From: Blastocatellia bacterium | GTDB taxonomy: Bacteria; Acidobacteriota; Blastocatellia; RBC074 | Direction of reading: 5' to 3' | Length of the DNA stretch: 54,083 nucleotides | NCBI GenBank assembly: GCA_043719385.1 | Contig: JAYSTY010000534.1 | Location: forward strand, 1 to 54,083 | In this document: positions 1-54,083 of the stretch, piece after piece | Numbering within the stretch: position 1 is the first letter of the stretch | Layout: the number at the start of each line of letters is the position of its first letter | Position numbers and translations under genes: made by a program | The notes under the pieces: generated by a model | Databases searched by the model: none | What the model saw: the letters and a program-made list of their open reading frames with translations, nothing else | Told to the model about the DNA's origin: nothing

Positions 1-1
1 T

Positions 2-1306
2 GCTTGGGGCTATCTTGCTAATGCCTGTAAAACCGTTACTAAATGCGAGAGCTTTAATTGTGAAGATAACAATGCGCCTTTTATTAAGACAACCTTAATA
101 GAAGCGGCTCACTATTCTGATCCTCCTATAACGGCATATCAAGATTGGGATGGTCGTAGTTGGGGTAGCCCTGCGGCACGCATTGATGCAGCAGAAGGAA
201 TCATGCGGCTTACCGAAAAAGCTTCATGTGCGGGCGAGGAATTATTTGAAATGGTTGAGCATCTGGCGAATGACCCAGTGCCACCTGTACGATTTATGAT
301 TGCTCGAGGTCTCACGCTGCTTTACCAGTCAAACCCAAAACTAATGTGGAAGTTATTTGACAACTTCAGTCAATTCGAAAATGACAATGGGGTCTTAAGT
401 GGCTTTGTCGCAAACGGTCTAAGAAATTTGGCATTTTATGATGCTGATCGCGTAGCACCACTCGTGAGGATTATTTTTGATCGTGTTAGTGGTGATGATC
501 AAGCATCTGAAACCAGGCAGTGCTGTACCGATATTTTTACAGGACTATATATTTGGCAAAACCAAATTGTCTGTGAAGAAACATTGCAGATGATTATTAA
601 TGATCCTGTGAAATTCAATACTGAGGCTCATCGGATAGCCTTCAATCTACGTGCTCAACTCAATTTAGGATCAACTGAGTCACCCAACGCCGAGCATAAT
701 AAAGTTCGAGTAAAATCATTTACCATATTGCAACAGTTGCTGACTTCAACACTAAATCAGGCGAAAGAATTGAACTCAAAATACGCCAAAGATTTGCCCT
801 TTTCTTCGTGGAGTGAGCCTGATCAGAAAAAGGCGAGTGACCTTGCGCATCTGGCTGATTCAATCGGCATGCAAATATATTTTGCGTCTGGTGCTTTTCA
901 GGATAACGATACTGAAGACCCTGTTCCGCGTGGTGTTTTAGAGCAAACACGTTTCTGGAAACATGCTCGCCCTATCTTGGAATTGTTGGCTGAATTTGAG
1001 TATGCAGGGTTGGTGCATCATCTAATACAAACATTAGAATATTTGCTTCCATTTGACCCTCTCGAAATATTCCTACTCATTGGCAAAGTCTTGAAAAAAG
1101 GTAAAGAAGGAGGGTATCAATACGAATCAATGGCAATTACCCTGATTGTCAAAATTATTGAGCAATTTATTACCGAATATCCTCAGTATCTGCAAGAAAG
1201 TGAAGCTTGTCGTCGCACGTTGATTGAGATACTGGATATTTTTGTTGATGCAGGCTGGCCTGCTGCTAGAAGGCTTACATATCGGTTGGAAGAAATCTTT
1301 CGTTAA
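2..1306 (+). CDS. C-terminal part (5' end outside window) of a large helical-repeat protein, possibly a STAND NTPase / Avs2-like anti-phage protein
   Basis: The frame is open from base 2 (AWGYLANACK...WGSPAARIDAAEGIM) into the listed 203..1306 ORF. It is helical/HEAT-like and ends LDIFVDAGWPAARRLTYRLEEIFR, which I recall as a typical terminus of large NACHT/AVAST type 2-like ATPases. It is AT-richer than its neighbours. No NTPase motif is visible in the window. Confidence 0.5.
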   Translation, partial: AWGYLANACKTVTKCESFNCEDNNAPFIKTTLIEAAHYSDPPITAYQDWDGRSWGSPAARIDAAEGIMRLTEKASCAGEELFEMVEHLANDPVPPVRFMIARGLTLLYQSNPKLMWKLFDNFSQFENDNGVLSGFVANGLRNLAFYDADRVAPLVRIIFDRVSGDDQASETRQCCTDIFTGLYIWQNQIVCEETLQMIINDPVKFNTEAHRIAFNLRAQLNLGSTESPNAEHNKVRVKSFTILQQLLTSTLNQAKELNSKYAKDLPFSSWSEPDQKKASDLAHLADSIGMQIYFASGAFQDNDTEDPVPRGVLEQTRFWKHARPILELLAEFEYAGLVHHLIQTLEYLLPFDPLEIFLLIGKVLKKGKEGGYQYESMAITLIVKIIEQFITEYPQYLQESEACRRTLIEILDIFVDAGWPAARRLTYRLEEIFR

Positions 1307-1464
1307 GACTGCTTACAACTTCTGCGTATTGCTTCGTGCTTGAGAGAGTTTTCTATGCACATCAAGTTACTCAGCCCAAAATATTTTTTCTACTTGCACA
1401 AAATTCGCAGCATAAACTTATCAAGGAGATGAGTTGTTCTTTCGGGTTTGGTATTATCCCTGTT

Positions 1465-1873
1465 ATGAAAGCCCCACAAAAAAAGTTTCTACTCATCGTC
1501 GGCACGCTTTTGTGCTTGTGCTTTAGCGTTTCAATTTTTGCTCAGGAAACACGCATTGTTTGGGAGCCTGTCGCCCCTGGAATTTGGTCTGTGCGCATCG
1601 GTACTCCCGAAGCCTTAGACCTGCTGAAAACCGCAGGCATTAATCCAAACACCGAAGCTCTAACTAAACTCGGCGCGGCAAAAATTCCTTGGCAGTTTCA
1701 AGTTGTACGATGATGATGGCGAGACGTTCAATTATGAGCGTGGCGAGTATATGTGGACAACGTTATTGGCGAAAAGAAATACTAATGGAAATCTAATCGG
1801 GGAAGCAATTACACCGACGAAAAGCCAATCACGTTACCGTGATTTTAAATGGGTCTTCATGACAAAACCGTAA
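1465..1873 (+). pseudogene. Internally deleted glycoside hydrolase family 31 gene
   Basis: Signal peptide and N-terminus (MKAPQKKFLL...WEPVAPGIWSVRIGTPE) run to ~1690. A second frame from 1691 reads GSFKLYDDDGETFNYERGEY...FMTKP* (stop 1871-1873), the LYDDDGxTxxY motif of GH31 C-terminal domains. The catalytic barrel is absent. Confidence 0.75.
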
Positions 1874-1926
1874 ATATCAGTTAAAAATTATTTGCAAAAG
1901 AAATGAATTCTTCTGAGTAAACAACC

Positions 1927-2739
1927 ATGAAAACAATTCTATTATTTATCCTCGCCCTGCTTCTGCCCGCAACCACTTTGCTGGCGCAAAATGATTTGCC
2001 GAAAGATAAATCGAAACTCCATCTGTATCTGCTCATCGGGCAATCGAACATGGCGGGACGCGGCGCGATTGAAGAGCAGGATAAGCTGACCGATCCGAAA
2101 ATTTTCGCGTATGATAAATTCGGAAAATGGGTCACGGCGACGGAGCCATTACATCAGGATCGGGAAACAAATTTGGGGATGGGGCCGGGGATTAACTTTG
2201 CGCGGGAGCTACGAAAACAGGACGCAAAATTAATTATCGGATTGATCCCATGCGCAGTTGGCGGGACTTCGATGAGTCGCTGGATCAAAGGTGGCGATCT
2301 GTATGAACGTGCTGTTCAGCGAACAAAGGAAGCAATGCAAAACGGGACACTGAAAGGCATTCTCTGGCATCAGGGCGAAAATGAAACGGATGATGAGACA
2401 CGCGCCAAAGCTTATGGGGCTACACTGGCGCAGATGATCGCAGATTTACGCGCCGACCTGAACGCGCCTGACGTTCCGTTCATTGCCGGACAGTTGGGAG
2501 AGTTTTTATATGCGCGGAAAGATAATAAATTCGTCTTTGCTCGTGTCGTCAATGAAGGCATTGCAACCTTGCCAGCAAAGGGGTTGCTCATCGGTGTAGT
2601 CTCTTCGCAAGGGCTGGGACACAAAGGCGATGAGCTACATTTTGATGCGGCGGCGCAACGCGAAATGGGGAAGCGGTATGCGGCAGAATTGGTTAGATTG
2701 AGGAAGATGCAGAAGGCGTCCAAAAATAAGAAAAAATAA
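1927..2739 (+). CDS. Secreted SASA / CE6-type SGNH acetylesterase
   Basis: Signal peptide; GQSNMAGRG, WHQGE and DELHF motifs. Confidence 0.9.
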   Translation: MKTILLFILALLLPATTLLAQNDLPKDKSKLHLYLLIGQSNMAGRGAIEEQDKLTDPKIFAYDKFGKWVTATEPLHQDRETNLGMGPGINFARELRKQDAKLIIGLIPCAVGGTSMSRWIKGGDLYERAVQRTKEAMQNGTLKGILWHQGENETDDETRAKAYGATLAQMIADLRADLNAPDVPFIAGQLGEFLYARKDNKFVFARVVNEGIATLPAKGLLIGVVSSQGLGHKGDELHFDAAAQREMGKRYAAELVRLRKMQKASKNKKK

Positions 2740-2753
2740 TTCAATACAAAATC

Positions 2754-2815
2754 GCTGACAGAGAAATGAGGGCAGAAAAAAAGTCTGATTATTTTTGCCC
2801 TCATTTTTTGCCAGC
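2754..2815. repeat. REP-like intergenic hairpin, family A copy 1
   Basis: gctgacagagaaatgagggcagaaaaa...atttttgccctcattttttgccagc forms an imperfect inverted repeat; a related copy lies at 9831-9898. Confidence 0.8.
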
Positions 2816-2834
2816 CTGTATTTTAATAGCTATC

Positions 2835-5003
2835 ATGAGTTTGATGAACATTGCCCAGGCCAAAGAAATTCTCAAACACCAATTCGGTTATGATTCATTT
2901 CGGATGAATCAGGAAGCTGCGATTGAAGCGGTCTTAGCCAAAAAAGATTGCGTCGTCCTGATGCCTACCGGCGGAGGCAAATCGCTTTGTTATCAAATTC
3001 CAGCGTTGATGCTGGATGGCTTAACGCTGGTCGTTTCGCCGTTAATTGCGTTAATGAAAGATCAGGTTGACGCGCTCAGAACCAACGGTGTCGAAGCCGC
3101 ATTTTTGAATTCTACGCAATCAGGGCAGCAACAGGCTGAAGTTTTTAAATCAATTCGTGAAGACAAATTGAAGCTGCTGTACGTCGCGCCTGAACGCCTG
3201 TTGCAAAGCGGCGATCAATTTATTGACTACCTCAAAGGTATCAACGTTTCATTATTTGCGATTGACGAAGCGCATTGTATCTCCAGTTGGGGACACGATT
3301 TTCGCCCGGAATATATTCAGCTTGGCAAACTCAAATCTCACTTTCCTGACATTCCTTTAATTGCGCTGACGGCGACGGCGGACAAGCTGGTTCGCAAAGA
3401 TATTATCGAGCGATTGAATGTCGAACATGCTGAACTTTTTGTTTCGAGCTTTAATCGTCCGAACATTTTTTATGGCGTCCAGCCGAAGAAAAATCATTAT
3501 CCGCAACTGCTGGATTACCTCGAAGGACGCAAAGGGGAAAGCGGAATTATTTATTGCCTGAGCCGAAAATCCGTCGAAAGCCTTGCCGCAGATTTACAGG
3601 ATGAAGGCTTCGCGGCGTTGCCTTATCACGCGGGACTCGACAAAGAAACACGCGACAAAAATCAGGAATTATTTTTAAAAGACGAAGCGAAAATCATCGT
3701 CGCTACGATTGCGTTCGGGATGGGAATTGATAAATCCAATGTGCGTTTTGTCGTGCATTGCGATTTGCCAAAAAACATCGAAAGTTATTATCAGGAAACA
3801 GGGCGCGCCGGACGCGATGGTTTGCAAAGCGACGCGTTATTATTTTTTAGCTGGGGCGATGTTTCTAAGTTAGAAGATTTTGCGCGGGTCGAAGGCAACG
3901 CGGAGCAATCCGAAATCATGCTGAAAAAGCTCAAGATTATGGGCAATTTTGGCGATTTGAAAACCTGCCGTCGAAAATTTCTGCTTAATTATTTTGCCGA
4001 AGAAACGATTGAAGTTTGCGGCAACTGCGACAATTGCCAGACAGAATTTGAACGCTTCGACGGGACGATCATCGCACAAAAAGCGTTGAGCGCAGTCACG
4101 CGAACAGGTCAAAAATTTGGGTTGAGTTACCTGATTGATTTCCTGCGCGGTTCACAGGCAAAGGCCATTCGTGATGAACATAAGAATTTGAAAACTTACG
4201 GCGTCGGCGCGGATATTTCCAAAGAAAACTGGTTTGATTATTTTCGGGATTTGATGTCGCAGGGGTACTTAAAACAAACCGAAGGACAATATCCGGTGCT
4301 TGTTCTCACCGAAAAAAGTAATGATGTTTTGCGCGGAAATGTGCAGGTAGATTTGATCAAAGTCAAAGCTAAGCTGGAGAAAAAATCATCGCTGATCAGT
4401 GAAGCTGCGTATCTGCATTTGCCAGATTTACTCGACAATTTGAAGCAACTCCGAATGAAGTTAGCAACGAAGGAAAGCGTTCCTGCGTATATTATTTTTT
4501 CGGATGCAACCTTGGTTGAACTCGCTACATATTTGCCATTGAATGAAAACGAAATGCAGAAAATTTCCGGCGTCGGCGATCTGAAGTTGCAAAAATACGG
4601 CGCGGAGTTTTTGCAGGCAATCAATCATTATTGCGCAGCCAATCAGCTCACCTCACGGATTCACCTGAAAGTGCCGAAGCGTGTCCCAAAAACGCGAACG
4701 AAACGTGATGCCGATGGCAACACAACGTTCGGTCTTTCGCTGGACATGTTTTTGTCGGGGCTTGCGGTTGGTGAAATTGCCCGGCAGCGTAGTCTTGCAG
4801 TAAGCACAATTGAAGGTCATCTTCTGCGTTATCTTCCCACTGGCGAAATAAATCTGGAAGACCTTGTCGCGGATGAGAAAGTTGCCGTGATTCAAAATGC
4901 TCTCATCACACATGGAGCAAAAAAATCTATTGCAGAAATTAAAGAAATCCTGGGCGAAGATTTCAGCTACGGCGAAATCAGGGCAGTGCTGGCAACGCTT
5001 TAG
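2835..5003 (+). CDS. recQ: ATP-dependent DNA helicase RecQ
   Basis: PTGGGKSLCYQ, DEAHCIS and YYQETGRAGRDG motifs; Zn site CGNCDNC; RQC, HRDC and C-terminal HTH domains. Start moved from 2766, which lies inside the palindrome, to ATG 2835. Confidence 0.97.
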   Translation: MSLMNIAQAKEILKHQFGYDSFRMNQEAAIEAVLAKKDCVVLMPTGGGKSLCYQIPALMLDGLTLVVSPLIALMKDQVDALRTNGVEAAFLNSTQSGQQQAEVFKSIREDKLKLLYVAPERLLQSGDQFIDYLKGINVSLFAIDEAHCISSWGHDFRPEYIQLGKLKSHFPDIPLIALTATADKLVRKDIIERLNVEHAELFVSSFNRPNIFYGVQPKKNHYPQLLDYLEGRKGESGIIYCLSRKSVESLAADLQDEGFAALPYHAGLDKETRDKNQELFLKDEAKIIVATIAFGMGIDKSNVRFVVHCDLPKNIESYYQETGRAGRDGLQSDALLFFSWGDVSKLEDFARVEGNAEQSEIMLKKLKIMGNFGDLKTCRRKFLLNYFAEETIEVCGNCDNCQTEFERFDGTIIAQKALSAVTRTGQKFGLSYLIDFLRGSQAKAIRDEHKNLKTYGVGADISKENWFDYFRDLMSQGYLKQTEGQYPVLVLTEKSNDVLRGNVQVDLIKVKAKLEKKSSLISEAAYLHLPDLLDNLKQLRMKLATKESVPAYIIFSDATLVELATYLPLNENEMQKISGVGDLKLQKYGAEFLQAINHYCAANQLTSRIHLKVPKRVPKTRTKRDADGNTTFGLSLDMFLSGLAVGEIARQRSLAVSTIEGHLLRYLPTGEINLEDLVADEKVAVIQNALITHGAKKSIAEIKEILGEDFSYGEIRAVLATL

Positions 5004-5018
5004 AGAGGCTGGTGCAAC

Positions 5019-8000
5019 TCAAGGCTTCTTCGCTGGCGGCGTAATTAATTTTTCTTTTTCGGTAGCCGTATTGAATTGCTGATAACCTGTGAATTCAAAT
5101 ACTACATCCCAGTTCAAACCATAAAACGCAGAACCATCGCCATCCGCATTCATCCGAATCACGGACGGAAACCATTCACCACTCGGCAATTTTGTTTGTT
5201 GGTAAACCAGCTTTGGTTCGGGGCTGATACGGAGCGGTTTTCCAGCTTTATCGAGTCCGGGAACAATATTTTTGGCTTCGATGCGGACGATGATTTTGTC
5301 ATTCGCATCAATCCAAATTGTACCAAGCAAATTTGTCGTGAAGGCTTTGGCGATGGGAAGCTTTGCGCCAATGCGCGGCGTAAAATCCAGCACAATCATT
5401 TCGCGGCCATTCAGGATTTCCGTGCGCGGATCAGTGAAATCGCAGGCCTGCAAAAAGGCTGTTGGATCAATCAGTAACCCTGCATATTTGCCGCGATACG
5501 AACCACTCACGGCGGCGGTCAGGTAACTTTTCAATTCTGTGACTTTATCGGTATCGGCTCTTTCAAGTTCGCCGCCCGCTTGTTTGCGCTCCTGCTCAAT
5601 TTCCCAATCTGCCAGCTTCTTTCCGTTGTCAGCAATTTTAATCAGGACGTGACGACCGCGTACTGGATACGCCTCGTAATCCTGAAATTCTTCTTTGGTG
5701 GGATGACCTTCATCGTTGAGTGTATGCTGGACTTTGCGAAGCTGATACGTGAAGCCCAACAATTTTTGATGCAACGCGACACCGTTTTTATTGGCTTCGT
5801 TGAGCAGTTCATTGATGTTCACTGCCGCGCCGCTAAAGCTTTTGTTGTTGCTCAGCACGGCTGTCGCCTTCAGCACGGCGTCGCTAATTCCAACGGTTGA
5901 AATTGGAGGAATAATATTTTTTACTTCCTTTGCTTCGGGAAGAACTTCACTTTCAGCAGGAGCGTTAGAAGCCTTTGTTTGTGCGGTTGCCGTGACGATT
6001 GCTTTCGTTGGATTGGGATTTGTCAGCGTAAATTTTGTAAAAGTTTCGGCTGTTGCATTCGCCTGATTGACGATGGCTTTGACCTGATATTCGCCGGATG
6101 CAAAGCTGTCAATCGGGATGCTGAAAATATACTGAATACGTCCGAGTTCGTCCGGCGCAGGCAAATCCATCGCCGTCTGCGCAACGATTTTTTCGGCTTG
6201 TGAAAAGGACAAAATTAATTGCGCTTTTTCTTTTGAATTTGTGTACGCGGTCACAAAAAACCCTACGCCTTTGGCAGCTTCGGCGGAGACATTATTTTCA
6301 AAATCAGGGACGACACGACCGTTCGCGGTGAGCAATGGCTTGTCTGCTTCGGATTTGTTTATCTCCGTTGGGGCAAGTCCCCGAATAAGCGTCAAGCTGC
6401 TGAGTGCAAGATTTGGGGTTACTTCGGGGACAGTGAATGGGCGGTTGTTTGTACTGGTTTTGTTCGCTTCAAAATCATGTACGACAGTTTGCAATGTATA
6501 TTTTCCAGGTGCGAGCGAAAATGGTTTCGTGAAATCGAAATTGCCTTTTTTCAGACTCTCTAATCGTTCGAGCTTGCCTTGCAATGGATAATCCTGACTG
6601 ACGCGCGTCACGACTTCACCCTTTTCATTTTTCACGAGCGCCAGCACTGCAAAATGTGTGCTGTATTGTTTTTTCGCTTTGTCTTGCTTAAAAGAAATTT
6701 CAGACAGCGGCACTGCCATCATCAACACGTGTTGTGATTGCGCGCCGGGAGCAAAGCGCAAGATTCCGAATTGATAAGGGAAATCTTTTTTTTGTGAAGC
6801 CTCATTCAACGCTGCAAGCATCGGCATTTCGTAGCCCATCACTGCCTTGCCGTCTACTGCCGGAATCGCAAAATAACCGCTGCGCGAAGTGACTTTAATA
6901 TCCGAACGCATCAGCTTAATTGTGATCTTACGAAATTTTCCGTCGAGTTCCTGCGCCACAGGTGAATACGAAATTGCGTAATACGAACCAATCTCATCCG
7001 CAACTTGTCGAATCGGTTTGCGCAAATCGTTCGTGTTGGCGATAAGCGCTCCGCCTGTGCCTTCGGCTAATTCTGCCAGCGTCCCTTGTTTGTTTTGGCG
7101 AATACTGCTTTCGACAACTTCGCTGGATTTGAATGAACCCGCGAGCGCAGACATGCTGCCGCCTTCGTTGAAGGCATCGTTTCTGCCCTGAATCGCCAGC
7201 GCCATTTGCGCACGTGCGTTGGTGCTCTCGTTATCAATTTGCAAGCCCCGCGCATCAATGGCGTAGATGCTGACGTTGGCGCGATTGGCTTCGCTCATTG
7301 CTGTTCGCAACACGTCTACTAAATTTGGAGGTACGACCATTCCCGTTGAAAAATACAGCAGCGTTTTGCGACCACTTAACAAGCGTTGTTCACGCGCTAC
7401 GTGCAGGAAGGTGTAGAGCGAAGAGCGTGCCTGTTGTTCCGCCTGCGCGGTTTCGACGGCCAATAAAGTATTGAGCGTAATTTGTGCGATAGCTTTATCA
7501 ACGGGGCTTCCACCACGCCCGATTCCCGTTGGGGCGATCCCGCTCGGCATCGTAGGAATTGCCGGATTGGAGTTTGAAATTACAGCGGCTTGCGCCTGTG
7601 CGGGAGCGCCTGCGCCGGGGCCGAAGTCAGCGGAATTCGCTATGATTTCCATCTGCGCCACGATGTTTTTGGAAACGGAAGAAAACTGTGTTTCGGCACG
7701 ATTCGTGGCGAGTTCGATGGCCAGTCTGACTTTTTCTTTGTCAGATGTGAATGATTGCAAAACGTAAAAACGATTGCCGACGGTGTAAACCGCAACCAGC
7801 ACATTTTGCCGCATTCCGGTATTGATAAAATCAAGCGCAGCTTCGCGGGCGAGCTTACGACTGCTGTTGTCGAGGTTATCAAAAACCATCGTGACCAGAT
7901 TGATCGGACGCGCAGGATCAACGGGGAAACTGGTCGGATTGGTTTTATCTGTATTGGTGGTGTTCGTTGTTGTTGGATCAGTTTCGACCAGTCGCAATGA

Positions 8001-8213
8001 AACGATGGATTGTCTGACGCCATCTTCGTAAACTTCAATTTCTTCAGGCTTGAGGTCACGGACGTTACGACCTTTTTTGTCGCGGGCGATGACATCTAAC
8101 AAGACTTCTTTCGAGCCAATTTTTACCGATGGCTCAGCAGGTTGCCCTTGTGCCAGCAGCGGCGATGAAGTGAAACTTAGAAAAACGAGAATGAAAAAAA
8201 TCCGACCACACAT
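5019..8213 (-). CDS. Secreted acidobacterial VWA-domain protein (TIGR03436-like) with an extra C-terminal beta-rich domain
   Basis: Signal peptide; VLLDVIARDKKG...EVYEDG, GRKTLLYFSTG, ANVSIYAIDARGL, LAEGTGG and YYAISYSP...GKFRKI motifs. Confidence 0.85.
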   Translation of the reverse strand: MCGRIFFILVFLSFTSSPLLAQGQPAEPSVKIGSKEVLLDVIARDKKGRNVRDLKPEEIEVYEDGVRQSIVSLRLVETDPTTTNTTNTDKTNPTSFPVDPARPINLVTMVFDNLDNSSRKLAREAALDFINTGMRQNVLVAVYTVGNRFYVLQSFTSDKEKVRLAIELATNRAETQFSSVSKNIVAQMEIIANSADFGPGAGAPAQAQAAVISNSNPAIPTMPSGIAPTGIGRGGSPVDKAIAQITLNTLLAVETAQAEQQARSSLYTFLHVAREQRLLSGRKTLLYFSTGMVVPPNLVDVLRTAMSEANRANVSIYAIDARGLQIDNESTNARAQMALAIQGRNDAFNEGGSMSALAGSFKSSEVVESSIRQNKQGTLAELAEGTGGALIANTNDLRKPIRQVADEIGSYYAISYSPVAQELDGKFRKITIKLMRSDIKVTSRSGYFAIPAVDGKAVMGYEMPMLAALNEASQKKDFPYQFGILRFAPGAQSQHVLMMAVPLSEISFKQDKAKKQYSTHFAVLALVKNEKGEVVTRVSQDYPLQGKLERLESLKKGNFDFTKPFSLAPGKYTLQTVVHDFEANKTSTNNRPFTVPEVTPNLALSSLTLIRGLAPTEINKSEADKPLLTANGRVVPDFENNVSAEAAKGVGFFVTAYTNSKEKAQLILSFSQAEKIVAQTAMDLPAPDELGRIQYIFSIPIDSFASGEYQVKAIVNQANATAETFTKFTLTNPNPTKAIVTATAQTKASNAPAESEVLPEAKEVKNIIPPISTVGISDAVLKATAVLSNNKSFSGAAVNINELLNEANKNGVALHQKLLGFTYQLRKVQHTLNDEGHPTKEEFQDYEAYPVRGRHVLIKIADNGKKLADWEIEQERKQAGGELERADTDKVTELKSYLTAAVSGSYRGKYAGLLIDPTAFLQACDFTDPRTEILNGREMIVLDFTPRIGAKLPIAKAFTTNLLGTIWIDANDKIIVRIEAKNIVPGLDKAGKPLRISPEPKLVYQQTKLPSGEWFPSVIRMNADGDGSAFYGLNWDVVFEFTGYQQFNTATEKEKLITPPAKKP

Positions 8214-8404
8214 AAGGAACTCACTACCAATGAAATTCTTTCAGAAGATTTGCAGGGAAAGAAGTAGAGCGCAAACGATTATGATGGATGTCACGAAAAC
8301 TTCAAAATACTTATACATAAAACAAGTTTGCTGTCTCGCCTTCGCAAGGCAAGTTGCGTTAGTATTCATCTTCAACTTTTGACATTACGATTCAAATAAA
8401 AAAT

Positions 8405-9826
8405 ATGACTATGAAAATTACGCTACCCGATGACCGCTATTTTGATTCCGACCCGCAACAAAAAGAAATTGCGCTTCGACTTTATAATTTAGTCAAAGAC
8501 AAACCGCTGGTCTGCCCGCACGGACACGTAGACCCGGCGATGTTTGCTGATCCGAATTATTCGTTTGGCTCACCCGCCGATTTATTGCTGATTCCCGATC
8601 ACTACATTTTCAGGATGCTGTATTCGCAGGGTATCCCAATGGAAAACCTGGGAGTCCCGCGCATTGACGGCGGCGCAGTCGAACAGGATCATCGCAAAAT
8701 CTGGAAAATCTTTGCAGACAATTTTCATCTGTTTCGCGGGACTCCAACGGGGATGTGGTTCGCGCACGAGATGAAAGAAGTTTTCGGCGTCGAAGAAAAA
8801 TTGTGCAGCGAAAATGCCAGTGAAATTTACGATCACATCGCCGCGAAATTGGCTACGCCGGAGTTTCGTCCCCGTGCGATGTTCGAGCGCTTCAATATCG
8901 AAGTGTTAGCTACAACTGATGCGGCTTCGGATTCATTAGAACACCACAAAGCAATTCGTGAATCCGGTTGGCAGGGACGCGTCGTGCCGACCTTCCGTCC
9001 CGATGGCGTAGTCAATATTGATCGTCCTGACTGGCTGGATCAAATTGATGCGCTCGGCGAAACGATGGGCCACGACATCAGCAACTACAAAAAACTGATC
9101 CAGGCGCTGGAAGACCGTCGCGCATTTTTCAAATCCATGGGAGCCACAGCAACCGATCACGCGGCGCAAACTCCGTTTACGGGAGAGCTGACCGACATCG
9201 AAGCCAATGCAATTTTTGAACGCGCTCTCGAAGGCGAAACCGACGAAGAAGACGCGATGCTGTTCACCGGACACATGCTCATGGAAATGGCACGGATGAG
9301 CATTGAAGACGGTTTGGTGATGCAATTTCATTCCGGTTCGTACCGCAATCACAACGAAATTATTTTCGATAAATTCGGATTCGATAAAGGCTGCGACATT
9401 CCGATTGCAGTTGATTACACCGAAAGTCTGGAGCCGTTGCTCAACAAATACTGCAACGATCCGCGCCTGTCGCTGATTTTGTTTACGCTGGACGAAACGA
9501 CGTATTCACGCGAACTTGCGCCGATTGCCGGACATTATCCGGCGGTCAAGCTCGGTCCGCCCTGGTGGTTTCACGATAGCTGGAATGGCATGAAACACTT
9601 CCGCGATCAGGTGATGGAAACGGCGGGCGTTTACAATACCACTGGATTTAATGACGACACGCGAGCGTTCCCTTCAATTCCGGCGAGACATGATTTAGCA
9701 CGCAGGTCAGACGCCAACTGGATTGCAAATTTAGTGGTGCGCGGCGTGATTGATATGGAAGACGCCGAAGAAATGATCCACGATCTGGCGTATCGGTTGG
9801 CGAAGAGGGCTTATAAATTTGAATAA
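8405..9826 (+). CDS. uxaC: Uronate (glucuronate/galacturonate) isomerase
   Basis: PHGHVDP, PDHYIFRML, PTFRPD, WWFHDS and FNDDTRAF..IPARHD motifs; 473 aa. Confidence 0.95.
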   Translation: MTMKITLPDDRYFDSDPQQKEIALRLYNLVKDKPLVCPHGHVDPAMFADPNYSFGSPADLLLIPDHYIFRMLYSQGIPMENLGVPRIDGGAVEQDHRKIWKIFADNFHLFRGTPTGMWFAHEMKEVFGVEEKLCSENASEIYDHIAAKLATPEFRPRAMFERFNIEVLATTDAASDSLEHHKAIRESGWQGRVVPTFRPDGVVNIDRPDWLDQIDALGETMGHDISNYKKLIQALEDRRAFFKSMGATATDHAAQTPFTGELTDIEANAIFERALEGETDEEDAMLFTGHMLMEMARMSIEDGLVMQFHSGSYRNHNEIIFDKFGFDKGCDIPIAVDYTESLEPLLNKYCNDPRLSLILFTLDETTYSRELAPIAGHYPAVKLGPPWWFHDSWNGMKHFRDQVMETAGVYNTTGFNDDTRAFPSIPARHDLARRSDANWIANLVVRGVIDMEDAEEMIHDLAYRLAKRAYKFE

Positions 9827-9830
9827 GAGG

Positions 9831-9898
9831 CTGACAGAAAAATGGGGGCAGAAAAATTAAATCGTTAAATAATTTTTTTGCCCTCATTTTTCTGTCAG
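9831..9898. repeat. REP-like intergenic hairpin, family A copy 2
   Basis: ctgacagaaaaatgggggcagaaaaatt...aatttttttgccctcatttttctgtcag, a long near-perfect inverted repeat just after the uxaC stop. Confidence 0.85.
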
Positions 9899-9924
9899 TA
9901 TTCTTCGTACTCAATAGGAACATA

Positions 9925-11022
9925 ATGAGACCGTCCAAATTATTCGCTTTACTCATAAGCCTGAATTTCCTAATCACTCCGATGCCGCTTTTGGCGTGTG
10001 CGATTGCCAGGCCAACTACGGCGGATGGAAAAGTTAGCAATCCCTTTAATGTAAATGTAGAGCAGGCAATCATCATTTGGGACGAGAAAACTAAGACTGA
10101 ACATTTTATTCGCAGCGCAGAATTTTCAGGCGAAGGCAAAGATTTAGGCTTTTTGGTTCCGACGCCATCCGTGCCGGAATTAAGCGAAACGTCTAACGAA
10201 TTTTCTTTTCTCCGTGATTTCACCAAAGCCGAGCGGATTGAAAAGCGTGTCTTTGCTGGCTTTGATTTTACGCCGTTGAGTTCTTCGTTTTTGGGAGGCG
10301 AAACCGCAACCACCTCTGCGCCAATGACGGCAGCCAAATCAGCCGTCCGCGTCCTCGATAAAAAAACTGTGGGAGGTTATGACGCCGTAGTTCTTGAAGC
10401 TGATAGCGCCGCCGCGCTTGGTGTCTGGCTCAAAAAACATAACTACGCTTCGACGCCGGAGCTGACGGATTGGCTGGCGAATTACATCAAAGCCCATTGG
10501 AAAATTACGGCGTTCAAGGTTGCGAATAATGAAGGCGAGCGTTCCGCTTTATTAAGTGCAGTGCGAATGTCATTCAAAACGGACAAGCCTTTTTATCCGT
10601 ATCGTGAGCCGAAGACGGAAACCCCTGCTGAAAAAAAATCGCGCGTTTTATGGGTGTGGTTTGTGGGCGCTCAACGAATGAACGCGACGATTGGCGAGAG
10701 CGGAAACTGGCCTGCGGTAATGGATTGGTCGAATTCAATCACAACAGAGCAAAGACAACAAATCGCCAGTAATTACAAATTGCCTGTCGAACAAATTCCT
10801 GACCGCTTGACGGAATTTATTGATACATCTTCGCCGCGTCCGGCAACCGATGAATTGTATTTTTTGCCGGCTGCCGATCAATCCATCGTCAAACCTCCGC
10901 CGATTGTGGACGAAGATAGCTGGCAGTTTCCTTTGCCGTTAGATTTAATTGCGGTTGTTTTTTTACTTGCACCGACAATTTATTTTTGGCGGAAACGGGC
11001 GCGACGAAGGTTGGCGCAATAG
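9925..11022 (+). CDS. DUF2330-like exported protein with C-terminal membrane anchor
   Basis: Signal peptide followed by Cys; EQAIIIWD...EHFIR, GFLVPTPSVP and VGGYDAVVL..DSAAAL..WL motifs; C-terminal TM helix with basic tail. Confidence 0.75.
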   Translation: MRPSKLFALLISLNFLITPMPLLACAIARPTTADGKVSNPFNVNVEQAIIIWDEKTKTEHFIRSAEFSGEGKDLGFLVPTPSVPELSETSNEFSFLRDFTKAERIEKRVFAGFDFTPLSSSFLGGETATTSAPMTAAKSAVRVLDKKTVGGYDAVVLEADSAAALGVWLKKHNYASTPELTDWLANYIKAHWKITAFKVANNEGERSALLSAVRMSFKTDKPFYPYREPKTETPAEKKSRVLWVWFVGAQRMNATIGESGNWPAVMDWSNSITTEQRQQIASNYKLPVEQIPDRLTEFIDTSSPRPATDELYFLPAADQSIVKPPPIVDEDSWQFPLPLDLIAVVFLLAPTIYFWRKRARRRLAQ

Positions 11023-11167
11023 CCTGAATTTAAAGTTTACCCGTTACCAAACAGCAGGGAACTAAATCGCCGGAATCTTTATCAAACAAGCCGCAAGTAT
11101 TGAGATCAACCCCGCTTCCGGTTAAATTTCAGGTTGGGACAAGATCAATTTATCGGGAGATTAATTC

Positions 11168-12742
11168 ATGACAACCTCAATTACAGCTTTATTACAAACG
11201 ACTGACCTTGCCGCATCGTTGCCGGAAACTGAAGCGCATGCGACAGCCTCCGCGCTTGGCGAATTATGCGGGCTGCAGGTTTATCCGCGCTCACTTACCT
11301 GTACGCAAAAAACTATTTTCTTTTTGGGTCGCAAAGGCGTCCAGAAATTTCTTGTATTGCTCACGAACAACTCCGAGCTCGGCAATAAATTTCATGGTAT
11401 CGCCACGGAAATAAATATTGACGCACAAACGCTGACGCTGAAGGTTTGCGAAACGACGGCTGAGAATGCGGCGGCGCTGCGCCTGATCCTGCCATTCCTT
11501 GTGGCGCAAATGTTAGGCTTGCGTAAATCCGCTGGTTGCGGAGATCGTTTAGGTCTGGCGACGCCGGGACATATTCGCGCGATTCGGCATTCGACGATGG
11601 TTCCGATTCTGGCGCAACAATCCATCCGCGAAAATGTGCGCACCGGACGCAATCCGCAGGAAGTGATGGACGATGCGTTGTGGGGAATCGTTGAAGAAGG
11701 CTGGCGCGAGGGTTTTGGCGCGGATGCGGATCATTTGAAAAATACTGACGACATTGATGTTTGCGTCGCGGCTGGATACACCTTTTACACGATTGATCCC
11801 GGTGCGCATGTGGATAACGAAGCGAACACTGCTCCGGTTGAAGTGTTGCGGCAAAAAGTGACGACGTTGCCCTGGGCAGAACTGGCTACGAATTGGGAAG
11901 CGGTGCAACAACAATTAGGCAGCGCCCCGATTGATCTGGGTGATTTCAGCGTGGCTCTGAGCGAAGAGGATTTGCTGCGCTCGGCGGCAAAATATGGTCA
12001 CGTTGTCGCGCACACAGTGAAGATGTATCGGCATCTGGAACAGGCCATGAACGGGCGTCCGTTTGAATTGGAAATGAGCGTGGACGAAACTGAAACCGTT
12101 ACAACTTTGGCCGAACATATTTACATCGCGCACGAACTGAAACGGATGGGGGTGAAGTGGGTCAGCCTCGCGCCGCGCTATGTTGGTGATTTTGAAAAAG
12201 GCGTGGATTATATTGGCGATCTGGATGAATTTGAAAAATCTTTTGCCCAACATTTAGCAGTGTCAAAAACGTATGGGCCGTACAAACTCAGCCTGCATTC
12301 CGGCTCGGACAAATTCAGTATTTATCCGATTGCCGCACGGGTTGGCGGCGAATTGGTGCATCTGAAAACGGCTGGCACCAGTTATCTTGAAGCTTTACGC
12401 GCCATTGGCAAAAATAACCCGACGCTCTTTCGTGAAATTGTCGCCTTTGCCAGCGACCGTTATCCCACCGACCGCGCGACGTATCACGTTTCGGCTGAAG
12501 TCAGCAAAATGGCGGATGTCGCGGCGCTGACCGATGACGAACTGACGACGCTGCTGGATGATTTTCACGCCCGCGAAGTGTTGCACGTCACGTTTGGTTC
12601 CGTGTTGCATCACGCGCCTTTCCGGGCGCGGTTTTTCGCTGCATTGCGCGAAGACGAAGAGACGTATTACCAGATGCTGGAAACGCATTTCGACAAACAT
12701 TTATTACCCTTTGGCGCAGCCTCCGCCGCGATGGGCGATTAA
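11168..12742 (+). CDS. uxaE: Tagaturonate/fructuronate epimerase
   Basis: GCGDRLGLATPGH, AQQSIRE, FGADADHLK, FEKGVDY, KLSLHSGSDKFS, HLKTAGTSYLEALR and LHVTFGSVL motifs. Confidence 0.93.
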   Translation: MTTSITALLQTTDLAASLPETEAHATASALGELCGLQVYPRSLTCTQKTIFFLGRKGVQKFLVLLTNNSELGNKFHGIATEINIDAQTLTLKVCETTAENAAALRLILPFLVAQMLGLRKSAGCGDRLGLATPGHIRAIRHSTMVPILAQQSIRENVRTGRNPQEVMDDALWGIVEEGWREGFGADADHLKNTDDIDVCVAAGYTFYTIDPGAHVDNEANTAPVEVLRQKVTTLPWAELATNWEAVQQQLGSAPIDLGDFSVALSEEDLLRSAAKYGHVVAHTVKMYRHLEQAMNGRPFELEMSVDETETVTTLAEHIYIAHELKRMGVKWVSLAPRYVGDFEKGVDYIGDLDEFEKSFAQHLAVSKTYGPYKLSLHSGSDKFSIYPIAARVGGELVHLKTAGTSYLEALRAIGKNNPTLFREIVAFASDRYPTDRATYHVSAEVSKMADVAALTDDELTTLLDDFHAREVLHVTFGSVLHHAPFRARFFAALREDEETYYQMLETHFDKHLLPFGAASAAMGD

Positions 12743-12753
12743 GTATTTCTGAT

Positions 12754-12834
12754 GTCCAACAAACTTCAGTTTGTTGCTCCCTTCGATCACTGTATATTTG
12801 TTACGAAGCCGCAACAAACTGAAGTTTGTTGGAC
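12754..12834. repeat. REP-like element, family B: perfect 24-bp inverted repeat
   Basis: gtccaacaaacttcagtttgttgc (12754-12777) is the exact reverse complement of gcaacaaactgaagtttgttggac (12811-12834). Each arm is itself a hairpin. Confidence 0.9.
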
Positions 12835-12875
12835 TTTATGCAAGGAACAGGAAAAATTCTTAAGAGTAACTACAA

Positions 12876-13706
12876 ATGAATCTAACTGACTTGACGAAGA
12901 TGTATGACTTTACCGGACGCTCCGTTGTCATCACGGGCGGAACCGGAATTTTGTGCAGCGCGATGGCGCAGGCATTGGTCGGCTGCGGCGCGAATGTTGC
13001 CATCATCGCACGCAATCCTGAAAAAGGCGCGGCGGTGGCAGAGCAACTCAAAGGCTCTGGACGGGCCATCGTGGCACAGGCGGATGTCCTTAACAAAGAG
13101 GAACTGCAAGCAGCCGTCGCGCAGGTAACGGCTGAATTTGGACGCATTGATTGTCTGATTAATGGCGCTGGCGGCAACAGTCCAAACGCGACTACACGGC
13201 CTGATCAGTCGTTTTTTGATTTGCCGCAGGAAGCTTTCAAATATGTCTTTGAGTTAAATTTGATCGGGACAATTTTGCCGACGCAGGTATTCGGCAAACA
13301 GATGGCGGAGCAGGGCGACGGCGTAATTTTGAATGTCTCGTCAATGAGTGCGTTGCGTCCGCTGACCCGCGTTATCAGCTATTCCGCCGCGAAAGCGGGG
13401 ATAGATAATTTTACGCGCTGGTTAGCCGTGCATTTAGCCCAGGAATATTCACCGCGCATTCGGGTGAACGCCATTGCGCCAGGCTTTTTTATCACGGAAC
13501 AAAATCGTTCGTTGTTAACCGACATAGCGACCGGTGAATTATCTCCGCGTGGCAAGAGCATCATCACGCATACCCCGATGGGACGTTTCGGACAACCGGA
13601 AGATTTGCTGGGCGCGGTTTTATGGTTGCTGTCCCCGGCTTCGACTTTTGTGACAGGGATTGTCGTGCCGATTGATGGCGGGTTCTCGGCGTTTGCTGGC
13701 GTGTAG
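12876..13706 (+). CDS. uxuB: SDR-family D-mannonate oxidoreductase (fructuronate reductase)
   Basis: TGGTGIL, NGAGGN, RPLTRV.SYSAAKA and NAIAPGFF.TEQNR motifs; adjacent to uxaE and uxaC. Confidence 0.85.
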   Translation: MNLTDLTKMYDFTGRSVVITGGTGILCSAMAQALVGCGANVAIIARNPEKGAAVAEQLKGSGRAIVAQADVLNKEELQAAVAQVTAEFGRIDCLINGAGGNSPNATTRPDQSFFDLPQEAFKYVFELNLIGTILPTQVFGKQMAEQGDGVILNVSSMSALRPLTRVISYSAAKAGIDNFTRWLAVHLAQEYSPRIRVNAIAPGFFITEQNRSLLTDIATGELSPRGKSIITHTPMGRFGQPEDLLGAVLWLLSPASTFVTGIVVPIDGGFSAFAGV

Positions 13707-13714
13707 AGACGCAG

Positions 13715-13817
13715 GTACAGTGGGCTGCCAGCCCGCGCTTGAGGTTTAAGGCGCAAGGTTTTTTGGGGACAGCTTAGCGTTTAGAATTTTAGCTTACGGG
13801 CTGGCAGCCCGTGCTAC
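13715..13817. repeat. REP-like pair, family C (GGGCTGCCAGCCC palindromes in inverted orientation)
   Basis: gtacagtgggctgccagcccgcg at ~13715-13737 and acgggctggcagcccgtgctac at 13796-13817, between convergent genes. The second overlaps the peptidase stop codon. Confidence 0.75.
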
Positions 13818-16039
13818 TTCAGATATTTCTCAAACCAATCCAGATTCCTCTGTAAATTATCAACTCTGTGTTTTGGTTCGCGGATGCCGTGACCTTCGCG
13901 GGGGTAGCGCACCAGCACAGTGTCTACACCGCGCATTTTCAGGGCGATGAACATTTCTTCGGCCTGTGTGATGTGTACGTCGTTGTCGTTTTCGCCGTGC
14001 ACAAGCATCAAAGGCGTCTTCACATTTTTGATATGTTTGAGCGGCGAGCGATCCCACAGTTTTTCGTAATTGTCCCACGGCATCCCGCCAAATTCGGCAT
14101 GCACTAAATCCTGATACAGCGAAGTCGAATAAAAACTAATCAGATTTGACAGGCTCGCGGACGCAATCGCGGCTTTGAAACGATCCGTTTGGGTGACAAT
14201 CCAATTCGTCATATAGCCGCCGTAGCTGCCGCCCATCACGCCCATCCGGTCTTTGTCGAGGTACGGAAATTTTTCAAGCGCGACATCAACGCCCTTCATC
14301 AAATCGCGGTAATCGCCGCCGCCCCAATCGTTCACACAACCATCCGAAAATTTTTGCCCGTAGCCCGATGATCCGCGCGGATTAATCAACAATACGCCGT
14401 AGCCTTTCGCCGCCAGCGCCTGCACCGTCGCATTGAAACTGTACCCGTGCATTCCGTGCGGCCCACCGTGAATATAAAGAATCACCGGATATTTTTTCTT
14501 TTCGTCGAGATTGATTGGAGGGACGAGCCAGCCTTGAATTTCAAAGCCTTCGTTGGTGAATGTATATTCACGCATTGAAGAAAGCTGAATTTTCTCCGAC
14601 AGATTTTTGTGGATATTTGTTAATGATTTCCATTGAAGATTTGGTTTCCATTCAGTCAAATTAGATTCTATGTTGCAAAGTTCAGGGAAAGAATCAGATT
14701 TTGACATAATAAAAACTTGGTTTTTATTACCTAAAGCGAAAGAAGTAATTTGTGACTCAGGAGAAATAAAATAGCTTTGATTTCCTATAGAGGGATTGGC
14801 ATCTGTTGGGTTGAAAAAAGCGTTGAAGTTGTCTTTCACGAAAATAGAAGTTACTCCTACACTGTTAACAGAAATCCCCAATGACTTATATTTTTCCCAT
14901 CGAAGGGCGCTAACACGACCTGAAGAATATCGGTCACCTTTTGTTTTTCCATCTGTAGAAATCATCCAAGCGTGTGTGTCCTCCGCCACGCTATCAATTG
15001 TTGTCACATCACGCGTTGTTGCCAAATAAGCAATCCAAGCTCCGTTTGGATTAAAGACAGGTTGCCATTCGCAGCCTTTTGTTTTGGTCAGTTGTCGCAC
15101 TGCGCCTGTGCTGACGTTGGCTACAAATAAATCGGTGTTGTTGATTTTGTCGGGATCGGGTTCGTGGTTGGAGACGAAAACAATTTCATCGCCTTTCGGA
15201 GACCAGTTGATCGAATGCTCGGCGTAATTTCCGCTCGTCAATTGGCGCAACTGCTTCGTCGCCAAATCTGCGATGAAAATGTGCGATTGCAAATTGTCCG
15301 AAAACGACGTGCGCGATTTGTACTGCAACCGCGTGATGACGCGGACATCAGTTGTTGTCACCTGTTCACGCGGTTTGTTTTTTGCTTCCGCTTCCAGTCG
15401 TTTGATGTCTTCAGGAGATTTGCCCTGCGCCTGCAAAATCATCGCACGAGTCGCCGGTGGCAACGCCATAATTTCATCTATGGTGATTGGCCGCGTGAGC
15501 CGCTCCATCATGTTCGGCATCGCTTTGGGCAAAATACCCGGATCGCTCAGGAACGCAATTTGTTTGTTGTCCGGCGACCACGTGAAGCTTTCGCCAGCCT
15601 TGTTAAAAAAGAAATTTGTGCGAGCTACCTGCGTAATTTTTTGCGGCTCTGCGTTCGGAGTTTTTATCCAATTTCCATCCGGCAAATGTACCGACTTGCC
15701 GCCATCAGGATTGATGATCCATAACGCGTCTTGTGAATAATACGCCAGCAATTTTCCATCGGGCGACCAGCGCGGAGTCGTTTCATCTGCTTCGTCTTTG
15801 GTCAATCGCTTCGGCTCGCCGCCACTCGTGCTGACTAACCAAATGTGCGTCACGTTGCGTGCGTGATCGGCGCTGACTTCGGTGACGGTGTAGGCGACAC
15901 GGGAGCCATCAGGAGAAATATTGGCATCCGCGACTTCTTTGAAATTGTAGAGGTCGTCAGGTTGCAACCCGCGTTTTGGTTGGGCGAAAACAGGAATGAT
16001 GCTCAACAAAAGAAAAACGATCAGGATATGTTTAGTCAT
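13814..16039 (-). CDS. S9 family serine peptidase (acylaminoacyl/dipeptidyl-peptidase-like) with PD40 beta-propeller
   Basis: Signal peptide; WSPDG repeats; IHGGPH, GGSYGG (Ser), GENDNDV (Asp) and EGHG (His) motifs. Confidence 0.93.
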   Translation of the reverse strand: MTKHILIVFLLLSIIPVFAQPKRGLQPDDLYNFKEVADANISPDGSRVAYTVTEVSADHARNVTHIWLVSTSGGEPKRLTKDEADETTPRWSPDGKLLAYYSQDALWIINPDGGKSVHLPDGNWIKTPNAEPQKITQVARTNFFFNKAGESFTWSPDNKQIAFLSDPGILPKAMPNMMERLTRPITIDEIMALPPATRAMILQAQGKSPEDIKRLEAEAKNKPREQVTTTDVRVITRLQYKSRTSFSDNLQSHIFIADLATKQLRQLTSGNYAEHSINWSPKGDEIVFVSNHEPDPDKINNTDLFVANVSTGAVRQLTKTKGCEWQPVFNPNGAWIAYLATTRDVTTIDSVAEDTHAWMISTDGKTKGDRYSSGRVSALRWEKYKSLGISVNSVGVTSIFVKDNFNAFFNPTDANPSIGNQSYFISPESQITSFALGNKNQVFIMSKSDSFPELCNIESNLTEWKPNLQWKSLTNIHKNLSEKIQLSSMREYTFTNEGFEIQGWLVPPINLDEKKKYPVILYIHGGPHGMHGYSFNATVQALAAKGYGVLLINPRGSSGYGQKFSDGCVNDWGGGDYRDLMKGVDVALEKFPYLDKDRMGVMGGSYGGYMTNWIVTQTDRFKAAIASASLSNLISFYSTSLYQDLVHAEFGGMPWDNYEKLWDRSPLKHIKNVKTPLMLVHGENDNDVHITQAEEMFIALKMRGVDTVLVRYPREGHGIREPKHRVDNLQRNLDWFEKYLK

Positions 16040-16060
16040 AAATTTTCCGAGGAAGCTGCG

Positions 16061-17203
16061 TTATTTGTGAGTGATAAAATATACCACTCCAGCATAATCA
16101 TCCGACAATAAAAAGCCATTGCCAAATTTCATAATGTCTACGGGACGACCATTAATTTTGCGATTGACCATAAAGCCCGTAATGAAATCCTGGGGCAATT
16201 TCCCCTGCCTGACTTGTGCGACAGTGTAGCCGTGACCGATGCGAATAAAGCCGGAGCCGTGCAGCGCGACTAAAAAACCATCTTCAAAACTCTCAAAACC
16301 GAGCGGCGAACTATGTGCGTAAAATGAAGCGAAGGGCTTGGGAACCTGCAAATTTTTCCGGTCAGGAAATTGTGGGTCAGCGAAATATTTTGCGCGGGAA
16401 AAATAATAATAAGGCCAGCCGTAATTGGCGTTTTCTTTGACTTCGTACATTGTGTCATCGGGTTTGTCATCGCCCAAATGATCCGGCCCCATATTTGTCG
16501 TCAGCAGCCTGCCGTCAAGCCAGCGCAAGCCCACAGCATTGCGCAAACCTGTGGCGTACACACGCTGGTTTTTTCCATCGGCATCCATTTCCAAAATCGC
16601 GGCGCGGATCTCCTCGGTCTCTTCACAGGCGTTGCAACTGCTGCCGACGGAAACATAAATTTTGTTGTTCGCAGAAATCGCAATCGTCCGCGTCAAATGC
16701 CAGCCGCCGTATTTGTAGCCTAATCCGTAATCGGGGAATTTGGCTAATGTTTCCGGCGCATTCGAAGGTTTGTCTTCGCCAGCAGTGTAACGATACCGAA
16801 TCAGCTTGTCCGTCAGCGCGATATACAGCCAATGCTTGCCGTCGCTGTCGGTATAAAAAGCGATGCTGTTCGGGTTGCGCAATTTGTTGAGCCAGGCTTT
16901 TTGCTGACGAAATTTGCCGGAGTCAAAATCTTCGAGGATATAAATCGCGCCTTTGTTGTTGTCGGTGCGGTTGTACAAATCGGTTACAAAGACGCGATTA
17001 TCAGGACTCTTCGCCATAAATCGCGCCCGGCTCATCCCCTGCACGGCAACGCTAATGTCGTAGCCTTCAGGCAAATTCAGCGTGAAGGTTTTACCGTTCA
17101 TTAGTTTGATAGAGTGTGGCTTGAGAAGCGGGCGCGGTGCAGATAAGGCCGGAGAAAAAATAAGCAACAGGAGAAGCGAAGAAAAGTAAAGATTCTTATT
17201 CAT
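16061..17203 (-). CDS. PQQ-dependent sugar/sorbosone dehydrogenase family protein
   Basis: Signal peptide; H.TRTI, YVSVGSSCNACEE, ATGLRNAVGL, YGWPY, AHSSPLG and GRPVD motifs. Confidence 0.88.
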   Translation of the reverse strand: MNKNLYFSSLLLLLIFSPALSAPRPLLKPHSIKLMNGKTFTLNLPEGYDISVAVQGMSRARFMAKSPDNRVFVTDLYNRTDNNKGAIYILEDFDSGKFRQQKAWLNKLRNPNSIAFYTDSDGKHWLYIALTDKLIRYRYTAGEDKPSNAPETLAKFPDYGLGYKYGGWHLTRTIAISANNKIYVSVGSSCNACEETEEIRAAILEMDADGKNQRVYATGLRNAVGLRWLDGRLLTTNMGPDHLGDDKPDDTMYEVKENANYGWPYYYFSRAKYFADPQFPDRKNLQVPKPFASFYAHSSPLGFESFEDGFLVALHGSGFIRIGHGYTVAQVRQGKLPQDFITGFMVNRKINGRPVDIMKFGNGFLLSDDYAGVVYFITHK

Positions 17204-17301
17204 AACGGATTTACATTACACCTTGAAATACGGTTAAATTACGCGGCAGCAGGGTACTGATGAATTCTATTACAGGCAAATAAAAAAATGTACCGCGCAC
17301 C

Positions 17302-17355
17302 AACCCCGTCGCTACGGCTCAGGGTACAGTACCGCGAGCCGTAGCGAGCCGGGTT
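17302..17355. repeat. REP-like hairpin, family D
   Basis: aaccccgtcgctacggctcagggtac-a-gtaccgcgagccgtagcgagccgggtt has a perfect 12-bp core (tcgctacggctc/gagccgtagcga). A short palindrome aagctggcagctt follows at 17377-17389. Confidence 0.75.
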
Positions 17356-17401
17356 CGCTTGAGAAAATCTGCCGACAAGCTGGCAGCTTACTGAACATGA
17401 A

Positions 17402-18334
17402 ATGATGAACAAATCTTTCCAGATAATTTCTCCCGCACAAGGCCTCATTAACAGTGAAGGTGTAAGTCTCGCCTTCAACTATTGGCCTGGACGCGGAACG
17501 CCAATCGTGTGTATTCACGGGCTGACAGCATCTTCAATGAGTTTCATCAGCCTGGCGGATTCGCTGGCTGGAAAACATGCGGTACTGGCAATTGATTTGC
17601 GTGGGCGTGGCAATTCTGACAAGCCGGATGCGCCTTATGGAATGGCACAGCACGCGCACGATGTGGCGGCGGTGTTACGGGCTTTTGGTGCGGAGTCCTA
17701 TGTTGTGGTCGGGCATTCGATGGGGGCTTATATCGCTACGGCGCTGGCGGTACAGGAGCCGAATTTAGTCGCTGGCCTGGTCATGCTTGATGGCGGATAT
17801 TTTCCGCCGATGCCGGAGGGGTTGGATGCCGATCAAATTCTCAACTTAGTTGTTGGGCCGGCGGTGATTGGTCGTTTGAAGCAAACGTATCCATCACACG
17901 AAGCATATCTAAATTATTGGCGTGGCTTGCCGAGCTATCCGCCCGAAGTTTGGAATGATTCACTCGAAAAATACCTGGCTTATGATTTGGGCGGTGCAGC
18001 GCCAAACTTACAACCGAAAGGTTCCGAAGCCGGCGTGCGAGCGGATTTCGCCGACATGTTGCGGCGCGAAGAAATTACTGCACGATTGCAATCCGTCCGT
18101 TGCCCGACGATGGTGATTCGCGCCGAGCAGGGGATGGCGAAAGGGCAGCCAGGCATTTTGCCCGATGTCGTGTTACAGGAAATGCGCACGCTTGTTCCAC
18201 ATCTGGAAACGCACACAATCAATGATGTCACGCATTACACAATTCTTTTCAATGAACGCGGCGTGGCGCAGGTTGCCAGGTTGATCTCAGGTTTTATGCA
18301 AAGCTGTTTCAAATCATTTGATGTTGAGTCGTAA
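17402..18334 (+). CDS. Alpha/beta hydrolase
   Basis: IHGLT, DLRGRGNS and GHSMG motifs, C-terminal THYT His. Its 3' end overlaps the convergent large gene by 21 bp. Confidence 0.9.
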   Translation: MMNKSFQIISPAQGLINSEGVSLAFNYWPGRGTPIVCIHGLTASSMSFISLADSLAGKHAVLAIDLRGRGNSDKPDAPYGMAQHAHDVAAVLRAFGAESYVVVGHSMGAYIATALAVQEPNLVAGLVMLDGGYFPPMPEGLDADQILNLVVGPAVIGRLKQTYPSHEAYLNYWRGLPSYPPEVWNDSLEKYLAYDLGGAAPNLQPKGSEAGVRADFADMLRREEITARLQSVRCPTMVIRAEQGMAKGQPGILPDVVLQEMRTLVPHLETHTINDVTHYTILFNERGVAQVARLISGFMQSCFKSFDVES

Positions 18335-21300
18335 TGGATTTGTTTCTTTACCATCAATCGTCAGCACAATATCCACCTCTCCGCGTCCCGCCAGAGTTTT
18401 GGGGATTTTGACGTTTATCTGGTCAACTCCGACAAAACAACAATGCGCCCCGGCATATAAACCTTCGGCATTCACCTCGCCAATTTTTGCCGTGACCTGG
18501 GCTAAGCCGCTTCGATTGCGAATGCCTGTCCCATAAATTTCCAGGAACAAATCATCCGCTCCCAAAATTAATTCTCTGGCGACATATTTATTTTCGGCGG
18601 CGAGGTAAAGCGCCGTTTGCTCAAAGCTGCGATCTCCGTTCGGTTTAATGCGTAAGACCGAGGCCGCCAGCACACCAGCGCCATCGGCAGAGGCGGCGAA
18701 GATGCCCGGCACGACTTTAGTAATTTCGACTGTTCCGGTGGAGATGGAACCTGCGCCGCTGGTGATTGTCACGGACGCAATTCCCTCGGCAACGCCTTTT
18801 GGGACTTGCCAGTTCACTTGTTGTGCCGCCACAAAGAACAGCGGGGCCAGAAATTCCGTTCCCAGGGAATCTTTGATTTTTACTGTCGTTCCGGCCAGCG
18901 TTGTCGGCAAGGGGATGCCAGCGGCGACCTGCGTGCTGGTGGCGAGGCCTGCACCAAAGCTGGACGCGATGCCTTCCGGCGTGAGTTTCGTGCCGATAAA
19001 ATTTGCGGCGTTCGTTGTGACGATTTTGTTCGCCGTGAAACAATTGTTGCGATTCAGCAACGCCATCACTGTGTTGGTGTCGAAATTTCCGACGCCAATA
19101 TCAGGCTTGCCATCACCGTTGAAATCTCCCAGCGCGATTGCTCCTGACCTTTGGAAAGTGGGGAACAGCGCAGCATTAAAAAACGAATTACCAACCCCAC
19201 CGCGGACAATTGCGATATTGCCGCTGACAAAACTTGAAACAAGAATATCCTTGCGCCCATCGCCGTTAACGTCGCCAATGACAATGAATTTTGGTTCTGC
19301 TCCGGTTGCAATATTCACTGGCGCACCAAAGCTGCCATTCGCGTTGGCGTATAAAACATTCACTGCATTTCGATTGGACGTGCAACGTTCGGTGAAAACT
19401 AAATCTGTCCGACCGTCGCCATTCAGATCGCTGGCGTACAATTTATCCGGCCCCACGGGCAGATCGGAAATGACCGGATCACCAAAGACGCCATTGCCTT
19501 CACCAGGTAACATCACCAATTTTGTATCCGTACAGACTCCAAACTTGTATGCCTGAACAATCGCAATATCGTTTTCGCCGTCACCGTTGAAATCTCCCTG
19601 GGTAAAAGTAAACGTAGACCTGATGTTGCCGGGAGGAGCCAGGCCAGTGACTGTTTCCGTAAACACACCTTTGCCGTCGCCGGTCATAATTGCCAGCGTG
19701 TTATCACTGGTTTTCACCAGCAAATCCAAATTTCCATCCTGATTGAAATCTGCTATTTCAAAATCATTCGGAAAGGAATTCAATGGAACGATCCAGCTTG
19801 TCGGGAAAGCGCCTTTACCATCTCCGAGGTAAATTTTAATGGTACTGGCATTTCCGGCGAGAATCGCCAGATCAGGGTTACCATCGCGATTAAAATCTCG
19901 CACCTGCACTGCCTGCGGTGTAATTTCGCTGTTGACTGGCGCGGTGATTTTGAAGCCACCAATGCCATTACCCAACAAGGTAGCGAAGCGTCCGCCACCC
20001 GCCATCGCCCATAAATCATCAGCCCCGTCGCGATTAAAATCGGCGGCTAACAATTGCTGGATTCCGTCTCCACCAAGGTTGGGATTGGCCGGAAATGCAA
20101 CGTTAAGACGTGGCGCGTTCAGCCCGCCATCTCGTGTGCCGCGCAACACTGCCCAGCCTATAGATTGAGTTTGGATCACAGTGAAAGTGCCTGCTACTAA
20201 AATATCCAACCGCCCATCGCCGTCGGCGTCCAGTACGCTCATCGTTGAATTTTTCATTCCTGAACTGTAAGTCACGAGTTCACCAAATGTTCCGTCACCA
20301 TTGCCGATGCGAATCAAAACACCTTCCTGGCTCAGCCCAAGCAAGTCTTGTTTGCCATCGGCATTGATGTCCGCTGCCGCTATATTGAGCGCGCCAGGCA
20401 TCTCGTAAACCTGAGAACTGATTGTCTCCTGACCTAATAAAGCGTAAATACGTCCGTTATACAGATAAGCGTAATCACTTTTTCCGTCACGGTTGAAGTC
20501 GGCTACGACGGAAGCCACGGCATTAATCGGTGCGCTTCCCATCGCGGAAACAAAGCCGCCTGCTCCGTCACCAGGCAAAATTCGCACCCCGTTGTTCCGC
20601 GTTCCCAGCAATGCGTCCAGTTTGCCATCGCCGTTGAAATCTCCGACTTCGACCTGGATAACCGGATCGAAAAACGACAATGGGTCGCCGACTCCTTTTC
20701 CCGTGGCAAATGTTCCATCGCCATTTCCCGGATAGACCGCCGCAATATTTTCCGGGGTTCCACCATTAGTGCTGGAATTGCCAACCAGCAAATCAACTTT
20801 CTTGTCGCCATTGAAATCGCCCAGCGCCACCCAGTTGGGATTCGTACCGGCTTTGAATGTTCTTGGTGCAGCAAAACCGCCCATACCATTGCCAAACAAA
20901 AGATAGATATTGTTATCCGTGCTGTTATTGACGAAGACTAAATCCATTTTGCCGTCTCCATTCACATCACCACTGTGAAGCGATTTGGGCTGGACGCCGG
21001 AAAGAATTACGGTCGCAAGCTGGTTGAAGTTGCCTTTGCCGTCATTGAGCGAAAGTGAAACTGTTTGATCCGGTGGTGAAATCATTGCCACGTCTACGAA
21101 GCCATCACCATTAAAATCCCGATTGACAAATTGTGTGGCTGCCACATAAGCAGTGGCAACCGCAGGCAGATTGAATTCCACACCGTTACAAGGGGAAACC
21201 TCCTGCATCACGGTGAAGGTTTTTCCGGCAACTGTGATGGTTCCACTACGCGGCGCGGCGGTTGGATCAACCGTGAAAGAAACTGCACCGCTATGCGTCC

Positions 21301-24300
21301 CACTCGTTGGCGAGGTGAGCTTTATCCATGCAGCATTGCTGCGCGCAGTCCACTGGCATTGCGGGTCGGGACTCGCAATTTGAATACTGCCTGCGCCACC
21401 AACATTAGCAAATAATTGATTGACAGGCATCAGTGTGAAATCACACAGCACCGCCGTAAAATTTACGGTCTGATCTTTATTCAAATTATTTAGAGTTTGA
21501 CTCGGTGGATTGAAGACATAGCCTTTGCGCGTCGGCGTAATTGTAAGGTTGCTATTCAATGGTAATTCCAGAAATTGATACGCCCCATCCACGCTCGTCG
21601 TCGTGGTCGCAGCATTCCCTGTTAACTTAATTGCAACTTTGCCAACGCCTTCACCGCTTGCCAACGCGACACGCCCCAGAATGGAAGGCTTGTCAGAAAT
21701 CTTCGTGCTTTGTGACGCCGAATTATTTCCAGTCGTAGCATCAAAAGTGCTGCTGGTCACACTTGCCTGATTGGTAATTGTCCCGACTACATTGGGCGTC
21801 AACGTCAGCGTGATCGTCACCTTTGCATTTTGTTCGAGCGTACCGAGGTTGCAGATCAGCGGCCCCGTTCCGGTACAATTCCCCTGATTTGTGATGATTG
21901 AGCCAACGGTAACATTGGCTGGCAGTGTATCCGTCACTACGACGTTATTCGCAGTGTCCGGCCCGTTATTCGTTACCGTTAAATTATAGGTAAATTCATT
22001 GCCAACCATCACCGGATCGCGTGAATCTGTCATCGTAAGAGAAACATCTGCTGCCGTAGTCAGCTTGGCGATAAACACATCGCTATTGCGATTTTGCGCT
22101 AATGGGTTAACCGTTGGAAAATCAAGCGAATTGGTAAGTCCGGTGAGATAAGCATTCCCGACAGCATCCACTGCAATCGCATTCGCCTGGTCAGAAGAAC
22201 GACCACCAAGAAATGTTGAGTACAGAATTTTCGTTCCTGCACCATCCAGTTTGGTTGCAAACGCATCATTGTTGAGGCCAAAATTGGGGCCGTTAAGCTG
22301 GCTCTGGTACGCATTCACCAGGGGAAAATTGGGCGAATTGGTGACGCCGGCTACATACACATCGCCAGTTTTATCAAGCGCAATCCCAAGCCCCTGATCG
22401 GTGATTTGCCCGCCCAGATACGTCGAGAATAAGAGCGTTTTCCCATCACTGCTGAGCTTTGTGACAAACGCGTCAGAAGAACCACCGAGCGTATTCATAA
22501 CAGCTTTAACAGTGGGGAAATTAAATGAAAAGGTAAACCCTGTGAGATATGCCTCCCCGGCAGCATTGACAGCGATTCCCCGTCCTTGATCGTCACTTAT
22601 TCCGCCAAGAAAAGTGGAATAAACTAATGCTGTTCCTGTAGCGTTGACCTTGCTAACAACTACATCTCTAAACGGAGAATTATTAGGCTGGATTGGATTA
22701 ACAGTGGGGTAGTTTGAGGAGTTACTACTGCCAATCAGGTAGGCATTATTATCTTTGTCGAGCGCAATGCCGCGTTCCTCATCATCTTCATTGCCACCTA
22801 AATAACTCAAATAGCTCAACCCTGATCCGGCGGGATTTACTTTTGCTACAAACCCATCATTACCAATAAATGTGCCCGCGTATATTTTTGCAGGTGTGGT
22901 CGGATCAAGCGCCAGAGCCTGCACGTTAATATTATTCAGACCATCCGAAATACGGTTCCAGTTAACACCAGCATCACTGGATTTAAATACCCCGCCGATA
23001 TTCGTTCCAGCATAGATTGTTCCAGAAATGATCGGATCAGTTGCCAGTGAATTCGCTATCAGCGGGGCAGACGATCCATTGATATTTACCCTTAACCCAT
23101 TCGACACGACTTCCCAGCCTACTCCTCCATTGACAGTTTTATATACGCCGCCCTGCCCTGTCGTCGGACTTGCATACAGAATTGAAGGATTTGTCTTATC
23201 AATAACCAGCGACGCAATTTCGCTCGGTAATTGTCCCGATAATTGCAAACCGTTACTGAACGTTGTCCAGGTGCTGCCACCATCTGTCGTTTTGAAAACA
23301 CCATTGACTGTTCCCGCATACACGATCATTGGTGCATTTGGATCAACCACTAATTCTGTAATTCGAATCTGCGCCGCCGTTAGCGGTTGGTAATTCAAAC
23401 CGAAATTCATCGCCGTCCAGGTTTCTCCGCCATCCGTAGTTTTATAAAGTCCTGAACTTGTTCCAGCATAAAGAGTGTCCGGCTGCTTAGGATCAATCAC
23501 CAACGCGTTGACTAATGGAGGAACATTATTTTGCAGCAGTCCGGTATTTTTCGCTACCCAGGTTGCGCCGTCGTCAGTACTCTTATAAACCCCTGATCCC
23601 CCCCCATACACGATGCCTGGATTTTTGGGGTTAATGGCAAAGGAAGTCACGAGCGGAAAGCTGGTACTCGTAAAAGGTGGAAGTGAAAGCGGTTGCCAGA
23701 GTGCTCCTTCATTGATGGTTCGATAGCTGCCTGAATTCGTACTCAAATAGACAATGTTGGGATAGGTCGGATTCACGGCGATAGCATTGGTAAGACTTCC
23801 TACCAGGTTATTATTATTGCTCGCCCACGCGCCGCCGCCGTTGAGTGTTTTATAGGCGAGTGCGCCATTTCTGGTCGTCTGTATTCCTGTCGCTGGTAGA
23901 TCAGAAGAATCGGTACGCCCGGCAATATAAGCACTCCCCGCGCTGTCAACGGCAATCGCTGTTGCGGCATCTCTGCCAGTTCCCCCTAAATAACTTGAAT
24001 AAACAAGCGCCGTTCCCGCAGCATTAATTTTAGTAATGAAGGCATCGCTCAGCCCTTTAAATGTTGGCTGTAGTGCACCGTTCGTGATTGGAAAATCTGC
24101 CGAACTTGTCACCCCGGTAACATACGCATTACCCGCCGCATCAAGTGCAATGCCATTCGCAGTGTCAGAGCCTGCGCCACCCAGATATGTTGCATACACA
24201 ATGGCGGAACCAGCCGCATTCAGCTTTAAGACAAAAGCATCGTTCACATTATTCTTAACTGGCTGAAGAGTCCCCGCGACCGGAAAATCAGTCGAAAATG

Positions 24301-25219
24301 TGTCGCCCGTAATATAAGCATTGCCATCTTTATCCACCGCAATTCCTGATCCCTGCTCAATACTGGTGCCACCAATAAACGTTGAATATTCCAGAATCGG
24401 ATCAATCACCAGCGGCAGGCTGTGATTATATTTGCCGATTTGAAAGCCTACACGTTTACGACCTTGCCGGATGTAGCGCCCCTGAATTTCACGTCGTTTC
24501 CCTTGTACCGTTTGGTAAATCACTGGCTTGAGCTGTCGCACCACGCCATTTTTTGTATGCAGCACAAGCTGACCCTGCTGATCAATCTGGATTGCCTGCA
24601 CACCCTCGAACGCCATTTGAATGGGGCGGACATCGGCGCCTGGTGCGAGCACAAAATCATACTCAAACCGGCCCTGCTGACCGTAATAAATCAGGTCTAC
24701 GCCAGGGTAAAGATTTTGATATTTCACTTTGGCAAACGTCGCTACATTCGTTTGCCATCGGGTCGGATCATTGCCCACGAAATAATTACTTTTGCCCGGC
24801 AATGCGTCTTCGCCCTGCAGCGCTGCTTCCGTATTTGCGCCAACAAATTTTAGGACTAGCTCTGTTTCCTGTTCTGCCTGCCGTCGCAGGCGCAATACGG
24901 CCTGCCCCGGCAACAGCGACAAATTGTAGCCCTGCCCACGGGCGATGAATTTTGTCGGCGCGGCGGCCTGTCCCTGATTGGCTTCAAACTGCAACGGCAA
25001 TTTGCCATAAAGTTCTCTTATCCGCGCCGTTCGCTTTGGATCATTATCAGGCGGCAGTAAGGCAGCGGCGCGTGATACCGCCTGTGCGCTGGCCGGTGTA
25101 TCTCGTTTAGCCTGGACAACAGACACCCCCCACAAAATTAGCGCCGTGCTGAAAATTGTGATGGCAAGGGCGAGGGCAGGCGAGGGCATAAGACGAAATG
25201 CGCTAAAGTTAGTTTTCAC
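18314..25219 (-). CDS. 2301-aa secreted multi-repeat surface protein: SBBP propeller, BNR/VPS10-like propeller, DUF11, BACON-like, FG-GAP/VCBS repeats, TIGR03437-like C-terminus
   Basis: LPLQFEANQGQ...LVIDPILEYSTFIGG; repeated IAVD..GNAY.TG.T.S.DFP; YKTTDGG.TW boxes; YNLTVTNNGPD.A.NVVVTDTLP; many GDFNGDGK.D repeats; terminal LPTTLAGTTV...PLFFV...PGIF...YGTGIR...GVDQIN. Confidence 0.88.
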   Translation of the reverse strand: MKTNFSAFRLMPSPALALAITIFSTALILWGVSVVQAKRDTPASAQAVSRAAALLPPDNDPKRTARIRELYGKLPLQFEANQGQAAAPTKFIARGQGYNLSLLPGQAVLRLRRQAEQETELVLKFVGANTEAALQGEDALPGKSNYFVGNDPTRWQTNVATFAKVKYQNLYPGVDLIYYGQQGRFEYDFVLAPGADVRPIQMAFEGVQAIQIDQQGQLVLHTKNGVVRQLKPVIYQTVQGKRREIQGRYIRQGRKRVGFQIGKYNHSLPLVIDPILEYSTFIGGTSIEQGSGIAVDKDGNAYITGDTFSTDFPVAGTLQPVKNNVNDAFVLKLNAAGSAIVYATYLGGAGSDTANGIALDAAGNAYVTGVTSSADFPITNGALQPTFKGLSDAFITKINAAGTALVYSSYLGGTGRDAATAIAVDSAGSAYIAGRTDSSDLPATGIQTTRNGALAYKTLNGGGAWASNNNNLVGSLTNAIAVNPTYPNIVYLSTNSGSYRTINEGALWQPLSLPPFTSTSFPLVTSFAINPKNPGIVYGGGSGVYKSTDDGATWVAKNTGLLQNNVPPLVNALVIDPKQPDTLYAGTSSGLYKTTDGGETWTAMNFGLNYQPLTAAQIRITELVVDPNAPMIVYAGTVNGVFKTTDGGSTWTTFSNGLQLSGQLPSEIASLVIDKTNPSILYASPTTGQGGVYKTVNGGVGWEVVSNGLRVNINGSSAPLIANSLATDPIISGTIYAGTNIGGVFKSSDAGVNWNRISDGLNNINVQALALDPTTPAKIYAGTFIGNDGFVAKVNPAGSGLSYLSYLGGNEDDEERGIALDKDNNAYLIGSSNSSNYPTVNPIQPNNSPFRDVVVSKVNATGTALVYSTFLGGISDDQGRGIAVNAAGEAYLTGFTFSFNFPTVKAVMNTLGGSSDAFVTKLSSDGKTLLFSTYLGGQITDQGLGIALDKTGDVYVAGVTNSPNFPLVNAYQSQLNGPNFGLNNDAFATKLDGAGTKILYSTFLGGRSSDQANAIAVDAVGNAYLTGLTNSLDFPTVNPLAQNRNSDVFIAKLTTAADVSLTMTDSRDPVMVGNEFTYNLTVTNNGPDTANNVVVTDTLPANVTVGSIITNQGNCTGTGPLICNLGTLEQNAKVTITLTLTPNVVGTITNQASVTSSTFDATTGNNSASQSTKISDKPSILGRVALASGEGVGKVAIKLTGNAATTTTSVDGAYQFLELPLNSNLTITPTRKGYVFNPPSQTLNNLNKDQTVNFTAVLCDFTLMPVNQLFANVGGAGSIQIASPDPQCQWTARSNAAWIKLTSPTSGTHSGAVSFTVDPTAAPRSGTITVAGKTFTVMQEVSPCNGVEFNLPAVATAYVAATQFVNRDFNGDGFVDVAMISPPDQTVSLSLNDGKGNFNQLATVILSGVQPKSLHSGDVNGDGKMDLVFVNNSTDNNIYLLFGNGMGGFAAPRTFKAGTNPNWVALGDFNGDKKVDLLVGNSSTNGGTPENIAAVYPGNGDGTFATGKGVGDPLSFFDPVIQVEVGDFNGDGKLDALLGTRNNGVRILPGDGAGGFVSAMGSAPINAVASVVADFNRDGKSDYAYLYNGRIYALLGQETISSQVYEMPGALNIAAADINADGKQDLLGLSQEGVLIRIGNGDGTFGELVTYSSGMKNSTMSVLDADGDGRLDILVAGTFTVIQTQSIGWAVLRGTRDGGLNAPRLNVAFPANPNLGGDGIQQLLAADFNRDGADDLWAMAGGGRFATLLGNGIGGFKITAPVNSEITPQAVQVRDFNRDGNPDLAILAGNASTIKIYLGDGKGAFPTSWIVPLNSFPNDFEIADFNQDGNLDLLVKTSDNTLAIMTGDGKGVFTETVTGLAPPGNIRSTFTFTQGDFNGDGENDIAIVQAYKFGVCTDTKLVMLPGEGNGVFGDPVISDLPVGPDKLYASDLNGDGRTDLVFTERCTSNRNAVNVLYANANGSFGAPVNIATGAEPKFIVIGDVNGDGRKDILVSSFVSGNIAIVRGGVGNSFFNAALFPTFQRSGAIALGDFNGDGKPDIGVGNFDTNTVMALLNRNNCFTANKIVTTNAANFIGTKLTPEGIASSFGAGLATSTQVAAGIPLPTTLAGTTVKIKDSLGTEFLAPLFFVAAQQVNWQVPKGVAEGIASVTITSGAGSISTGTVEITKVVPGIFAASADGAGVLAASVLRIKPNGDRSFEQTALYLAAENKYVARELILGADDLFLEIYGTGIRNRSGLAQVTAKIGEVNAEGLYAGAHCCFVGVDQINVKIPKTLAGRGEVDIVLTIDGKETNPLRLNIK

Positions 25220-25785
25220 TGTTTAATCTCCAGGTTGTATTTGATCCAGGGTTAAGCGGCTGAACCTTGTGTCTTATCAGTACGGTCTCAATCCTTTGTG
25301 AAAATTATTATGGCTTGAGTAAATTATTTTTCAGGGGCATTTCAGTTGCGAAGGGGCAAGGCAACAACAGAAATTACAGATAAAATCTGAGTGAAAATAG
25401 CAATCTTTTTATGACGGGCGCAGTCTATGCGAAATTTAACAAAACCGTCAACCTCCAAATTTGTAATTCTCAAGCGCGACCAGCAACACGATCCGGCGGC
25501 GGGAATTTGTCTTCTTTCATAAGACGAACAGCGTTGGCTGTCTACAATACTTGCCGCGCTTGCGTTATAGTAAACAACAGCCCGTGATTGATGTATGAAC
25601 TCGGTAGCGCTGCCCCGACTTATCGAAACGGCGCAAGTTTTTTGTCTGTTTGTTAGTCTTACACACGCGGCGCAACTAAAAAATAATTTCTCCTGTTACC
25701 AAATTTGAATGATACAGACGGTTTACCCGCTGTAATGGAATTAACGGCAAGCTGTGTCCGGGCAGATTTTTTTGGCGGTTTAATT

Positions 25786-27234
25786 ATGAAAAATATCAAG
25801 TCACTTCTCCTTCTTACTTTCATCGGTATTTTACCAATCCATCTGTTTGCCCAGCCTGTTCGCTTTGAATTGGGGCAGCGCACGCGTGCCCTGGAAATTG
25901 CATGGGATGCGCAACCTGATGCTGCCGCTCGCAAGCGTGCCTCTGCGTATGTGAAGCAGGCCGTGACTTTATTTTTTGCTTTCAAGCTTAATGAAGCGGC
26001 GAAGAATTTGGATCAGGCGCGGTTCGCTTTGAAGTCGGCTGCGCCGTTGTCGCCCGAAGTGCAGTGGGCTGAATCATTGTATGTTTTGCCGGAAAGCCGC
26101 TTGCTTGATAAAACCGCGCCAGCCCTGGCTTTCACGCTGGATAAATTTTATCCCACGACCGAAACAATTCCACCCGGCGCAGTGCTGAAGCTTAGTTTCT
26201 CGCAGGCGAATAAAGCGAAGACAATTGATTTTCCCCTTACGAGTTTACCGTTGACGGAAAAGCTGCCGCTGTTTTTTGCGAAAACTGCTGACGGTGATTT
26301 CACCCTGACAGCAAAAATTGTGATTGGGAATAAGGTTCTGGCTGTCAGTGAACAAACAATTTCTTTCGTGGAAAATCTCGCCGCACGAATTGAAAAATTG
26401 CGTCCGATGATTTACGGACTGATGCCCAGCGGGACACAGCCGCAAACAATGAAAGACCTGACAATTCTGCTTGATTCTCTGGTGCGCAAGAAAACGCTGG
26501 AGACAAATTTTCCGGCGGCCAGATTGCTGAATGAAGTCGAGGCGGCGCATAAAACCAGTGGCGATTTTTACGGCAAAGCGAAGCCTGGGCAATTCTGGCT
26601 GACGCTGGCGCTGGCACAGGGGATTTTGCCGGTCAGAATGCTGGCTCCTGTCGCCGTCAAACAAAACAAACCGTTGCCGCTGGTCATCGCCCTGCACGGT
26701 GCGGGTGGTAGCGAGAATATGTTTTTTGATACTTATGGCCACGGCACAATTGCGCAACTGTGCGAACAACGCGGTTGGTTGCTGGTTTCCCCGCGCGGCA
26801 CCGGGATGAAGCCCGAACGCGTCGCCGAAATTATTGACGCCGTGGCCCGGTTTTATCCAGTTGATACGAAGCGCGTCTTTGTGATTGGACATTCGATGGG
26901 CGCCGGACAGGCGGTTGCGGCGGCGCAATTAAATCCTGAAAAATTTGCGGCGGTCGCGGCGCTGGGCGGTGGCGGAGGAATTCGCAATCCATCAGAAGCA
27001 CTGAAAAAACTGCCCTTTTTTATCGGCATCGGCACCGAGGATTTTGCGCTGAAAAATGCCAAAGGCTTGAACGAAGGATTACAAAAAGCCGAAGTCAAAC
27101 AAATCAATTACCGCGAATATCCTGACATTGAGCATTTAATCATTGTGCAGGTTGCGCTCAAAGATGTCTTCGCCTTTTTTGCCGCGAGCCAGCCGCGCAC
27201 TGAACAGGGCAGCGGCAAGGCCGGTAGTCATTGA
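25786..27234 (+). CDS. Exported alpha/beta-hydrolase (esterase-like C-terminal domain)
   Basis: Start re-assigned to MKNIKSLLLL (signal peptide); PLPLVIALHGAGG and GHSMG motifs, terminal His in DIEHL. Confidence 0.8.
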   Translation: MKNIKSLLLLTFIGILPIHLFAQPVRFELGQRTRALEIAWDAQPDAAARKRASAYVKQAVTLFFAFKLNEAAKNLDQARFALKSAAPLSPEVQWAESLYVLPESRLLDKTAPALAFTLDKFYPTTETIPPGAVLKLSFSQANKAKTIDFPLTSLPLTEKLPLFFAKTADGDFTLTAKIVIGNKVLAVSEQTISFVENLAARIEKLRPMIYGLMPSGTQPQTMKDLTILLDSLVRKKTLETNFPAARLLNEVEAAHKTSGDFYGKAKPGQFWLTLALAQGILPVRMLAPVAVKQNKPLPLVIALHGAGGSENMFFDTYGHGTIAQLCEQRGWLLVSPRGTGMKPERVAEIIDAVARFYPVDTKRVFVIGHSMGAGQAVAAAQLNPEKFAAVAALGGGGGIRNPSEALKKLPFFIGIGTEDFALKNAKGLNEGLQKAEVKQINYREYPDIEHLIIVQVALKDVFAFFAASQPRTEQGSGKAGSH

Positions 27235-27321
27235 ATTGTTGGCGAGTTTATTCTAATCTGCGTCTGCTGCTCGCAAAGATGGTCGTGACCGACCGCGAGT
27301 TTTTCAAATAAGGTTCCCCCT

Positions 27322-27981
27322 ATGGAAAAACTAAGCGTCCCCCTGGCGTTAGTAGATTTCGTTGCCTTTGCGCTTTCCACAATTGGTTTTATTTGTTTGA
27401 CCCGCATGATTGCCACGATCAATCGTGAATGCGGAGTGCTGGCTTTAGTGGGCTTATTACAGATCACACTGGGTGGCTTTGCTAAAGCGCTGTGGCAAAT
27501 CCTGCTGGTAACGACGAACACGCATCCGGTTGTGTTGAATAATCTCCAGTTTATTTTGCTGGCCCCTGGCATTGTTTGTCTGACCTGGGCGCTCTGGAAT
27601 TTATTTCGGGCCAGTGGGCGCGTTCCGGTCTGGGTCGTGCCGGTAATTATTATCACCGCCGCCGAGGGAGCCGCCGCCATCAGGGTTTTGTCAAAAGGTG
27701 GCAACGGGTGGTTTATCGTTCTGGTTGGCGTTGCAACAGTAGCAAATATAAGCGCCAGTCTTTTACTGATTCGGGAATCGTGGCGCCGTGGCGTGACACT
27801 CGTGGCGGTGTTGTTTGCCTTCAATCTGGTAGTGATGTTGGGACAACTGGGAATGGCTCGCATTGTGAATCGTCCGGTGACTTTTCAGTGGATGGAACAT
27901 CTCAATAATCTTTTTGCGTGGCTCGCCTTTGCTTATGCTAGTTGGAAATTAGACCGCCACATCACCGGACGAAGATTTTAA
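27322..27981 (+). CDS. Uncharacterised polytopic membrane protein (~7 TM)
   Basis: 219 aa, made almost entirely of hydrophobic helices. Confidence 0.75.
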   Translation: MEKLSVPLALVDFVAFALSTIGFICLTRMIATINRECGVLALVGLLQITLGGFAKALWQILLVTTNTHPVVLNNLQFILLAPGIVCLTWALWNLFRASGRVPVWVVPVIIITAAEGAAAIRVLSKGGNGWFIVLVGVATVANISASLLLIRESWRRGVTLVAVLFAFNLVVMLGQLGMARIVNRPVTFQWMEHLNNLFAWLAFAYASWKLDRHITGRRF

Positions 27982-28106
27982 TCACAAGCTAAGAAAAAAA
28001 TATTACCCTGCCCGAAAAATAAAGCTCATAATGAGCATGCGCATCCCCTGCCTCATTGAAAATAAAAAATAACACTATCGAAAAAAAAGCTCCTGGAGGG
28101 ATTCGG

Positions 28107-28775
28107 ATGGCCTCAACTGTATTTCCGTTACTTACCTTTATTCTTTTTGTGTTGCTGATTTGGGCAGCCATCATGTTTTATAAAAACCCAAGCTGGGCGC
28201 TGGCAATGCTGATCCCGCTGCTGGCCTGGTTGATTTATGACGCGCTGGTGCTTGTGGTGGGGAACGCTCTGGGCGAGGGAGCCTTGCTCGAAATGCTGAC
28301 CCGCTTGCGCTATTTGTTGCGCGCCGTAATGACGCCATTTTTGCTGATTGTCGCTTTCGATCAGGCCAGTCGCGCCAAAGTTCGCCTGACCGCTGATCCG
28401 CTGGCTTCATTAGTTGTTTGGGGCATTGTCATTGCGCTGGTCATATTAGGAATTGCCAAAATATTTTCGGGCTTTGGGTTGGAACCAGTCGTGCTCGAAG
28501 GCCTCACCCGCTATAAAGAAGTCGAATCTTTCGGCACGCCATATTCCGCTCTTGTGACGATGGTGCTGCTGATAATTTTTGGCGGTCTGGTTTTCCTCAA
28601 AACTCGCACGCCCTGGCAATTGCTCGCCGCGTTATTGATGCTTGCCAGTCTGGTTATTTCGGCTTCATCATCACCTTCGTTTATGCCCGCCGCCGCGAGT
28701 GTGATGCTGGTGCTGGGCTTTTTGCTGACAGAAAAGAAACTGCAAAAAATCTCACCCAATTCGGCTGGTCACTAA
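28107..28775 (+). CDS. Uncharacterised polytopic membrane protein (~7 TM)
   Basis: GGAGG RBS before ATG 28107 (MASTVFPLL); multiple hydrophobic helices. Confidence 0.75.
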   Translation: MASTVFPLLTFILFVLLIWAAIMFYKNPSWALAMLIPLLAWLIYDALVLVVGNALGEGALLEMLTRLRYLLRAVMTPFLLIVAFDQASRAKVRLTADPLASLVVWGIVIALVILGIAKIFSGFGLEPVVLEGLTRYKEVESFGTPYSALVTMVLLIIFGGLVFLKTRTPWQLLAALLMLASLVISASSSPSFMPAAASVMLVLGFLLTEKKLQKISPNSAGH

Positions 28776-28883
28776 ATATTCTAGTCTCGTGGAAATTCTG
28801 CCATCACTCAGGCTATTTCCAGCCAGCAACGGCTGAGCTATTATCACGCATCCCTGACAGGACATTTTTTTAGGAGAAATAAT

Positions 28884-29867
28884 ATGCAACTTGGAATGAT
28901 TGGATTAGGCCGAATGGGCGCGAATATGGTGCGTCGTTTGATGCGCGGTGGACATAACTGTGTCGCCTTTGATTTGAATGCGGACTCGGTTAAAGCGCTG
29001 GCTGCTGAAGGCGCGACAGGGGCGGAATCACTGGATGATTTTGTTGGTAAACTTGCCACGCCACGCGCCGTTTGGGTGATGGTTCCGTGCGGTGATCCAA
29101 CCGAAAAAACAGTGCTGGCACTGGCTGAAAAACTTCAGGCCGGAGACACCATCATTGACGGCGGAAATTCTTATTTCAAAGACGATGTGCGCCGCGCACA
29201 AATGCTCAAAGACAAAGGCATCAACTATGTTGATTGCGGAACCAGTGGCGGCGTGTGGGGCCTGGAGCGCGGCTACTGCATGATGGTCGGAGGCCCTGCC
29301 GAAACAGTGCAGCAGCTTGATCCAATTTTCAAAACACTTGCGCCGGGAACAGGTAACATAGACAAAACTCCTGGTCGTGAAAACCTGCAATCCACTGCCG
29401 AAGAAGGCTACTTATATTGCGGCCCATCTGGCGCAGGACATTTTGTCAAGATGGTTCACAACGGCATCGAATACGGCCTGATGCAGGCATACGCCGAAGG
29501 CCTCGACATTTTCCGCAATGCCAATCTTGAATCATTACCCGCCGAACATCGCTACGATTTCAATATCGCCGACATTGCCGAAGTCTGGCGGCGCGGCAGT
29601 GTCGTCGGTTCCTGGCTGCTTGATTTAACTTCAATGGCGTTAGCAGAAAACCCGTCACTCTCAAATTATTCCGGCTTCGTGCAGGATTCCGGCGAAGGCC
29701 GCTGGACGATTCAAACGGCGATTGATGAGGCTGTCCCCGTAGACGTACTAGCGACTTCGTTATTTGCACGCTTCCGTTCCCGTCAGGATCAAACGTTTGC
29801 AGATAAAGTGTTGTCGGCGATGCGAAATAAATTTGGCGGACATATTGAGAGACCAACGGGAGGATAA
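28884..29867 (+). CDS. gnd: 6-phosphogluconate dehydrogenase (decarboxylating, short YqeC-type)
   Basis: [44 protein letters not shown] and MR..FGGH motifs. Confidence 0.96.
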
Positions 29868-29885
29868 GAAAAGAAAGGAGACACA

Positions 29886-30209
29886 ATGCAGGACATCACA
29901 CTTGAAAGTATTTATAAGCAAGTTATGCAATTGCCGTCAGAAGATCAGCAAAAGTTGATTGAGGCGATTAGCGCGAGACTGAAACGAAAGACGCTGGGCA
30001 AACGTGTCCAGCCCAGTGTCCCTTACAAAGATCGTTCGCGTGAACATCAATGGTTGCGCGAAAACAGTCGCAACTATATTGGTGAATGGCTGGCGCTTGA
30101 TGATGGAAAGCTTATTGCGCACGATAAAATAGCCGCAGAAGTTTTTGCTGCATCCGATGCGTTAGGATATGAACAACCTTTGATCTTCTTTGTTGATGAC
30201 CTTAAATAA
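29886..30209 (+). CDS. Small protein with antitoxin-like N-terminus and DUF5678-like C-terminus
   Basis: AAAGGAG RBS; I..QV.QLP.EDQQKL and WLREN..NYIGEWLALDDGKLIAH motifs. Confidence 0.7.
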   Translation: MQDITLESIYKQVMQLPSEDQQKLIEAISARLKRKTLGKRVQPSVPYKDRSREHQWLRENSRNYIGEWLALDDGKLIAHDKIAAEVFAASDALGYEQPLIFFVDDLK

Positions 30210-30240
30210 AAATGAATATTGGCCGTTGTTAGGGTAATGA

Positions 30241-30612
30241 TTATTTTTTGGCAAAACTGAAATAGCCAAACCCTGCTGTCAGCAATAAATGAAGCACTAC
30301 TGCGCCCCTAGCTGTAGCGCTGATCGCGCCTGATAAAGTTGCCAGAAGAATCAAAACAAAAGCAAGGAGGTTATAAACCAATCCGGCAGTCAGCACTGGT
30401 TTCAGGCTCTCTGTACTGGTCAGGTTTCTACTCATCCAAAACAAAATCGCTAAGCTGAGAATGGCGGCTCCGAACATTCGTGCCAGAAATAAACTGCCAG
30501 CATTCGAGGTCACGCCGAAAATATTCATCATCAGTTCTGGCGTGGCGATAAGACCAAGACCAAATCCAACTTCAGCAATCGCGGCGATCAGTAACAAGAT
30601 ACTAACTTTCAT
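30241..30612 (-). CDS. Small four-helix membrane protein
   Basis: 123 aa with four hydrophobic segments; AAAGGA upstream. Confidence 0.75.
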   Translation of the reverse strand: MKVSILLLIAAIAEVGFGLGLIATPELMMNIFGVTSNAGSLFLARMFGAAILSLAILFWMSRNLTSTESLKPVLTAGLVYNLLAFVLILLATLSGAISATARGAVVLHLLLTAGFGYFSFAKK

Positions 30613-30806
30613 GGGGCATCCTTTAGGTTAAGAAAAATGGTACGACTCAAGTGATTTTGCCTGAGTATAACGCTCAGGGTTTTGAATTACCAAATCACTT
30701 TCAGGTTTTAGATTTGGTAGCCCCGCGCAAGACAGAGTTGCCTTTCCGACGAGCAAAGAAGAAAATAACCAACCAGTTTAGAAGAGTAAATCCAATAGGA
30801 AAAATA

Positions 30807-32336
30807 ATGACCGAACCAACAGAACAAAAACAACTCAGCGGAGAAATCGCTGCCCCATGTGTGATGGTGATTTTTGGTGCGGCGGGCGACTTGACCAAAC
30901 GCAAACTCATCCCAGCGCTTTATAATTTATCCAAAGCTGGTTTGCTGTCGCGTGAATTCGCTATTATTGGCGTGGGGCGCGATGCTTTTACGAGTGATAC
31001 TTACCGCGATGAAATCAATGGACACGCCAAGGAATACGCGAGCGATGAACTTGACCCTGATTTGTGGGATTGGTTTCAGCACCGTCTTTATTATGTGCAA
31101 GGCGAATTCGATGACGCAGCGACTTATCAACGGCTGCAAGCGCAACTTGATGAAGCCAACAAAGATCACAATACGCACGGCAATTATTTGTATTACCTGG
31201 CGACTCCGCCAACGTTTTTTGCGACGATTGTGAAACAGCTAGGTGATTCAGGTTTAGCCAAAGAATGCGATGGGCAATGGCGGCGCGTCATTATTGAAAA
31301 ACCTTTCGGGCGTGACCTGGATTCAGCGAAAGTTCTCAATCGTGACATCAAGCAATCGCTCGCCGAAGATCAGATTTATCGCATTGACCATTACCTCGGC
31401 AAAGAAACCGTTCAGAACATTTTGGCGTTTCGTTTCAGCAATGGAATTTTCGAGCCGATCTGGAATCGCAACTACATTGACCACGTGCAAATCACGGTCG
31501 CTGAAAGCCTCGGCGTTGAGCAGCGCGGCGGTTATTACGAAGGCGCGGGATGCCTGCGCGACATGCTCCCGAATCATATTTTTCAATTGATTTCATTGAC
31601 TTGTATGGAGCCGCCGATTTCATTCGATGCTGATGATGTCCGCGATGAGATGGCGAAAATTTTGCACGCGATCAATCCCTTCGATCCTGAAGAAGTATTG
31701 ACGGACGCCATACGGGGGCAATATGGCGAAGGAGATGTCGGAGATCAAAAGGCCATCGCTTACCGCAGCGAAGCCAAAGTCGCCGCGACTTCGACCACCG
31801 AAACATTTGTGGCCGTGAAACTGAAACTGGATAACTGGCGGTGGGCTGATGTCCCGATTTATGTCCGCACGGGGAAGCGTTTGCCGAAACGTCTGACGGA
31901 AATTGCGATTCAATTCAAACAGGCTCCGTATCAACTTTTCCGTAAAACCAACGTCGAAAAATTACGCACGAATCGTTTAGTCATTCACATTCAACCGGAC
32001 GAAGGAATTTCACTTCGCTTCGGCGCAAAAATTCCCGGCCCCGTGGTAAATCTTGGCGCCGTGAAAATGAGCTTCAATTACAAAGATTATTTCGGCAGCA
32101 CGCCAAGCACGGGCTATGAAAGATTGATCTACGATTGTATGAACGGCGATCAGACGTTGTTCCAACGCGCCGATATGGTCGAAGCGGGCTGGTCAGTCGT
32201 TGACCCAATTTTAGATGTCTGGCAAGCCCTGCCACCGCGCACTTTCCCGAATTACGCAAGCGGAACGTGGGGGCCAAAAGAAGCGGATGAGTTACTCAAG
32301 CGCGATGGGCGGCAATGGCGCGAGATTGGTGAGTGA
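30807..32336 (+). CDS. zwf: Glucose-6-phosphate 1-dehydrogenase
   Basis: [35 protein letters not shown] and RTGKRL motifs. Start moved to ATG 30807 (AGGA RBS). Confidence 0.97.
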
Positions 32337-32363
32337 GCTAAAATGAAACTGTGAGGTTGATTT

Positions 32364-33110
32364 ATGGCACAGACAAACGTATTAGACGCAACTCCTTCGA
32401 TCAATCCAGTGATGAAAAACAGGCTGATCGAAACCGAAATTCCTGAGCTTGAAGCGGGCGACCATTTGCCGCGCCGCGAATTCCATCGCCGTTATGAGGC
32501 GATGCCAGAACTGAAAAAAGCAGAACTAATCGAAGGAGTTGTTTACGTGAGTTCACCAGTAAGACGGAAACATGGGAAATACACGAGTCAGCTCAATGCC
32601 TGGCTCGTGATTTATAGCGTTGCTACGCCAGGCACTGAAGTCGCGGATAATGCCACTACAATTCTTTATGAAGATAATGAACCGCAGCCGGATGTTTATT
32701 TGCGGATTGAAGAAGAATATGACGGTCAATCGTGGCCGGATGAAAATGATTATGTGACAGGTGCGCCAGAATTGGTTGTTGAAGTTGCCTCCAGCAGCGC
32801 TTCGTATGATTTGCATGACAAGAAAAAAGTGTATCGGCGTAACGGTGTCAAAGAATACATCGTGTGGCGCGTAAAAGATCAGGCGCTGGATTGGTTTTCG
32901 CTTAGTGATGGTGAGTTTATCCCACTCACTCCCGATGCCGCCGGCGTTATTGAAAGCGAGGTTTTTCCGGGCCTGCATTTGGCCGTAACAGCCTTGCTGA
33001 ACGGTGATATGCAAACTGTTCTGGCAGAGTTGCAAAAAGGAATAGCTACCTTGGCACATCAGTCATTTGTTGTTGCTTTGCAAAAAAAGAAAACAGAGAA
33101 AAATGGCTGA
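32364..33110 (+). CDS. Uma2 family (PD-(D/E)XK-like) endonuclease
   Basis: EFHRRYEAMP..KKAELIEGVVY, EPQPD and GAPELVVEVASSS.SYD...K...Y.RNGV.EY motifs. Confidence 0.92.
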   Translation: MAQTNVLDATPSINPVMKNRLIETEIPELEAGDHLPRREFHRRYEAMPELKKAELIEGVVYVSSPVRRKHGKYTSQLNAWLVIYSVATPGTEVADNATTILYEDNEPQPDVYLRIEEEYDGQSWPDENDYVTGAPELVVEVASSSASYDLHDKKKVYRRNGVKEYIVWRVKDQALDWFSLSDGEFIPLTPDAAGVIESEVFPGLHLAVTALLNGDMQTVLAELQKGIATLAHQSFVVALQKKKTEKNG

Positions 33111-33590
33111 TTGCGTATGCCCGCCTGCGAAATTTCCACGTACAAAGACGAATATAAAAACGATTTTGCCCGCCTGAATTTTGCCTGGATTGAGCAATAT
33201 TTTGTGGTTGAAGAAGCAGATCGCAAATACCTGTTGCAGCCGCGTGAAAATATTATCGAATCAGGTGGCGAAATATTTTTTGTCCTGGAAAATGAGCAGG
33301 TGCTGGGAACTTGTGCGCTGCTGAAAATTGATGAAACGACTTATGAACTGGTGAAAATGGCTGTGGACAAAAACGCGCAGGGTAAAGGTTTAGCCAATCA
33401 TCTGATACAGGCTGCAATTGCTTGGGCACGCAGCAAAAATGCGAAAAAAATCTTCCTCGCATCCAATACAGTTTTAGCGCCTGCGATTAAACTTTACGAA
33501 AAATTTGGGTTTCAATCCATCCCGCTCGCCCTTCATAACAATTCCGAATATCAGCGCGTCAATATCGTGATGGAATTGATTTTGGACTGA
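33111..33590 (+). CDS. GNAT family N-acetyltransferase
   Basis: LNFAWIEQYF, ELVKMAV...AQGKG and AIKLYEKFGF motifs. Confidence 0.9.
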   Translation: MRMPACEISTYKDEYKNDFARLNFAWIEQYFVVEEADRKYLLQPRENIIESGGEIFFVLENEQVLGTCALLKIDETTYELVKMAVDKNAQGKGLANHLIQAAIAWARSKNAKKIFLASNTVLAPAIKLYEKFGFQSIPLALHNNSEYQRVNIVMELILD

Positions 33591-33696
33591 TGTTATTGCG
33601 TGTGCATTTTTGATGTGTCATCATCCACGACTTAGCGGCTTACACTTCACAATTTAATCAAACAGGTAATTTGCCTGCTTAACTCAGGGAGAATTT

Positions 33697-34296
33697 ATGA
33701 GGGAAAAATCTACGGCGTTGCGTTATTGGCTGAGCGCGGTGGCGCTGAGTTGCGCTTTATCACTGGTCAGTTTTGCCCAGGTCACATCAGGGGCGCAGCC
33801 AGCAAAACCTGCTGATCCGCCCAAAGAATGGCCAAAGGATCGCGTTGGCGGCTTGATCGCCGAATGGACACGCGCCAAAAATTGGACGAAGGAATACCTG
33901 GACAAAATGCCCGAAGATGGTTTGAACTTCAAACCTGTGCCAGAAATTCGCAGCTTTGCAGAACAAATGCTTCACTTAGCCAACGCCAATTTTAATTACG
34001 GTGTTCGCGGGACTGGCGCAACCAATCCGTACCAGGGGAAAAACCTTGAGAAGATGGATGAATACAAGAACAAAGCAGCACTGAGCAAAATTGTGCTGGA
34101 AAGCTACGATTTTGTGATGGCCTCAATCAAAGCGATGGACGTGGCGAAACTGGAAGAACGAATTGTTGTGCGTGGCAACAACATTCCCCGTGCCGAAGCG
34201 TTAGTGATGGGCTTTGAGCATCAAACGCATCATCGCGGTCAGACAACAATTTATTTGCGCATGAAAGGCGTGACGCCACCGGCAGAACCGCTTTAA
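33697..34296 (+). CDS. Exported DinB-family protein, paralog 1
   Basis: Signal peptide; MPED..NFKP...RSFAEQMLH and EHQTHHRGQ..IYLR motifs. Confidence 0.9.
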   Translation: MREKSTALRYWLSAVALSCALSLVSFAQVTSGAQPAKPADPPKEWPKDRVGGLIAEWTRAKNWTKEYLDKMPEDGLNFKPVPEIRSFAEQMLHLANANFNYGVRGTGATNPYQGKNLEKMDEYKNKAALSKIVLESYDFVMASIKAMDVAKLEERIVVRGNNIPRAEALVMGFEHQTHHRGQTTIYLRMKGVTPPAEPL

Positions 34297-34358
34297 TTGC
34301 AAATGTAGCGGCCTTCAATTTACGCTCAAGGCAGAGCAATTTTTCAGAGGAATATTTT

Positions 34359-34970
34359 ATGAAACTGCAAATGAAAAAACTGCAATATTTTGTCAGCACA
34401 CTCGCCCTGAGCTGTGCCCTGGGGCTTGTCGGGATCGCGCAAACGACGGCTGGCAGTACGGCTGCGGTGCAAGCTGCCAAACCCGCCGCGCCTGATCACA
34501 TCGCAATGATGGTGACAGACTGGACACGCGCCAAATCGTATACCAAAGAATACCTGGACGCGATGCCGGAAGATGGCACGAATTTTAAGCCCAATACGCA
34601 GGACAAAGATATGCGTACCTTTGCGGAACAAATGCTGCATCTGGCAACAAACCTTTATATGCTCGGTTCGATTGCGACTGGCGCGACGAATCCTTATCAA
34701 GGCAAAAATCTGGAAAAAATGGACGAGTTCAAAGCGAATAAAGCGGCGTTGACAAAGGCTGTGATGGATAGCTATGACTTTATGATTGGCTGCGTGAAGG
34801 GCATGGACATGGCAAAGGCCGGTGAACCGCTCAAGCTTTTCAATCGTTTTGATACGACCCGCATCGGAGCCATTGCTGCTGCCTTTGAGCATCAAACACA
34901 CCATCGCGGACAGACGACAGTTTATATTCGGATGAAAGGCGTGAAGCCGCCGCAGGAAAGACTGTTCTGA
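34359..34970 (+). CDS. Exported DinB-family protein, paralog 2
   Basis: Same motifs (RTFAEQMLH, EHQTHHRGQ); shares TGATNPYQGKNLEKMDE with paralog 1. Confidence 0.9.
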   Translation: MKLQMKKLQYFVSTLALSCALGLVGIAQTTAGSTAAVQAAKPAAPDHIAMMVTDWTRAKSYTKEYLDAMPEDGTNFKPNTQDKDMRTFAEQMLHLATNLYMLGSIATGATNPYQGKNLEKMDEFKANKAALTKAVMDSYDFMIGCVKGMDMAKAGEPLKLFNRFDTTRIGAIAAAFEHQTHHRGQTTVYIRMKGVKPPQERLF

Positions 34971-34971
34971 A

Positions 34972-35033
34972 ACGATGAAGGCGGAACGCTGAATGATGAA
35001 TGGAACTTTGATTCATCATTCGCCGCTCATCGT
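34972..35033. repeat. Imperfect hairpin built from GATGAA/TTCATC-type short repeats
   Basis: acgatga...gaatgatgaat pairs with attcatcattc...tcatcgt; it lies just upstream of queE. Confidence 0.65.
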
Positions 35034-35047
35034 CCCTCCTTTCGTGT

Positions 35048-35689
35048 ATGCGAATTACGGAAATTTTTTATTCCATCCAGGGCGAGTCTTCTTACGCAGG
35101 CTTGCCTTGTGTTTTTGTGCGACTGACGTGGTGCAATTTGCGTTGTACATGGTGCGACAGCGAATATACCTTCAAAGGCGGCGCAGAGATGACCGTTGCT
35201 GCCGTGATGGAAAAGGTCAGAAGTTACAATTGCAAATTGGTAGAAGTCACAGGCGGCGAACCGCTCGTGCAAAAACGTGAATGCTGTGAACTGGTCACCC
35301 AACTTTGTGATGAGGGCTATCAGGTTTTGGTGGAAACGGGTGGCGGGCTTGACGCGACTGTGCTGGACAATCGTGCGGTAAAAATTCTGGATGTGAAATG
35401 TCCGGGGAGTGGTGAAGCTGAAAGCAATGTGTGGTCAAATTTGGCAACGCTGAATCCGCATGACGAAATAAAATTTGTGCTTCAGGATCGCGCCGATTTT
35501 GATTATGCGCTTGGTGTGATTGAAAAATATGCGCTCGACAAAAGAGAACCACAGGTATTGATGTCGCCAGTCTGGGGCGCAGTCGAATGGAAGGATTTAG
35601 CCGCCTGGGTTTTGCAATCCGGTGTGCGAGCGCGGATGCAATTACAAATGCACAAATTGATTTGGGGCGCAGATGTCATTGGAGTTTGA
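35048..35689 (+). CDS. queE: 7-carboxy-7-deazaguanine synthase (radical SAM)
   Basis: EIFYSIQGE, CNLRCTWCD, TGGEPL, ETGG and QLQMHKLIW motifs. Confidence 0.93.
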   Translation: MRITEIFYSIQGESSYAGLPCVFVRLTWCNLRCTWCDSEYTFKGGAEMTVAAVMEKVRSYNCKLVEVTGGEPLVQKRECCELVTQLCDEGYQVLVETGGGLDATVLDNRAVKILDVKCPGSGEAESNVWSNLATLNPHDEIKFVLQDRADFDYALGVIEKYALDKREPQVLMSPVWGAVEWKDLAAWVLQSGVRARMQLQMHKLIWGADVIGV

Positions 35690-37606
35690 ATGAAACGAAA
35701 TATGTTTTTGTTATTACTATTTTCGGCTTCAGTTTTTGCGCTGCCGCCTGGTCAACTTACTGACCGCATTATCATTGATCAATTTGGCTATCTGCCGGAA
35801 ATGACCAAGGTCGCTGTGCTTTCTGATGCGCAGCTTGGCTACAACTCACCTGCCGCTTATACGCCGGGAGCTGTGCTCGAAATTCGCAAAGTCAGTAATA
35901 ATGAATTAGTTTTTTCAGCTTCGCCGACCGCGTGGAAAAATGGCGCGATTCACGATCAGTCCGGCGATAAAATCTGGTGGTTTGATTTTTCTGCCTTGAC
36001 CTGTCCGGGCAGCTATTACATTTACGATCCAACGAATGACAAACGTTCCTACGCCTTTGATATTGGGCTGAACGTCTACAACGCAGTGCTAAAACAAGCC
36101 GCGCGAATGTTTTATTATCAGCGTTGCGGCGTAGCGAAACAGACTCCTTACGCCGACGCAAAATGGACAGACACCATTTGTCACACGCGCACCACACAGG
36201 ACACAAAATGCCGCCTGATTTCGGCCATCAATGATGCCACAACTGAAAAAGATTTGATGGGCGGCTGGCACGACGCAGGCGATTACAACAAGTACGTGAA
36301 TTTCACGACTGGTACTTTGTCGGATTTGCTGTTCGCGTATCAGAACAATCCAGCAATTTGGACGGATGATTTTGGGCTTCCTGAATCGGGCAACGGCGTC
36401 CCGGATTTTTTGGATGAAATTAAAGTCGAACTGGACTGGCTGCTGAAAATGCAAAACAGTGATGGCTCGGTGCTGAGCAAAGTTTCGGTCACGCAATTTC
36501 AGGCATTGTCACCTGTGAGTAATGACAGTTCTCCGCGTTATTACGGCGCGGCTTCGACTTCCTCTTCGTTGTCGGCGGCAATGTCGTTCGCACACGCGGC
36601 AATTGTCTTCAATACGATCAATCCGACGTATGCCGCAACCTTGCGGAGTGCCGCGACAAAGGCCTGGGATTGGGCGAACACGAATCCGGGCGTGATTTTC
36701 ACAAACGCCGGGTTTCAAAGTGCGAATTCAGAAATTGATGATTACGGTCGCCAAATGTACAAATTGTGCGCCGCAATTTATTTGTATGGCGCGACCCGGG
36801 AACCGCGATTTTTGACCTACGCCGAAAGCAATTATACCCAGGCGCATTCGTTGCAATGGACGTACTGGTTTCCTTATGAAGCAACATATCAGGACGCGTT
36901 GTTATATTTTACTTCCTTGCCAGGCGTGACGGCTTCGGTTGTCAGCGCGATTCGCACCAACAAACAAAGTGCAATTGGTGGCGGAGAATTTCTCATGGCC
37001 TTCAATAATGAAACCGATGCTTATCGTGCGTATTTGAAAAGCGATGATTACGTCTGGGGCAGCAACCAGGTCAAAAGTCAGATGGGCATGGTGTTTTACA
37101 GCCAATTAGTTTATGGCCTGGACACGCCAAAATCAGCCACGTATAAAACTGCTGGAGACGGATTTGTCCACTATTTGCACGGCGTGAATCCGCTTGGGCT
37201 GGTGCATTTGACCCGGATGGGGGATTTCGGCGCGGAGCGTTCTGCGAACGAAATGTATCACGCGTGGTTTGGCGACGGGACGATTTATGACAACGTCCAA
37301 ACCTCGCCCAATGGCCCGCCACCAGGTTATGTGATGGGTGGCGCGAATAAATATTATGTGCCGGATGCCGCTTATACAGGCGCAGCGATTGTCCCGCCCC
37401 AAAATCAGCCCGTGCAAAAAGCTTACAAAGACTGGAACACAAGCTGGCCGCAAAATTCGTGGCAAATCACCGAGCCGGCAATTTATTATCAGGCGGCGTA
37501 TTTGAAATTGCTCGCAACGTCAATTAAGCAAAATTCTGTAAGCCGCTTCGCCGCAGGTTACTGCCCACGCCCAACCAGTGGCAGGCGCGGCACAACCATT
37601 CGATAA
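35690..37606 (+). CDS. Secreted glycoside hydrolase family 9 with N-terminal Ig-like (CelD_N) domain
   Basis: Signal peptide; [10 protein letters not shown]...[42 protein letters not shown] and [11 protein letters not shown] motifs. Confidence 0.92.
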
Positions 37607-37608
37607 TT

Positions 37609-38271
37609 ATGCTTTCTATCGTTTTAGCCAGCGGCGGATTGGACAGTTGCGTGACAACTGCGATTGCTGTCCGTGAATCCGATGAAATTGCTATGCTGCA
37701 TGTCAGTTATGGGCAGCGCACAGAAAAGCGCGAACGCAAAGCCTTCAACGCCATCGCTGATTTTTACGGTGTGGGCAAAAGGTTAGTAACGAGCATCGCG
37801 CATCTGACACAAATCGGCGGCTCTTCGCTCACTGACAAAAATATTGAAGTCAGCCAGGCAAATTTAGCGTCAACTGAAATTCCAACTTCGTATGTGCCAT
37901 TTCGCAATGCACATCTGCTTTCGATTGCGACCAGTTGGGCTGAGGTTATTGGCGCAACCCGAATTTATATCGGTGCAGTCGCCGAAGACAGTTCCGGCTA
38001 TCCTGATTGTCGCCCGGAATATTACGAGGCCTTTAATCGCCTGATTGAAGTCGGCACCAAGCCCGAAACGCAGATCAAAATTATGACCCCGGTGATTACG
38101 CTTAAAAAAAGTGAAATTATTCAGCAGGGAACTGCGCTTAATGCTCCTTTACAACTTTCGTGGTCTTGTTACAAAGCTGAGGATAAAGCCTGTGGTGAAT
38201 GCGATAGTTGTGCGCTCAGATTGCGCGGCTTTCAGGCCGCCGGAATCCCTGACCCTATCCCTTATTTATGA
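37609..38271 (+). CDS. queC: 7-cyano-7-deazaguanine synthase
   Basis: SGGLDS, YGQR, YVPFRN, GYPDCR and SCY...CGECDSC.LR motifs. Confidence 0.96.
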
Positions 38272-38310
38272 ATTAATCTGATAATTTTGGAATGGCCCCA
38301 ATAATTACAC

Positions 38311-38337
38311 TGTAACCAACTGTCAGACAGTCCCGTC
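38311..38337 (+). promoter_or_regulatory. Candidate ECF-type promoter (TGTAAC-N17-CGTC)
   Basis: tgtaac 38311-38316 and cgtc 38334-38337, upstream of the lytic transglycosylase; fits the generic AAC/CGT ECF pattern. Confidence 0.4.
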
Positions 38338-38357
38338 TGCTTGAGAGGAGATAGTTT

Positions 38358-38386
38358 TTGACATCGAAGTATGTAAAAGTTACAAT
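38358..38386 (+). promoter_or_regulatory. Sigma70-type promoter
   Basis: TTGACA (38358-38363), 17-nt spacer, TACAAT (38381-38386), ~105 nt before ATG 38491. Confidence 0.75.
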
Positions 38387-38490
38387 GTCGAGGCTTTTGG
38401 CTTGCAAAATTGTGTCAAATATTCAGTGTCGCCAAAACGCTCTCTCGGTACAAAGATGTGCTGTAATGAAATCGAGGAGTTATCGAAATA

Positions 38491-40242
38491 ATGAGTAAGT
38501 TTTCTACTATTTTTTTTAATCAGGCAATTATCGTGTCTTGTCTGGGGCTTTCTTTGACCTGTTCAACTTTCGCACAGGATCGTAGTACTGCAAATACTTC
38601 AGCCGGAATCCCCATCGAAATTCAACAACGCAACGACGAAATCCAAAAAATTATTGAGCGCTCGGCGGATGCTTTTCAAAAAGGCGAAGAGCTTTTTAAG
38701 GCGGGAGAATACGCTCAGGCGCGGCGCAGCTATGATCGTGCCGTTGATATTATTTTAGAATTTAATGTTGACGTTCGTCGTGATGCCCGGCTCAAACAAC
38801 ATTATCAAAAATTGCTTGACGGGATTAACCTGCGCCAGGCAATGCTGGCGCAACAATTGCCCGCGCCGCTGCCGTTATCGGCTGAGGCAAAGGACGAATT
38901 GACGGATGCGCAATCCGCTCAGCTTACCAAACAAGGGCAGAAGGGAACCGGAAAAAATCCTGGTGATCCAAATTACGCTCCTTCTCCACTTGATGAAGTC
39001 TCGAAACTTAATTTGACCGAGGACGAAAGAAAAGCGACGGAAGCAGAGGCGAAAGCAGCGTTGGAAGCGGCGCGAGTGGACTTTGGCTTTAAGCCAAATG
39101 CTTTGGTGCAAAGCTGGATCAATTATTATCAGGGACGTGGGCGTTCGACGATGGAAGTCGGAATTCGCCGCTCTGGCAAATATTTAAGCAAAGTGCGCCG
39201 CATCTTCAAAGAAGAGGGCGTGCCACAGGATTTAGCGTGGCTTGGACAAGTTGAAAGCGCCTGGTTGCCACACGCTCGTTCATGGGCGGCGGCGGTTGGT
39301 CTCTGGCAATTTATTCCAGGAACTGGTGCGCGGTTCGGGCTGCGCCAGGATTACTGGATTGATGAGCGCTCAAGTTTTGAAAAAGCGACTCGTGCCTCGG
39401 CTCGTTATTTGAAATTTTTAGCCAATCGTTATGCGGGGAACTGGGAACTGGCAATGGCCGCCTATAACAGCGGCGAAGGCAATGTGGATCGTGCGATTGC
39501 GCGTTCGGGCTATGCTGATTTCTGGGAAATTTATCAACGCGGCTTGTTACCGAACGAAACCAGAAATTACGTCCCAAACATTTTGGCAACCATCATCATC
39601 TCTAAAAGCCCGGAGCGTTATGGTTTTAGTGTGAAGCAGGATGCTCCCGTCGGTTATGACACGGTGATGGTGAATAATTCGGTTGACCTGCGGCTGGCGG
39701 CTGAAGCCTGCGATACGAGCTACGAATATTTGGTTGAATTGAACCCTGAATTGAAACGGGCCATGACGCCACAGGGAATGTTGTACGGCTTGCGTGTCCC
39801 TGGTGGACGTGGCAAACAGCTTCAGGCCTGGCTCACGCGGATTCCTTCTGACAAGCGCAATTCCTGGCGGTTAATGACTGCACAAAATGGTGATTCGTTT
39901 ACAACGATTGCCAAACGTGCCGGTGTTTCCGAAGCAACTCTTTCCGCTATTAATGGTGGAGTCGAGCCAAAGGGTGGGCAAAAAATCATTATTCCAGTTG
40001 GTAGTAATGTTCGTACCGTCGCTTCCGTTGCTCCCAAAGGTGCGATGACTTCAACCAGTTCTGCTGTTGGTGGTGGTTATACAAAAGTGATTGTGTACAC
40101 GGCGAAGAGTAACGAAACTCTCAGCGACATCGCGGCTCGTTATGGTTCATCGGCGAAAGACATTGCGGCGCTCAATCGTTTGAGTGCAACTACCTCCCTG
40201 CGTGCCGGCCAAATTTTGAAAGTGCCAACGCGCAGCAAATAG
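38491..40242 (+). CDS. MltD-like lytic murein transglycosylase with LysM domains
   Basis: QVES (catalytic Glu), A.GLWQFIPGTG, AAYNSGEG and ETRNYVP motifs; two C-terminal LysM repeats. Confidence 0.92.
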   Translation: MSKFSTIFFNQAIIVSCLGLSLTCSTFAQDRSTANTSAGIPIEIQQRNDEIQKIIERSADAFQKGEELFKAGEYAQARRSYDRAVDIILEFNVDVRRDARLKQHYQKLLDGINLRQAMLAQQLPAPLPLSAEAKDELTDAQSAQLTKQGQKGTGKNPGDPNYAPSPLDEVSKLNLTEDERKATEAEAKAALEAARVDFGFKPNALVQSWINYYQGRGRSTMEVGIRRSGKYLSKVRRIFKEEGVPQDLAWLGQVESAWLPHARSWAAAVGLWQFIPGTGARFGLRQDYWIDERSSFEKATRASARYLKFLANRYAGNWELAMAAYNSGEGNVDRAIARSGYADFWEIYQRGLLPNETRNYVPNILATIIISKSPERYGFSVKQDAPVGYDTVMVNNSVDLRLAAEACDTSYEYLVELNPELKRAMTPQGMLYGLRVPGGRGKQLQAWLTRIPSDKRNSWRLMTAQNGDSFTTIAKRAGVSEATLSAINGGVEPKGGQKIIIPVGSNVRTVASVAPKGAMTSTSSAVGGGYTKVIVYTAKSNETLSDIAARYGSSAKDIAALNRLSATTSLRAGQILKVPTRSK

Positions 40243-40271
40243 TCTTTTCATAATTTCCTTTCTGGTTGCTT

Positions 40272-40314
40272 AAGCAGTAACGCATTAATTAATGCGTTAC
40301 TGCTTTTCTTTTTT
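40272..40314 (+). terminator. Intrinsic terminator
   Basis: Perfect 34-bp palindrome aagcagtaacgcattaattaatgcgttactgctt followed by ttctttttt. Confidence 0.85.
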
Positions 40315-40416
40315 ATCCTGCGCTGGCAACTTCGTCGGACATTGACTATCATTCACCCGTTCTTAGCTGTACCCGATATTCTTATAAAACTTAGTCATTT
40401 GCTCTGGAGGTGAACG

Positions 40417-41964
40417 TTGCTCTTCAAAACGCTTAGCGCAGCAGTTTACGGAATTGATGCCCAACTTGTCGAGGTTGAAGTTGATTTGACCCCGCGCCCT
40501 GGCGATTCACAAAACGATACGGCTGTGATTGTTGTCGGCTTACCTGATTTAGCTGTCCGCGAAAGCCGCGAACGAATCCGTGCGGCGATTACCAACAGCG
40601 GACTTTTTTTTCCCGTTTATAAAACGACCATTAATCTTGCACCAGCCGATGTGAAAAAAGAAGGCTCGGCGTTTGACCTGCCCATTGCCATCGGGATTCT
40701 GGGTGCTAACGGCGATCTCCAGCGCGAAGATTTAGGTGATACTTTGCTGGTTGGTGAACTTGCTCTTGATGGTCGTGTGCGAGCGATTCGCGGTGCTTTG
40801 CCAATAGCTGTTGCCGCCAAACGGAATAACCTCAAGCGCCTGATTTTGCCTGCTGAAAATGCCCGCGAAGCTGCCGTCGTCAACGGTCTGGATGTTTATG
40901 CCGTGAGTGATTTGCGCGAAGTGATTGATTTGCTGAATGCCGAGACAATGCCAGAGCCGCTGAAAATTGATACTGAAGCTCTGTTGAGTGAAGCAGATCG
41001 CTACCCGATTGATTTTAGTGAAGTCCGGGGACAATTCAGTGCCAAGCGCGCGATTGAAATTGCGACCTCGGGGGGGCACAATATTTTGATGATTGGGCCG
41101 CCGGGATCAGGCAAGACCATGCTTGCCAAACGTGTCCCCACGATTTTGCCTCCGATCACTTTTGATGAGGCGTTAGAGACCACAAAAATTCATAGCGTGA
41201 CCGGATTATCTGATTCGCATGGCTTAGTGCGCCAGCGTCCTTTTCGCTCGCCGCATCACACGATTTCCGATGCCGGGTTAATCGGTGGCGGCGCGATTCC
41301 AAGACCTGGCGAAGTCTCGTTAGCCCATAACGGCGTTTTATTTCTCGACGAGCTGCCAGAGTTTGAGCGCAACGTTTTGGAAGTTTTACGGCAGCCGCTC
41401 GAAGATCATAAAGTGACGATCAGTCGGGCGGCGATGTCGCTGACCTTTCCGTCAAGTTTTATGCTCGTCGCCGCGATGAACCCCTGTCCATGCGGTTTTT
41501 TCAATGATCCAACGCGTGATTGCAAATGTAGTCCGCCGCAAATCCAGCGCTACATTGCCAAAATTTCCGGGCCATTGCTGGACCGCATAGACATTCATAT
41601 TGATGTGCCAGCGGTCAAAGTCCGTGAGCTTTCCGAGGCCGAAGCCGCCGAAGGTTCCGCCGAAATTCGCGCACGCGTGAAGCAGGCGCGGCAGCTTCAG
41701 CAGGAACGCTACGCCGGAGAAAATGTTTTTTGCAATGCGCAAATGACGCCGCGTTTGTTGCGGAAATATTGTCAGTTGGAGGTGGCGACGCAAACGATGC
41801 TGGAACGTGCGATTACGAAATATGGCTTGTCGGCGCGGGCGTATGACCGGATTCTGAAAGTCAGTCGCACCATCGCTGATTTGGAAGGAGTCGAGCAGGT
41901 CAGCGGCGATCATATCGCCGAAGCCGTGAATTTCAGGACGCTGGATCGCAATTATTGGCAATGA
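40417..41964 (+). CDS. comM: YifB/ComM Mg-chelatase-like AAA+ ATPase
   Basis: [59 protein letters not shown] and NPCPCG motifs; GGAGG RBS before TTG start. Confidence 0.93.
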
Positions 41965-41989
41965 GTATCCGCCATCTTACTCACTCACT

Positions 41990-43179
41990 TCATTCTGTGA
42001 CGAACAGGCTCGACACCTGCTGGTAGGTTGAATAGAGATAAGCTTGCTGATCGTCAGAAATAAAGATCGGGACGAGGGAAATTATCCCAACGCGACTGGG
42101 AGGTGCCATCGCTTTAAAAAATTCGCGGCGTCCGGTAGCGACATCAACCCGTTCGACGCGACAGGGAATATCGCGTCCGCGATAGACGAACCAGGCACGC
42201 CCCTCGCCGCTCCATTGCACGACGTTATCCTCTGCCGTCAGCCAGAGCTGTCTTCAGTAAATAAAACCATGCGTCCGTCCTGTGATAGCGCTTTGGATTT
42301 TGAGGTTCTGAGCCATGAAAGATGAATATCCTCAGTAGTGTTGGGTGGTACACCAGGCGTATGCACCATCGCGGTATAACGATAATCCAGGCGATTCACC
42401 AGCCATCTTCCACTATTGGCATCCGGCGCGACCGCCTGCAGCATTAACCCGCCTGGCGCTTGCTCGGCGATGCGCCGCACACCTGCCAGCGTCACGGCGA
42501 AGATTACGAAATCGCCGCCGCTCAGGCTGGCGGAGAACATGACTTCTTTGCCATCTGGTGACCAGGCCAGGCCGCGCTCGCTCCAATAACCATCGCTCAG
42601 CATGGTTTTTTGGCCTTTCAGATCAACCACGCTGACCGCGCCTTTGTCATCAAGTTTTTTCGGGTGATCGAAAAACGCGATGCGTGTGCCGTCGGGCGAA
42701 AAACGCGGATCGGTCAACATGCCGCTGATTTCATACAGTACGTTGCCGATGGGGTACTTTTTCGCCGACTTCACGAATGATAGCGAGTTGCGAACCATCG
42801 GGCGACCAGGCCGCGTGTTTGACGTTTTCGAGTAGCTCGCGGGGCGAACCACCAACCAGCGGCATCCGTGCCAGCGTTCCGCTGAACGTTCTGAAACGCT
42901 GCCAGAAAGAATCTTATAGTAACTGATCTGTTTACCTGAAGCAGAAGCTCCAGCAGGCACAGGCTGATTTTGTGCGAGGAGCGTGGCGGCAACGCCGATT
43001 GCCGGACGCGAGAGAAATTCTGCGGACTCGACGTGATTTGCCAGCAGCTTTTCAACTTCAGCACGCAAGGCCATATCGGCGCTGCAAGCCTGCGCCAGAA
43101 ACGCCGCGCGCTGTTCGGGGGCGAGTTCCAGCGCTGCATCAAAAAGCTGACCAATGCGTTGGTAGCGTTCAGGGGTCAT
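41990..43179 (-). pseudogene. Decayed membrane Ser/Thr kinase (kinase domain and TM deleted; PD40 propeller fragments in several frames)
   Basis: Starts MTPERYQRIGQLF...GKQISYYKILS like the intact kinase at 54001, then breaks before the Gly-rich loop. An alternative frame gives GTLARMPLVGGSPRELLENVKHAAWSPDG. The original frame resumes at YPIGNVLYE and stops at 42238. The C-terminus (QWSGEG...SSLFVTE) is in a separate ORF, 41990-42220. Confidence 0.9.
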
Positions 43180-43748
43180 GAAATTGCACTCAATTGTTGA
43201 TGTAACCAGGCCTGTGCCATCCGCCAGTCGCGTCGCACAGTACTGAGGGAAACCTTCATTACTTCGGCAACTTCCTCAAGGCTCAGTCCGCCAAAGAAAC
43301 GCAACTCAACAGTCCGAGCCTGACGCGGATCAAGTTTTTCCAGGGTTGTCAGCGCATCATCAAGCGCTACAAGATCGGGATTGTTCTGCGTACTGACGGT
43401 AGTAGCATCGGTAAGAGAAACCTGGATAGCCTGACCGCCGCGTTTCGTGGCTTGTTGTTCGCGGGCAAATTGCACCAGAATATGTCGCATCAGTGTCGCT
43501 GAAACGCCAAAAAAATGCGCACGGTTTTGCCACTCGACCTGCTGCCAATCAATCAGTCGCACAAAAGCTTCGTTGACTAACGCCGTAGTTTGCAATACAT
43601 GCCCACGCCGCTCGCCTGCCAGATAACCGTGCGCCAGACGATGCAATTCGCGGTACACCAGCGGCGTGAGTTGTGCCAGCGCATCCTGATCTCCATGGTT
43701 CCAGGCGACCAGTAATTGCGTGATGTTTGGGGGGGTGGGGAGGTTCAT
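43176..43748 (-). CDS. ECF sigma factor, TIGR02999 / kinase-associated (ECF43-like) type
   Basis: ITQLL.AW..GD..AL..L.PLVY.EL, LQTTALVNEA, W.NRAHFF, LDDAL..L...DPRQ..VELRFFGGL and DW..A.AWL motifs. The stop overlaps the kinase start (ATGA). Confidence 0.95.
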   Translation of the reverse strand: MNLPTPPNITQLLVAWNHGDQDALAQLTPLVYRELHRLAHGYLAGERRGHVLQTTALVNEAFVRLIDWQQVEWQNRAHFFGVSATLMRHILVQFAREQQATKRGGQAIQVSLTDATTVSTQNNPDLVALDDALTTLEKLDPRQARTVELRFFGGLSLEEVAEVMKVSLSTVRRDWRMAQAWLHQQLSAIS

Positions 43749-43845
43749 AATTTCACAGTTCGCTACAGCAACTACCTGGCTAATTTATCACATCAGACTA
43801 CGCTCAGCCATCACCCTGTTTTCTGGCAATTATTTTTTGCCCCCA

Positions 43846-43875
43846 TGAGCACTTTTGCCTGCCAATTCCCCCTTA
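43846..43875 (+). promoter_or_regulatory. Repeated 30-bp motif, copy 1 (candidate ECF promoter)
   Basis: tgagcacttttgcctgccaattccccctta, preceded by an A/T tract and divergent from the sigma gene. Confidence 0.7.
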
Positions 43876-44162
43876 TCCAATGAGAGTAAGAAATAACAAC
43901 CATGAATTTTCTTTGCAAAGGATGAGGGGCTTTGCTTTTGTCTTACGCTTTACCCATTAGAAGGAGAGCGAACGCACAATTCACCGCTCTCGTTAGAGCT
44001 AAAAACAACGCCAGATTTTCAAAGGAAAATTATGACGACATCATATGACGACATCAATGGAAGCAGCATAAATTATTGGGCGGCTGTTGCTTGAAACGAG
44101 TGGGGCAACAGTCACAGAGCCTTTTTGCTTTGACACTCACTTGAACAAAACAGGAGAAAGTT

Positions 44163-44618
44163 ATGAAACCTAATCGCTTTGTTATCGCTTCGCTCGTCGC
44201 CCTTGTGCTGACGTTGAGCGTCGTTGTTTTCGCACAAGTCAGTCGCCCGTATCGCAACGGCTCGGCATGGAACATCGGCTATATCCGCATGAAGCCTGGC
44301 ATGGAATCGGCTTATTTGAGCTACCTTGCCGGCGACTGGAAACGCGAGCAGGAAGCATTGAAAAAAGACGGGCAAATTCTTTCCTATAAAATTATCCAGA
44401 CCGAAGCACACGGCACAACTGATTTTAATTTGATGATCATGACCGAATACAAAGACCTGGCAACGCGGGAAGCCAATGAAGCTAAAGCCGACGTACTGTT
44501 ACAAAAAGTCATCGGTGATGACGATAAGCAAAGACAAGGCTATCGGGAACGGCTTGAGATTCGGGAAGTCCTGGCCAACCGACTTGGCAGAGAAATAGTT
44601 CTTGAACCCAAACGGTAA
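44163..44618 (+). CDS. Exported uncharacterised protein (possible dimeric alpha-beta barrel)
   Basis: CAGGAG RBS; signal peptide ending VFA-Q; IRMKPGM..AYL.YL...WK...EALKK.G.ILSYK. Confidence 0.8.
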   Translation: MKPNRFVIASLVALVLTLSVVVFAQVSRPYRNGSAWNIGYIRMKPGMESAYLSYLAGDWKREQEALKKDGQILSYKIIQTEAHGTTDFNLMIMTEYKDLATREANEAKADVLLQKVIGDDDKQRQGYRERLEIREVLANRLGREIVLEPKR

Positions 44619-44654
44619 TACTTTTTCAGCGGCGTGAACCACTACGTCGCCGCG

Positions 44655-44690
44655 AAGGCCGCGCAACCTGTTGAAGTTGCGCGACCTTTT
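44655..44690 (+). terminator. Probable intrinsic terminator
   Basis: aaggccgcgcaac-loop-gttgcgcgacctttt. Confidence 0.6.
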
Positions 44691-44768
44691 CTAAAGAGGA
44701 ATTGAAATGGCACATCAATGCTGTCTCAACCATCGGACAAGGCGTGCTGAAAATATTTTTTTGCGGCA

Positions 44769-44798
44769 TGAACACTTTTGCCCGCCAATTTCCCCTTA
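44769..44798 (+). promoter_or_regulatory. Repeated 30-bp motif, copy 2 (candidate ECF promoter)
   Basis: tgaacacttttgcccgccaatttcccctta, preceded by aaatattttttt, 90 nt before ATG 44889. Confidence 0.7.
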
Positions 44799-44888
44799 CA
44801 TATTAAGAGCAATCGTAACGCAGCAGTTCAGAGAAGAGCGTGACGTTTTGCCCGATTTTTTACATCACAAAAGGAGAAAAACAAAGTT

Positions 44889-45314
44889 ATGAAAACATTT
44901 GACAAAATTATTCGTCTTTCAGCCGCCCTCGCCATTGCGATGGCAGTGTTCCTGACCGGATTGAGCGCACGCACTGAGGCGCACCCGGCCAGCAAAATCC
45001 TGGCTTTCTCGAACGTCGAGAAGCACGTTCATATCAAGGTTGAAATTCACGGAGATATTGACGGTCATACAGCGGAATCGGTCGAGCATCTGATTGCCGA
45101 ATGGCTGGAAGCCGCGAAGCTTGTGGTTGAGCATACAGCGGGTGCGAATGCGCTCGAACTGCATGTGGTTTTGAATGTAACGGACAATCATCATTTCACC
45201 ATTCATGAAGATTGCGGCGATTGGCACGAAGAAAAAGAAGCAGCCGTGCTGGATGCCATTGATGACATCCTCCATCACATGACCGAGGATTTTATTGAGA
45301 AATTCAGTCATTAA
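44889..45314 (+). CDS. Exported His/acidic-rich small protein
   Basis: AAAAGGAG RBS; signal peptide; 15 His in 141 aa by hand count. Confidence 0.8.
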   Translation: MKTFDKIIRLSAALAIAMAVFLTGLSARTEAHPASKILAFSNVEKHVHIKVEIHGDIDGHTAESVEHLIAEWLEAAKLVVEHTAGANALELHVVLNVTDNHHFTIHEDCGDWHEEKEAAVLDAIDDILHHMTEDFIEKFSH

Positions 45315-45411
45315 TCAGCGGCTTTTCCCAGCAGTAAACCCCGTACCAGCAGCCCTCCCAGAATGCCGGGACATAGATAGGTGGCTGCCCATAACGACAA
45401 GGAGATAAGTA

Positions 45412-46026
45412 ATGAAAAGCCTGAAAACAGTTTTAGGTTGCGTGATCGCACTGGCGGTGATTGCCATGTGCGGTTCCGTAACCAGCCCGCTGAGCGCGAA
45501 ATCGGTGAATGCTCTGCCGCAGCAAAAGAAGCCGCCCGCCTCAAAGGTAGTGCCACATCCCGAAAATTGGATCACGTTGACGGATAAAAAAAAGGGTTAT
45601 TCCTTTGACGTGCCGCAAGGGACAGTAAGCGGCACCCAGAAATCCAGCGAACTGGATTTATTCATGGCTGTACCTCCTGAACCCTACGCTGTCGGAGTGT
45701 TAGTGATGGCCTTCAAAGACCCGAAATTATCGAAGGACGACCTGATAAATTTCGCCACAGGTGCGATGGACGGTATGAATGTCAAGAACTTCAAAGTCGT
45801 AGACGTGGTCGAATTGAGCGACGATTACAGTTTAGGGACATACACCGCGCTCAATAAGGAAGGAAAACCGATTAGAGGCAAAGTGCTGGTCGCCACGGAT
45901 GTCACCGACAACTACGTGATGATCGTCGGAACTGAAGTAAGCAAGTACAAAGCGAACGAAGAAATCATAGATGAAATCTGGGGTAGCTTCACGATGCGCA
46001 GCGGCGGCGCAAGCGGCAAGAGCTAA
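45412..46026 (+). CDS. Exported uncharacterised protein, paralog A (possible PsbP/DcrB-like fold)
   Basis: AAGGAG RBS; signal peptide; strong similarity to 46087..46737. Confidence 0.8.
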   Translation: MKSLKTVLGCVIALAVIAMCGSVTSPLSAKSVNALPQQKKPPASKVVPHPENWITLTDKKKGYSFDVPQGTVSGTQKSSELDLFMAVPPEPYAVGVLVMAFKDPKLSKDDLINFATGAMDGMNVKNFKVVDVVELSDDYSLGTYTALNKEGKPIRGKVLVATDVTDNYVMIVGTEVSKYKANEEIIDEIWGSFTMRSGGASGKS

Positions 46027-46086
46027 AACACTAATAATACAAGGCGGACAGTGATCGCCTTCAACCAATAACAGGGAGACTACGCA

Positions 46087-46737
46087 ATGAAAAACATAAA
46101 AGTAATTTTAGGTTGCCTGGCAGCGCTGACAATAATTTCACCAGGCTGTACCGTGACCACCAGTGGGAGTTTGAAAGGGAGTGCGACACCACCACCCACC
46201 ACTAAAGCCGAAACAAAGGCTGCACCAGCGGGAGCAAAGACGATCCCCGCCTCGAAGGTTGTGCCGGTTCCTGCGAACTGGATCACCATGGCTGATGACC
46301 TGAAAGGGTATTCTTTTGAAGTACCAGAAGGAACAGAGCGCAGCACCCAAAAATCCAATGGCATGGATATATTCCTGGCCTCAACCCCTGAACCGACCGC
46401 AGTCGGAATCATGGTGATGGCCTTCAAGGATCCGAAATTGACGAAAGATGACCTGGTCAAAGTTGCGACGGGCGGGCTTGAAGGGTTGGGCGCGAAGAAT
46501 ATCAAGATCGGCAGCCTGACTGAATTAAGTCCTGATTATAGCGTGGGGACGTATTCAGCAATCAATGAAGAAGGGAAGCCAGTCAAAGGCAAAGTGCTGG
46601 TGGCGACGGATATCAGTGATAACTATGTGATGGTGCTTGGAGCCGAAGAACCGGAATACAAAGCGAACGAGAAAATCATCGACGAAATTTGGGGGAGCTT
46701 CGCAATGCGCAGCGGCGGAGCCAGCGGCAAAAATTAG
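46087..46737 (+). CDS. Putative lipoprotein, paralog B
   Basis: Lipobox-like ISPG-C; shares PASKVVP.P.NWIT, VMAFKDPKL.KDDL, GKVLVATD and IIDEIWGSF.MRSGGASGK with paralog A. Confidence 0.8.
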   Translation: MKNIKVILGCLAALTIISPGCTVTTSGSLKGSATPPPTTKAETKAAPAGAKTIPASKVVPVPANWITMADDLKGYSFEVPEGTERSTQKSNGMDIFLASTPEPTAVGIMVMAFKDPKLTKDDLVKVATGGLEGLGAKNIKIGSLTELSPDYSVGTYSAINEEGKPVKGKVLVATDISDNYVMVLGAEEPEYKANEKIIDEIWGSFAMRSGGASGKN

Positions 46738-46739
46738 CA

Positions 46740-46800
46740 GAGGGCTGACTGCATCAGGGGAGTGTGCGCGTCGTGTCCTCACCCTGATGCAGTTGCCCTC
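46740..46800. other. Long intergenic stem-loop
   Basis: gagggc..actgcatcaggg pairs with ccctgatgcagt.gccctc; no U-tract follows. Confidence 0.55.
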
Positions 46801-46841
46801 TGAATTTAAACCTACGAAAAAAGCATTGAGGGGGATTACCA

Positions 46842-47663
46842 ATGAATCATTATTTCATTTCACGTCCAGCAGCGCTGACTTTTGCCGTACTTCTGATAAT
46901 AGGAGTTCTGGGAATTTACGCTTTGCCTTTTGCCGGAGCTGCCAGAGCGCAATCCAAACCAGCAGGCAAAGGCAGTTTCAAAGTTGGCTTCTCGCCGTTA
47001 AGTAAAAACAAAAATCTCAAATCAGCCATGAACGCCGAAGCTCGCAAAGCGCTGCAAGAACTGGCCGATGACATGAACAAGGTCTTCGCTCTGCCTCAGG
47101 ATCTTTATTTTACCGAAGCTACCTGCGGAGAAGCCAACGCGTTTTACGATCCAGACGCCAAACAAATCACCATGTGTATTGAGTTGATCAAGGATTTAGA
47201 GAAGAGCTTTGGCAAGGAATTCAAGGACAAACAGGAAGCAGCAGAAGCCGTAGAAGACGCTACATTGCTTATTTTCTTTCAAGAACTCGGTCATGCCCTG
47301 ATTGATCTTTACGATCTGCCGGTGACGGGAAAAGAGGAAGACGCCGTGGATCAACTCGCAGCCTTGATCGTGGCGGATGGCAGTCCCGAAGGCGCGGCAG
47401 CCGTCTTTAACGGAGCCTTGTCATTTGCGCTCGCCGCTGGCGATGGAGATTTGGATGAATCAGCTTTTTCGGATGAGCATTCGTTGAATCAACAACGCTT
47501 TTACAACCTTGTTTGCCTGCTTTATGGGCAAGACCCCAAGACGCATCAAGGATTAGTCAAAGAAAATGTCCTGCCCAAACAACGAGCGCAGCAATGCCCG
47601 TCCGAATACGACCGCGCCGATAAAGCCTGGAGTAAACTTTTGAGTCCACACCTCAAAAACTGA
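46842..47663 (+). CDS. DUF4344-like putative metallopeptidase with altered Zn motif
   Basis: CGEANAFYDP....ITMC.EL, ELGHALID..DLPVTGKEEDAVDQLA and DEHSL..QRFYN..C..YG motifs. HExxH reads QELGH here. Confidence 0.85.
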   Translation: MNHYFISRPAALTFAVLLIIGVLGIYALPFAGAARAQSKPAGKGSFKVGFSPLSKNKNLKSAMNAEARKALQELADDMNKVFALPQDLYFTEATCGEANAFYDPDAKQITMCIELIKDLEKSFGKEFKDKQEAAEAVEDATLLIFFQELGHALIDLYDLPVTGKEEDAVDQLAALIVADGSPEGAAAVFNGALSFALAAGDGDLDESAFSDEHSLNQQRFYNLVCLLYGQDPKTHQGLVKENVLPKQRAQQCPSEYDRADKAWSKLLSPHLKN

Positions 47664-47737
47664 GGAGACTCGTCAGTTTTTATTACCAGATAAGTTGAAA
47701 CAAGAACCCTTAAACTACCTGAAGGAAAAAAACAGAT

Positions 47738-48163
47738 ATGCAAACAAAACAATTTTATTTTACGCTTGGTATCATCTTCCTGCTCGCCGCTGGCTCGGCT
47801 TGTTCATTCAACGTCTCGACAGCCAATATGTCCAGCCTGAAACTGGGCAAGGAAAAACCTGTCAGCCAGGAAGTCAGCAACTTTGACCTCCACGATACCA
47901 TTTACGCCACTGCCGTCATCTCGAACAATCCCGGAGCGGTTAAAGTCAAAGGTCACATCATCATTGAGGATGTTGCCGGGCAAAAGCCAGGACCAATTCC
48001 AAGCCTGGAAATAATTGTGGAGATGACCAGTAGCGGAGACGCGAATTTCACCTTTACCCCGAATAATCCCTGGCCCGCTGGCAAATATAAATTTGAAGCC
48101 TTGATGCTGGATGAAAATGGCGAGCAAAAAGATCAGAAATCGGTACCGTTTACCATTTCCTGA
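47738..48163 (+). CDS. Putative lipoprotein, beta-sandwich-like
   Basis: Lipobox-like GSA-C followed by SFNVSTAN; WPAGKYKFE. Confidence 0.75.
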   Translation: MQTKQFYFTLGIIFLLAAGSACSFNVSTANMSSLKLGKEKPVSQEVSNFDLHDTIYATAVISNNPGAVKVKGHIIIEDVAGQKPGPIPSLEIIVEMTSSGDANFTFTPNNPWPAGKYKFEALMLDENGEQKDQKSVPFTIS

Positions 48164-48192
48164 TCCTGCATTTTCCAAATGGTTCGAGCGAG

Positions 48193-48232
48193 CGATGCAC
48201 AGGGATAGAGGCAACCCCCGGTGCATCGTTTT
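48193..48232 (+). terminator. Probable intrinsic terminator
   Basis: cgatgcac...gtgcatcg followed by tttt. Confidence 0.55.
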
Positions 48233-48413
48233 CTTCGTTGCAAATCAAGGGGGAACGAAATACTACAAACAGAAAGGATAATGAAATGTCACAAGCAGCA
48301 ACGGAACAACTCACCCGCATCATGCCGAGCGCTTGGCTAATAACGCGCCAAAATTAGTAACCGATTAACCGTGCTGCACCAGCAGCCCCAAACCCAACAA
48401 GGAGAATCGCATT

Positions 48414-48926
48414 ATGAAACGCATCTTAATCACCATCGCTCTGGCAGTCTTCGCACTATCATTCACCGCCTGCGCCACCAGCGACAATACTGGCGCCAAG
48501 ATCACGGCTGCTGTCGCAACTCCGGCGGCCTCAGTCGAAAGCTCTGCTGACATCGAAAAGGCCGTGACACAAATGGAGCGTGACTGGGAGGAAGCACTGA
48601 AAAATAAGGACAAGACCAAACTGGAAAGTCTCATCGCCGATGACTATGTCGGGATTGGCTGGGATGGCAAAACCTCTACGAAAGCCGAAAGCATCGCCAA
48701 TAGCATCGCGGCAGACACCAAACTTGATTCTTACACGCTTGATCCGGTAAAGGTGCGAGTCTACGGTGACGTTGCCATCGCCACTTCAGGCGACACGGAA
48801 AAGAGCAGTTTCAAAGGGAAAGATACGAGCGGTCGCTGGGTTTGGACGGATGTTTACGCGAAGCGCAATGGCCGCTGGCAGGCGGTCTCTTCGCACAGCG
48901 GACGTGTCCCGGAACCAAAAGCGTAA
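48414..48926 (+). CDS. NTF2-like DUF4440 lipoprotein
   Basis: Lipobox FTA-C; E.DW.EA...KD...LE.LIADDY, VRVYGDVAI and WTDVYAKRNGRWQAVSSH motifs. Confidence 0.88.
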   Translation: MKRILITIALAVFALSFTACATSDNTGAKITAAVATPAASVESSADIEKAVTQMERDWEEALKNKDKTKLESLIADDYVGIGWDGKTSTKAESIANSIAADTKLDSYTLDPVKVRVYGDVAIATSGDTEKSSFKGKDTSGRWVWTDVYAKRNGRWQAVSSHSGRVPEPKA

Positions 48927-49244
48927 CATCCGTAGTGACGATTCCGGTAGACGTAACAACTCCTTCTCGCCCCGTGCTCAGAATCGTGGGCAGACAACCG
49001 TCTTCCCGCCCGGTGTCGTGAACAACGCGTTTCGTGTGACGTTTGCGAATGCGGGCGCGTTTGCGGGGTGGACAATGAAAGGGCCGGATGGGATACTTCG
49101 CAGGGGTGTACCCTCGGTCTTATCACCGAGGCGCCCCAACCGTAACCTTCCAACTTGCGAGGTGTCATACCCCGTTTGAAGCTTTGGGTAGCGACACCTC
49201 GCAGCGCAAAGCAAGGGCAGTGAATAAAAATAATTTCTCTGCCG

Positions 49245-49274
49245 TGAACACTCTGGCACGCGAATTCCCCCTTA
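49245..49274 (+). promoter_or_regulatory. Repeated 30-bp motif, copy 3 (candidate ECF promoter)
   Basis: tgaacactctggcacgcgaattccccctta, preceded by aaaaataattt; same spacing as copies 1 and 2. Confidence 0.65.
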
Positions 49275-49476
49275 CCTCATGCAGGCGGGATTATGCGGCT
49301 TGCCAAAACCGAAAAAGCCTAAGTACAGCGAAAAGGAAGTTCTTTGATGATCTTATAGAGCCAGCATGCTCAATTCTCCCTTCTGTCTTCTCATCTCTTT
49401 CGCTGAAGATTTGAGCAGGCTGGGAAGGTCAAAGAACCTGGGGTTTCGTGTACTAGCAATAAATGAAAGGGTAACC

Positions 49477-50478
49477 ATGCAACGATCCAAGTTTTTTCTT
49501 TACCTGCTAGTGATCTCGCTCGCAAGCGCCCCGCTTACAGCGCTTGGGACACAACAAGTCGGCCCTCGAAAATACCTCATCAAACCGTTCAACCTGGGCA
49601 TCAGTACCGATGTCCGCGCCCGCTCGACACGAAATCTACAGGTCCGCGTAACAGATGAAAATGACCGACCCATCCCTGACGCGCAGGTATTATTCTTACT
49701 AAGCAGCGGTGGTACGGACAGCAGTAGTGTTGGTTCATTTGCCGGACAAACCTCCTTGCGCGCAATGACCAATGCAGAGGGCGTCGCGCAAGTGGATTAC
49801 ACGGCGGGAGAGACTGTTGGTAGTAAAGCCAGAATCAGGGCCCAGGTTGAGGGTTCCGATGCCGTTTTGGAAGTAGCACTACTCATCATCAGTGCGCTGA
49901 CCGGAGACTCGCCCCCTCAATCGTCCCCTCAATCGTCCCCTCAATCGTCCCCTCAATCGTCCCCTCAATCGTCCCCTCAAGTGGCTCCTCAAGCGGCATC
50001 GCAAAAGGAAATTCCATTTGTCAGCGGTCTGGCAATCGGGCAAATGCCAAAATCATCCGTCGCACATCAAACCTTTACAACGATTGGTGGAGATAAGGTC
50101 AGCCTGGATTCCAGGCGTGGCAAAATTATTGTTGTGGTCTTCTTCGGAACCTGGTGCCCCATCTCTAAGCAACAGTTCCAGGCGATGCCGAGTATCCTTG
50201 CGGAGGAAGTACAAGTGGTCGGAATGTCCGTCAAAGATCCCCGTGCAACGCCACAAATGTTGCTGCAATTTATGACTGAACAAAAGGTGAATTATCCGGT
50301 TGTCAAGGATGTCGAGGATAAGCATTTTATGAAATTTGTGGGTAACCAAAATGTGTCTGTCCCGCAAACAGTGATTTACGGTCGAGACGGTCGGATTATT
50401 GCGCATTTTCTGGGCTTTAACCAACAAGTCGGAGCCGAGATTGGGCAGAAAATCAAAGATGAATTAGTAAAAAAATAA
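49477..50478 (+). CDS. Exported fusion protein: Ig-like (Big-1-like) domain, PQSS linker, TlpA/redoxin domain
   Basis: Start re-assigned to MQRSKFFL (signal peptide); VRVTDENDRPI..AQVLF and TNAEGVA (Ig-like); SLDS.RGKIIVV.FFGTWCPIS and VPQTVIYGRDG (thioredoxin fold). Confidence 0.8.
   Translation: MQRSKFFLYLLVISLASAPLTALGTQQVGPRKYLIKPFNLGISTDVRARSTRNLQVRVTDENDRPIPDAQVLFLLSSGGTDSSSVGSFAGQTSLRAMTNAEGVAQVDYTAGETVGSKARIRAQVEGSDAVLEVALLIISALTGDSPPQSSPQSSPQSSPQSSPQSSPQVAPQAASQKEIPFVSGLAIGQMPKSSVAHQTFTTIGGDKVSLDSRRGKIIVVVFFGTWCPISKQQFQAMPSILAEEVQVVGMSVKDPRATPQMLLQFMTEQKVNYPVVKDVEDKHFMKFVGNQNVSVPQTVIYGRDGRIIAHFLGFNQQVGAEIGQKIKDELVKK
49909..49980 (+). repeat. In-frame 12-bp tandem repeat
   Basis: (tcgtcccctcaa)x5 exact at 49921-49980, plus one variant at 49909-49920; encodes SSPQ units. 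Confidence 0.95.
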
Positions 50479-50558
50479 TATCGGACTGGCCGTGAATGGT
50501 CGTGACAGCCGCGCCGATAAATCCATGACAACGACCCCAAACAACAAGGAGAATTTTT

Positions 50559-50828
50559 ATGGCTAATTATATGGTTGTTCGTCACAAGGCGCGGGATTTT
50601 TCAGAATGGAAAATCGGCTATGAGACTCACGCTCCCGCCCGTACTGCCGCAGGCCTCACGGAAAAACATCTGCTGCGCAGTGCCGACGATCCGAACGAAG
50701 TGATCCTCGTTTTTGAAGCCGCCGACCTCGACCGTGCGAGAGCCTTTGCCGCTTCTGATGATTTGAAAGAAGCCATGCAAAAAGTCGGGGTCGTAGATAA
50801 ACCGGACATCTATTTTCTCACTAATTGA
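50559..50828 (+). CDS. Small dimeric alpha-beta barrel (ABM/cyclase-like) protein
   Basis: AAGGAG RBS; VRHK..DF..WK.GY and DDPNEV..VFE..D...ARAF..S..LKEAM..GV...P motifs. Confidence 0.8.
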   Translation: MANYMVVRHKARDFSEWKIGYETHAPARTAAGLTEKHLLRSADDPNEVILVFEAADLDRARAFAASDDLKEAMQKVGVVDKPDIYFLTN

Positions 50829-51028
50829 CGCAGCTTCATAACAAAGGGTTAAGGCGTCCAATCTTGAAAAACGTGGCGGCGAAGCCTGCGCAGTTAGTGG
50901 CGTTGTTGTGATGGTTGTGACAGTCGTCGCTGATAAATTCACGCCTTGACGATTTTCGCGCTGGCCCTGTGTCTGGTTGATTATCGGAAGGCGGCGTGGC
51001 GTTGCAGTCAGGTAGCGCAGGCCGTGCT

Positions 51029-54001
51029 TCAACGAAAATTTTCCATCAGCATGAGTTCATCGTAGGGTTGTTCCAGATGGGCGAAGAGCAGACGGCGGCC
51101 ATCCGCTGACAGGGCTAACCCCGGCGCCCACCAGAGCGGCGCATCTGTAAGTGTAATCAGAGAAGTAGTGCGGCGCGTAGCAAAACTGAAAAAGCGAATC
51201 GCCCAGCGTGATTCGCTTTCCTTGGCGGCGAAGCAAATGCCTTCCTTCACCACCGTCCACGAACGCCAGTACCCCGCGTCTCTTAGTTCGGGCACGAGTG
51301 TTTCTTCGCCGCCGTTGACGGGAACCGAATAAATGCCATCGCCGCCGCGCGCTTTGGTGTAATAAAACAGCTTGCCATTGGGCGACTCAAAGCCCTCGAA
51401 GCCGCCCTTGAACGTGATCTGTTTAGCTTCACCACCGGCGGCGGGCATTTTATGAATCTGGTTGTTGCCGCTGCGGTTCGATTTGAAATAAAGCCATTGC
51501 CCGTCGCGCGACCAGGCGGGCAGGTTATCCGTCGTTTTCTCAAACGTCAGCCTACGCCAGACACTGTCACCTGCCGCGCTCATCACGTAAATGTCTCCAT
51601 CGCCGTTGGTGAAAGAATCAAAGGCGATCCATTTGCCGTCGTAAGACCAGCGTGGCGAGCCAGCCGAACCCGAGCGCGTGAGTTGGCGCGCGGCAGTCTT
51701 TCCCTCGGCGTCACACAGCCAGAGTTCTGGCAGGCCGGTGCGCTCTGAGGCAAAGACAATCGTTTGACCATCGGGAGAAAAAGACGGGCCCTGGTCTTCG
51801 TAAAGCGAAGAGTTGGGCAAGCGCACAGGCGCGCCGAATTTGCCCGGCACATCCCGCCCCGCGAAGCCTGCACCTTGATAGAGCCAGAGATTCGAATCGC
51901 TGGACAGTTCCGTCCAAACCAGTTTGTCACCCTGCCGCGAGATTTCAGGGTAGACGGGATTTTGTCCGTTGACCGGCACGCGCGTGGATGTGCCGCCTTG
52001 CGCGGAAATGCGCCAGAGGCCGCGCGTGTTGCGCCGAGTGGTGCTGAAAACGATTTCGCGGCTGTCACTGGTCCAGGCCAGTCCGGCGATTCGACTTTTC
52101 TCAAAGGTCAGTTGCCGCAGCGCGCCGTCGCCAAGCGAGATGACGCAAATATCTTTTTCGTTCGTGCCAAAATCGCGCGCGAAAGCCACCATCTTCCCAT
52201 CCGGTGAAAAGCGCGGGCTGTTATCGTTCATTGTTGGCATCGTTGGCTCCGGCGTGGTCAGGCGGGTGCGCTGGCCTGTTTCCGGCGTCACGAGAAAAAT
52301 GCCGCTGCGTTCGGCTGATCCGTGAAGTCCCGCCACCGCCAGCGTTTTGCCATCCGGCGACCAGGCTGGCGGGGTGGATGTTTCCGCCAGCTTCTGCTCT
52401 GGCCCGCCACTGGCCGACACCTGCAACACGTCGTTGCCGCGCACGAAGGTCACGTATTTGCCATCCGGCGTCCAACAGGGAGCAGAGCTACCGGCGGGTG
52501 CGGTCGTCAGCCGCAGCGGCGGCCCATCTGTGCCGATTACCTTGACGTAAATATCAGAGGGGCCGACTTCAGCGCCGCGTCCGCCATCCCACGCAAAAGC
52601 CAGGCGGCTTTCATCCGGCGAAAGCGCGGCAAAGTTTTTCTTGCCTGCCATACCGATCAGCGGCACGAATCTGGTTTCGGCGGCGGGTTGTTCCGCGGCA
52701 TGGTTGCGTGCAGTCAGCCAGCGATAACTGCCAACCCCTAACACGCTCGCCAACGCCAGCGCAGCAGCCAGCCATTTCAGACGATGCGCTCGCCACACCG
52801 ACAGTCCTGCCAATGGTTGAGTTGAATGGATGGGGACATCTATCTGTCCCGTCTCTTTGCGAATGCCTTGTGTTCCATTGTCGCGCGCAGCCGCGAATTG
52901 CAACGTAGACTGGTTTGCGATGTCATTCGTCGCACTCAGGTCGGCCAGATTGGCTTGCCCGAGTTCATCCAGGAAGGCGCGGATGTTTGGATAGCGTTGA
53001 TCGCGCTCTTTGGCGAGCATGCGGCTGATAATTTTTTGCAGCTTGTCAGGTGTGGGGGAAACGAACTGACACAGCGGTGGTGGTTCTTTTTCTAACAGCG
53101 CGGCAAACACTTCGGCGGTTGATACGCCTGAGAAGGCCTGTTCGCCCGTGATCATTTCATAAAACACGACACCCAGGCTGAACATATCCGTGCGCGCATC
53201 CACTTTCAACCCACGCGCCTGCTCCGGCGACATATAGCGCGGCGTACCCATCACGAGGCCTGCTTGCGTACTGTCATCAGTCTGTGAGCGCGTTTCAGCA
53301 AAGCGCGCCAGTCCGAAATCAAGCACTTTGACCAATCCGTCCGGGCGCAGCATGACGTTTTCGGGTTTGATGTCGCGGTGATAGATGCCTGCTTCGTGGG
53401 CGGTGTCGAGCGCCGCTGCGATTTGTTTGATGATGGCGAGCGCCTCTGGCAACGGCAGCCGTCCCACTGTCAGGCGCTGGCGCAAGGTCACGCCCGCAAT
53501 GAATTCCATCGCAATGAAATGAACGCGCTCGGCCTCGCCGATTTCATAAATCGTGATGATGTTCGGATGATTGGGAGCCGAGGCCGCGCGGGCTTCGCGC
53601 AGGAAGCGTTGTAATCGTTCAGTGCTTTGGGCGTCGTCCTGCGTGAATGCAGCGGGCAACAACTTAATCGCTACCTGACGTTCCAGCCGCGTATCGCGTG
53701 CCAGCCAGACTTCACCCATCCCGCCAGCGCCGAGCAACGAAAGAACTTGATAGTGGCTGATCTGTTGGCCTGCCGCCGGACTCTTTTGCGCCAACAGCGC
53801 GGCGGCCACTTCGAGCGCAGGCGCGGCAATGAAATCCTCTGCTTGCGCCTGCGCATCCGCCACCAGCAATTGCTCGACGGACTGTCGCAGCTCGTGGTCT
53901 TCGGCGCACGCACCCAACAGAAAAGCTCCGCGCTGCGTTGGCTCCAGGCTCACCGCCGTTTGATAAAGGTGACCGATTTGTTGGTAGCGTTCAGGAGTCA
54001 T
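51029..54001 (-). CDS. Membrane Hanks-type Ser/Thr kinase with extracytoplasmic PD40/TolB-like beta-propeller
   Basis: Probable start MTPERY (ATG 54001, coupled to the upstream sigma stop); LGAGGMGEV, VAIK, HRDIKPEN, DFGLA and GTPRYMSPEQ motifs; one TM helix; many [WF]SPDG repeats. Confidence 0.95.
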   Translation of the reverse strand: MTPERYQQIGHLYQTAVSLEPTQRGAFLLGACAEDHELRQSVEQLLVADAQAQAEDFIAAPALEVAAALLAQKSPAAGQQISHYQVLSLLGAGGMGEVWLARDTRLERQVAIKLLPAAFTQDDAQSTERLQRFLREARAASAPNHPNIITIYEIGEAERVHFIAMEFIAGVTLRQRLTVGRLPLPEALAIIKQIAAALDTAHEAGIYHRDIKPENVMLRPDGLVKVLDFGLARFAETRSQTDDSTQAGLVMGTPRYMSPEQARGLKVDARTDMFSLGVVFYEMITGEQAFSGVSTAEVFAALLEKEPPPLCQFVSPTPDKLQKIISRMLAKERDQRYPNIRAFLDELGQANLADLSATNDIANQSTLQFAAARDNGTQGIRKETGQIDVPIHSTQPLAGLSVWRAHRLKWLAAALALASVLGVGSYRWLTARNHAAEQPAAETRFVPLIGMAGKKNFAALSPDESRLAFAWDGGRGAEVGPSDIYVKVIGTDGPPLRLTTAPAGSSAPCWTPDGKYVTFVRGNDVLQVSASGGPEQKLAETSTPPAWSPDGKTLAVAGLHGSAERSGIFLVTPETGQRTRLTTPEPTMPTMNDNSPRFSPDGKMVAFARDFGTNEKDICVISLGDGALRQLTFEKSRIAGLAWTSDSREIVFSTTRRNTRGLWRISAQGGTSTRVPVNGQNPVYPEISRQGDKLVWTELSSDSNLWLYQGAGFAGRDVPGKFGAPVRLPNSSLYEDQGPSFSPDGQTIVFASERTGLPELWLCDAEGKTAARQLTRSGSAGSPRWSYDGKWIAFDSFTNGDGDIYVMSAAGDSVWRRLTFEKTTDNLPAWSRDGQWLYFKSNRSGNNQIHKMPAAGGEAKQITFKGGFEGFESPNGKLFYYTKARGGDGIYSVPVNGGEETLVPELRDAGYWRSWTVVKEGICFAAKESESRWAIRFFSFATRRTTSLITLTDAPLWWAPGLALSADGRRLLFAHLEQPYDELMLMENFR

Positions 54002-54083
54002 GATTGAGAGAGTTGCAGGTGAAGCCAGGCGCGTGCCTGACGCCAATCGCTATGCAATGTGCTGACAGAAACTTGCAGGATAG
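53998..54083 (-). CDS. 3' end of a second TIGR02999-type ECF sigma factor (partial; not in ORF track)
   Basis: The minus strand translates to ILQVSVSTLHSDWRQARAWLHLQLSQS*, matching VMKVSLSTVRRDWRMAQAWLHQQLSAIS* of the first sigma. Same ATGA overlap with the kinase start. Confidence 0.88.
   Translation of the reverse strand, partial: ILQVSVSTLHSDWRQARAWLHLQLSQS

Follow-up and report, generated by a model that had tools for sequence, protein, structure and literature searches.

Sigma factors of the ECF43 type and their kinases

[quoted passage not shown] Work on ECF43 sigma/kinase modules has so far covered a handful of proteobacteria only, and the closest described systems are EcfK/PknS of Xanthomonas citri, whose output is the type VI secretion system, and EcfP/PknT, whose regulon in Vibrio parahaemolyticus is reportedly one of polymyxin resistance. 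PMC13147305 gives QTTA as the ECF43 consensus, and PMC8999054 describes EcfP as intrinsically inactive, as it lacks the acidic DAED motif, until the second Thr of its STTA sequence is phosphorylated. A literature search for a described output of acidobacterial ECF43 sigma/kinase modules returned none.

The locus analyzed here, centered on a sigma gene referred to as sigma 1, resembles EcfK/PknS in several respects. Most orthologs of sigma 1 adjoin kinase genes, region 2.2 of the sigma is uncharged and contains Thr, and the extension of about 83 residues that precedes the kinase domain of PknS is matched by our profile of the N-terminal domains of the kinases. Sensor domains vary among the relatives, and a TPR sensor like that of PknS was found beside two sigma-1 orthologs. 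The two systems differ in that EcfK has QATE where sigma 1 has QTTA, the predicted output of sigma 1 is a set of small exported proteins instead of a secretion system, and only a remnant of the kinase lies next to sigma 1. Sigma 1 carries TT at the place of STTA in EcfP, whereas its predicted regulon consists of uncharacterised envelope proteins instead of polymyxin resistance. Unlike anti-sigmas of the RpoE–RseA type, the N-terminal domain associated with sigma 1 belongs to a kinase and is not fused to a cleaved membrane anchor.

Layout of the locus and the array genes

The window (54,083 nucleotides) is the entire contig JAYSTY010000534.1, which ends at 54083, from the 6.35-Mb assembly GCA_043719385.1 of a Blastocatellia bacterium, a sediment acidobacterium. 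Nine plus-strand genes (44163-50828), the number and span given in the sequence-only reading, form an array in which all nine ORFs are open. The same reading described two sigma–kinase pairs joined by ATGA overlaps. Both overlaps are present (43176-43179 for sigma 1 and the kinase remnant, 53998-54001 for the sigma 2 fragment and kinase 2), but the partner of sigma 1 lacks a Pkinase domain, and sigma 2 is represented by its last 27 residues, the remainder being absent from the assembly. The array genes are as follows.

44163 to 44618, plus strand: g1, 151-aa predicted exported protein (0 Pfam/NCBIfam matches at E <= 0.01)
44660 to 44683, plus strand: terminator-like hairpin after g1 (hairpin scan)
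44889 to 45314, plus strand: g2, 141-aa predicted exported His-rich protein with 15 His (no Pfam match above cut-off)
45412 to 46026, plus strand: g3, PsbP-like lipoprotein, tandem paralog of g4 (sequence comparison)
46087 to 46737, plus strand: g4, PsbP/Mog1-fold lipoprotein (Pfam matches of homologs, structure model)
46842 to 47663, plus strand: g5, predicted exported DUF4344 putative metallopeptidase (Pfam)
47738 to 48163, plus strand: g6, small lipoprotein resembling Big_13 (Ig-like) weakly, below the threshold (Pfam)
48414 to 48926, plus strand: g7, DUF4440/SnoaL-like lipoprotein (Pfam)
49477 to 50478, plus strand: g8, predicted exported fusion in which an SPQS repeat linker joins a Big_1-like domain to an AhpC/TSA-type redoxin domain (Pfam)
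50559 to 50828, plus strand: g9, 89-aa protein without signal peptide (no Pfam match above cut-off)

Eight of the nine gene products begin with K/R followed by a hydrophobic core, and four of these have a lipobox-like Cys, as judged by a hydrophobicity heuristic only; export of eight products is thus predicted, in line with the signal and lipoprotein peptides noted before. Searches of sequence atlases with g1 returned unnamed clusters only, and its ortholog in a genome of the same genus (G003, 80% identical) also follows a copy of the motif described below. For g4, 25 of 30 homologs matched Pfam PsbP, and its structure model (pLDDT 79) had PDB entry 2xb3 as the top match (E 3.2e-6). The redoxin domain of g8 contains a single Cys (WCPIS). 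A 61-aa ORF at 44707-44892 is probably not a gene, as it contains the second copy of the motif.

Sigma 1 and the decay of its kinase gene

43176 to 43748, minus strand: sigma 1, ECF43-type (TIGR02999), with QTTA at residues 53-56 (family profile matches)
42238 to 43179, minus strand: remnant of the Hanks kinase partner of sigma 1, 313 aa (Pfam, PD40 only; BLASTP and tblastn mapping)
42904 to 43179, minus strand: 92-residue N-terminal domain still present in the remnant, a predicted docking domain for sigma 1 (alignment, profile, complex model)

Sigma 1 scored 215.5 bits against TIGR02999 (cut-off 126) and 192.4 bits against PF07638 (cut-off 21.1). The LQTTALV sequence with T54/T55 reported earlier was found in the translation, where region 2.2 reads HVLQTTALV without an acidic DAED motif. 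QTTA was invariant in 19 of 19 aligned sigmas, and sigma 1 keeps all 65 positions that are invariant across them. The uncharged QTTA in region 2.2 and the kinase neighbours are ECF43 features according to PMC13147305 and PMC8999054, and these agree with the earlier naming of an ECF43-type sigma. Sigma 1 is, on these features, probably an ECF43-type sigma factor that depends on phosphorylation.

Up to about 18 close sigma paralogs were found per acidobacterial genome searched. In the genomes of relatives, a clear gap separated the orthologs of sigma 1 (at least 79% identity) from the paralogs (at most 69%). Ten of the 13 orthologs adjoin a gene with a kinase domain; no kinase gene was found near the ortholog of G010 within 4.2 kb or that of L068 within 2.4 kb, and the locus of L067 is cut by a contig end.

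The kinase gene of sigma 1 itself has decayed, with loss of the kinase domain and the membrane segment. Neither a Pkinase domain (Pfam) nor a membrane segment was found in 42238-43179, and just the first 92 residues align with kinase N-termini (BLASTP). A piece of the PD40 propeller lies out of frame at 42779-42880, and residual kinase similarity runs beyond the stop codon to about 42193. Independent-study contigs span the deletion (41900-43424 and 42696-43479) with 0 differences.

A motif confined to the array in this genome and conserved in the family

43828 to 43889, plus strand: motif copy 1 (core 43846-43875), heading g1 and divergently placed 80 nt from the start codon of sigma 1
44751 to 44812, plus strand: motif copy 2 (core 44769-44798), heading g2-g7
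49227 to 49288, plus strand: motif copy 3 (core 49245-49274), heading g8-g9, about 200 nt from the start codon

The strict pattern TGARCAC-N16-CCCCTTA, searched on both strands of the assembly with one substitution allowed, was found three times in 6.35 Mb, always in the array and on the plus strand. A 62-nt weight matrix gave 66-78 bits for the three copies and 26 bits for the next best site of the genome, where the in-pattern scores are circular because the matrix was built from strict-pattern hits. By pattern and matrix, the fixed-length motif that had been seen to recur three times in the array does so far beyond chance. No comparable divergent site was seen at any of the 13 further TIGR02999 sigma genes detected in the assembly. 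The motif is bipartite, with a GAAC-type -35 element and a -10 element at fixed spacing, and lies upstream of and co-oriented with genes; this form and position suggest that it is a promoter.

Twelve of 24 same-family genomes contained the strict motif compared with 0 of 16 genomes from the other families of the class, and a reversed-pattern control gave 1 match in 41 genomes. In a sample of the phylum, the strict motif was found in 2 of 300 other genomes versus 6 control matches in 301. The relatives examined are kin, and motif and sigma may be co-inherited neighbours without a functional link.

At nine of the 13 sigma-1 orthologs, a motif of at least 45 bits was located divergently, 78-126 nt upstream, and a weak motif (29-31 bits) occupied the same divergent position at two more. 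The remaining two lacked a divergent motif (none at L065; downstream of the kinase at L069). A true-looking strict motif was present in 11 genomes, nine of which carry a sigma-1 ortholog; the other two are assemblies of 1140 and 1450 contigs. The motif also precedes a cassette of PsbP-like, DUF4344, and lipoprotein genes at four loci of relatives, three of them away from any sigma-1 ortholog (G010, G011, and G007) and one where the motif adjoins the ortholog (G009). The array had been credited with its own promoter motif, and across the relatives, given the divergent position at nine of 13 orthologs, this motif behaves like a promoter of sigma 1, which probably reads it. All five sigmas of a subgroup at 74-77% identity carry a variant motif with the same TGAACACTTTTT and CACATG at -10. 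The region 4.2 helix STVRRDWR is common to both subgroups, and the differences between them are in sigma-2 residues (e.g., W68 to A/T).

Predicted regulon of sigma 1 and its state

The explanation that we prefer, and hold to be rather probable, is that sigma 1 is an ECF43-type, phosphorylation-dependent sigma whose whole detectable regulon lies behind three adjacent motif promoters, that its own kinase has been lost, and that kinase 2 belongs to a separate module. The cognate promoter would consist of an A/T tract, TGAACAC (-35), 16 nt, and CCCCTTA (-10), and the three copies beside sigma 1 would drive g1, g2-g7, and g8-g9, respectively. Most products of this regulon would be envelope proteins, namely, the PsbP-like lipoproteins, the DUF4344 zincin-like protein, the Ig-like lipoprotein, the SnoaL-like lipoprotein, and the redoxin fusion. 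In relatives, a Hanks kinase normally follows the sigma; its helical N-terminal domain of about 85 residues would dock on the sigma, and the kinase would phosphorylate T55. In this genome, the putative docking domain alone survives in frame in the kinase gene of sigma 1. As the kinase domain is lost, the regulon would be either silent or served in trans by another kinase with such an N-terminal domain, for which kinase 2 is the nearest candidate. Several observations count against the proposed explanation. The T51A variant of EcfK is still functional (PMC13147305), and the closest relatives have either a short sensor-less kinase beside the sigma-1 ortholog (G012 and G003) or no kinase within 4.2 kb (G010), so that the sigma may not depend on an adjacent kinase. 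CCCCTTA, which bears on the promoter reading, is not a textbook ECF -10 element, and copies 1 and 3 are about 275 and 200 nt away from their start codons.

Another explanation is that the module is a decaying, non-functional relic with a sigma that can no longer be activated and an array that is silent and eroding. The kinase gene is wrecked, the DUF4344 protein g5 reads QELGH where five of five orthologs read HELGH, and for the unusual fusion g8, none of 40 relatives gave a full-length match. Erosion has nevertheless spared the invariant positions of sigma 1, the open frames of the nine array genes, and all 16 invariant positions of the docking domain, and the three array motifs score as high in the weight matrix as those of relatives. 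We consider a relic rather unlikely.

Kinase 2 and the sigma 2 fragment

51029 to 54001, minus strand: kinase 2, intact Hanks kinase comprising a docking-type domain at the N-terminus, the kinase domain, a hydrophobic segment, and a propeller region of the PD40/TolB-like type (Pfam/NCBIfam, alignment)
53998 to 54083, minus strand: sigma 2, last 27 codons and stop of a TIGR02999-like sigma gene truncated where the contig ends

Kinase 2 matched PF00069 at 161 bits, and its translation shows the HRDIKPEN, DFG, and SPE motifs; its hydrophobic stretch WLAAALALASVLGVG was below the 19-residue hydrophobicity threshold used. Sigma 2 is a 27-residue fragment because the contig stops at 54083. A search of the whole assembly found neither the rest of sigma 2 nor the motif of the second subgroup, and the C-terminal 27 residues gave no orthogroup assignment.

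The sequence-only reading held that the two modules bracket and jointly drive the array as a self-contained island: the propeller of kinase 2 would sense a ligand, the kinase would phosphorylate sigma 1 and/or sigma 2, and the array would be switched on. Several findings speak for such an island. The array is physically bracketed by both modules, and kinase 2 is intact, sharing 53% identity with the remnant in its docking-type N-terminal domain. With its own kinase lost, sigma 1 would need a trans-acting one, if phosphorylation is required. Moreover, orphan kinases with the N-terminal domain in three relatives' genomes (83-87% mutual identity) adjoin sigma-1-type motifs, which suggests that trans-acting kinases exist.

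The comparison with relatives speaks against this view. The best relatives of kinase 2 (L073 and L074, 64-65% identity over about 1020 aa) adjoin sigmas of the other subgroup and a motif with a different -10, and no homologs of the array genes are near. The surviving helix of sigma 2 reads STLHSDWR compared with STVRRDWR in sigma 1, so that reading of the same -35 by both is doubtful. The synteny survey that had been suggested linked the motif to sigma-1 orthologs; bracketing by a second sigma–kinase pair was observed at 0 of the 13 ortholog loci. The layout is peculiar to this genome, and the motif copies of relatives are scattered across several contigs, which does not support a self-contained island. 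Joint control is further weakened by the decay of the kinase gene of sigma 1. We therefore judge a single island improbable: as the sigmas next to the orthologs of kinase 2 use another -10, the array is most likely the regulon of sigma 1, and kinase 2 with the sigma 2 fragment probably forms a paralogous module of its own, with targets past position 54083.

Nature of the motif

The conserved region is longer than the search pattern. Outside the pattern, 29 of 30 instances share an A/T tract upstream and aaTGAgaGcaa downstream. The leader between copy 1 and g1 (about 275 nt) is 78% identical to that of G003, although a comparison of just two congeneric sequences carries little weight. Motif-like sites elsewhere in the genome have the same 7+16+7 layout with GCGTTA at -10, a common ECF -10 form; one is near a kinase (C175), and another is divergent from a paralog sigma (C417). 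In an Rfam scan of 41900-54083 (E <= 1), only a chance-level snoRNA match was obtained (20 bits; gathering score 44). A sigma-70 promoter scan was uninformative (6 sites versus 6.4 expected). A sigma-54 reading of copy 3 (CTGGCACGCGAATTCC) was rejected because copies 1 and 2 lack the GG.

The alternative that the motif serves another DNA-binding regulator, acts as a leader RNA element, or is a repeated relic, and accompanies the sigma only as its neighbour, would suit the conservation that reaches into the spacer (TTTTGC..GC.AATT) and 6-15 nt downstream, the non-canonical -10, and the long leaders of copies 1 and 3, but is very unlikely given that the motif keeps a fixed length with a GAAC-type -35 and a fixed orientation, always upstream of same-strand genes, that the sites at C175 and C417 retain the layout with GCGTTA, that copies in ortholog-bearing genomes also occur far from the sigma, and that no Rfam family matched.

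The N-terminal domain and its predicted docking on sigma 1

The N-terminal domain of the remnant is 42-75% identical to the N-termini of 14 kinases. A profile of 15 N-terminal domains matched residues 8-97 of PknS (PDB 9EED, PknS 1-364) with an E value of 5.3e-7; by this profile match, the domain is homologous to the N-terminal extension of PknS. Of the 14 kinases that carry the domain in this genome, 12 adjoin a TIGR02999 sigma gene compared with 0 of the 17 that lack it.

A model of the complex between the N-terminal domain and sigma 1 scored an ipSAE of 0.75 (runs 0.76, 0.75, and 0.70; best control 0.10), a mark that 58 of 80 solved complexes attained, as did 2 of 110 mismatched pairs. The score was obtained from our own shallow alignments (19 and 15 rows) and might reflect sigma/anti-sigma complexes that have been solved. 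At least 67% of the contacts agreed among the runs, with partner pLDDT values of at least 71, and the predicted contacts involve sigma 1 residues 31-43, 87-102, and 138-187. The model suggests that the kinase N-terminal domain docks on sigma 1. The isolated domain gave a weak model (pLDDT 68) with 0 matches to PDB folds at E <= 0.001, and profile and fold searches found no sequence or fold likeness to anti-sigma domains. Because the fold search with the isolated domain was null, the likeness to anti-sigmas comes solely from the contact pattern of the complex model.

These results permit a tentative generalization, which we put forward as possible rather than probable. The N-extension of about 85 residues common to sigma-directed Hanks kinases, from PknS to Blastocatellia-like acidobacteria, may be a sigma-docking domain that clasps sigma-2 and sigma-4 in the manner of an anti-sigma, such that the kinases both hold and activate their sigma. 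The deletion in this genome would have left the docking domain alone, still translationally coupled, and what was a kinase-activated switch may now be a sigma held by a partner that lacks a kinase domain. The private promoter found family-wide would then be the first readable regulon of such a sigma in Acidobacteria, and the specificity of the paralogs would be set at the -10 via changes in the sigma-2 loop.

Implications for ECF43 sigma factors in Acidobacteria

To the known ECF43/kinase type, the locus adds a predicted promoter, a predicted regulon, and the hypothesis of a docking domain. A genome-unique promoter with conservation in the family and a tie to one sigma orthogroup would constitute a directly testable regulon, and the paralog pair with the same -35 and different -10 elements would lend itself to work on promoter specificity. 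The predicted docking role concerns a question left open in the PknS paper, in which the N-terminal segment is said to be one that "may play a functional role". The kinase-less remnant offers a natural experiment on whether sigmas of this kind require their own kinase.

Sigma 1 and the remnant of its kinase

The regulatory genes of the window are as follows:

42238-43179, minus strand, kinase remnant ORF, coupled to sigma 1 via ATGA
43176-43748, minus strand, sigma 1, a TIGR02999/PF07638 sigma
51029-54001, minus strand, kinase 2, intact, with an N-terminal domain (N-domain), a Pkinase domain, a hydrophobic stretch, and a PD40/TolB-like region

Sigma 1 has the threonine pair claimed for region 2.2 by the sequence-only reading (HVLQTTALV, T54/T55). 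According to two publications (PMC13147305, PMC8999054), the ECF43 consensus in region 2.2 is QTTA, this threonine is the phosphorylation site of EcfK and EcfP, and it replaces an acidic DAED motif, which contacts the beta' subunit. The system, an ECF43-like sigma with a Hanks kinase, belongs with EcfK/PknS and EcfP/PknT. Of the 14 TIGR02999/PF07638-type sigma genes in the window's genome, ten precede a gene that encodes a full kinase domain, three have no kinase-domain gene within 1.5 kb, and the remaining one, sigma 1, has a kinase stub only.

Residues 1-92 of the remnant showed 57-69% identity to the N-termini of the kinases adjoining sigma-1 orthologs (BLASTP), and the alignment ended at the first kinase strand (ISYYKILS). 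Approximately 400 residues, comprising the kinase domain and membrane segment, were missing, a propeller piece (42779-42880) was in a different frame, and weak similarity extended beyond the stop codon. As contigs from an independent study matched the region with no differences (41900-43424 in run X5 and 42696-43479 in run X6), the junction is not an artefact of this assembly. Judged from the sequence, the cognate kinase of sigma 1 has been lost in the window's genome. Two sigma–kinase pairs had been claimed; the partner of sigma 1 is a wreck, with no Pkinase domain found in 42238-43179, and only 27 residues of sigma 2 are left before the contig end.

The window is one entire contig of an assembly of 557 contigs (95.7% complete). 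The sequencing runs holding its DNA were sediment and freshwater-sediment metagenomes, and the homologs of one array protein were labelled Blastocatellia or Acidobacteriota. The upstream neighbours are an SLT/LysM lytic transglycosylase gene (38491-40242) and a ComM/Mg-chelatase-like ATPase gene (40417-41964), the second of which is convergent with the remnant.

A promoter-like motif in the window's genome

The recurrent fixed-length motif reported for the array of nine plus-strand genes (g1-g9, 44163-50828) was recovered as three copies of ~62 nt, all on the plus strand. The core TGARCAC-N16-CCCCTTA, with one substitution allowed, had three matches in 6.35 Mb, all in the window, and with a weight matrix the three copies scored 66-78 bits, the best of all other sites in the genome reaching 26 bits. 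Copy 1, divergent from sigma 1, precedes g1, and a terminator-like hairpin lies on the 3' side of g1; copy 2, inside a doubtful 61-aa ORF, heads g2-g7; and copy 3 heads g8-g9. The ~275-nt leader from copy 1 to g1 (43890-44162) is partly conserved with G003, a relative, and holds a 13-nt tandem duplication (ATGACGACATCAT, then ATGACGACATCA).

Motif-like sites were also observed on other contigs of this genome, at C175:2677-2738 near a kinase and upstream of three paralog sigma genes (C105, C417, and C241), each transcribed divergently from its site. All four share an A/T tract, a TGAGC-type -35, and a 7+16+7 frame; C175 and C417 have GCGTTA as their -10, and C105 and C241 have other sequences there. 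These sites may be paralog-specific promoters, and the GCGTTA sites with the same layout support a promoter architecture shared across the family.

Conservation of the motif in relatives

The strict core occurred in 12 of 24 same-family genomes versus 0 of 16 from other families of the class. Because the compared genomes are kin, these counts and those for the orthologs below overstate independence; the unpublished G015 is included only as one motif-less genome. One of the 12 matches (G019, 5.4 bits) looks like chance, and a reversed-pattern control gave one match in 41 genomes. In a phylum sample, the core was found in two of 300 other genomes, one with a true-looking spacer, and the control gave six matches in 301. 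The flanks were conserved though outside the search pattern, with the consensus aAAaatTtTTTt-N6-gTGAACACTTTTGC.cgC.aATTcCCCCTTAcC.aaTGAgaGcaa.

Sigma-1 orthologs were identified at 13 places in 11 genomes (79-93% identity) and were well separated from paralogs (at most 69%). A divergent motif of at least 45 bits, arranged as in the window, was located 78-126 nt upstream of nine of the 13; two had 29-31-bit versions at the same divergent position, one had a 37-bit copy downstream of the kinase, and one had no motif. The motif was also present on other contigs of relatives: it precedes a g3/g4-g5-g6-type cassette in G010, G011, and G007, away from any sigma-1 ortholog, and in G009, where the copy is the one beside the ortholog. 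In G003, a copy lies ahead of the g1 ortholog, in a unit with a g7-like gene. Array homologs are linked to such sigma modules in relatives; that they never are was the outcome the sequence-only reading had set against its proposal.

Array genes

As had been proposed, export was predicted for eight of the nine array proteins, using a simple heuristic. No Pfam match above the cut-off was obtained for g1, g2 (His-rich), or g9. The tandem paralogs g3 and g4 encode proteins of PsbP/Mog1 fold; of 30 homologs, 25 matched Pfam PsbP, and the g4 model (pLDDT 79) had its best PDB match in 2xb3 (E 3.2e-6, TM 0.72). The duplication (45412-46737) retains 68% nucleotide identity over 300 nt with 711-nt spacing. 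The g5 gene (46842-47663) encodes a DUF4344 protein with QELGH at residues 147-151; as five of five orthologs from relatives have HELGH, the window's genome has lost the initial His of this putative zinc motif. The g6 product is a small lipoprotein whose match to Big_13 (Ig-like) is weak and below threshold, and g7 encodes a DUF4440/SnoaL-like lipoprotein. In g8, SPQS repeats join a Big_1-like domain to a redoxin domain with one Cys; since the halves match separate genes in relatives, g8 is evidently a fusion specific to the window's genome. Its (SPQS)n linker is encoded by a 12-nt tandem repeat (49909-49992).

The second module and the sigma proposed to read the motif

The rest of sigma 2 was absent from the assembly, and its surviving helix reads STLHSDWR. 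A second subgroup of five sigmas was 74-77% identical to sigma 1, and in two of them (G006 and G001) the adjoining kinase was 64-65% identical to kinase 2 over ~1020 residues. The divergent site of all five has TGAACACTTTTT, then CACATG at -10 instead of CCCCTTA. Both subgroups have an identical region 4.2 helix (STVRRDWR), and their differences in the sigma-2 region include W68 to A/T and T85 to H, a combination that would fit recognition of one common -35 and of differing -10 elements.

Since the second-subgroup motif was absent from the window's assembly and the sigma 2 helix is STLHSDWR, the array would most simply be the regulon of sigma 1. The two modules had been proposed to bracket the array as one signalling island; module 2 instead reads most simply as a separate neighbour, with its own targets presumably past the contig end.

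The kinase N-domain

Residues 8-97 of PknS (PDB 9EED) were matched by a profile built from 15 N-domains (E 5.3e-7). In the window's genome, 12 of 14 N-domain kinases adjoin a TIGR02999 sigma gene versus 0 of 17 kinases without the domain. Another two N-domain kinases of this genome, C552:988-2280 and C122:1454-2542, have no adjacent sigma match and are candidates for action in trans.

When sigma 1 was modelled in complex with the 92 residues of the remnant, the score was 0.75 (runs 0.76, 0.75, and 0.70; best control 0.10), a mark attained by 58 solved complexes out of 80 and by two mismatched pairs out of 110. The underlying alignments had little depth, and known structures of sigma/anti-sigma complexes may have influenced the score. 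The runs shared at least 67% of contacts, with partner pLDDT of at least 71, and the contacts involved both sigma-2 and sigma-4. The model supports a putative binding of the N-domain to sigma 1. Modelled alone, the N-domain formed four helices (pLDDT 68) and had no match among solved folds.

Sensors, kinases in trans, and the proposed mechanism

The kinases adjoining sigma-1 orthologs vary in their C-terminal sensors:

C-terminal sensors by locus in relatives
L043, L064, L056, L066: PD40
L065, L046: TPR
L069: DUF4384
L054: Guanylate_cyc (cyclase-like)

Sensors thus look swapped on a conserved sigma–promoter pair. In the closest relatives, the kinase is already short and sensor-less (G012 and G003), or no kinase lies within 4.2 kb (G010). 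Orphan Hanks kinases with an N-domain and PD40 were found in three genomes of two genera (L062:1935-4847, L055:7009-9936, and L045:2846-5782; 83-87% identity), each divergent from a motif of the sigma-1 type and not separated from it by a sigma gene; their best match in the window's genome had only 45% identity. Because the kinases of the closest relatives are short or lacking nearby and highly conserved orphan kinases lie beside motifs, it is plausible that kinases act in trans on sigma 1; in the window's genome, the nearest candidate would be kinase 2. Alternatively, the sigma 1 regulon may be silent and in decay, a reading that the replacement of H by Q in g5 would fit.

Under the phosphorylation mechanism proposed for the relatives, the membrane kinase would dock on the sigma via its N-domain and phosphorylate T55, and the active sigma thereby released would fire a few private promoters of envelope-protein genes. 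Within the literature collection searched, no published cognate promoter or regulon for such a sigma in Acidobacteria was found. What is new here is offered as predictions, namely that the sigma has a conserved promoter and regulon of its own in Acidobacteria, that two paralog subgroups are split by their -10, that the N-domain serves to dock the kinase, and that the remnant is a natural kinase-less form.

Follow-up and report, generated by a model that had tools for sequence, protein, structure and literature searches.

A conserved block of about 62 nt as the predicted promoter for an ECF43-like sigma factor in a Blastocatellia bacterium

Genes and motif copies at the locus

The window, that is, the whole stretch of DNA analysed here, comprises positions 1 to 54,083 of contig JAYSTY010000534.1 from a Blastocatellia bacterium (assembly GCA_043719385.1; genome of 6.35 Mb in 557 contigs, 95.7% complete). 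It contains a gene for an ECF sigma factor scoring 192.4 bits against PF07638 (cut-off 21.1) and 215.5 bits against TIGR02999 (cut-off 126.15). In region 2.2 its translation reads QTTA, and QT(T/S)A is kept in all 29 orthologues sampled (see below). This is described as the ECF43 consensus, with a phospho-Thr, in which uncharged QTTA or STTA replaces DAED (PMC13147305, PMC8999054).

Three copies of a 30-nt motif lie beside this gene (Table 1). As an earlier note on this DNA had reported, all three are on the plus strand, exactly 30 nt long and situated between genes, each with an A/T tract ahead of it and a plus-strand gene after it. Copy 1, which begins TGAGCAC, was measured to be 98 nt from the divergent start codon of the sigma gene at 43748, in agreement with the distance of about 100 bp given earlier, and the terminator noticed ahead of copy 2 corresponds to a terminator-like hairpin.

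Table 1. Features of the locus (coordinates in the window)
Feature	Position	Strand	Remarks
313-aa gene downstream of sigma	42238..43179	-	N-terminal ~90 aa common to sigma-linked kinases; PD40 repeats (PF07676)
ECF sigma factor, 190 aa, ECF43-like	43176..43748	-	PF07638, TIGR02999; Q53-T54-T55-A56 in region 2.2
Promoter module 1 (predicted)	43828..43889	+	A/T tract 43828-43838; core (copy 1) 43846-43875; downstream box to 43889; nhmmer E 1.2e-14
Target gene 1 (putative), 151 aa	44163..44618	+	Signal peptide, no family match; behind module 1
Terminator-like hairpin	44660..44683	+	T-rich tail; after target gene 1, ahead of module 2
Promoter module 2 (predicted)	44750..44813	+	A/T tract 44750-44762; core (copy 2) 44769-44798; nhmmer E 7.7e-16
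Target cluster 2 (putative), six genes	44889..48926	+	Behind module 2
Promoter module 3 (predicted)	49226..49288	+	A/T tract 49223-49236; core (copy 3) 49245-49274; nhmmer E 6.8e-13
Target gene 3 (putative)	49477..50478	+	Exported Big_1 + AhpC/TSA (TlpA/ResA-like thiol-disulfide oxidoreductase); behind module 3
Predicted transcription starts	43882 (G), 44805 (A), 49281 (G)	+	From the profile
Ser/Thr kinase with PD40/TolB-like propeller, 990 aa	51029..54001	-	ATG at 54001
Second PF07638-type sigma, last 27 codons + stop	53998..54081	-	Cut by contig end; by-eye alignment to sigma C-terminus

In two other genomes (loci L042 and L096), an orthologue of target gene 1 (80% identity) follows the motif. 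Cluster 2 encodes a 141-aa protein, two paralogues of 204 and 216 aa, a DUF4344 putative metallopeptidase, a 141-aa Ig-like protein and a DUF4440 protein, all six with signal or lipoprotein-like N-termini; homologues of the paralogous pair and of the DUF4344, Ig-like and DUF4440 proteins are likewise found behind the motif in other genomes. The start of target gene 3 was placed at 49477, its probable position judging from the signal peptide.

The 313-aa gene product shares 49% identity over 94 aa with a kinase N-terminus (BLASTP) and has no kinase domain; no remnant of one was found by tblastn in 41900-43300. In relatives, a Ser/Thr kinase gene follows in 19 of the 21 mapped sigma genes of the group. 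The gene downstream of the sigma gene is apparently a decayed kinase gene whose kinase domain has been lost. At the other end of the locus, the stop codon of a second, truncated sigma gene overlaps the ATG of the kinase gene at 51029-54001, and this pair runs convergent to the putative target genes. This kinase is evidently the partner of the second sigma and not of the adjacent sigma factor (43176-43748).

Recurrence of the motif in this genome and in relatives

When up to three mismatches were allowed, the pattern of the earlier note matched the three copies and nothing else in the window (0.00 matches expected from 100 shuffles), so the first 42 kb are indeed devoid of the motif. An ends-only pattern, TGARCAC-N15-YCCCCTTA with at most one mismatch, also retrieved only the three copies from the whole genome; this pattern by itself is without significance, because its reversed control gave 1+2 matches as well. 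The stricter TGAACACTTT-N13-CCCCTTA gave three matches in the genome versus none in the control. An nhmmer profile built from 66 sites, all of them from other genomes, recovered exactly the three copies (E values in Table 1), the next-best match having an E value of only 1.1. All copies in the 6.35 Mb searched are therefore confined to 5.4 kb next to the sigma gene, and randomly oriented copies, which the earlier note had named as a sign of a repeat, do not occur.

Three near-identical copies inside 5.4 kb might still be a short dispersed repeat, a recombination site or the end of a mobile element with no role in transcription. Against this, the genome holds three copies only and no inverted partner, their single orientation always places them ahead of genes, no Rfam family or repeat was found to overlap them, and the motif is kept at syntenic positions beside the sigma gene across genera and families in spite of diverging flanks. 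A repeat of this kind is scarcely credible.

The link between motif and sigma factor was followed in both directions. Starting from the motif, 41 zero-mismatch matches of the ends-only pattern were found in the 86 other genomes of the taxonomic family, and all were fetched for inspection with crude ORF calling. The inner 15 nt, which the pattern leaves unconstrained, are also kept in 40 of them. About 15 are directly divergent to a sigma gene whose product is 78-92% identical to the present one; by the crude ORF calls, the next ORF of at least 100 aa lies on the strand of the motif in 33/41, and 6/41 face an opposite-strand or ambiguous ORF. The match at L083, which lacks the inner 15 nt and lies inside a 569-aa ORF, was counted as chance.

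Starting from the sigma factor, the 29 best matches were taken, one per genome, by protein score alone (77-93% identity). A divergent-strand site agreeing with the consensus at 20 or more of 30 positions was found 89-239 nt from the start codon at 25 of these loci, and variant forms at two more, which makes 27/29 with the motif; no site was found at L057 and L063. The block recurs across the family and also beyond it, in one further family at least; sigma factors 85-88% identical, at 94-107 nt from the motif, are present in genomes of two other families. The relatives in the atlas listing are mostly Acidobacteriota. While the sigma factor keeps an identity of 77-93% from genus to genus and over two or more families, the sensor domains of the kinases and the target genes vary, and no regulator gene other than those for the sigma factor and the kinase was consistently adjacent in the mapped loci of relatives.

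Is the sigma gene itself under the control of the motif? On its own strand upstream, the best agreement in 30 loci was only 13-18/30, which is background; the motif does not autoregulate the sigma gene. A different conserved sequence resembling an extended -10 lies there, and the sigma gene appears to be driven by a promoter of this type. As the motif is absent from this promoter, control of the sigma factor is expected to be post-translational.

Architecture of the block and its proposed recognition

The 30-nt motif is not the whole conserved unit, as had been assumed, but the inner part, from about -36 to about -7, of a block some 62 nt long. The parts of this block are, in order, an A/T tract resembling an UP element, TGAACAC with a T-tract after it, a semi-conserved spacer, CCCCCTTA, and finally a T-purine step with a purine-rich box. 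The 69 unique sites align without gaps, with the highest information at GAAC, at the T-tract (-29 to -26) and in the 7-nt -10 block; comparison of the copies and the profile agrees with the earlier view that the two ends of the motif are its best conserved part and that it has no palindrome. Positions 3-5 of the profile are A (69), A (66) or G (3), and C (69); copies 2 and 3 carry AAC, while copy 1 carries the rare AGC with G at the near-invariant A4. Seventeen nucleotides separate GAACAC from CCCTTA in the three copies and in all 69 sites. At -10 the sites have CCCCCTTA, with CACATG instead in a single sister group, and not an element of the CGT type. Of the elements TGARCA and CCCTTA, both regarded initially as unlike the generic AAC/CGT consensus of ECF promoters, only the -10 is so; the -35, with GAAC followed by a T-tract at -29 to -26, is not, ECF promoters of Bacillus subtilis having tGAAACnTTTt, in which T occupies -26 to -29, and the -10 element being group-specific among ECFs, as described in PMC5758882. 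A sigma-54 promoter (GG-N10-GC) was rejected: TGGCAC is present only in copy 3, copies 1 and 2 have TTGCC, and the 69-site profile contains no conserved GG.

The reading that we favour, with a probability of about 85%, is that each 30-nt motif is a promoter core recognised by RNA polymerase with the adjacent sigma factor, which is of the ECF43 type. It is based on sequence conservation, co-location and covariation, from which we infer the start, the sigma dependence and the phosphorylation. Region 4.2 of the sigma factor (helix ..STVRRDW..) would read TGAACAC at -36 to -30, the T-tract and the semi-conserved spacer would fix the geometry, and region 2 (..FVRLIDW.., ..SATLMRH..) would read CCCCCTTA at -14 to -7, while the UP-element-like AAAWWWWTTTTT tract at about -55 to -44 would probably serve to recruit the alpha subunit. 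The predicted start of transcription is position 37 of the profile, a purine that comes after the conserved T36 and lies 7 nt past the end of CCCTTA. Module 1, divergent to the sigma gene, would drive the 151-aa gene, module 2 the six-gene cluster and module 3 the Big_1/thioredoxin-like gene, so that the whole detectable regulon in this genome would comprise three promoters and eight genes for predicted exported or lipoprotein products. Control would be exerted by Thr phosphorylation of QTTA, as in characterised ECF43 members. That the sigma factor is active when phosphorylated, as had been suggested, is plausible from the presence of QTTA, but the source of the phosphate is less clear, the neighbouring gene having no kinase domain and the visible kinase pairing with the second sigma.

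A further argument for recognition by the adjacent sigma factor comes from covariation among 45 sigma factors at least 74% identical; a site is present for 42 of them. S/T-TVRR in the sigma-4 helix goes with TGA.. in 32/32 cases (31 of them TGAAC) and G-TV(R/S/N)R with TTA.. in 10/10; in sigma-2, F(V/L)..W with T(H/R/Y) is paired with a CCCTTA-like element in 36/36, and YL..A/T with HQ is paired with CACATG in 6/6. The groups were set on the first 30 loci, and the site type was then predicted correctly in 15/15 newly fetched loci having a site; no site was found at the newly fetched C-type locus L108. These counts are not independent events, since the groups are clades. The variation of the -35 with the sigma-4 helix and of the -10 with sigma-2 supports direct recognition by the adjacent sigma factor, and together with the motif-picked sites adjoining sigma orthologues, the sigma-picked loci carrying the motif and the lack of extra or randomly oriented copies in the genome it favours the earlier proposal that the motif is the promoter for this ECF.

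The spacer (G12 C13, G16 C17, A20 T21 T22) and the box at +1 to +8 are conserved beyond what sigma contacts alone require, which leaves room for a second factor. The motif could then be the operator of a sequence-specific regulator working with another sigma factor, its position beside the ECF gene reflecting co-regulation; a 30-mer is also long for a promoter core. Such an operator is very unlikely, given that the motif is neither palindromic nor internally repeated, that it varies in modules which follow the residues of sigma-2 and of sigma-4 separately, that its spacing and content (GAAC at -35, T-tract) match ECF promoters, that consistently adjacent regulator genes other than sigma and kinase are lacking, and that CCCTTA agrees with TATAAT at 0/6 positions.

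Alternatively, the modules may be ECF43-type promoters read in this genome by a different sigma factor, either the truncated second one, whose kinase pair converges on the regulon, or one of the paralogues by cross-talk, the genome holding 14 strong PF07638 matches and the gene after the adjacent sigma factor having no kinase domain. We consider this very unlikely. Identity to the adjacent sigma factor is only 41-59% for the other 13 paralogues, whose own divergent regions have different -35 and -10 elements on the same scaffold, and the region 4.2 helix of the second sigma is STLHSDW rather than STVRRDW.

Counted against reading by the adjacent sigma factor are the -10 without CGT, the loci L057, L063 and L108 without a site, the G at A4 in copy 1 and the neighbouring gene without a kinase domain.

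Wider reading and comparison with known systems

Acidobacteriota and Planctomycetes are rich in kinase-activated ECF43 sigma factors, but to our knowledge target promoters are known for few of them. Standard promoter prediction seeks autoregulatory motifs and, as described in PMC7826278, yields no motif for groups that are not self-regulated. The switch proposed here is of a kind ordinary for bacteria, and it is a well-defined example in a poorly mapped, kinase-controlled sigma group. The locus offers a precise, testable predicted promoter with specified starts, and a complete predicted mini-regulon of eight exported proteins. It also raises a question: is a sigma factor with its own kinase gene decayed silent, or is it cross-activated?

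We tentatively propose, as a joint claim that is rather doubtful in its entirety, that the sigma factor and its 62-nt promoter form a portable output cassette, that their variants spell a two-part recognition code, and that part of the block is a scaffold independent of the sigma factor. On the -35 side of the code, S to G and R to S/N in sigma-4 may go with the change from TGAACAC through TTAACAC to TTAGTGA; on the -10 side, F/V/W/T/H to Y/L/A/H/Q in sigma-2 may go with CCCTTA to CACATG. The promoters of the 41-59% identical paralogues also have the UP-like tract and the +1 to +8 box, the latter purine-rich and Shine-Dalgarno-like; these two parts may be a clade-wide scaffold with its own function, for example alpha-subunit recruitment plus a 5′-end mRNA stabiliser or a ribosome standby site. 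The natural sigma/promoter variants could guide specificity swaps and the design of orthogonal sigma-promoter pairs.

The A/T tract (profile positions -18 to -7: AAA-WWWW-TTTTT, 0.6-1.8 bits each) matches the UP consensus AAAWWTWTTTT by sequence. With the UP element of sigma-70 promoters, for which PMC2412878 gives the consensus AAAWWTWTTTTNNNAAA, it shares AAA-WWWW-TTTT(T) at about -55 to -44, near the distal subsite centred near -52; the tract differs in standing on an ECF-type promoter and in not conserving the proximal AAA subsite, and the likeness is one of sequence.

With the promoters of B. subtilis sigmaV/W/X/M and of the Escherichia coli RpoE group ECF02, as presented in PMC5758882, the modules share a bipartite structure with fixed spacing, GAAC followed by T at -29 to -26 (tGAAACnTTTt there, TGAACACTTTT here), a site beside the sigma gene and control, here predicted, of envelope or exported proteins. 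They differ in the -10, which is CCCCCTTA here and CGT(A/C) there, in being divergent from the sigma gene whereas those promoters are autoregulatory, and in having a strong UP-like tract, a conserved +1 to +8 box and a partly conserved spacer. From EcfP/PknT of Vibrio parahaemolyticus and EcfK/PknS of Xanthomonas citri, pairs in which phosphorylation by a Ser/Thr kinase activates an ECF43 sigma factor, the present system differs in organism, in regulon and in an adjacent kinase gene that here lacks the kinase domain. It shares with them a locus in which no adjacent gene for an anti-sigma domain was seen, a Hanks-type kinase after the sigma factor (here in relatives) and a region 2.2 in which QTTA replaces the acidic DAED.

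Occurrence of the motif and the genes behind it

The positions, the strand and the 30-nt length of the three motif copies, as the earlier note had read them, are confirmed in the sequence (Table). The bipartite pattern proposed there, with up to three mismatches allowed, matches these three copies alone in the window and nothing in 100 shuffles. A genome-wide search, which had been suggested as a check, covered all 557 contigs of the assembly (6.35 Mb, 95.7% complete), one of which is the window itself, and it returned the three window copies and no others. The pattern constraining only the two ends gave these three matches, its reversed control likewise giving three, and a stricter pattern gave three matches against none for the control. 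With a profile made from 66 sites in other genomes, full-length matches are confined to the three copies (E 7.7e-16 to 6.8e-13), and the next-best match in the assembly has E=1.1. The motif is therefore real, non-random and restricted to this locus. A looser genome search with GAAC-N17-21-CCCTTA gave 13 matches, two of which are window copies; the most similar of the others, C149:13267, is in a region read as coding.

Features around the motif copies (forward-strand coordinates)
Feature	Position	Strand	Remarks
313-aa gene after sigma	42238-43179	-	
ECF sigma gene, 190 aa	43176-43748	-	PF07638 192 bits; TIGR02999 215.5 bits (cut-off 126)
Sigma-sense conserved sequence	43782-43810	-	TGGCTG 43810->43805; TGATAAATT 43790->43782; in nearly all orthologous loci
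Motif copy 1	43846-43875	+	30 nt; purine-rich box 43879-43889
Terminator-like hairpin	44660-44683		between 151-aa gene and copy 2
Motif copy 2	44769-44798	+	30 nt; purine-rich box 44802-44813
Tandem lipoprotein-like genes	45412-46026, 46087-46737	+	no Pfam/NCBIfam family
Motif copy 3	49245-49274	+	30 nt; purine-rich box 49278-49288
Second PF07638-type sigma gene	53998-54081	-	last 27 codons (..STLHSDWRQARAWLHLQLSQS) and stop; last 84 nt of contig

Copy 1 is at a distance of 98 nt from the ECF43-like sigma start codon, on the opposite strand, and is directed toward the gene for a 151-aa exported protein. Copy 2 follows a terminator-like hairpin, in agreement with the earlier description, and has six genes behind it: those for a 141-aa protein, 204-aa and 216-aa proteins, a DUF4344 protein (putative metallopeptidase), an Ig-like protein and a DUF4440 protein. 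The gene behind copy 3 encodes a Big_1 plus thioredoxin-like (TlpA/ResA-type) protein. Signal- or lipoprotein-like N-termini can be read from the translations of all eight products. The 204-aa and 216-aa proteins are lipoprotein-like paralogues encoded in tandem; a language-model atlas gives a DcrB-like (PF08786) lead for the latter (0.95, 161 shared features) and no functional lead for the 151-aa protein.

The motif and the sigma factor in related genomes

The 29 best protein matches to the window sigma outside the source genome, each from a different genome, are 77-93% identical to it, and the regions beside their genes were searched for the motif, another check that had been proposed. At 25 of these loci it is present in clear form: 89-239 nt away from the start codon, the divergent strand has a site that scores 20-30 of 30 against the consensus, the best scores on the sigma-sense strand being 13-18. 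Two further loci bear variant forms, and a site was not found in L057 and L063. Three fetched loci from two other families have a sigma 85-88% identical to that of the window, 94-107 nt from the site. At the class level, genomes with the stricter pattern number 30 of 86 in this family and 8 of 53, 2 of 120 and 1 of 14 in three others; some of the single matches look like chance.

The reverse approach, in which the ends-only pattern was run over 87 family genomes, yielded 41 zero-mismatch matches outside the source genome, all of which were fetched. The 15 unconstrained inner positions are conserved among them, with TGAACACTTTTGCCCGCCGATTCCCCCTTA as the commonest form, and this inner consensus is kept in 40 of the 41, apparently intergenic; the other match (L083) lacks it, lies inside a 569-aa ORF and was taken as chance. 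About 15 of the 41 are directly divergent to a sigma gene whose product is 78-92% identical to the window sigma, and the remainder precede other genes, often on the same contig a few kb off. Crude ORF calls place the next ORF of at least 100 aa ahead of the motif on the same strand in 33 cases, at a distance of 24-641 nt (median 155); the eight exceptions are the chance match, one contig-end site and six sites facing small or opposite-strand ORFs. Behind the motif elsewhere are homologues of the Ig-like, DUF4344, 204/216-aa, DUF4440 and 151-aa genes, together with many unrelated genes. In L041, a locus of the same genus (G039:C407:1-13720), a motif copy comes directly after a Mg-chelatase-like gene (99% identical), with the 141-aa gene and the DUF4440 gene behind it; missing there are the sigma, 313-aa and 151-aa genes, and at a distance of 9 kb there is a 79%-identical sigma accompanied by a kinase and a motif copy of its own. 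This gene content indicates a rearrangement of the locus between close relatives.

A site is present for 42 of 45 sigmas of at least 74% identity, and the orthologues sort into groups by promoter type. All 32 sigmas with S/T-TVRR in the region 4.2 helix have a site beginning with TGA (31 TGAAC, one degenerate), and all ten with G-TV(R/S/N)R have one beginning with TTA (TTAACAC, TTAACGA or TTAGTGA). Likewise, F(V/L)..W plus T(H/R/Y) in region 2 goes with a CCCTTA-like -10 (36/36), and YL..A/T plus HQ with a CACATG -10, the -35 and sigma-4 being unchanged (6/6). Further sigma loci were picked by protein score alone to test whether the protein signature predicts the site type; the prediction was correct in 15 of 15 newly fetched loci having a site, and no site was found in one other, L108. 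The covariation groups are clades, and thus few independent events are represented. An unrelated DNA-binding protein as the reader of the motif would not, however, yield a -35 that varies with sigma-4 only and a -10 that varies with sigma-2 only. Such separate shifts are what recognition predicts, and they argue for direct recognition by the window sigma.

The observation is thus confirmed, and its interpretation as a predicted promoter for the adjacent ECF sigma is supported by the co-location with sigma genes and by the modular covariation; we put this at a probability of roughly 0.85. As far as sequence comparison can tell, the support is for an ECF-type promoter of an ECF43-like, non-autoregulated sigma, whose predicted local regulon would comprise three promoters and eight genes. 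The group ECF243 is FecI-like. In the literature searched on ECF43/TIGR02999 sigmas of this lineage, a promoter consensus was not found; an earlier ECF43 prediction or a description of a similar motif may exist. Promoter prediction relies on autoregulation, and non-self-regulated subgroups give no motif, according to an excerpt of one study (PMC7826278).

Regulation of the sigma factor and its paralogues

The window sigma has Q53-T54-T55-A56 at the place of acidic residues in most sigmas. In the excerpts consulted, QTTA is described as the ECF43 consensus containing the phosphorylated Thr (PMC13147305), and EcfP as activated by phosphorylation of the second Thr (PMC8999054). In relatives, a gene for a Ser/Thr kinase, variable in its sensor parts, follows the sigma gene in 19 of 21 genes of the group. 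An N-terminal region of about 90 aa common to these sigma-linked kinases is not covered by any Pfam family, and it might be where the kinases meet the sigma. What the 313-aa gene after the window sigma has in common with the kinases is limited to these first ~90 aa, at 49% identity, and to PD40 repeats; no kinase-domain remnant is present around it in any frame, and it resembles a kinase gene that has decayed or been remodelled. The Ser/Thr kinase gene at the far end of the window (51029-54001, minus strand) starts at 54001, a 1005-aa ORF call from TTG 54046 being over-extended, and it belongs to the second sigma, since the stop of the latter overlaps the kinase ATG. This sigma has STLHSDW in the region 4.2 helix, as against STVRRDW in the window sigma. 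In this genome, the window sigma may be activated by cross-phosphorylation or may be silent. L044 of another genome (G072:C120:1-20000) has two TGAAC/CCCTTA-type sigma-kinase modules, separated by 7 kb. Their kinases differ and both have a divergent motif copy of their own, which suggests that, in some genomes, a single promoter type may receive input from several sensors.

On the sigma-sense strand, in the window and in orthologous loci, there is no motif copy; instead, this strand has a conserved, extended -10-like T.GC.GA ... TGTG.TA. This sequence resembles a housekeeping-type promoter with an extended -10, from which the sigma operon would be read, in back-to-back arrangement with the predicted ECF promoter. 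The absence of the motif and the presence of this sequence point to a sigma-kinase operon that is probably transcribed constitutively, in which the switch would be post-translational.

The genome has 14 strong PF07638 matches, of which the other 13 are 41-59% identical to the window sigma. By eye, most of their divergent regions contain an A/T tract, a T-tract followed by GC, and a C-rich/TTA or CATG -10, after which the scaffold ends in (A/G)TGA(G/A)(A/G)G; the -35 and -10 bases differ from those of the motif. As the scaffold is common and these bases differ, the promoter design is clade-wide and the motif is the version specific to one paralogue. The purine box downstream is independent of the sigma paralogue, occurring also in promoters of distant paralogues. 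The scaffold with a GTGAAGG-like box is seen in the source genome at C130:18002, C434:17954, C241:6644, C177:17806, C420:7747, C105:41670, C417:14583 and C1:23059; these upstream regions are probably private promoters of the respective sigmas.

Anatomy of the predicted promoter and comparison with known promoters

In a profile of 69 unique sites, the conserved block includes the motif, 18 nt ahead of it and 14 nt past it. Its 5' part consists of AAA-WWWW-TTTTT, about 7 variable nt ending in CC-R, TGAACAC and TTT(T), and its 3' part of GC..GC..ATT, CCCCCTTA and ...A.TRARRGCA. Transcription usually prefers a pyrimidine at -1 and a purine at +1, and the purine after the conserved T, at position 37 from the T of TGAACAC, was therefore set as the predicted +1, which puts the starts in the window at 43882, 44805 and 49281. 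GAACAC then occupies -35 to -30, the T-tract -29 to -26 and CCCTTA -12 to -7, with a spacer of 17 nt.

The purine-rich, Shine-Dalgarno-like box A.TRARRGCAA lies at the predicted 5' end of the transcript. Leader RNA folding at the three window copies is no better than that of shuffles (z -1.0, +0.3 and +1.2). Over the 69 sites the mean z is -0.66, with 17% below -1.5; in those sites, all in other genomes, the +1 to +8 box forms the 5' arm of a hairpin. A general RNA element in the leaders was rejected. An Rfam scan of 43700-49600 (E<=1) gave nothing overlapping the motif copies, its three snoRNA/sRNA-model matches being sub-threshold (20-21 bits vs gathering scores of 44-100).

A sigma-54 reading (GG-N10-GC) of the motif was rejected, the 69-site profile having no conserved GG, and for a sigma-70 reading CCCTTA has no position in common with TATAAT. 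The A/T tract at about -55 to -44 agrees with positions 1-11 of the UP-element consensus, AAAWWTWTTTTNNNAAA in the excerpt consulted (PMC2412878). The -10 and the -35 had both been considered unlike the generic ECF consensus. CCCTTA is indeed unusual, and it is the only unusual element. For the -35 the claim was wrong: GAACAC followed by a T-tract is as in Bacillus subtilis ECF promoters, which, in the part of the source seen, have a -35-proximal T-tract in the same position (tGAAACnTTTt; PMC5758882).
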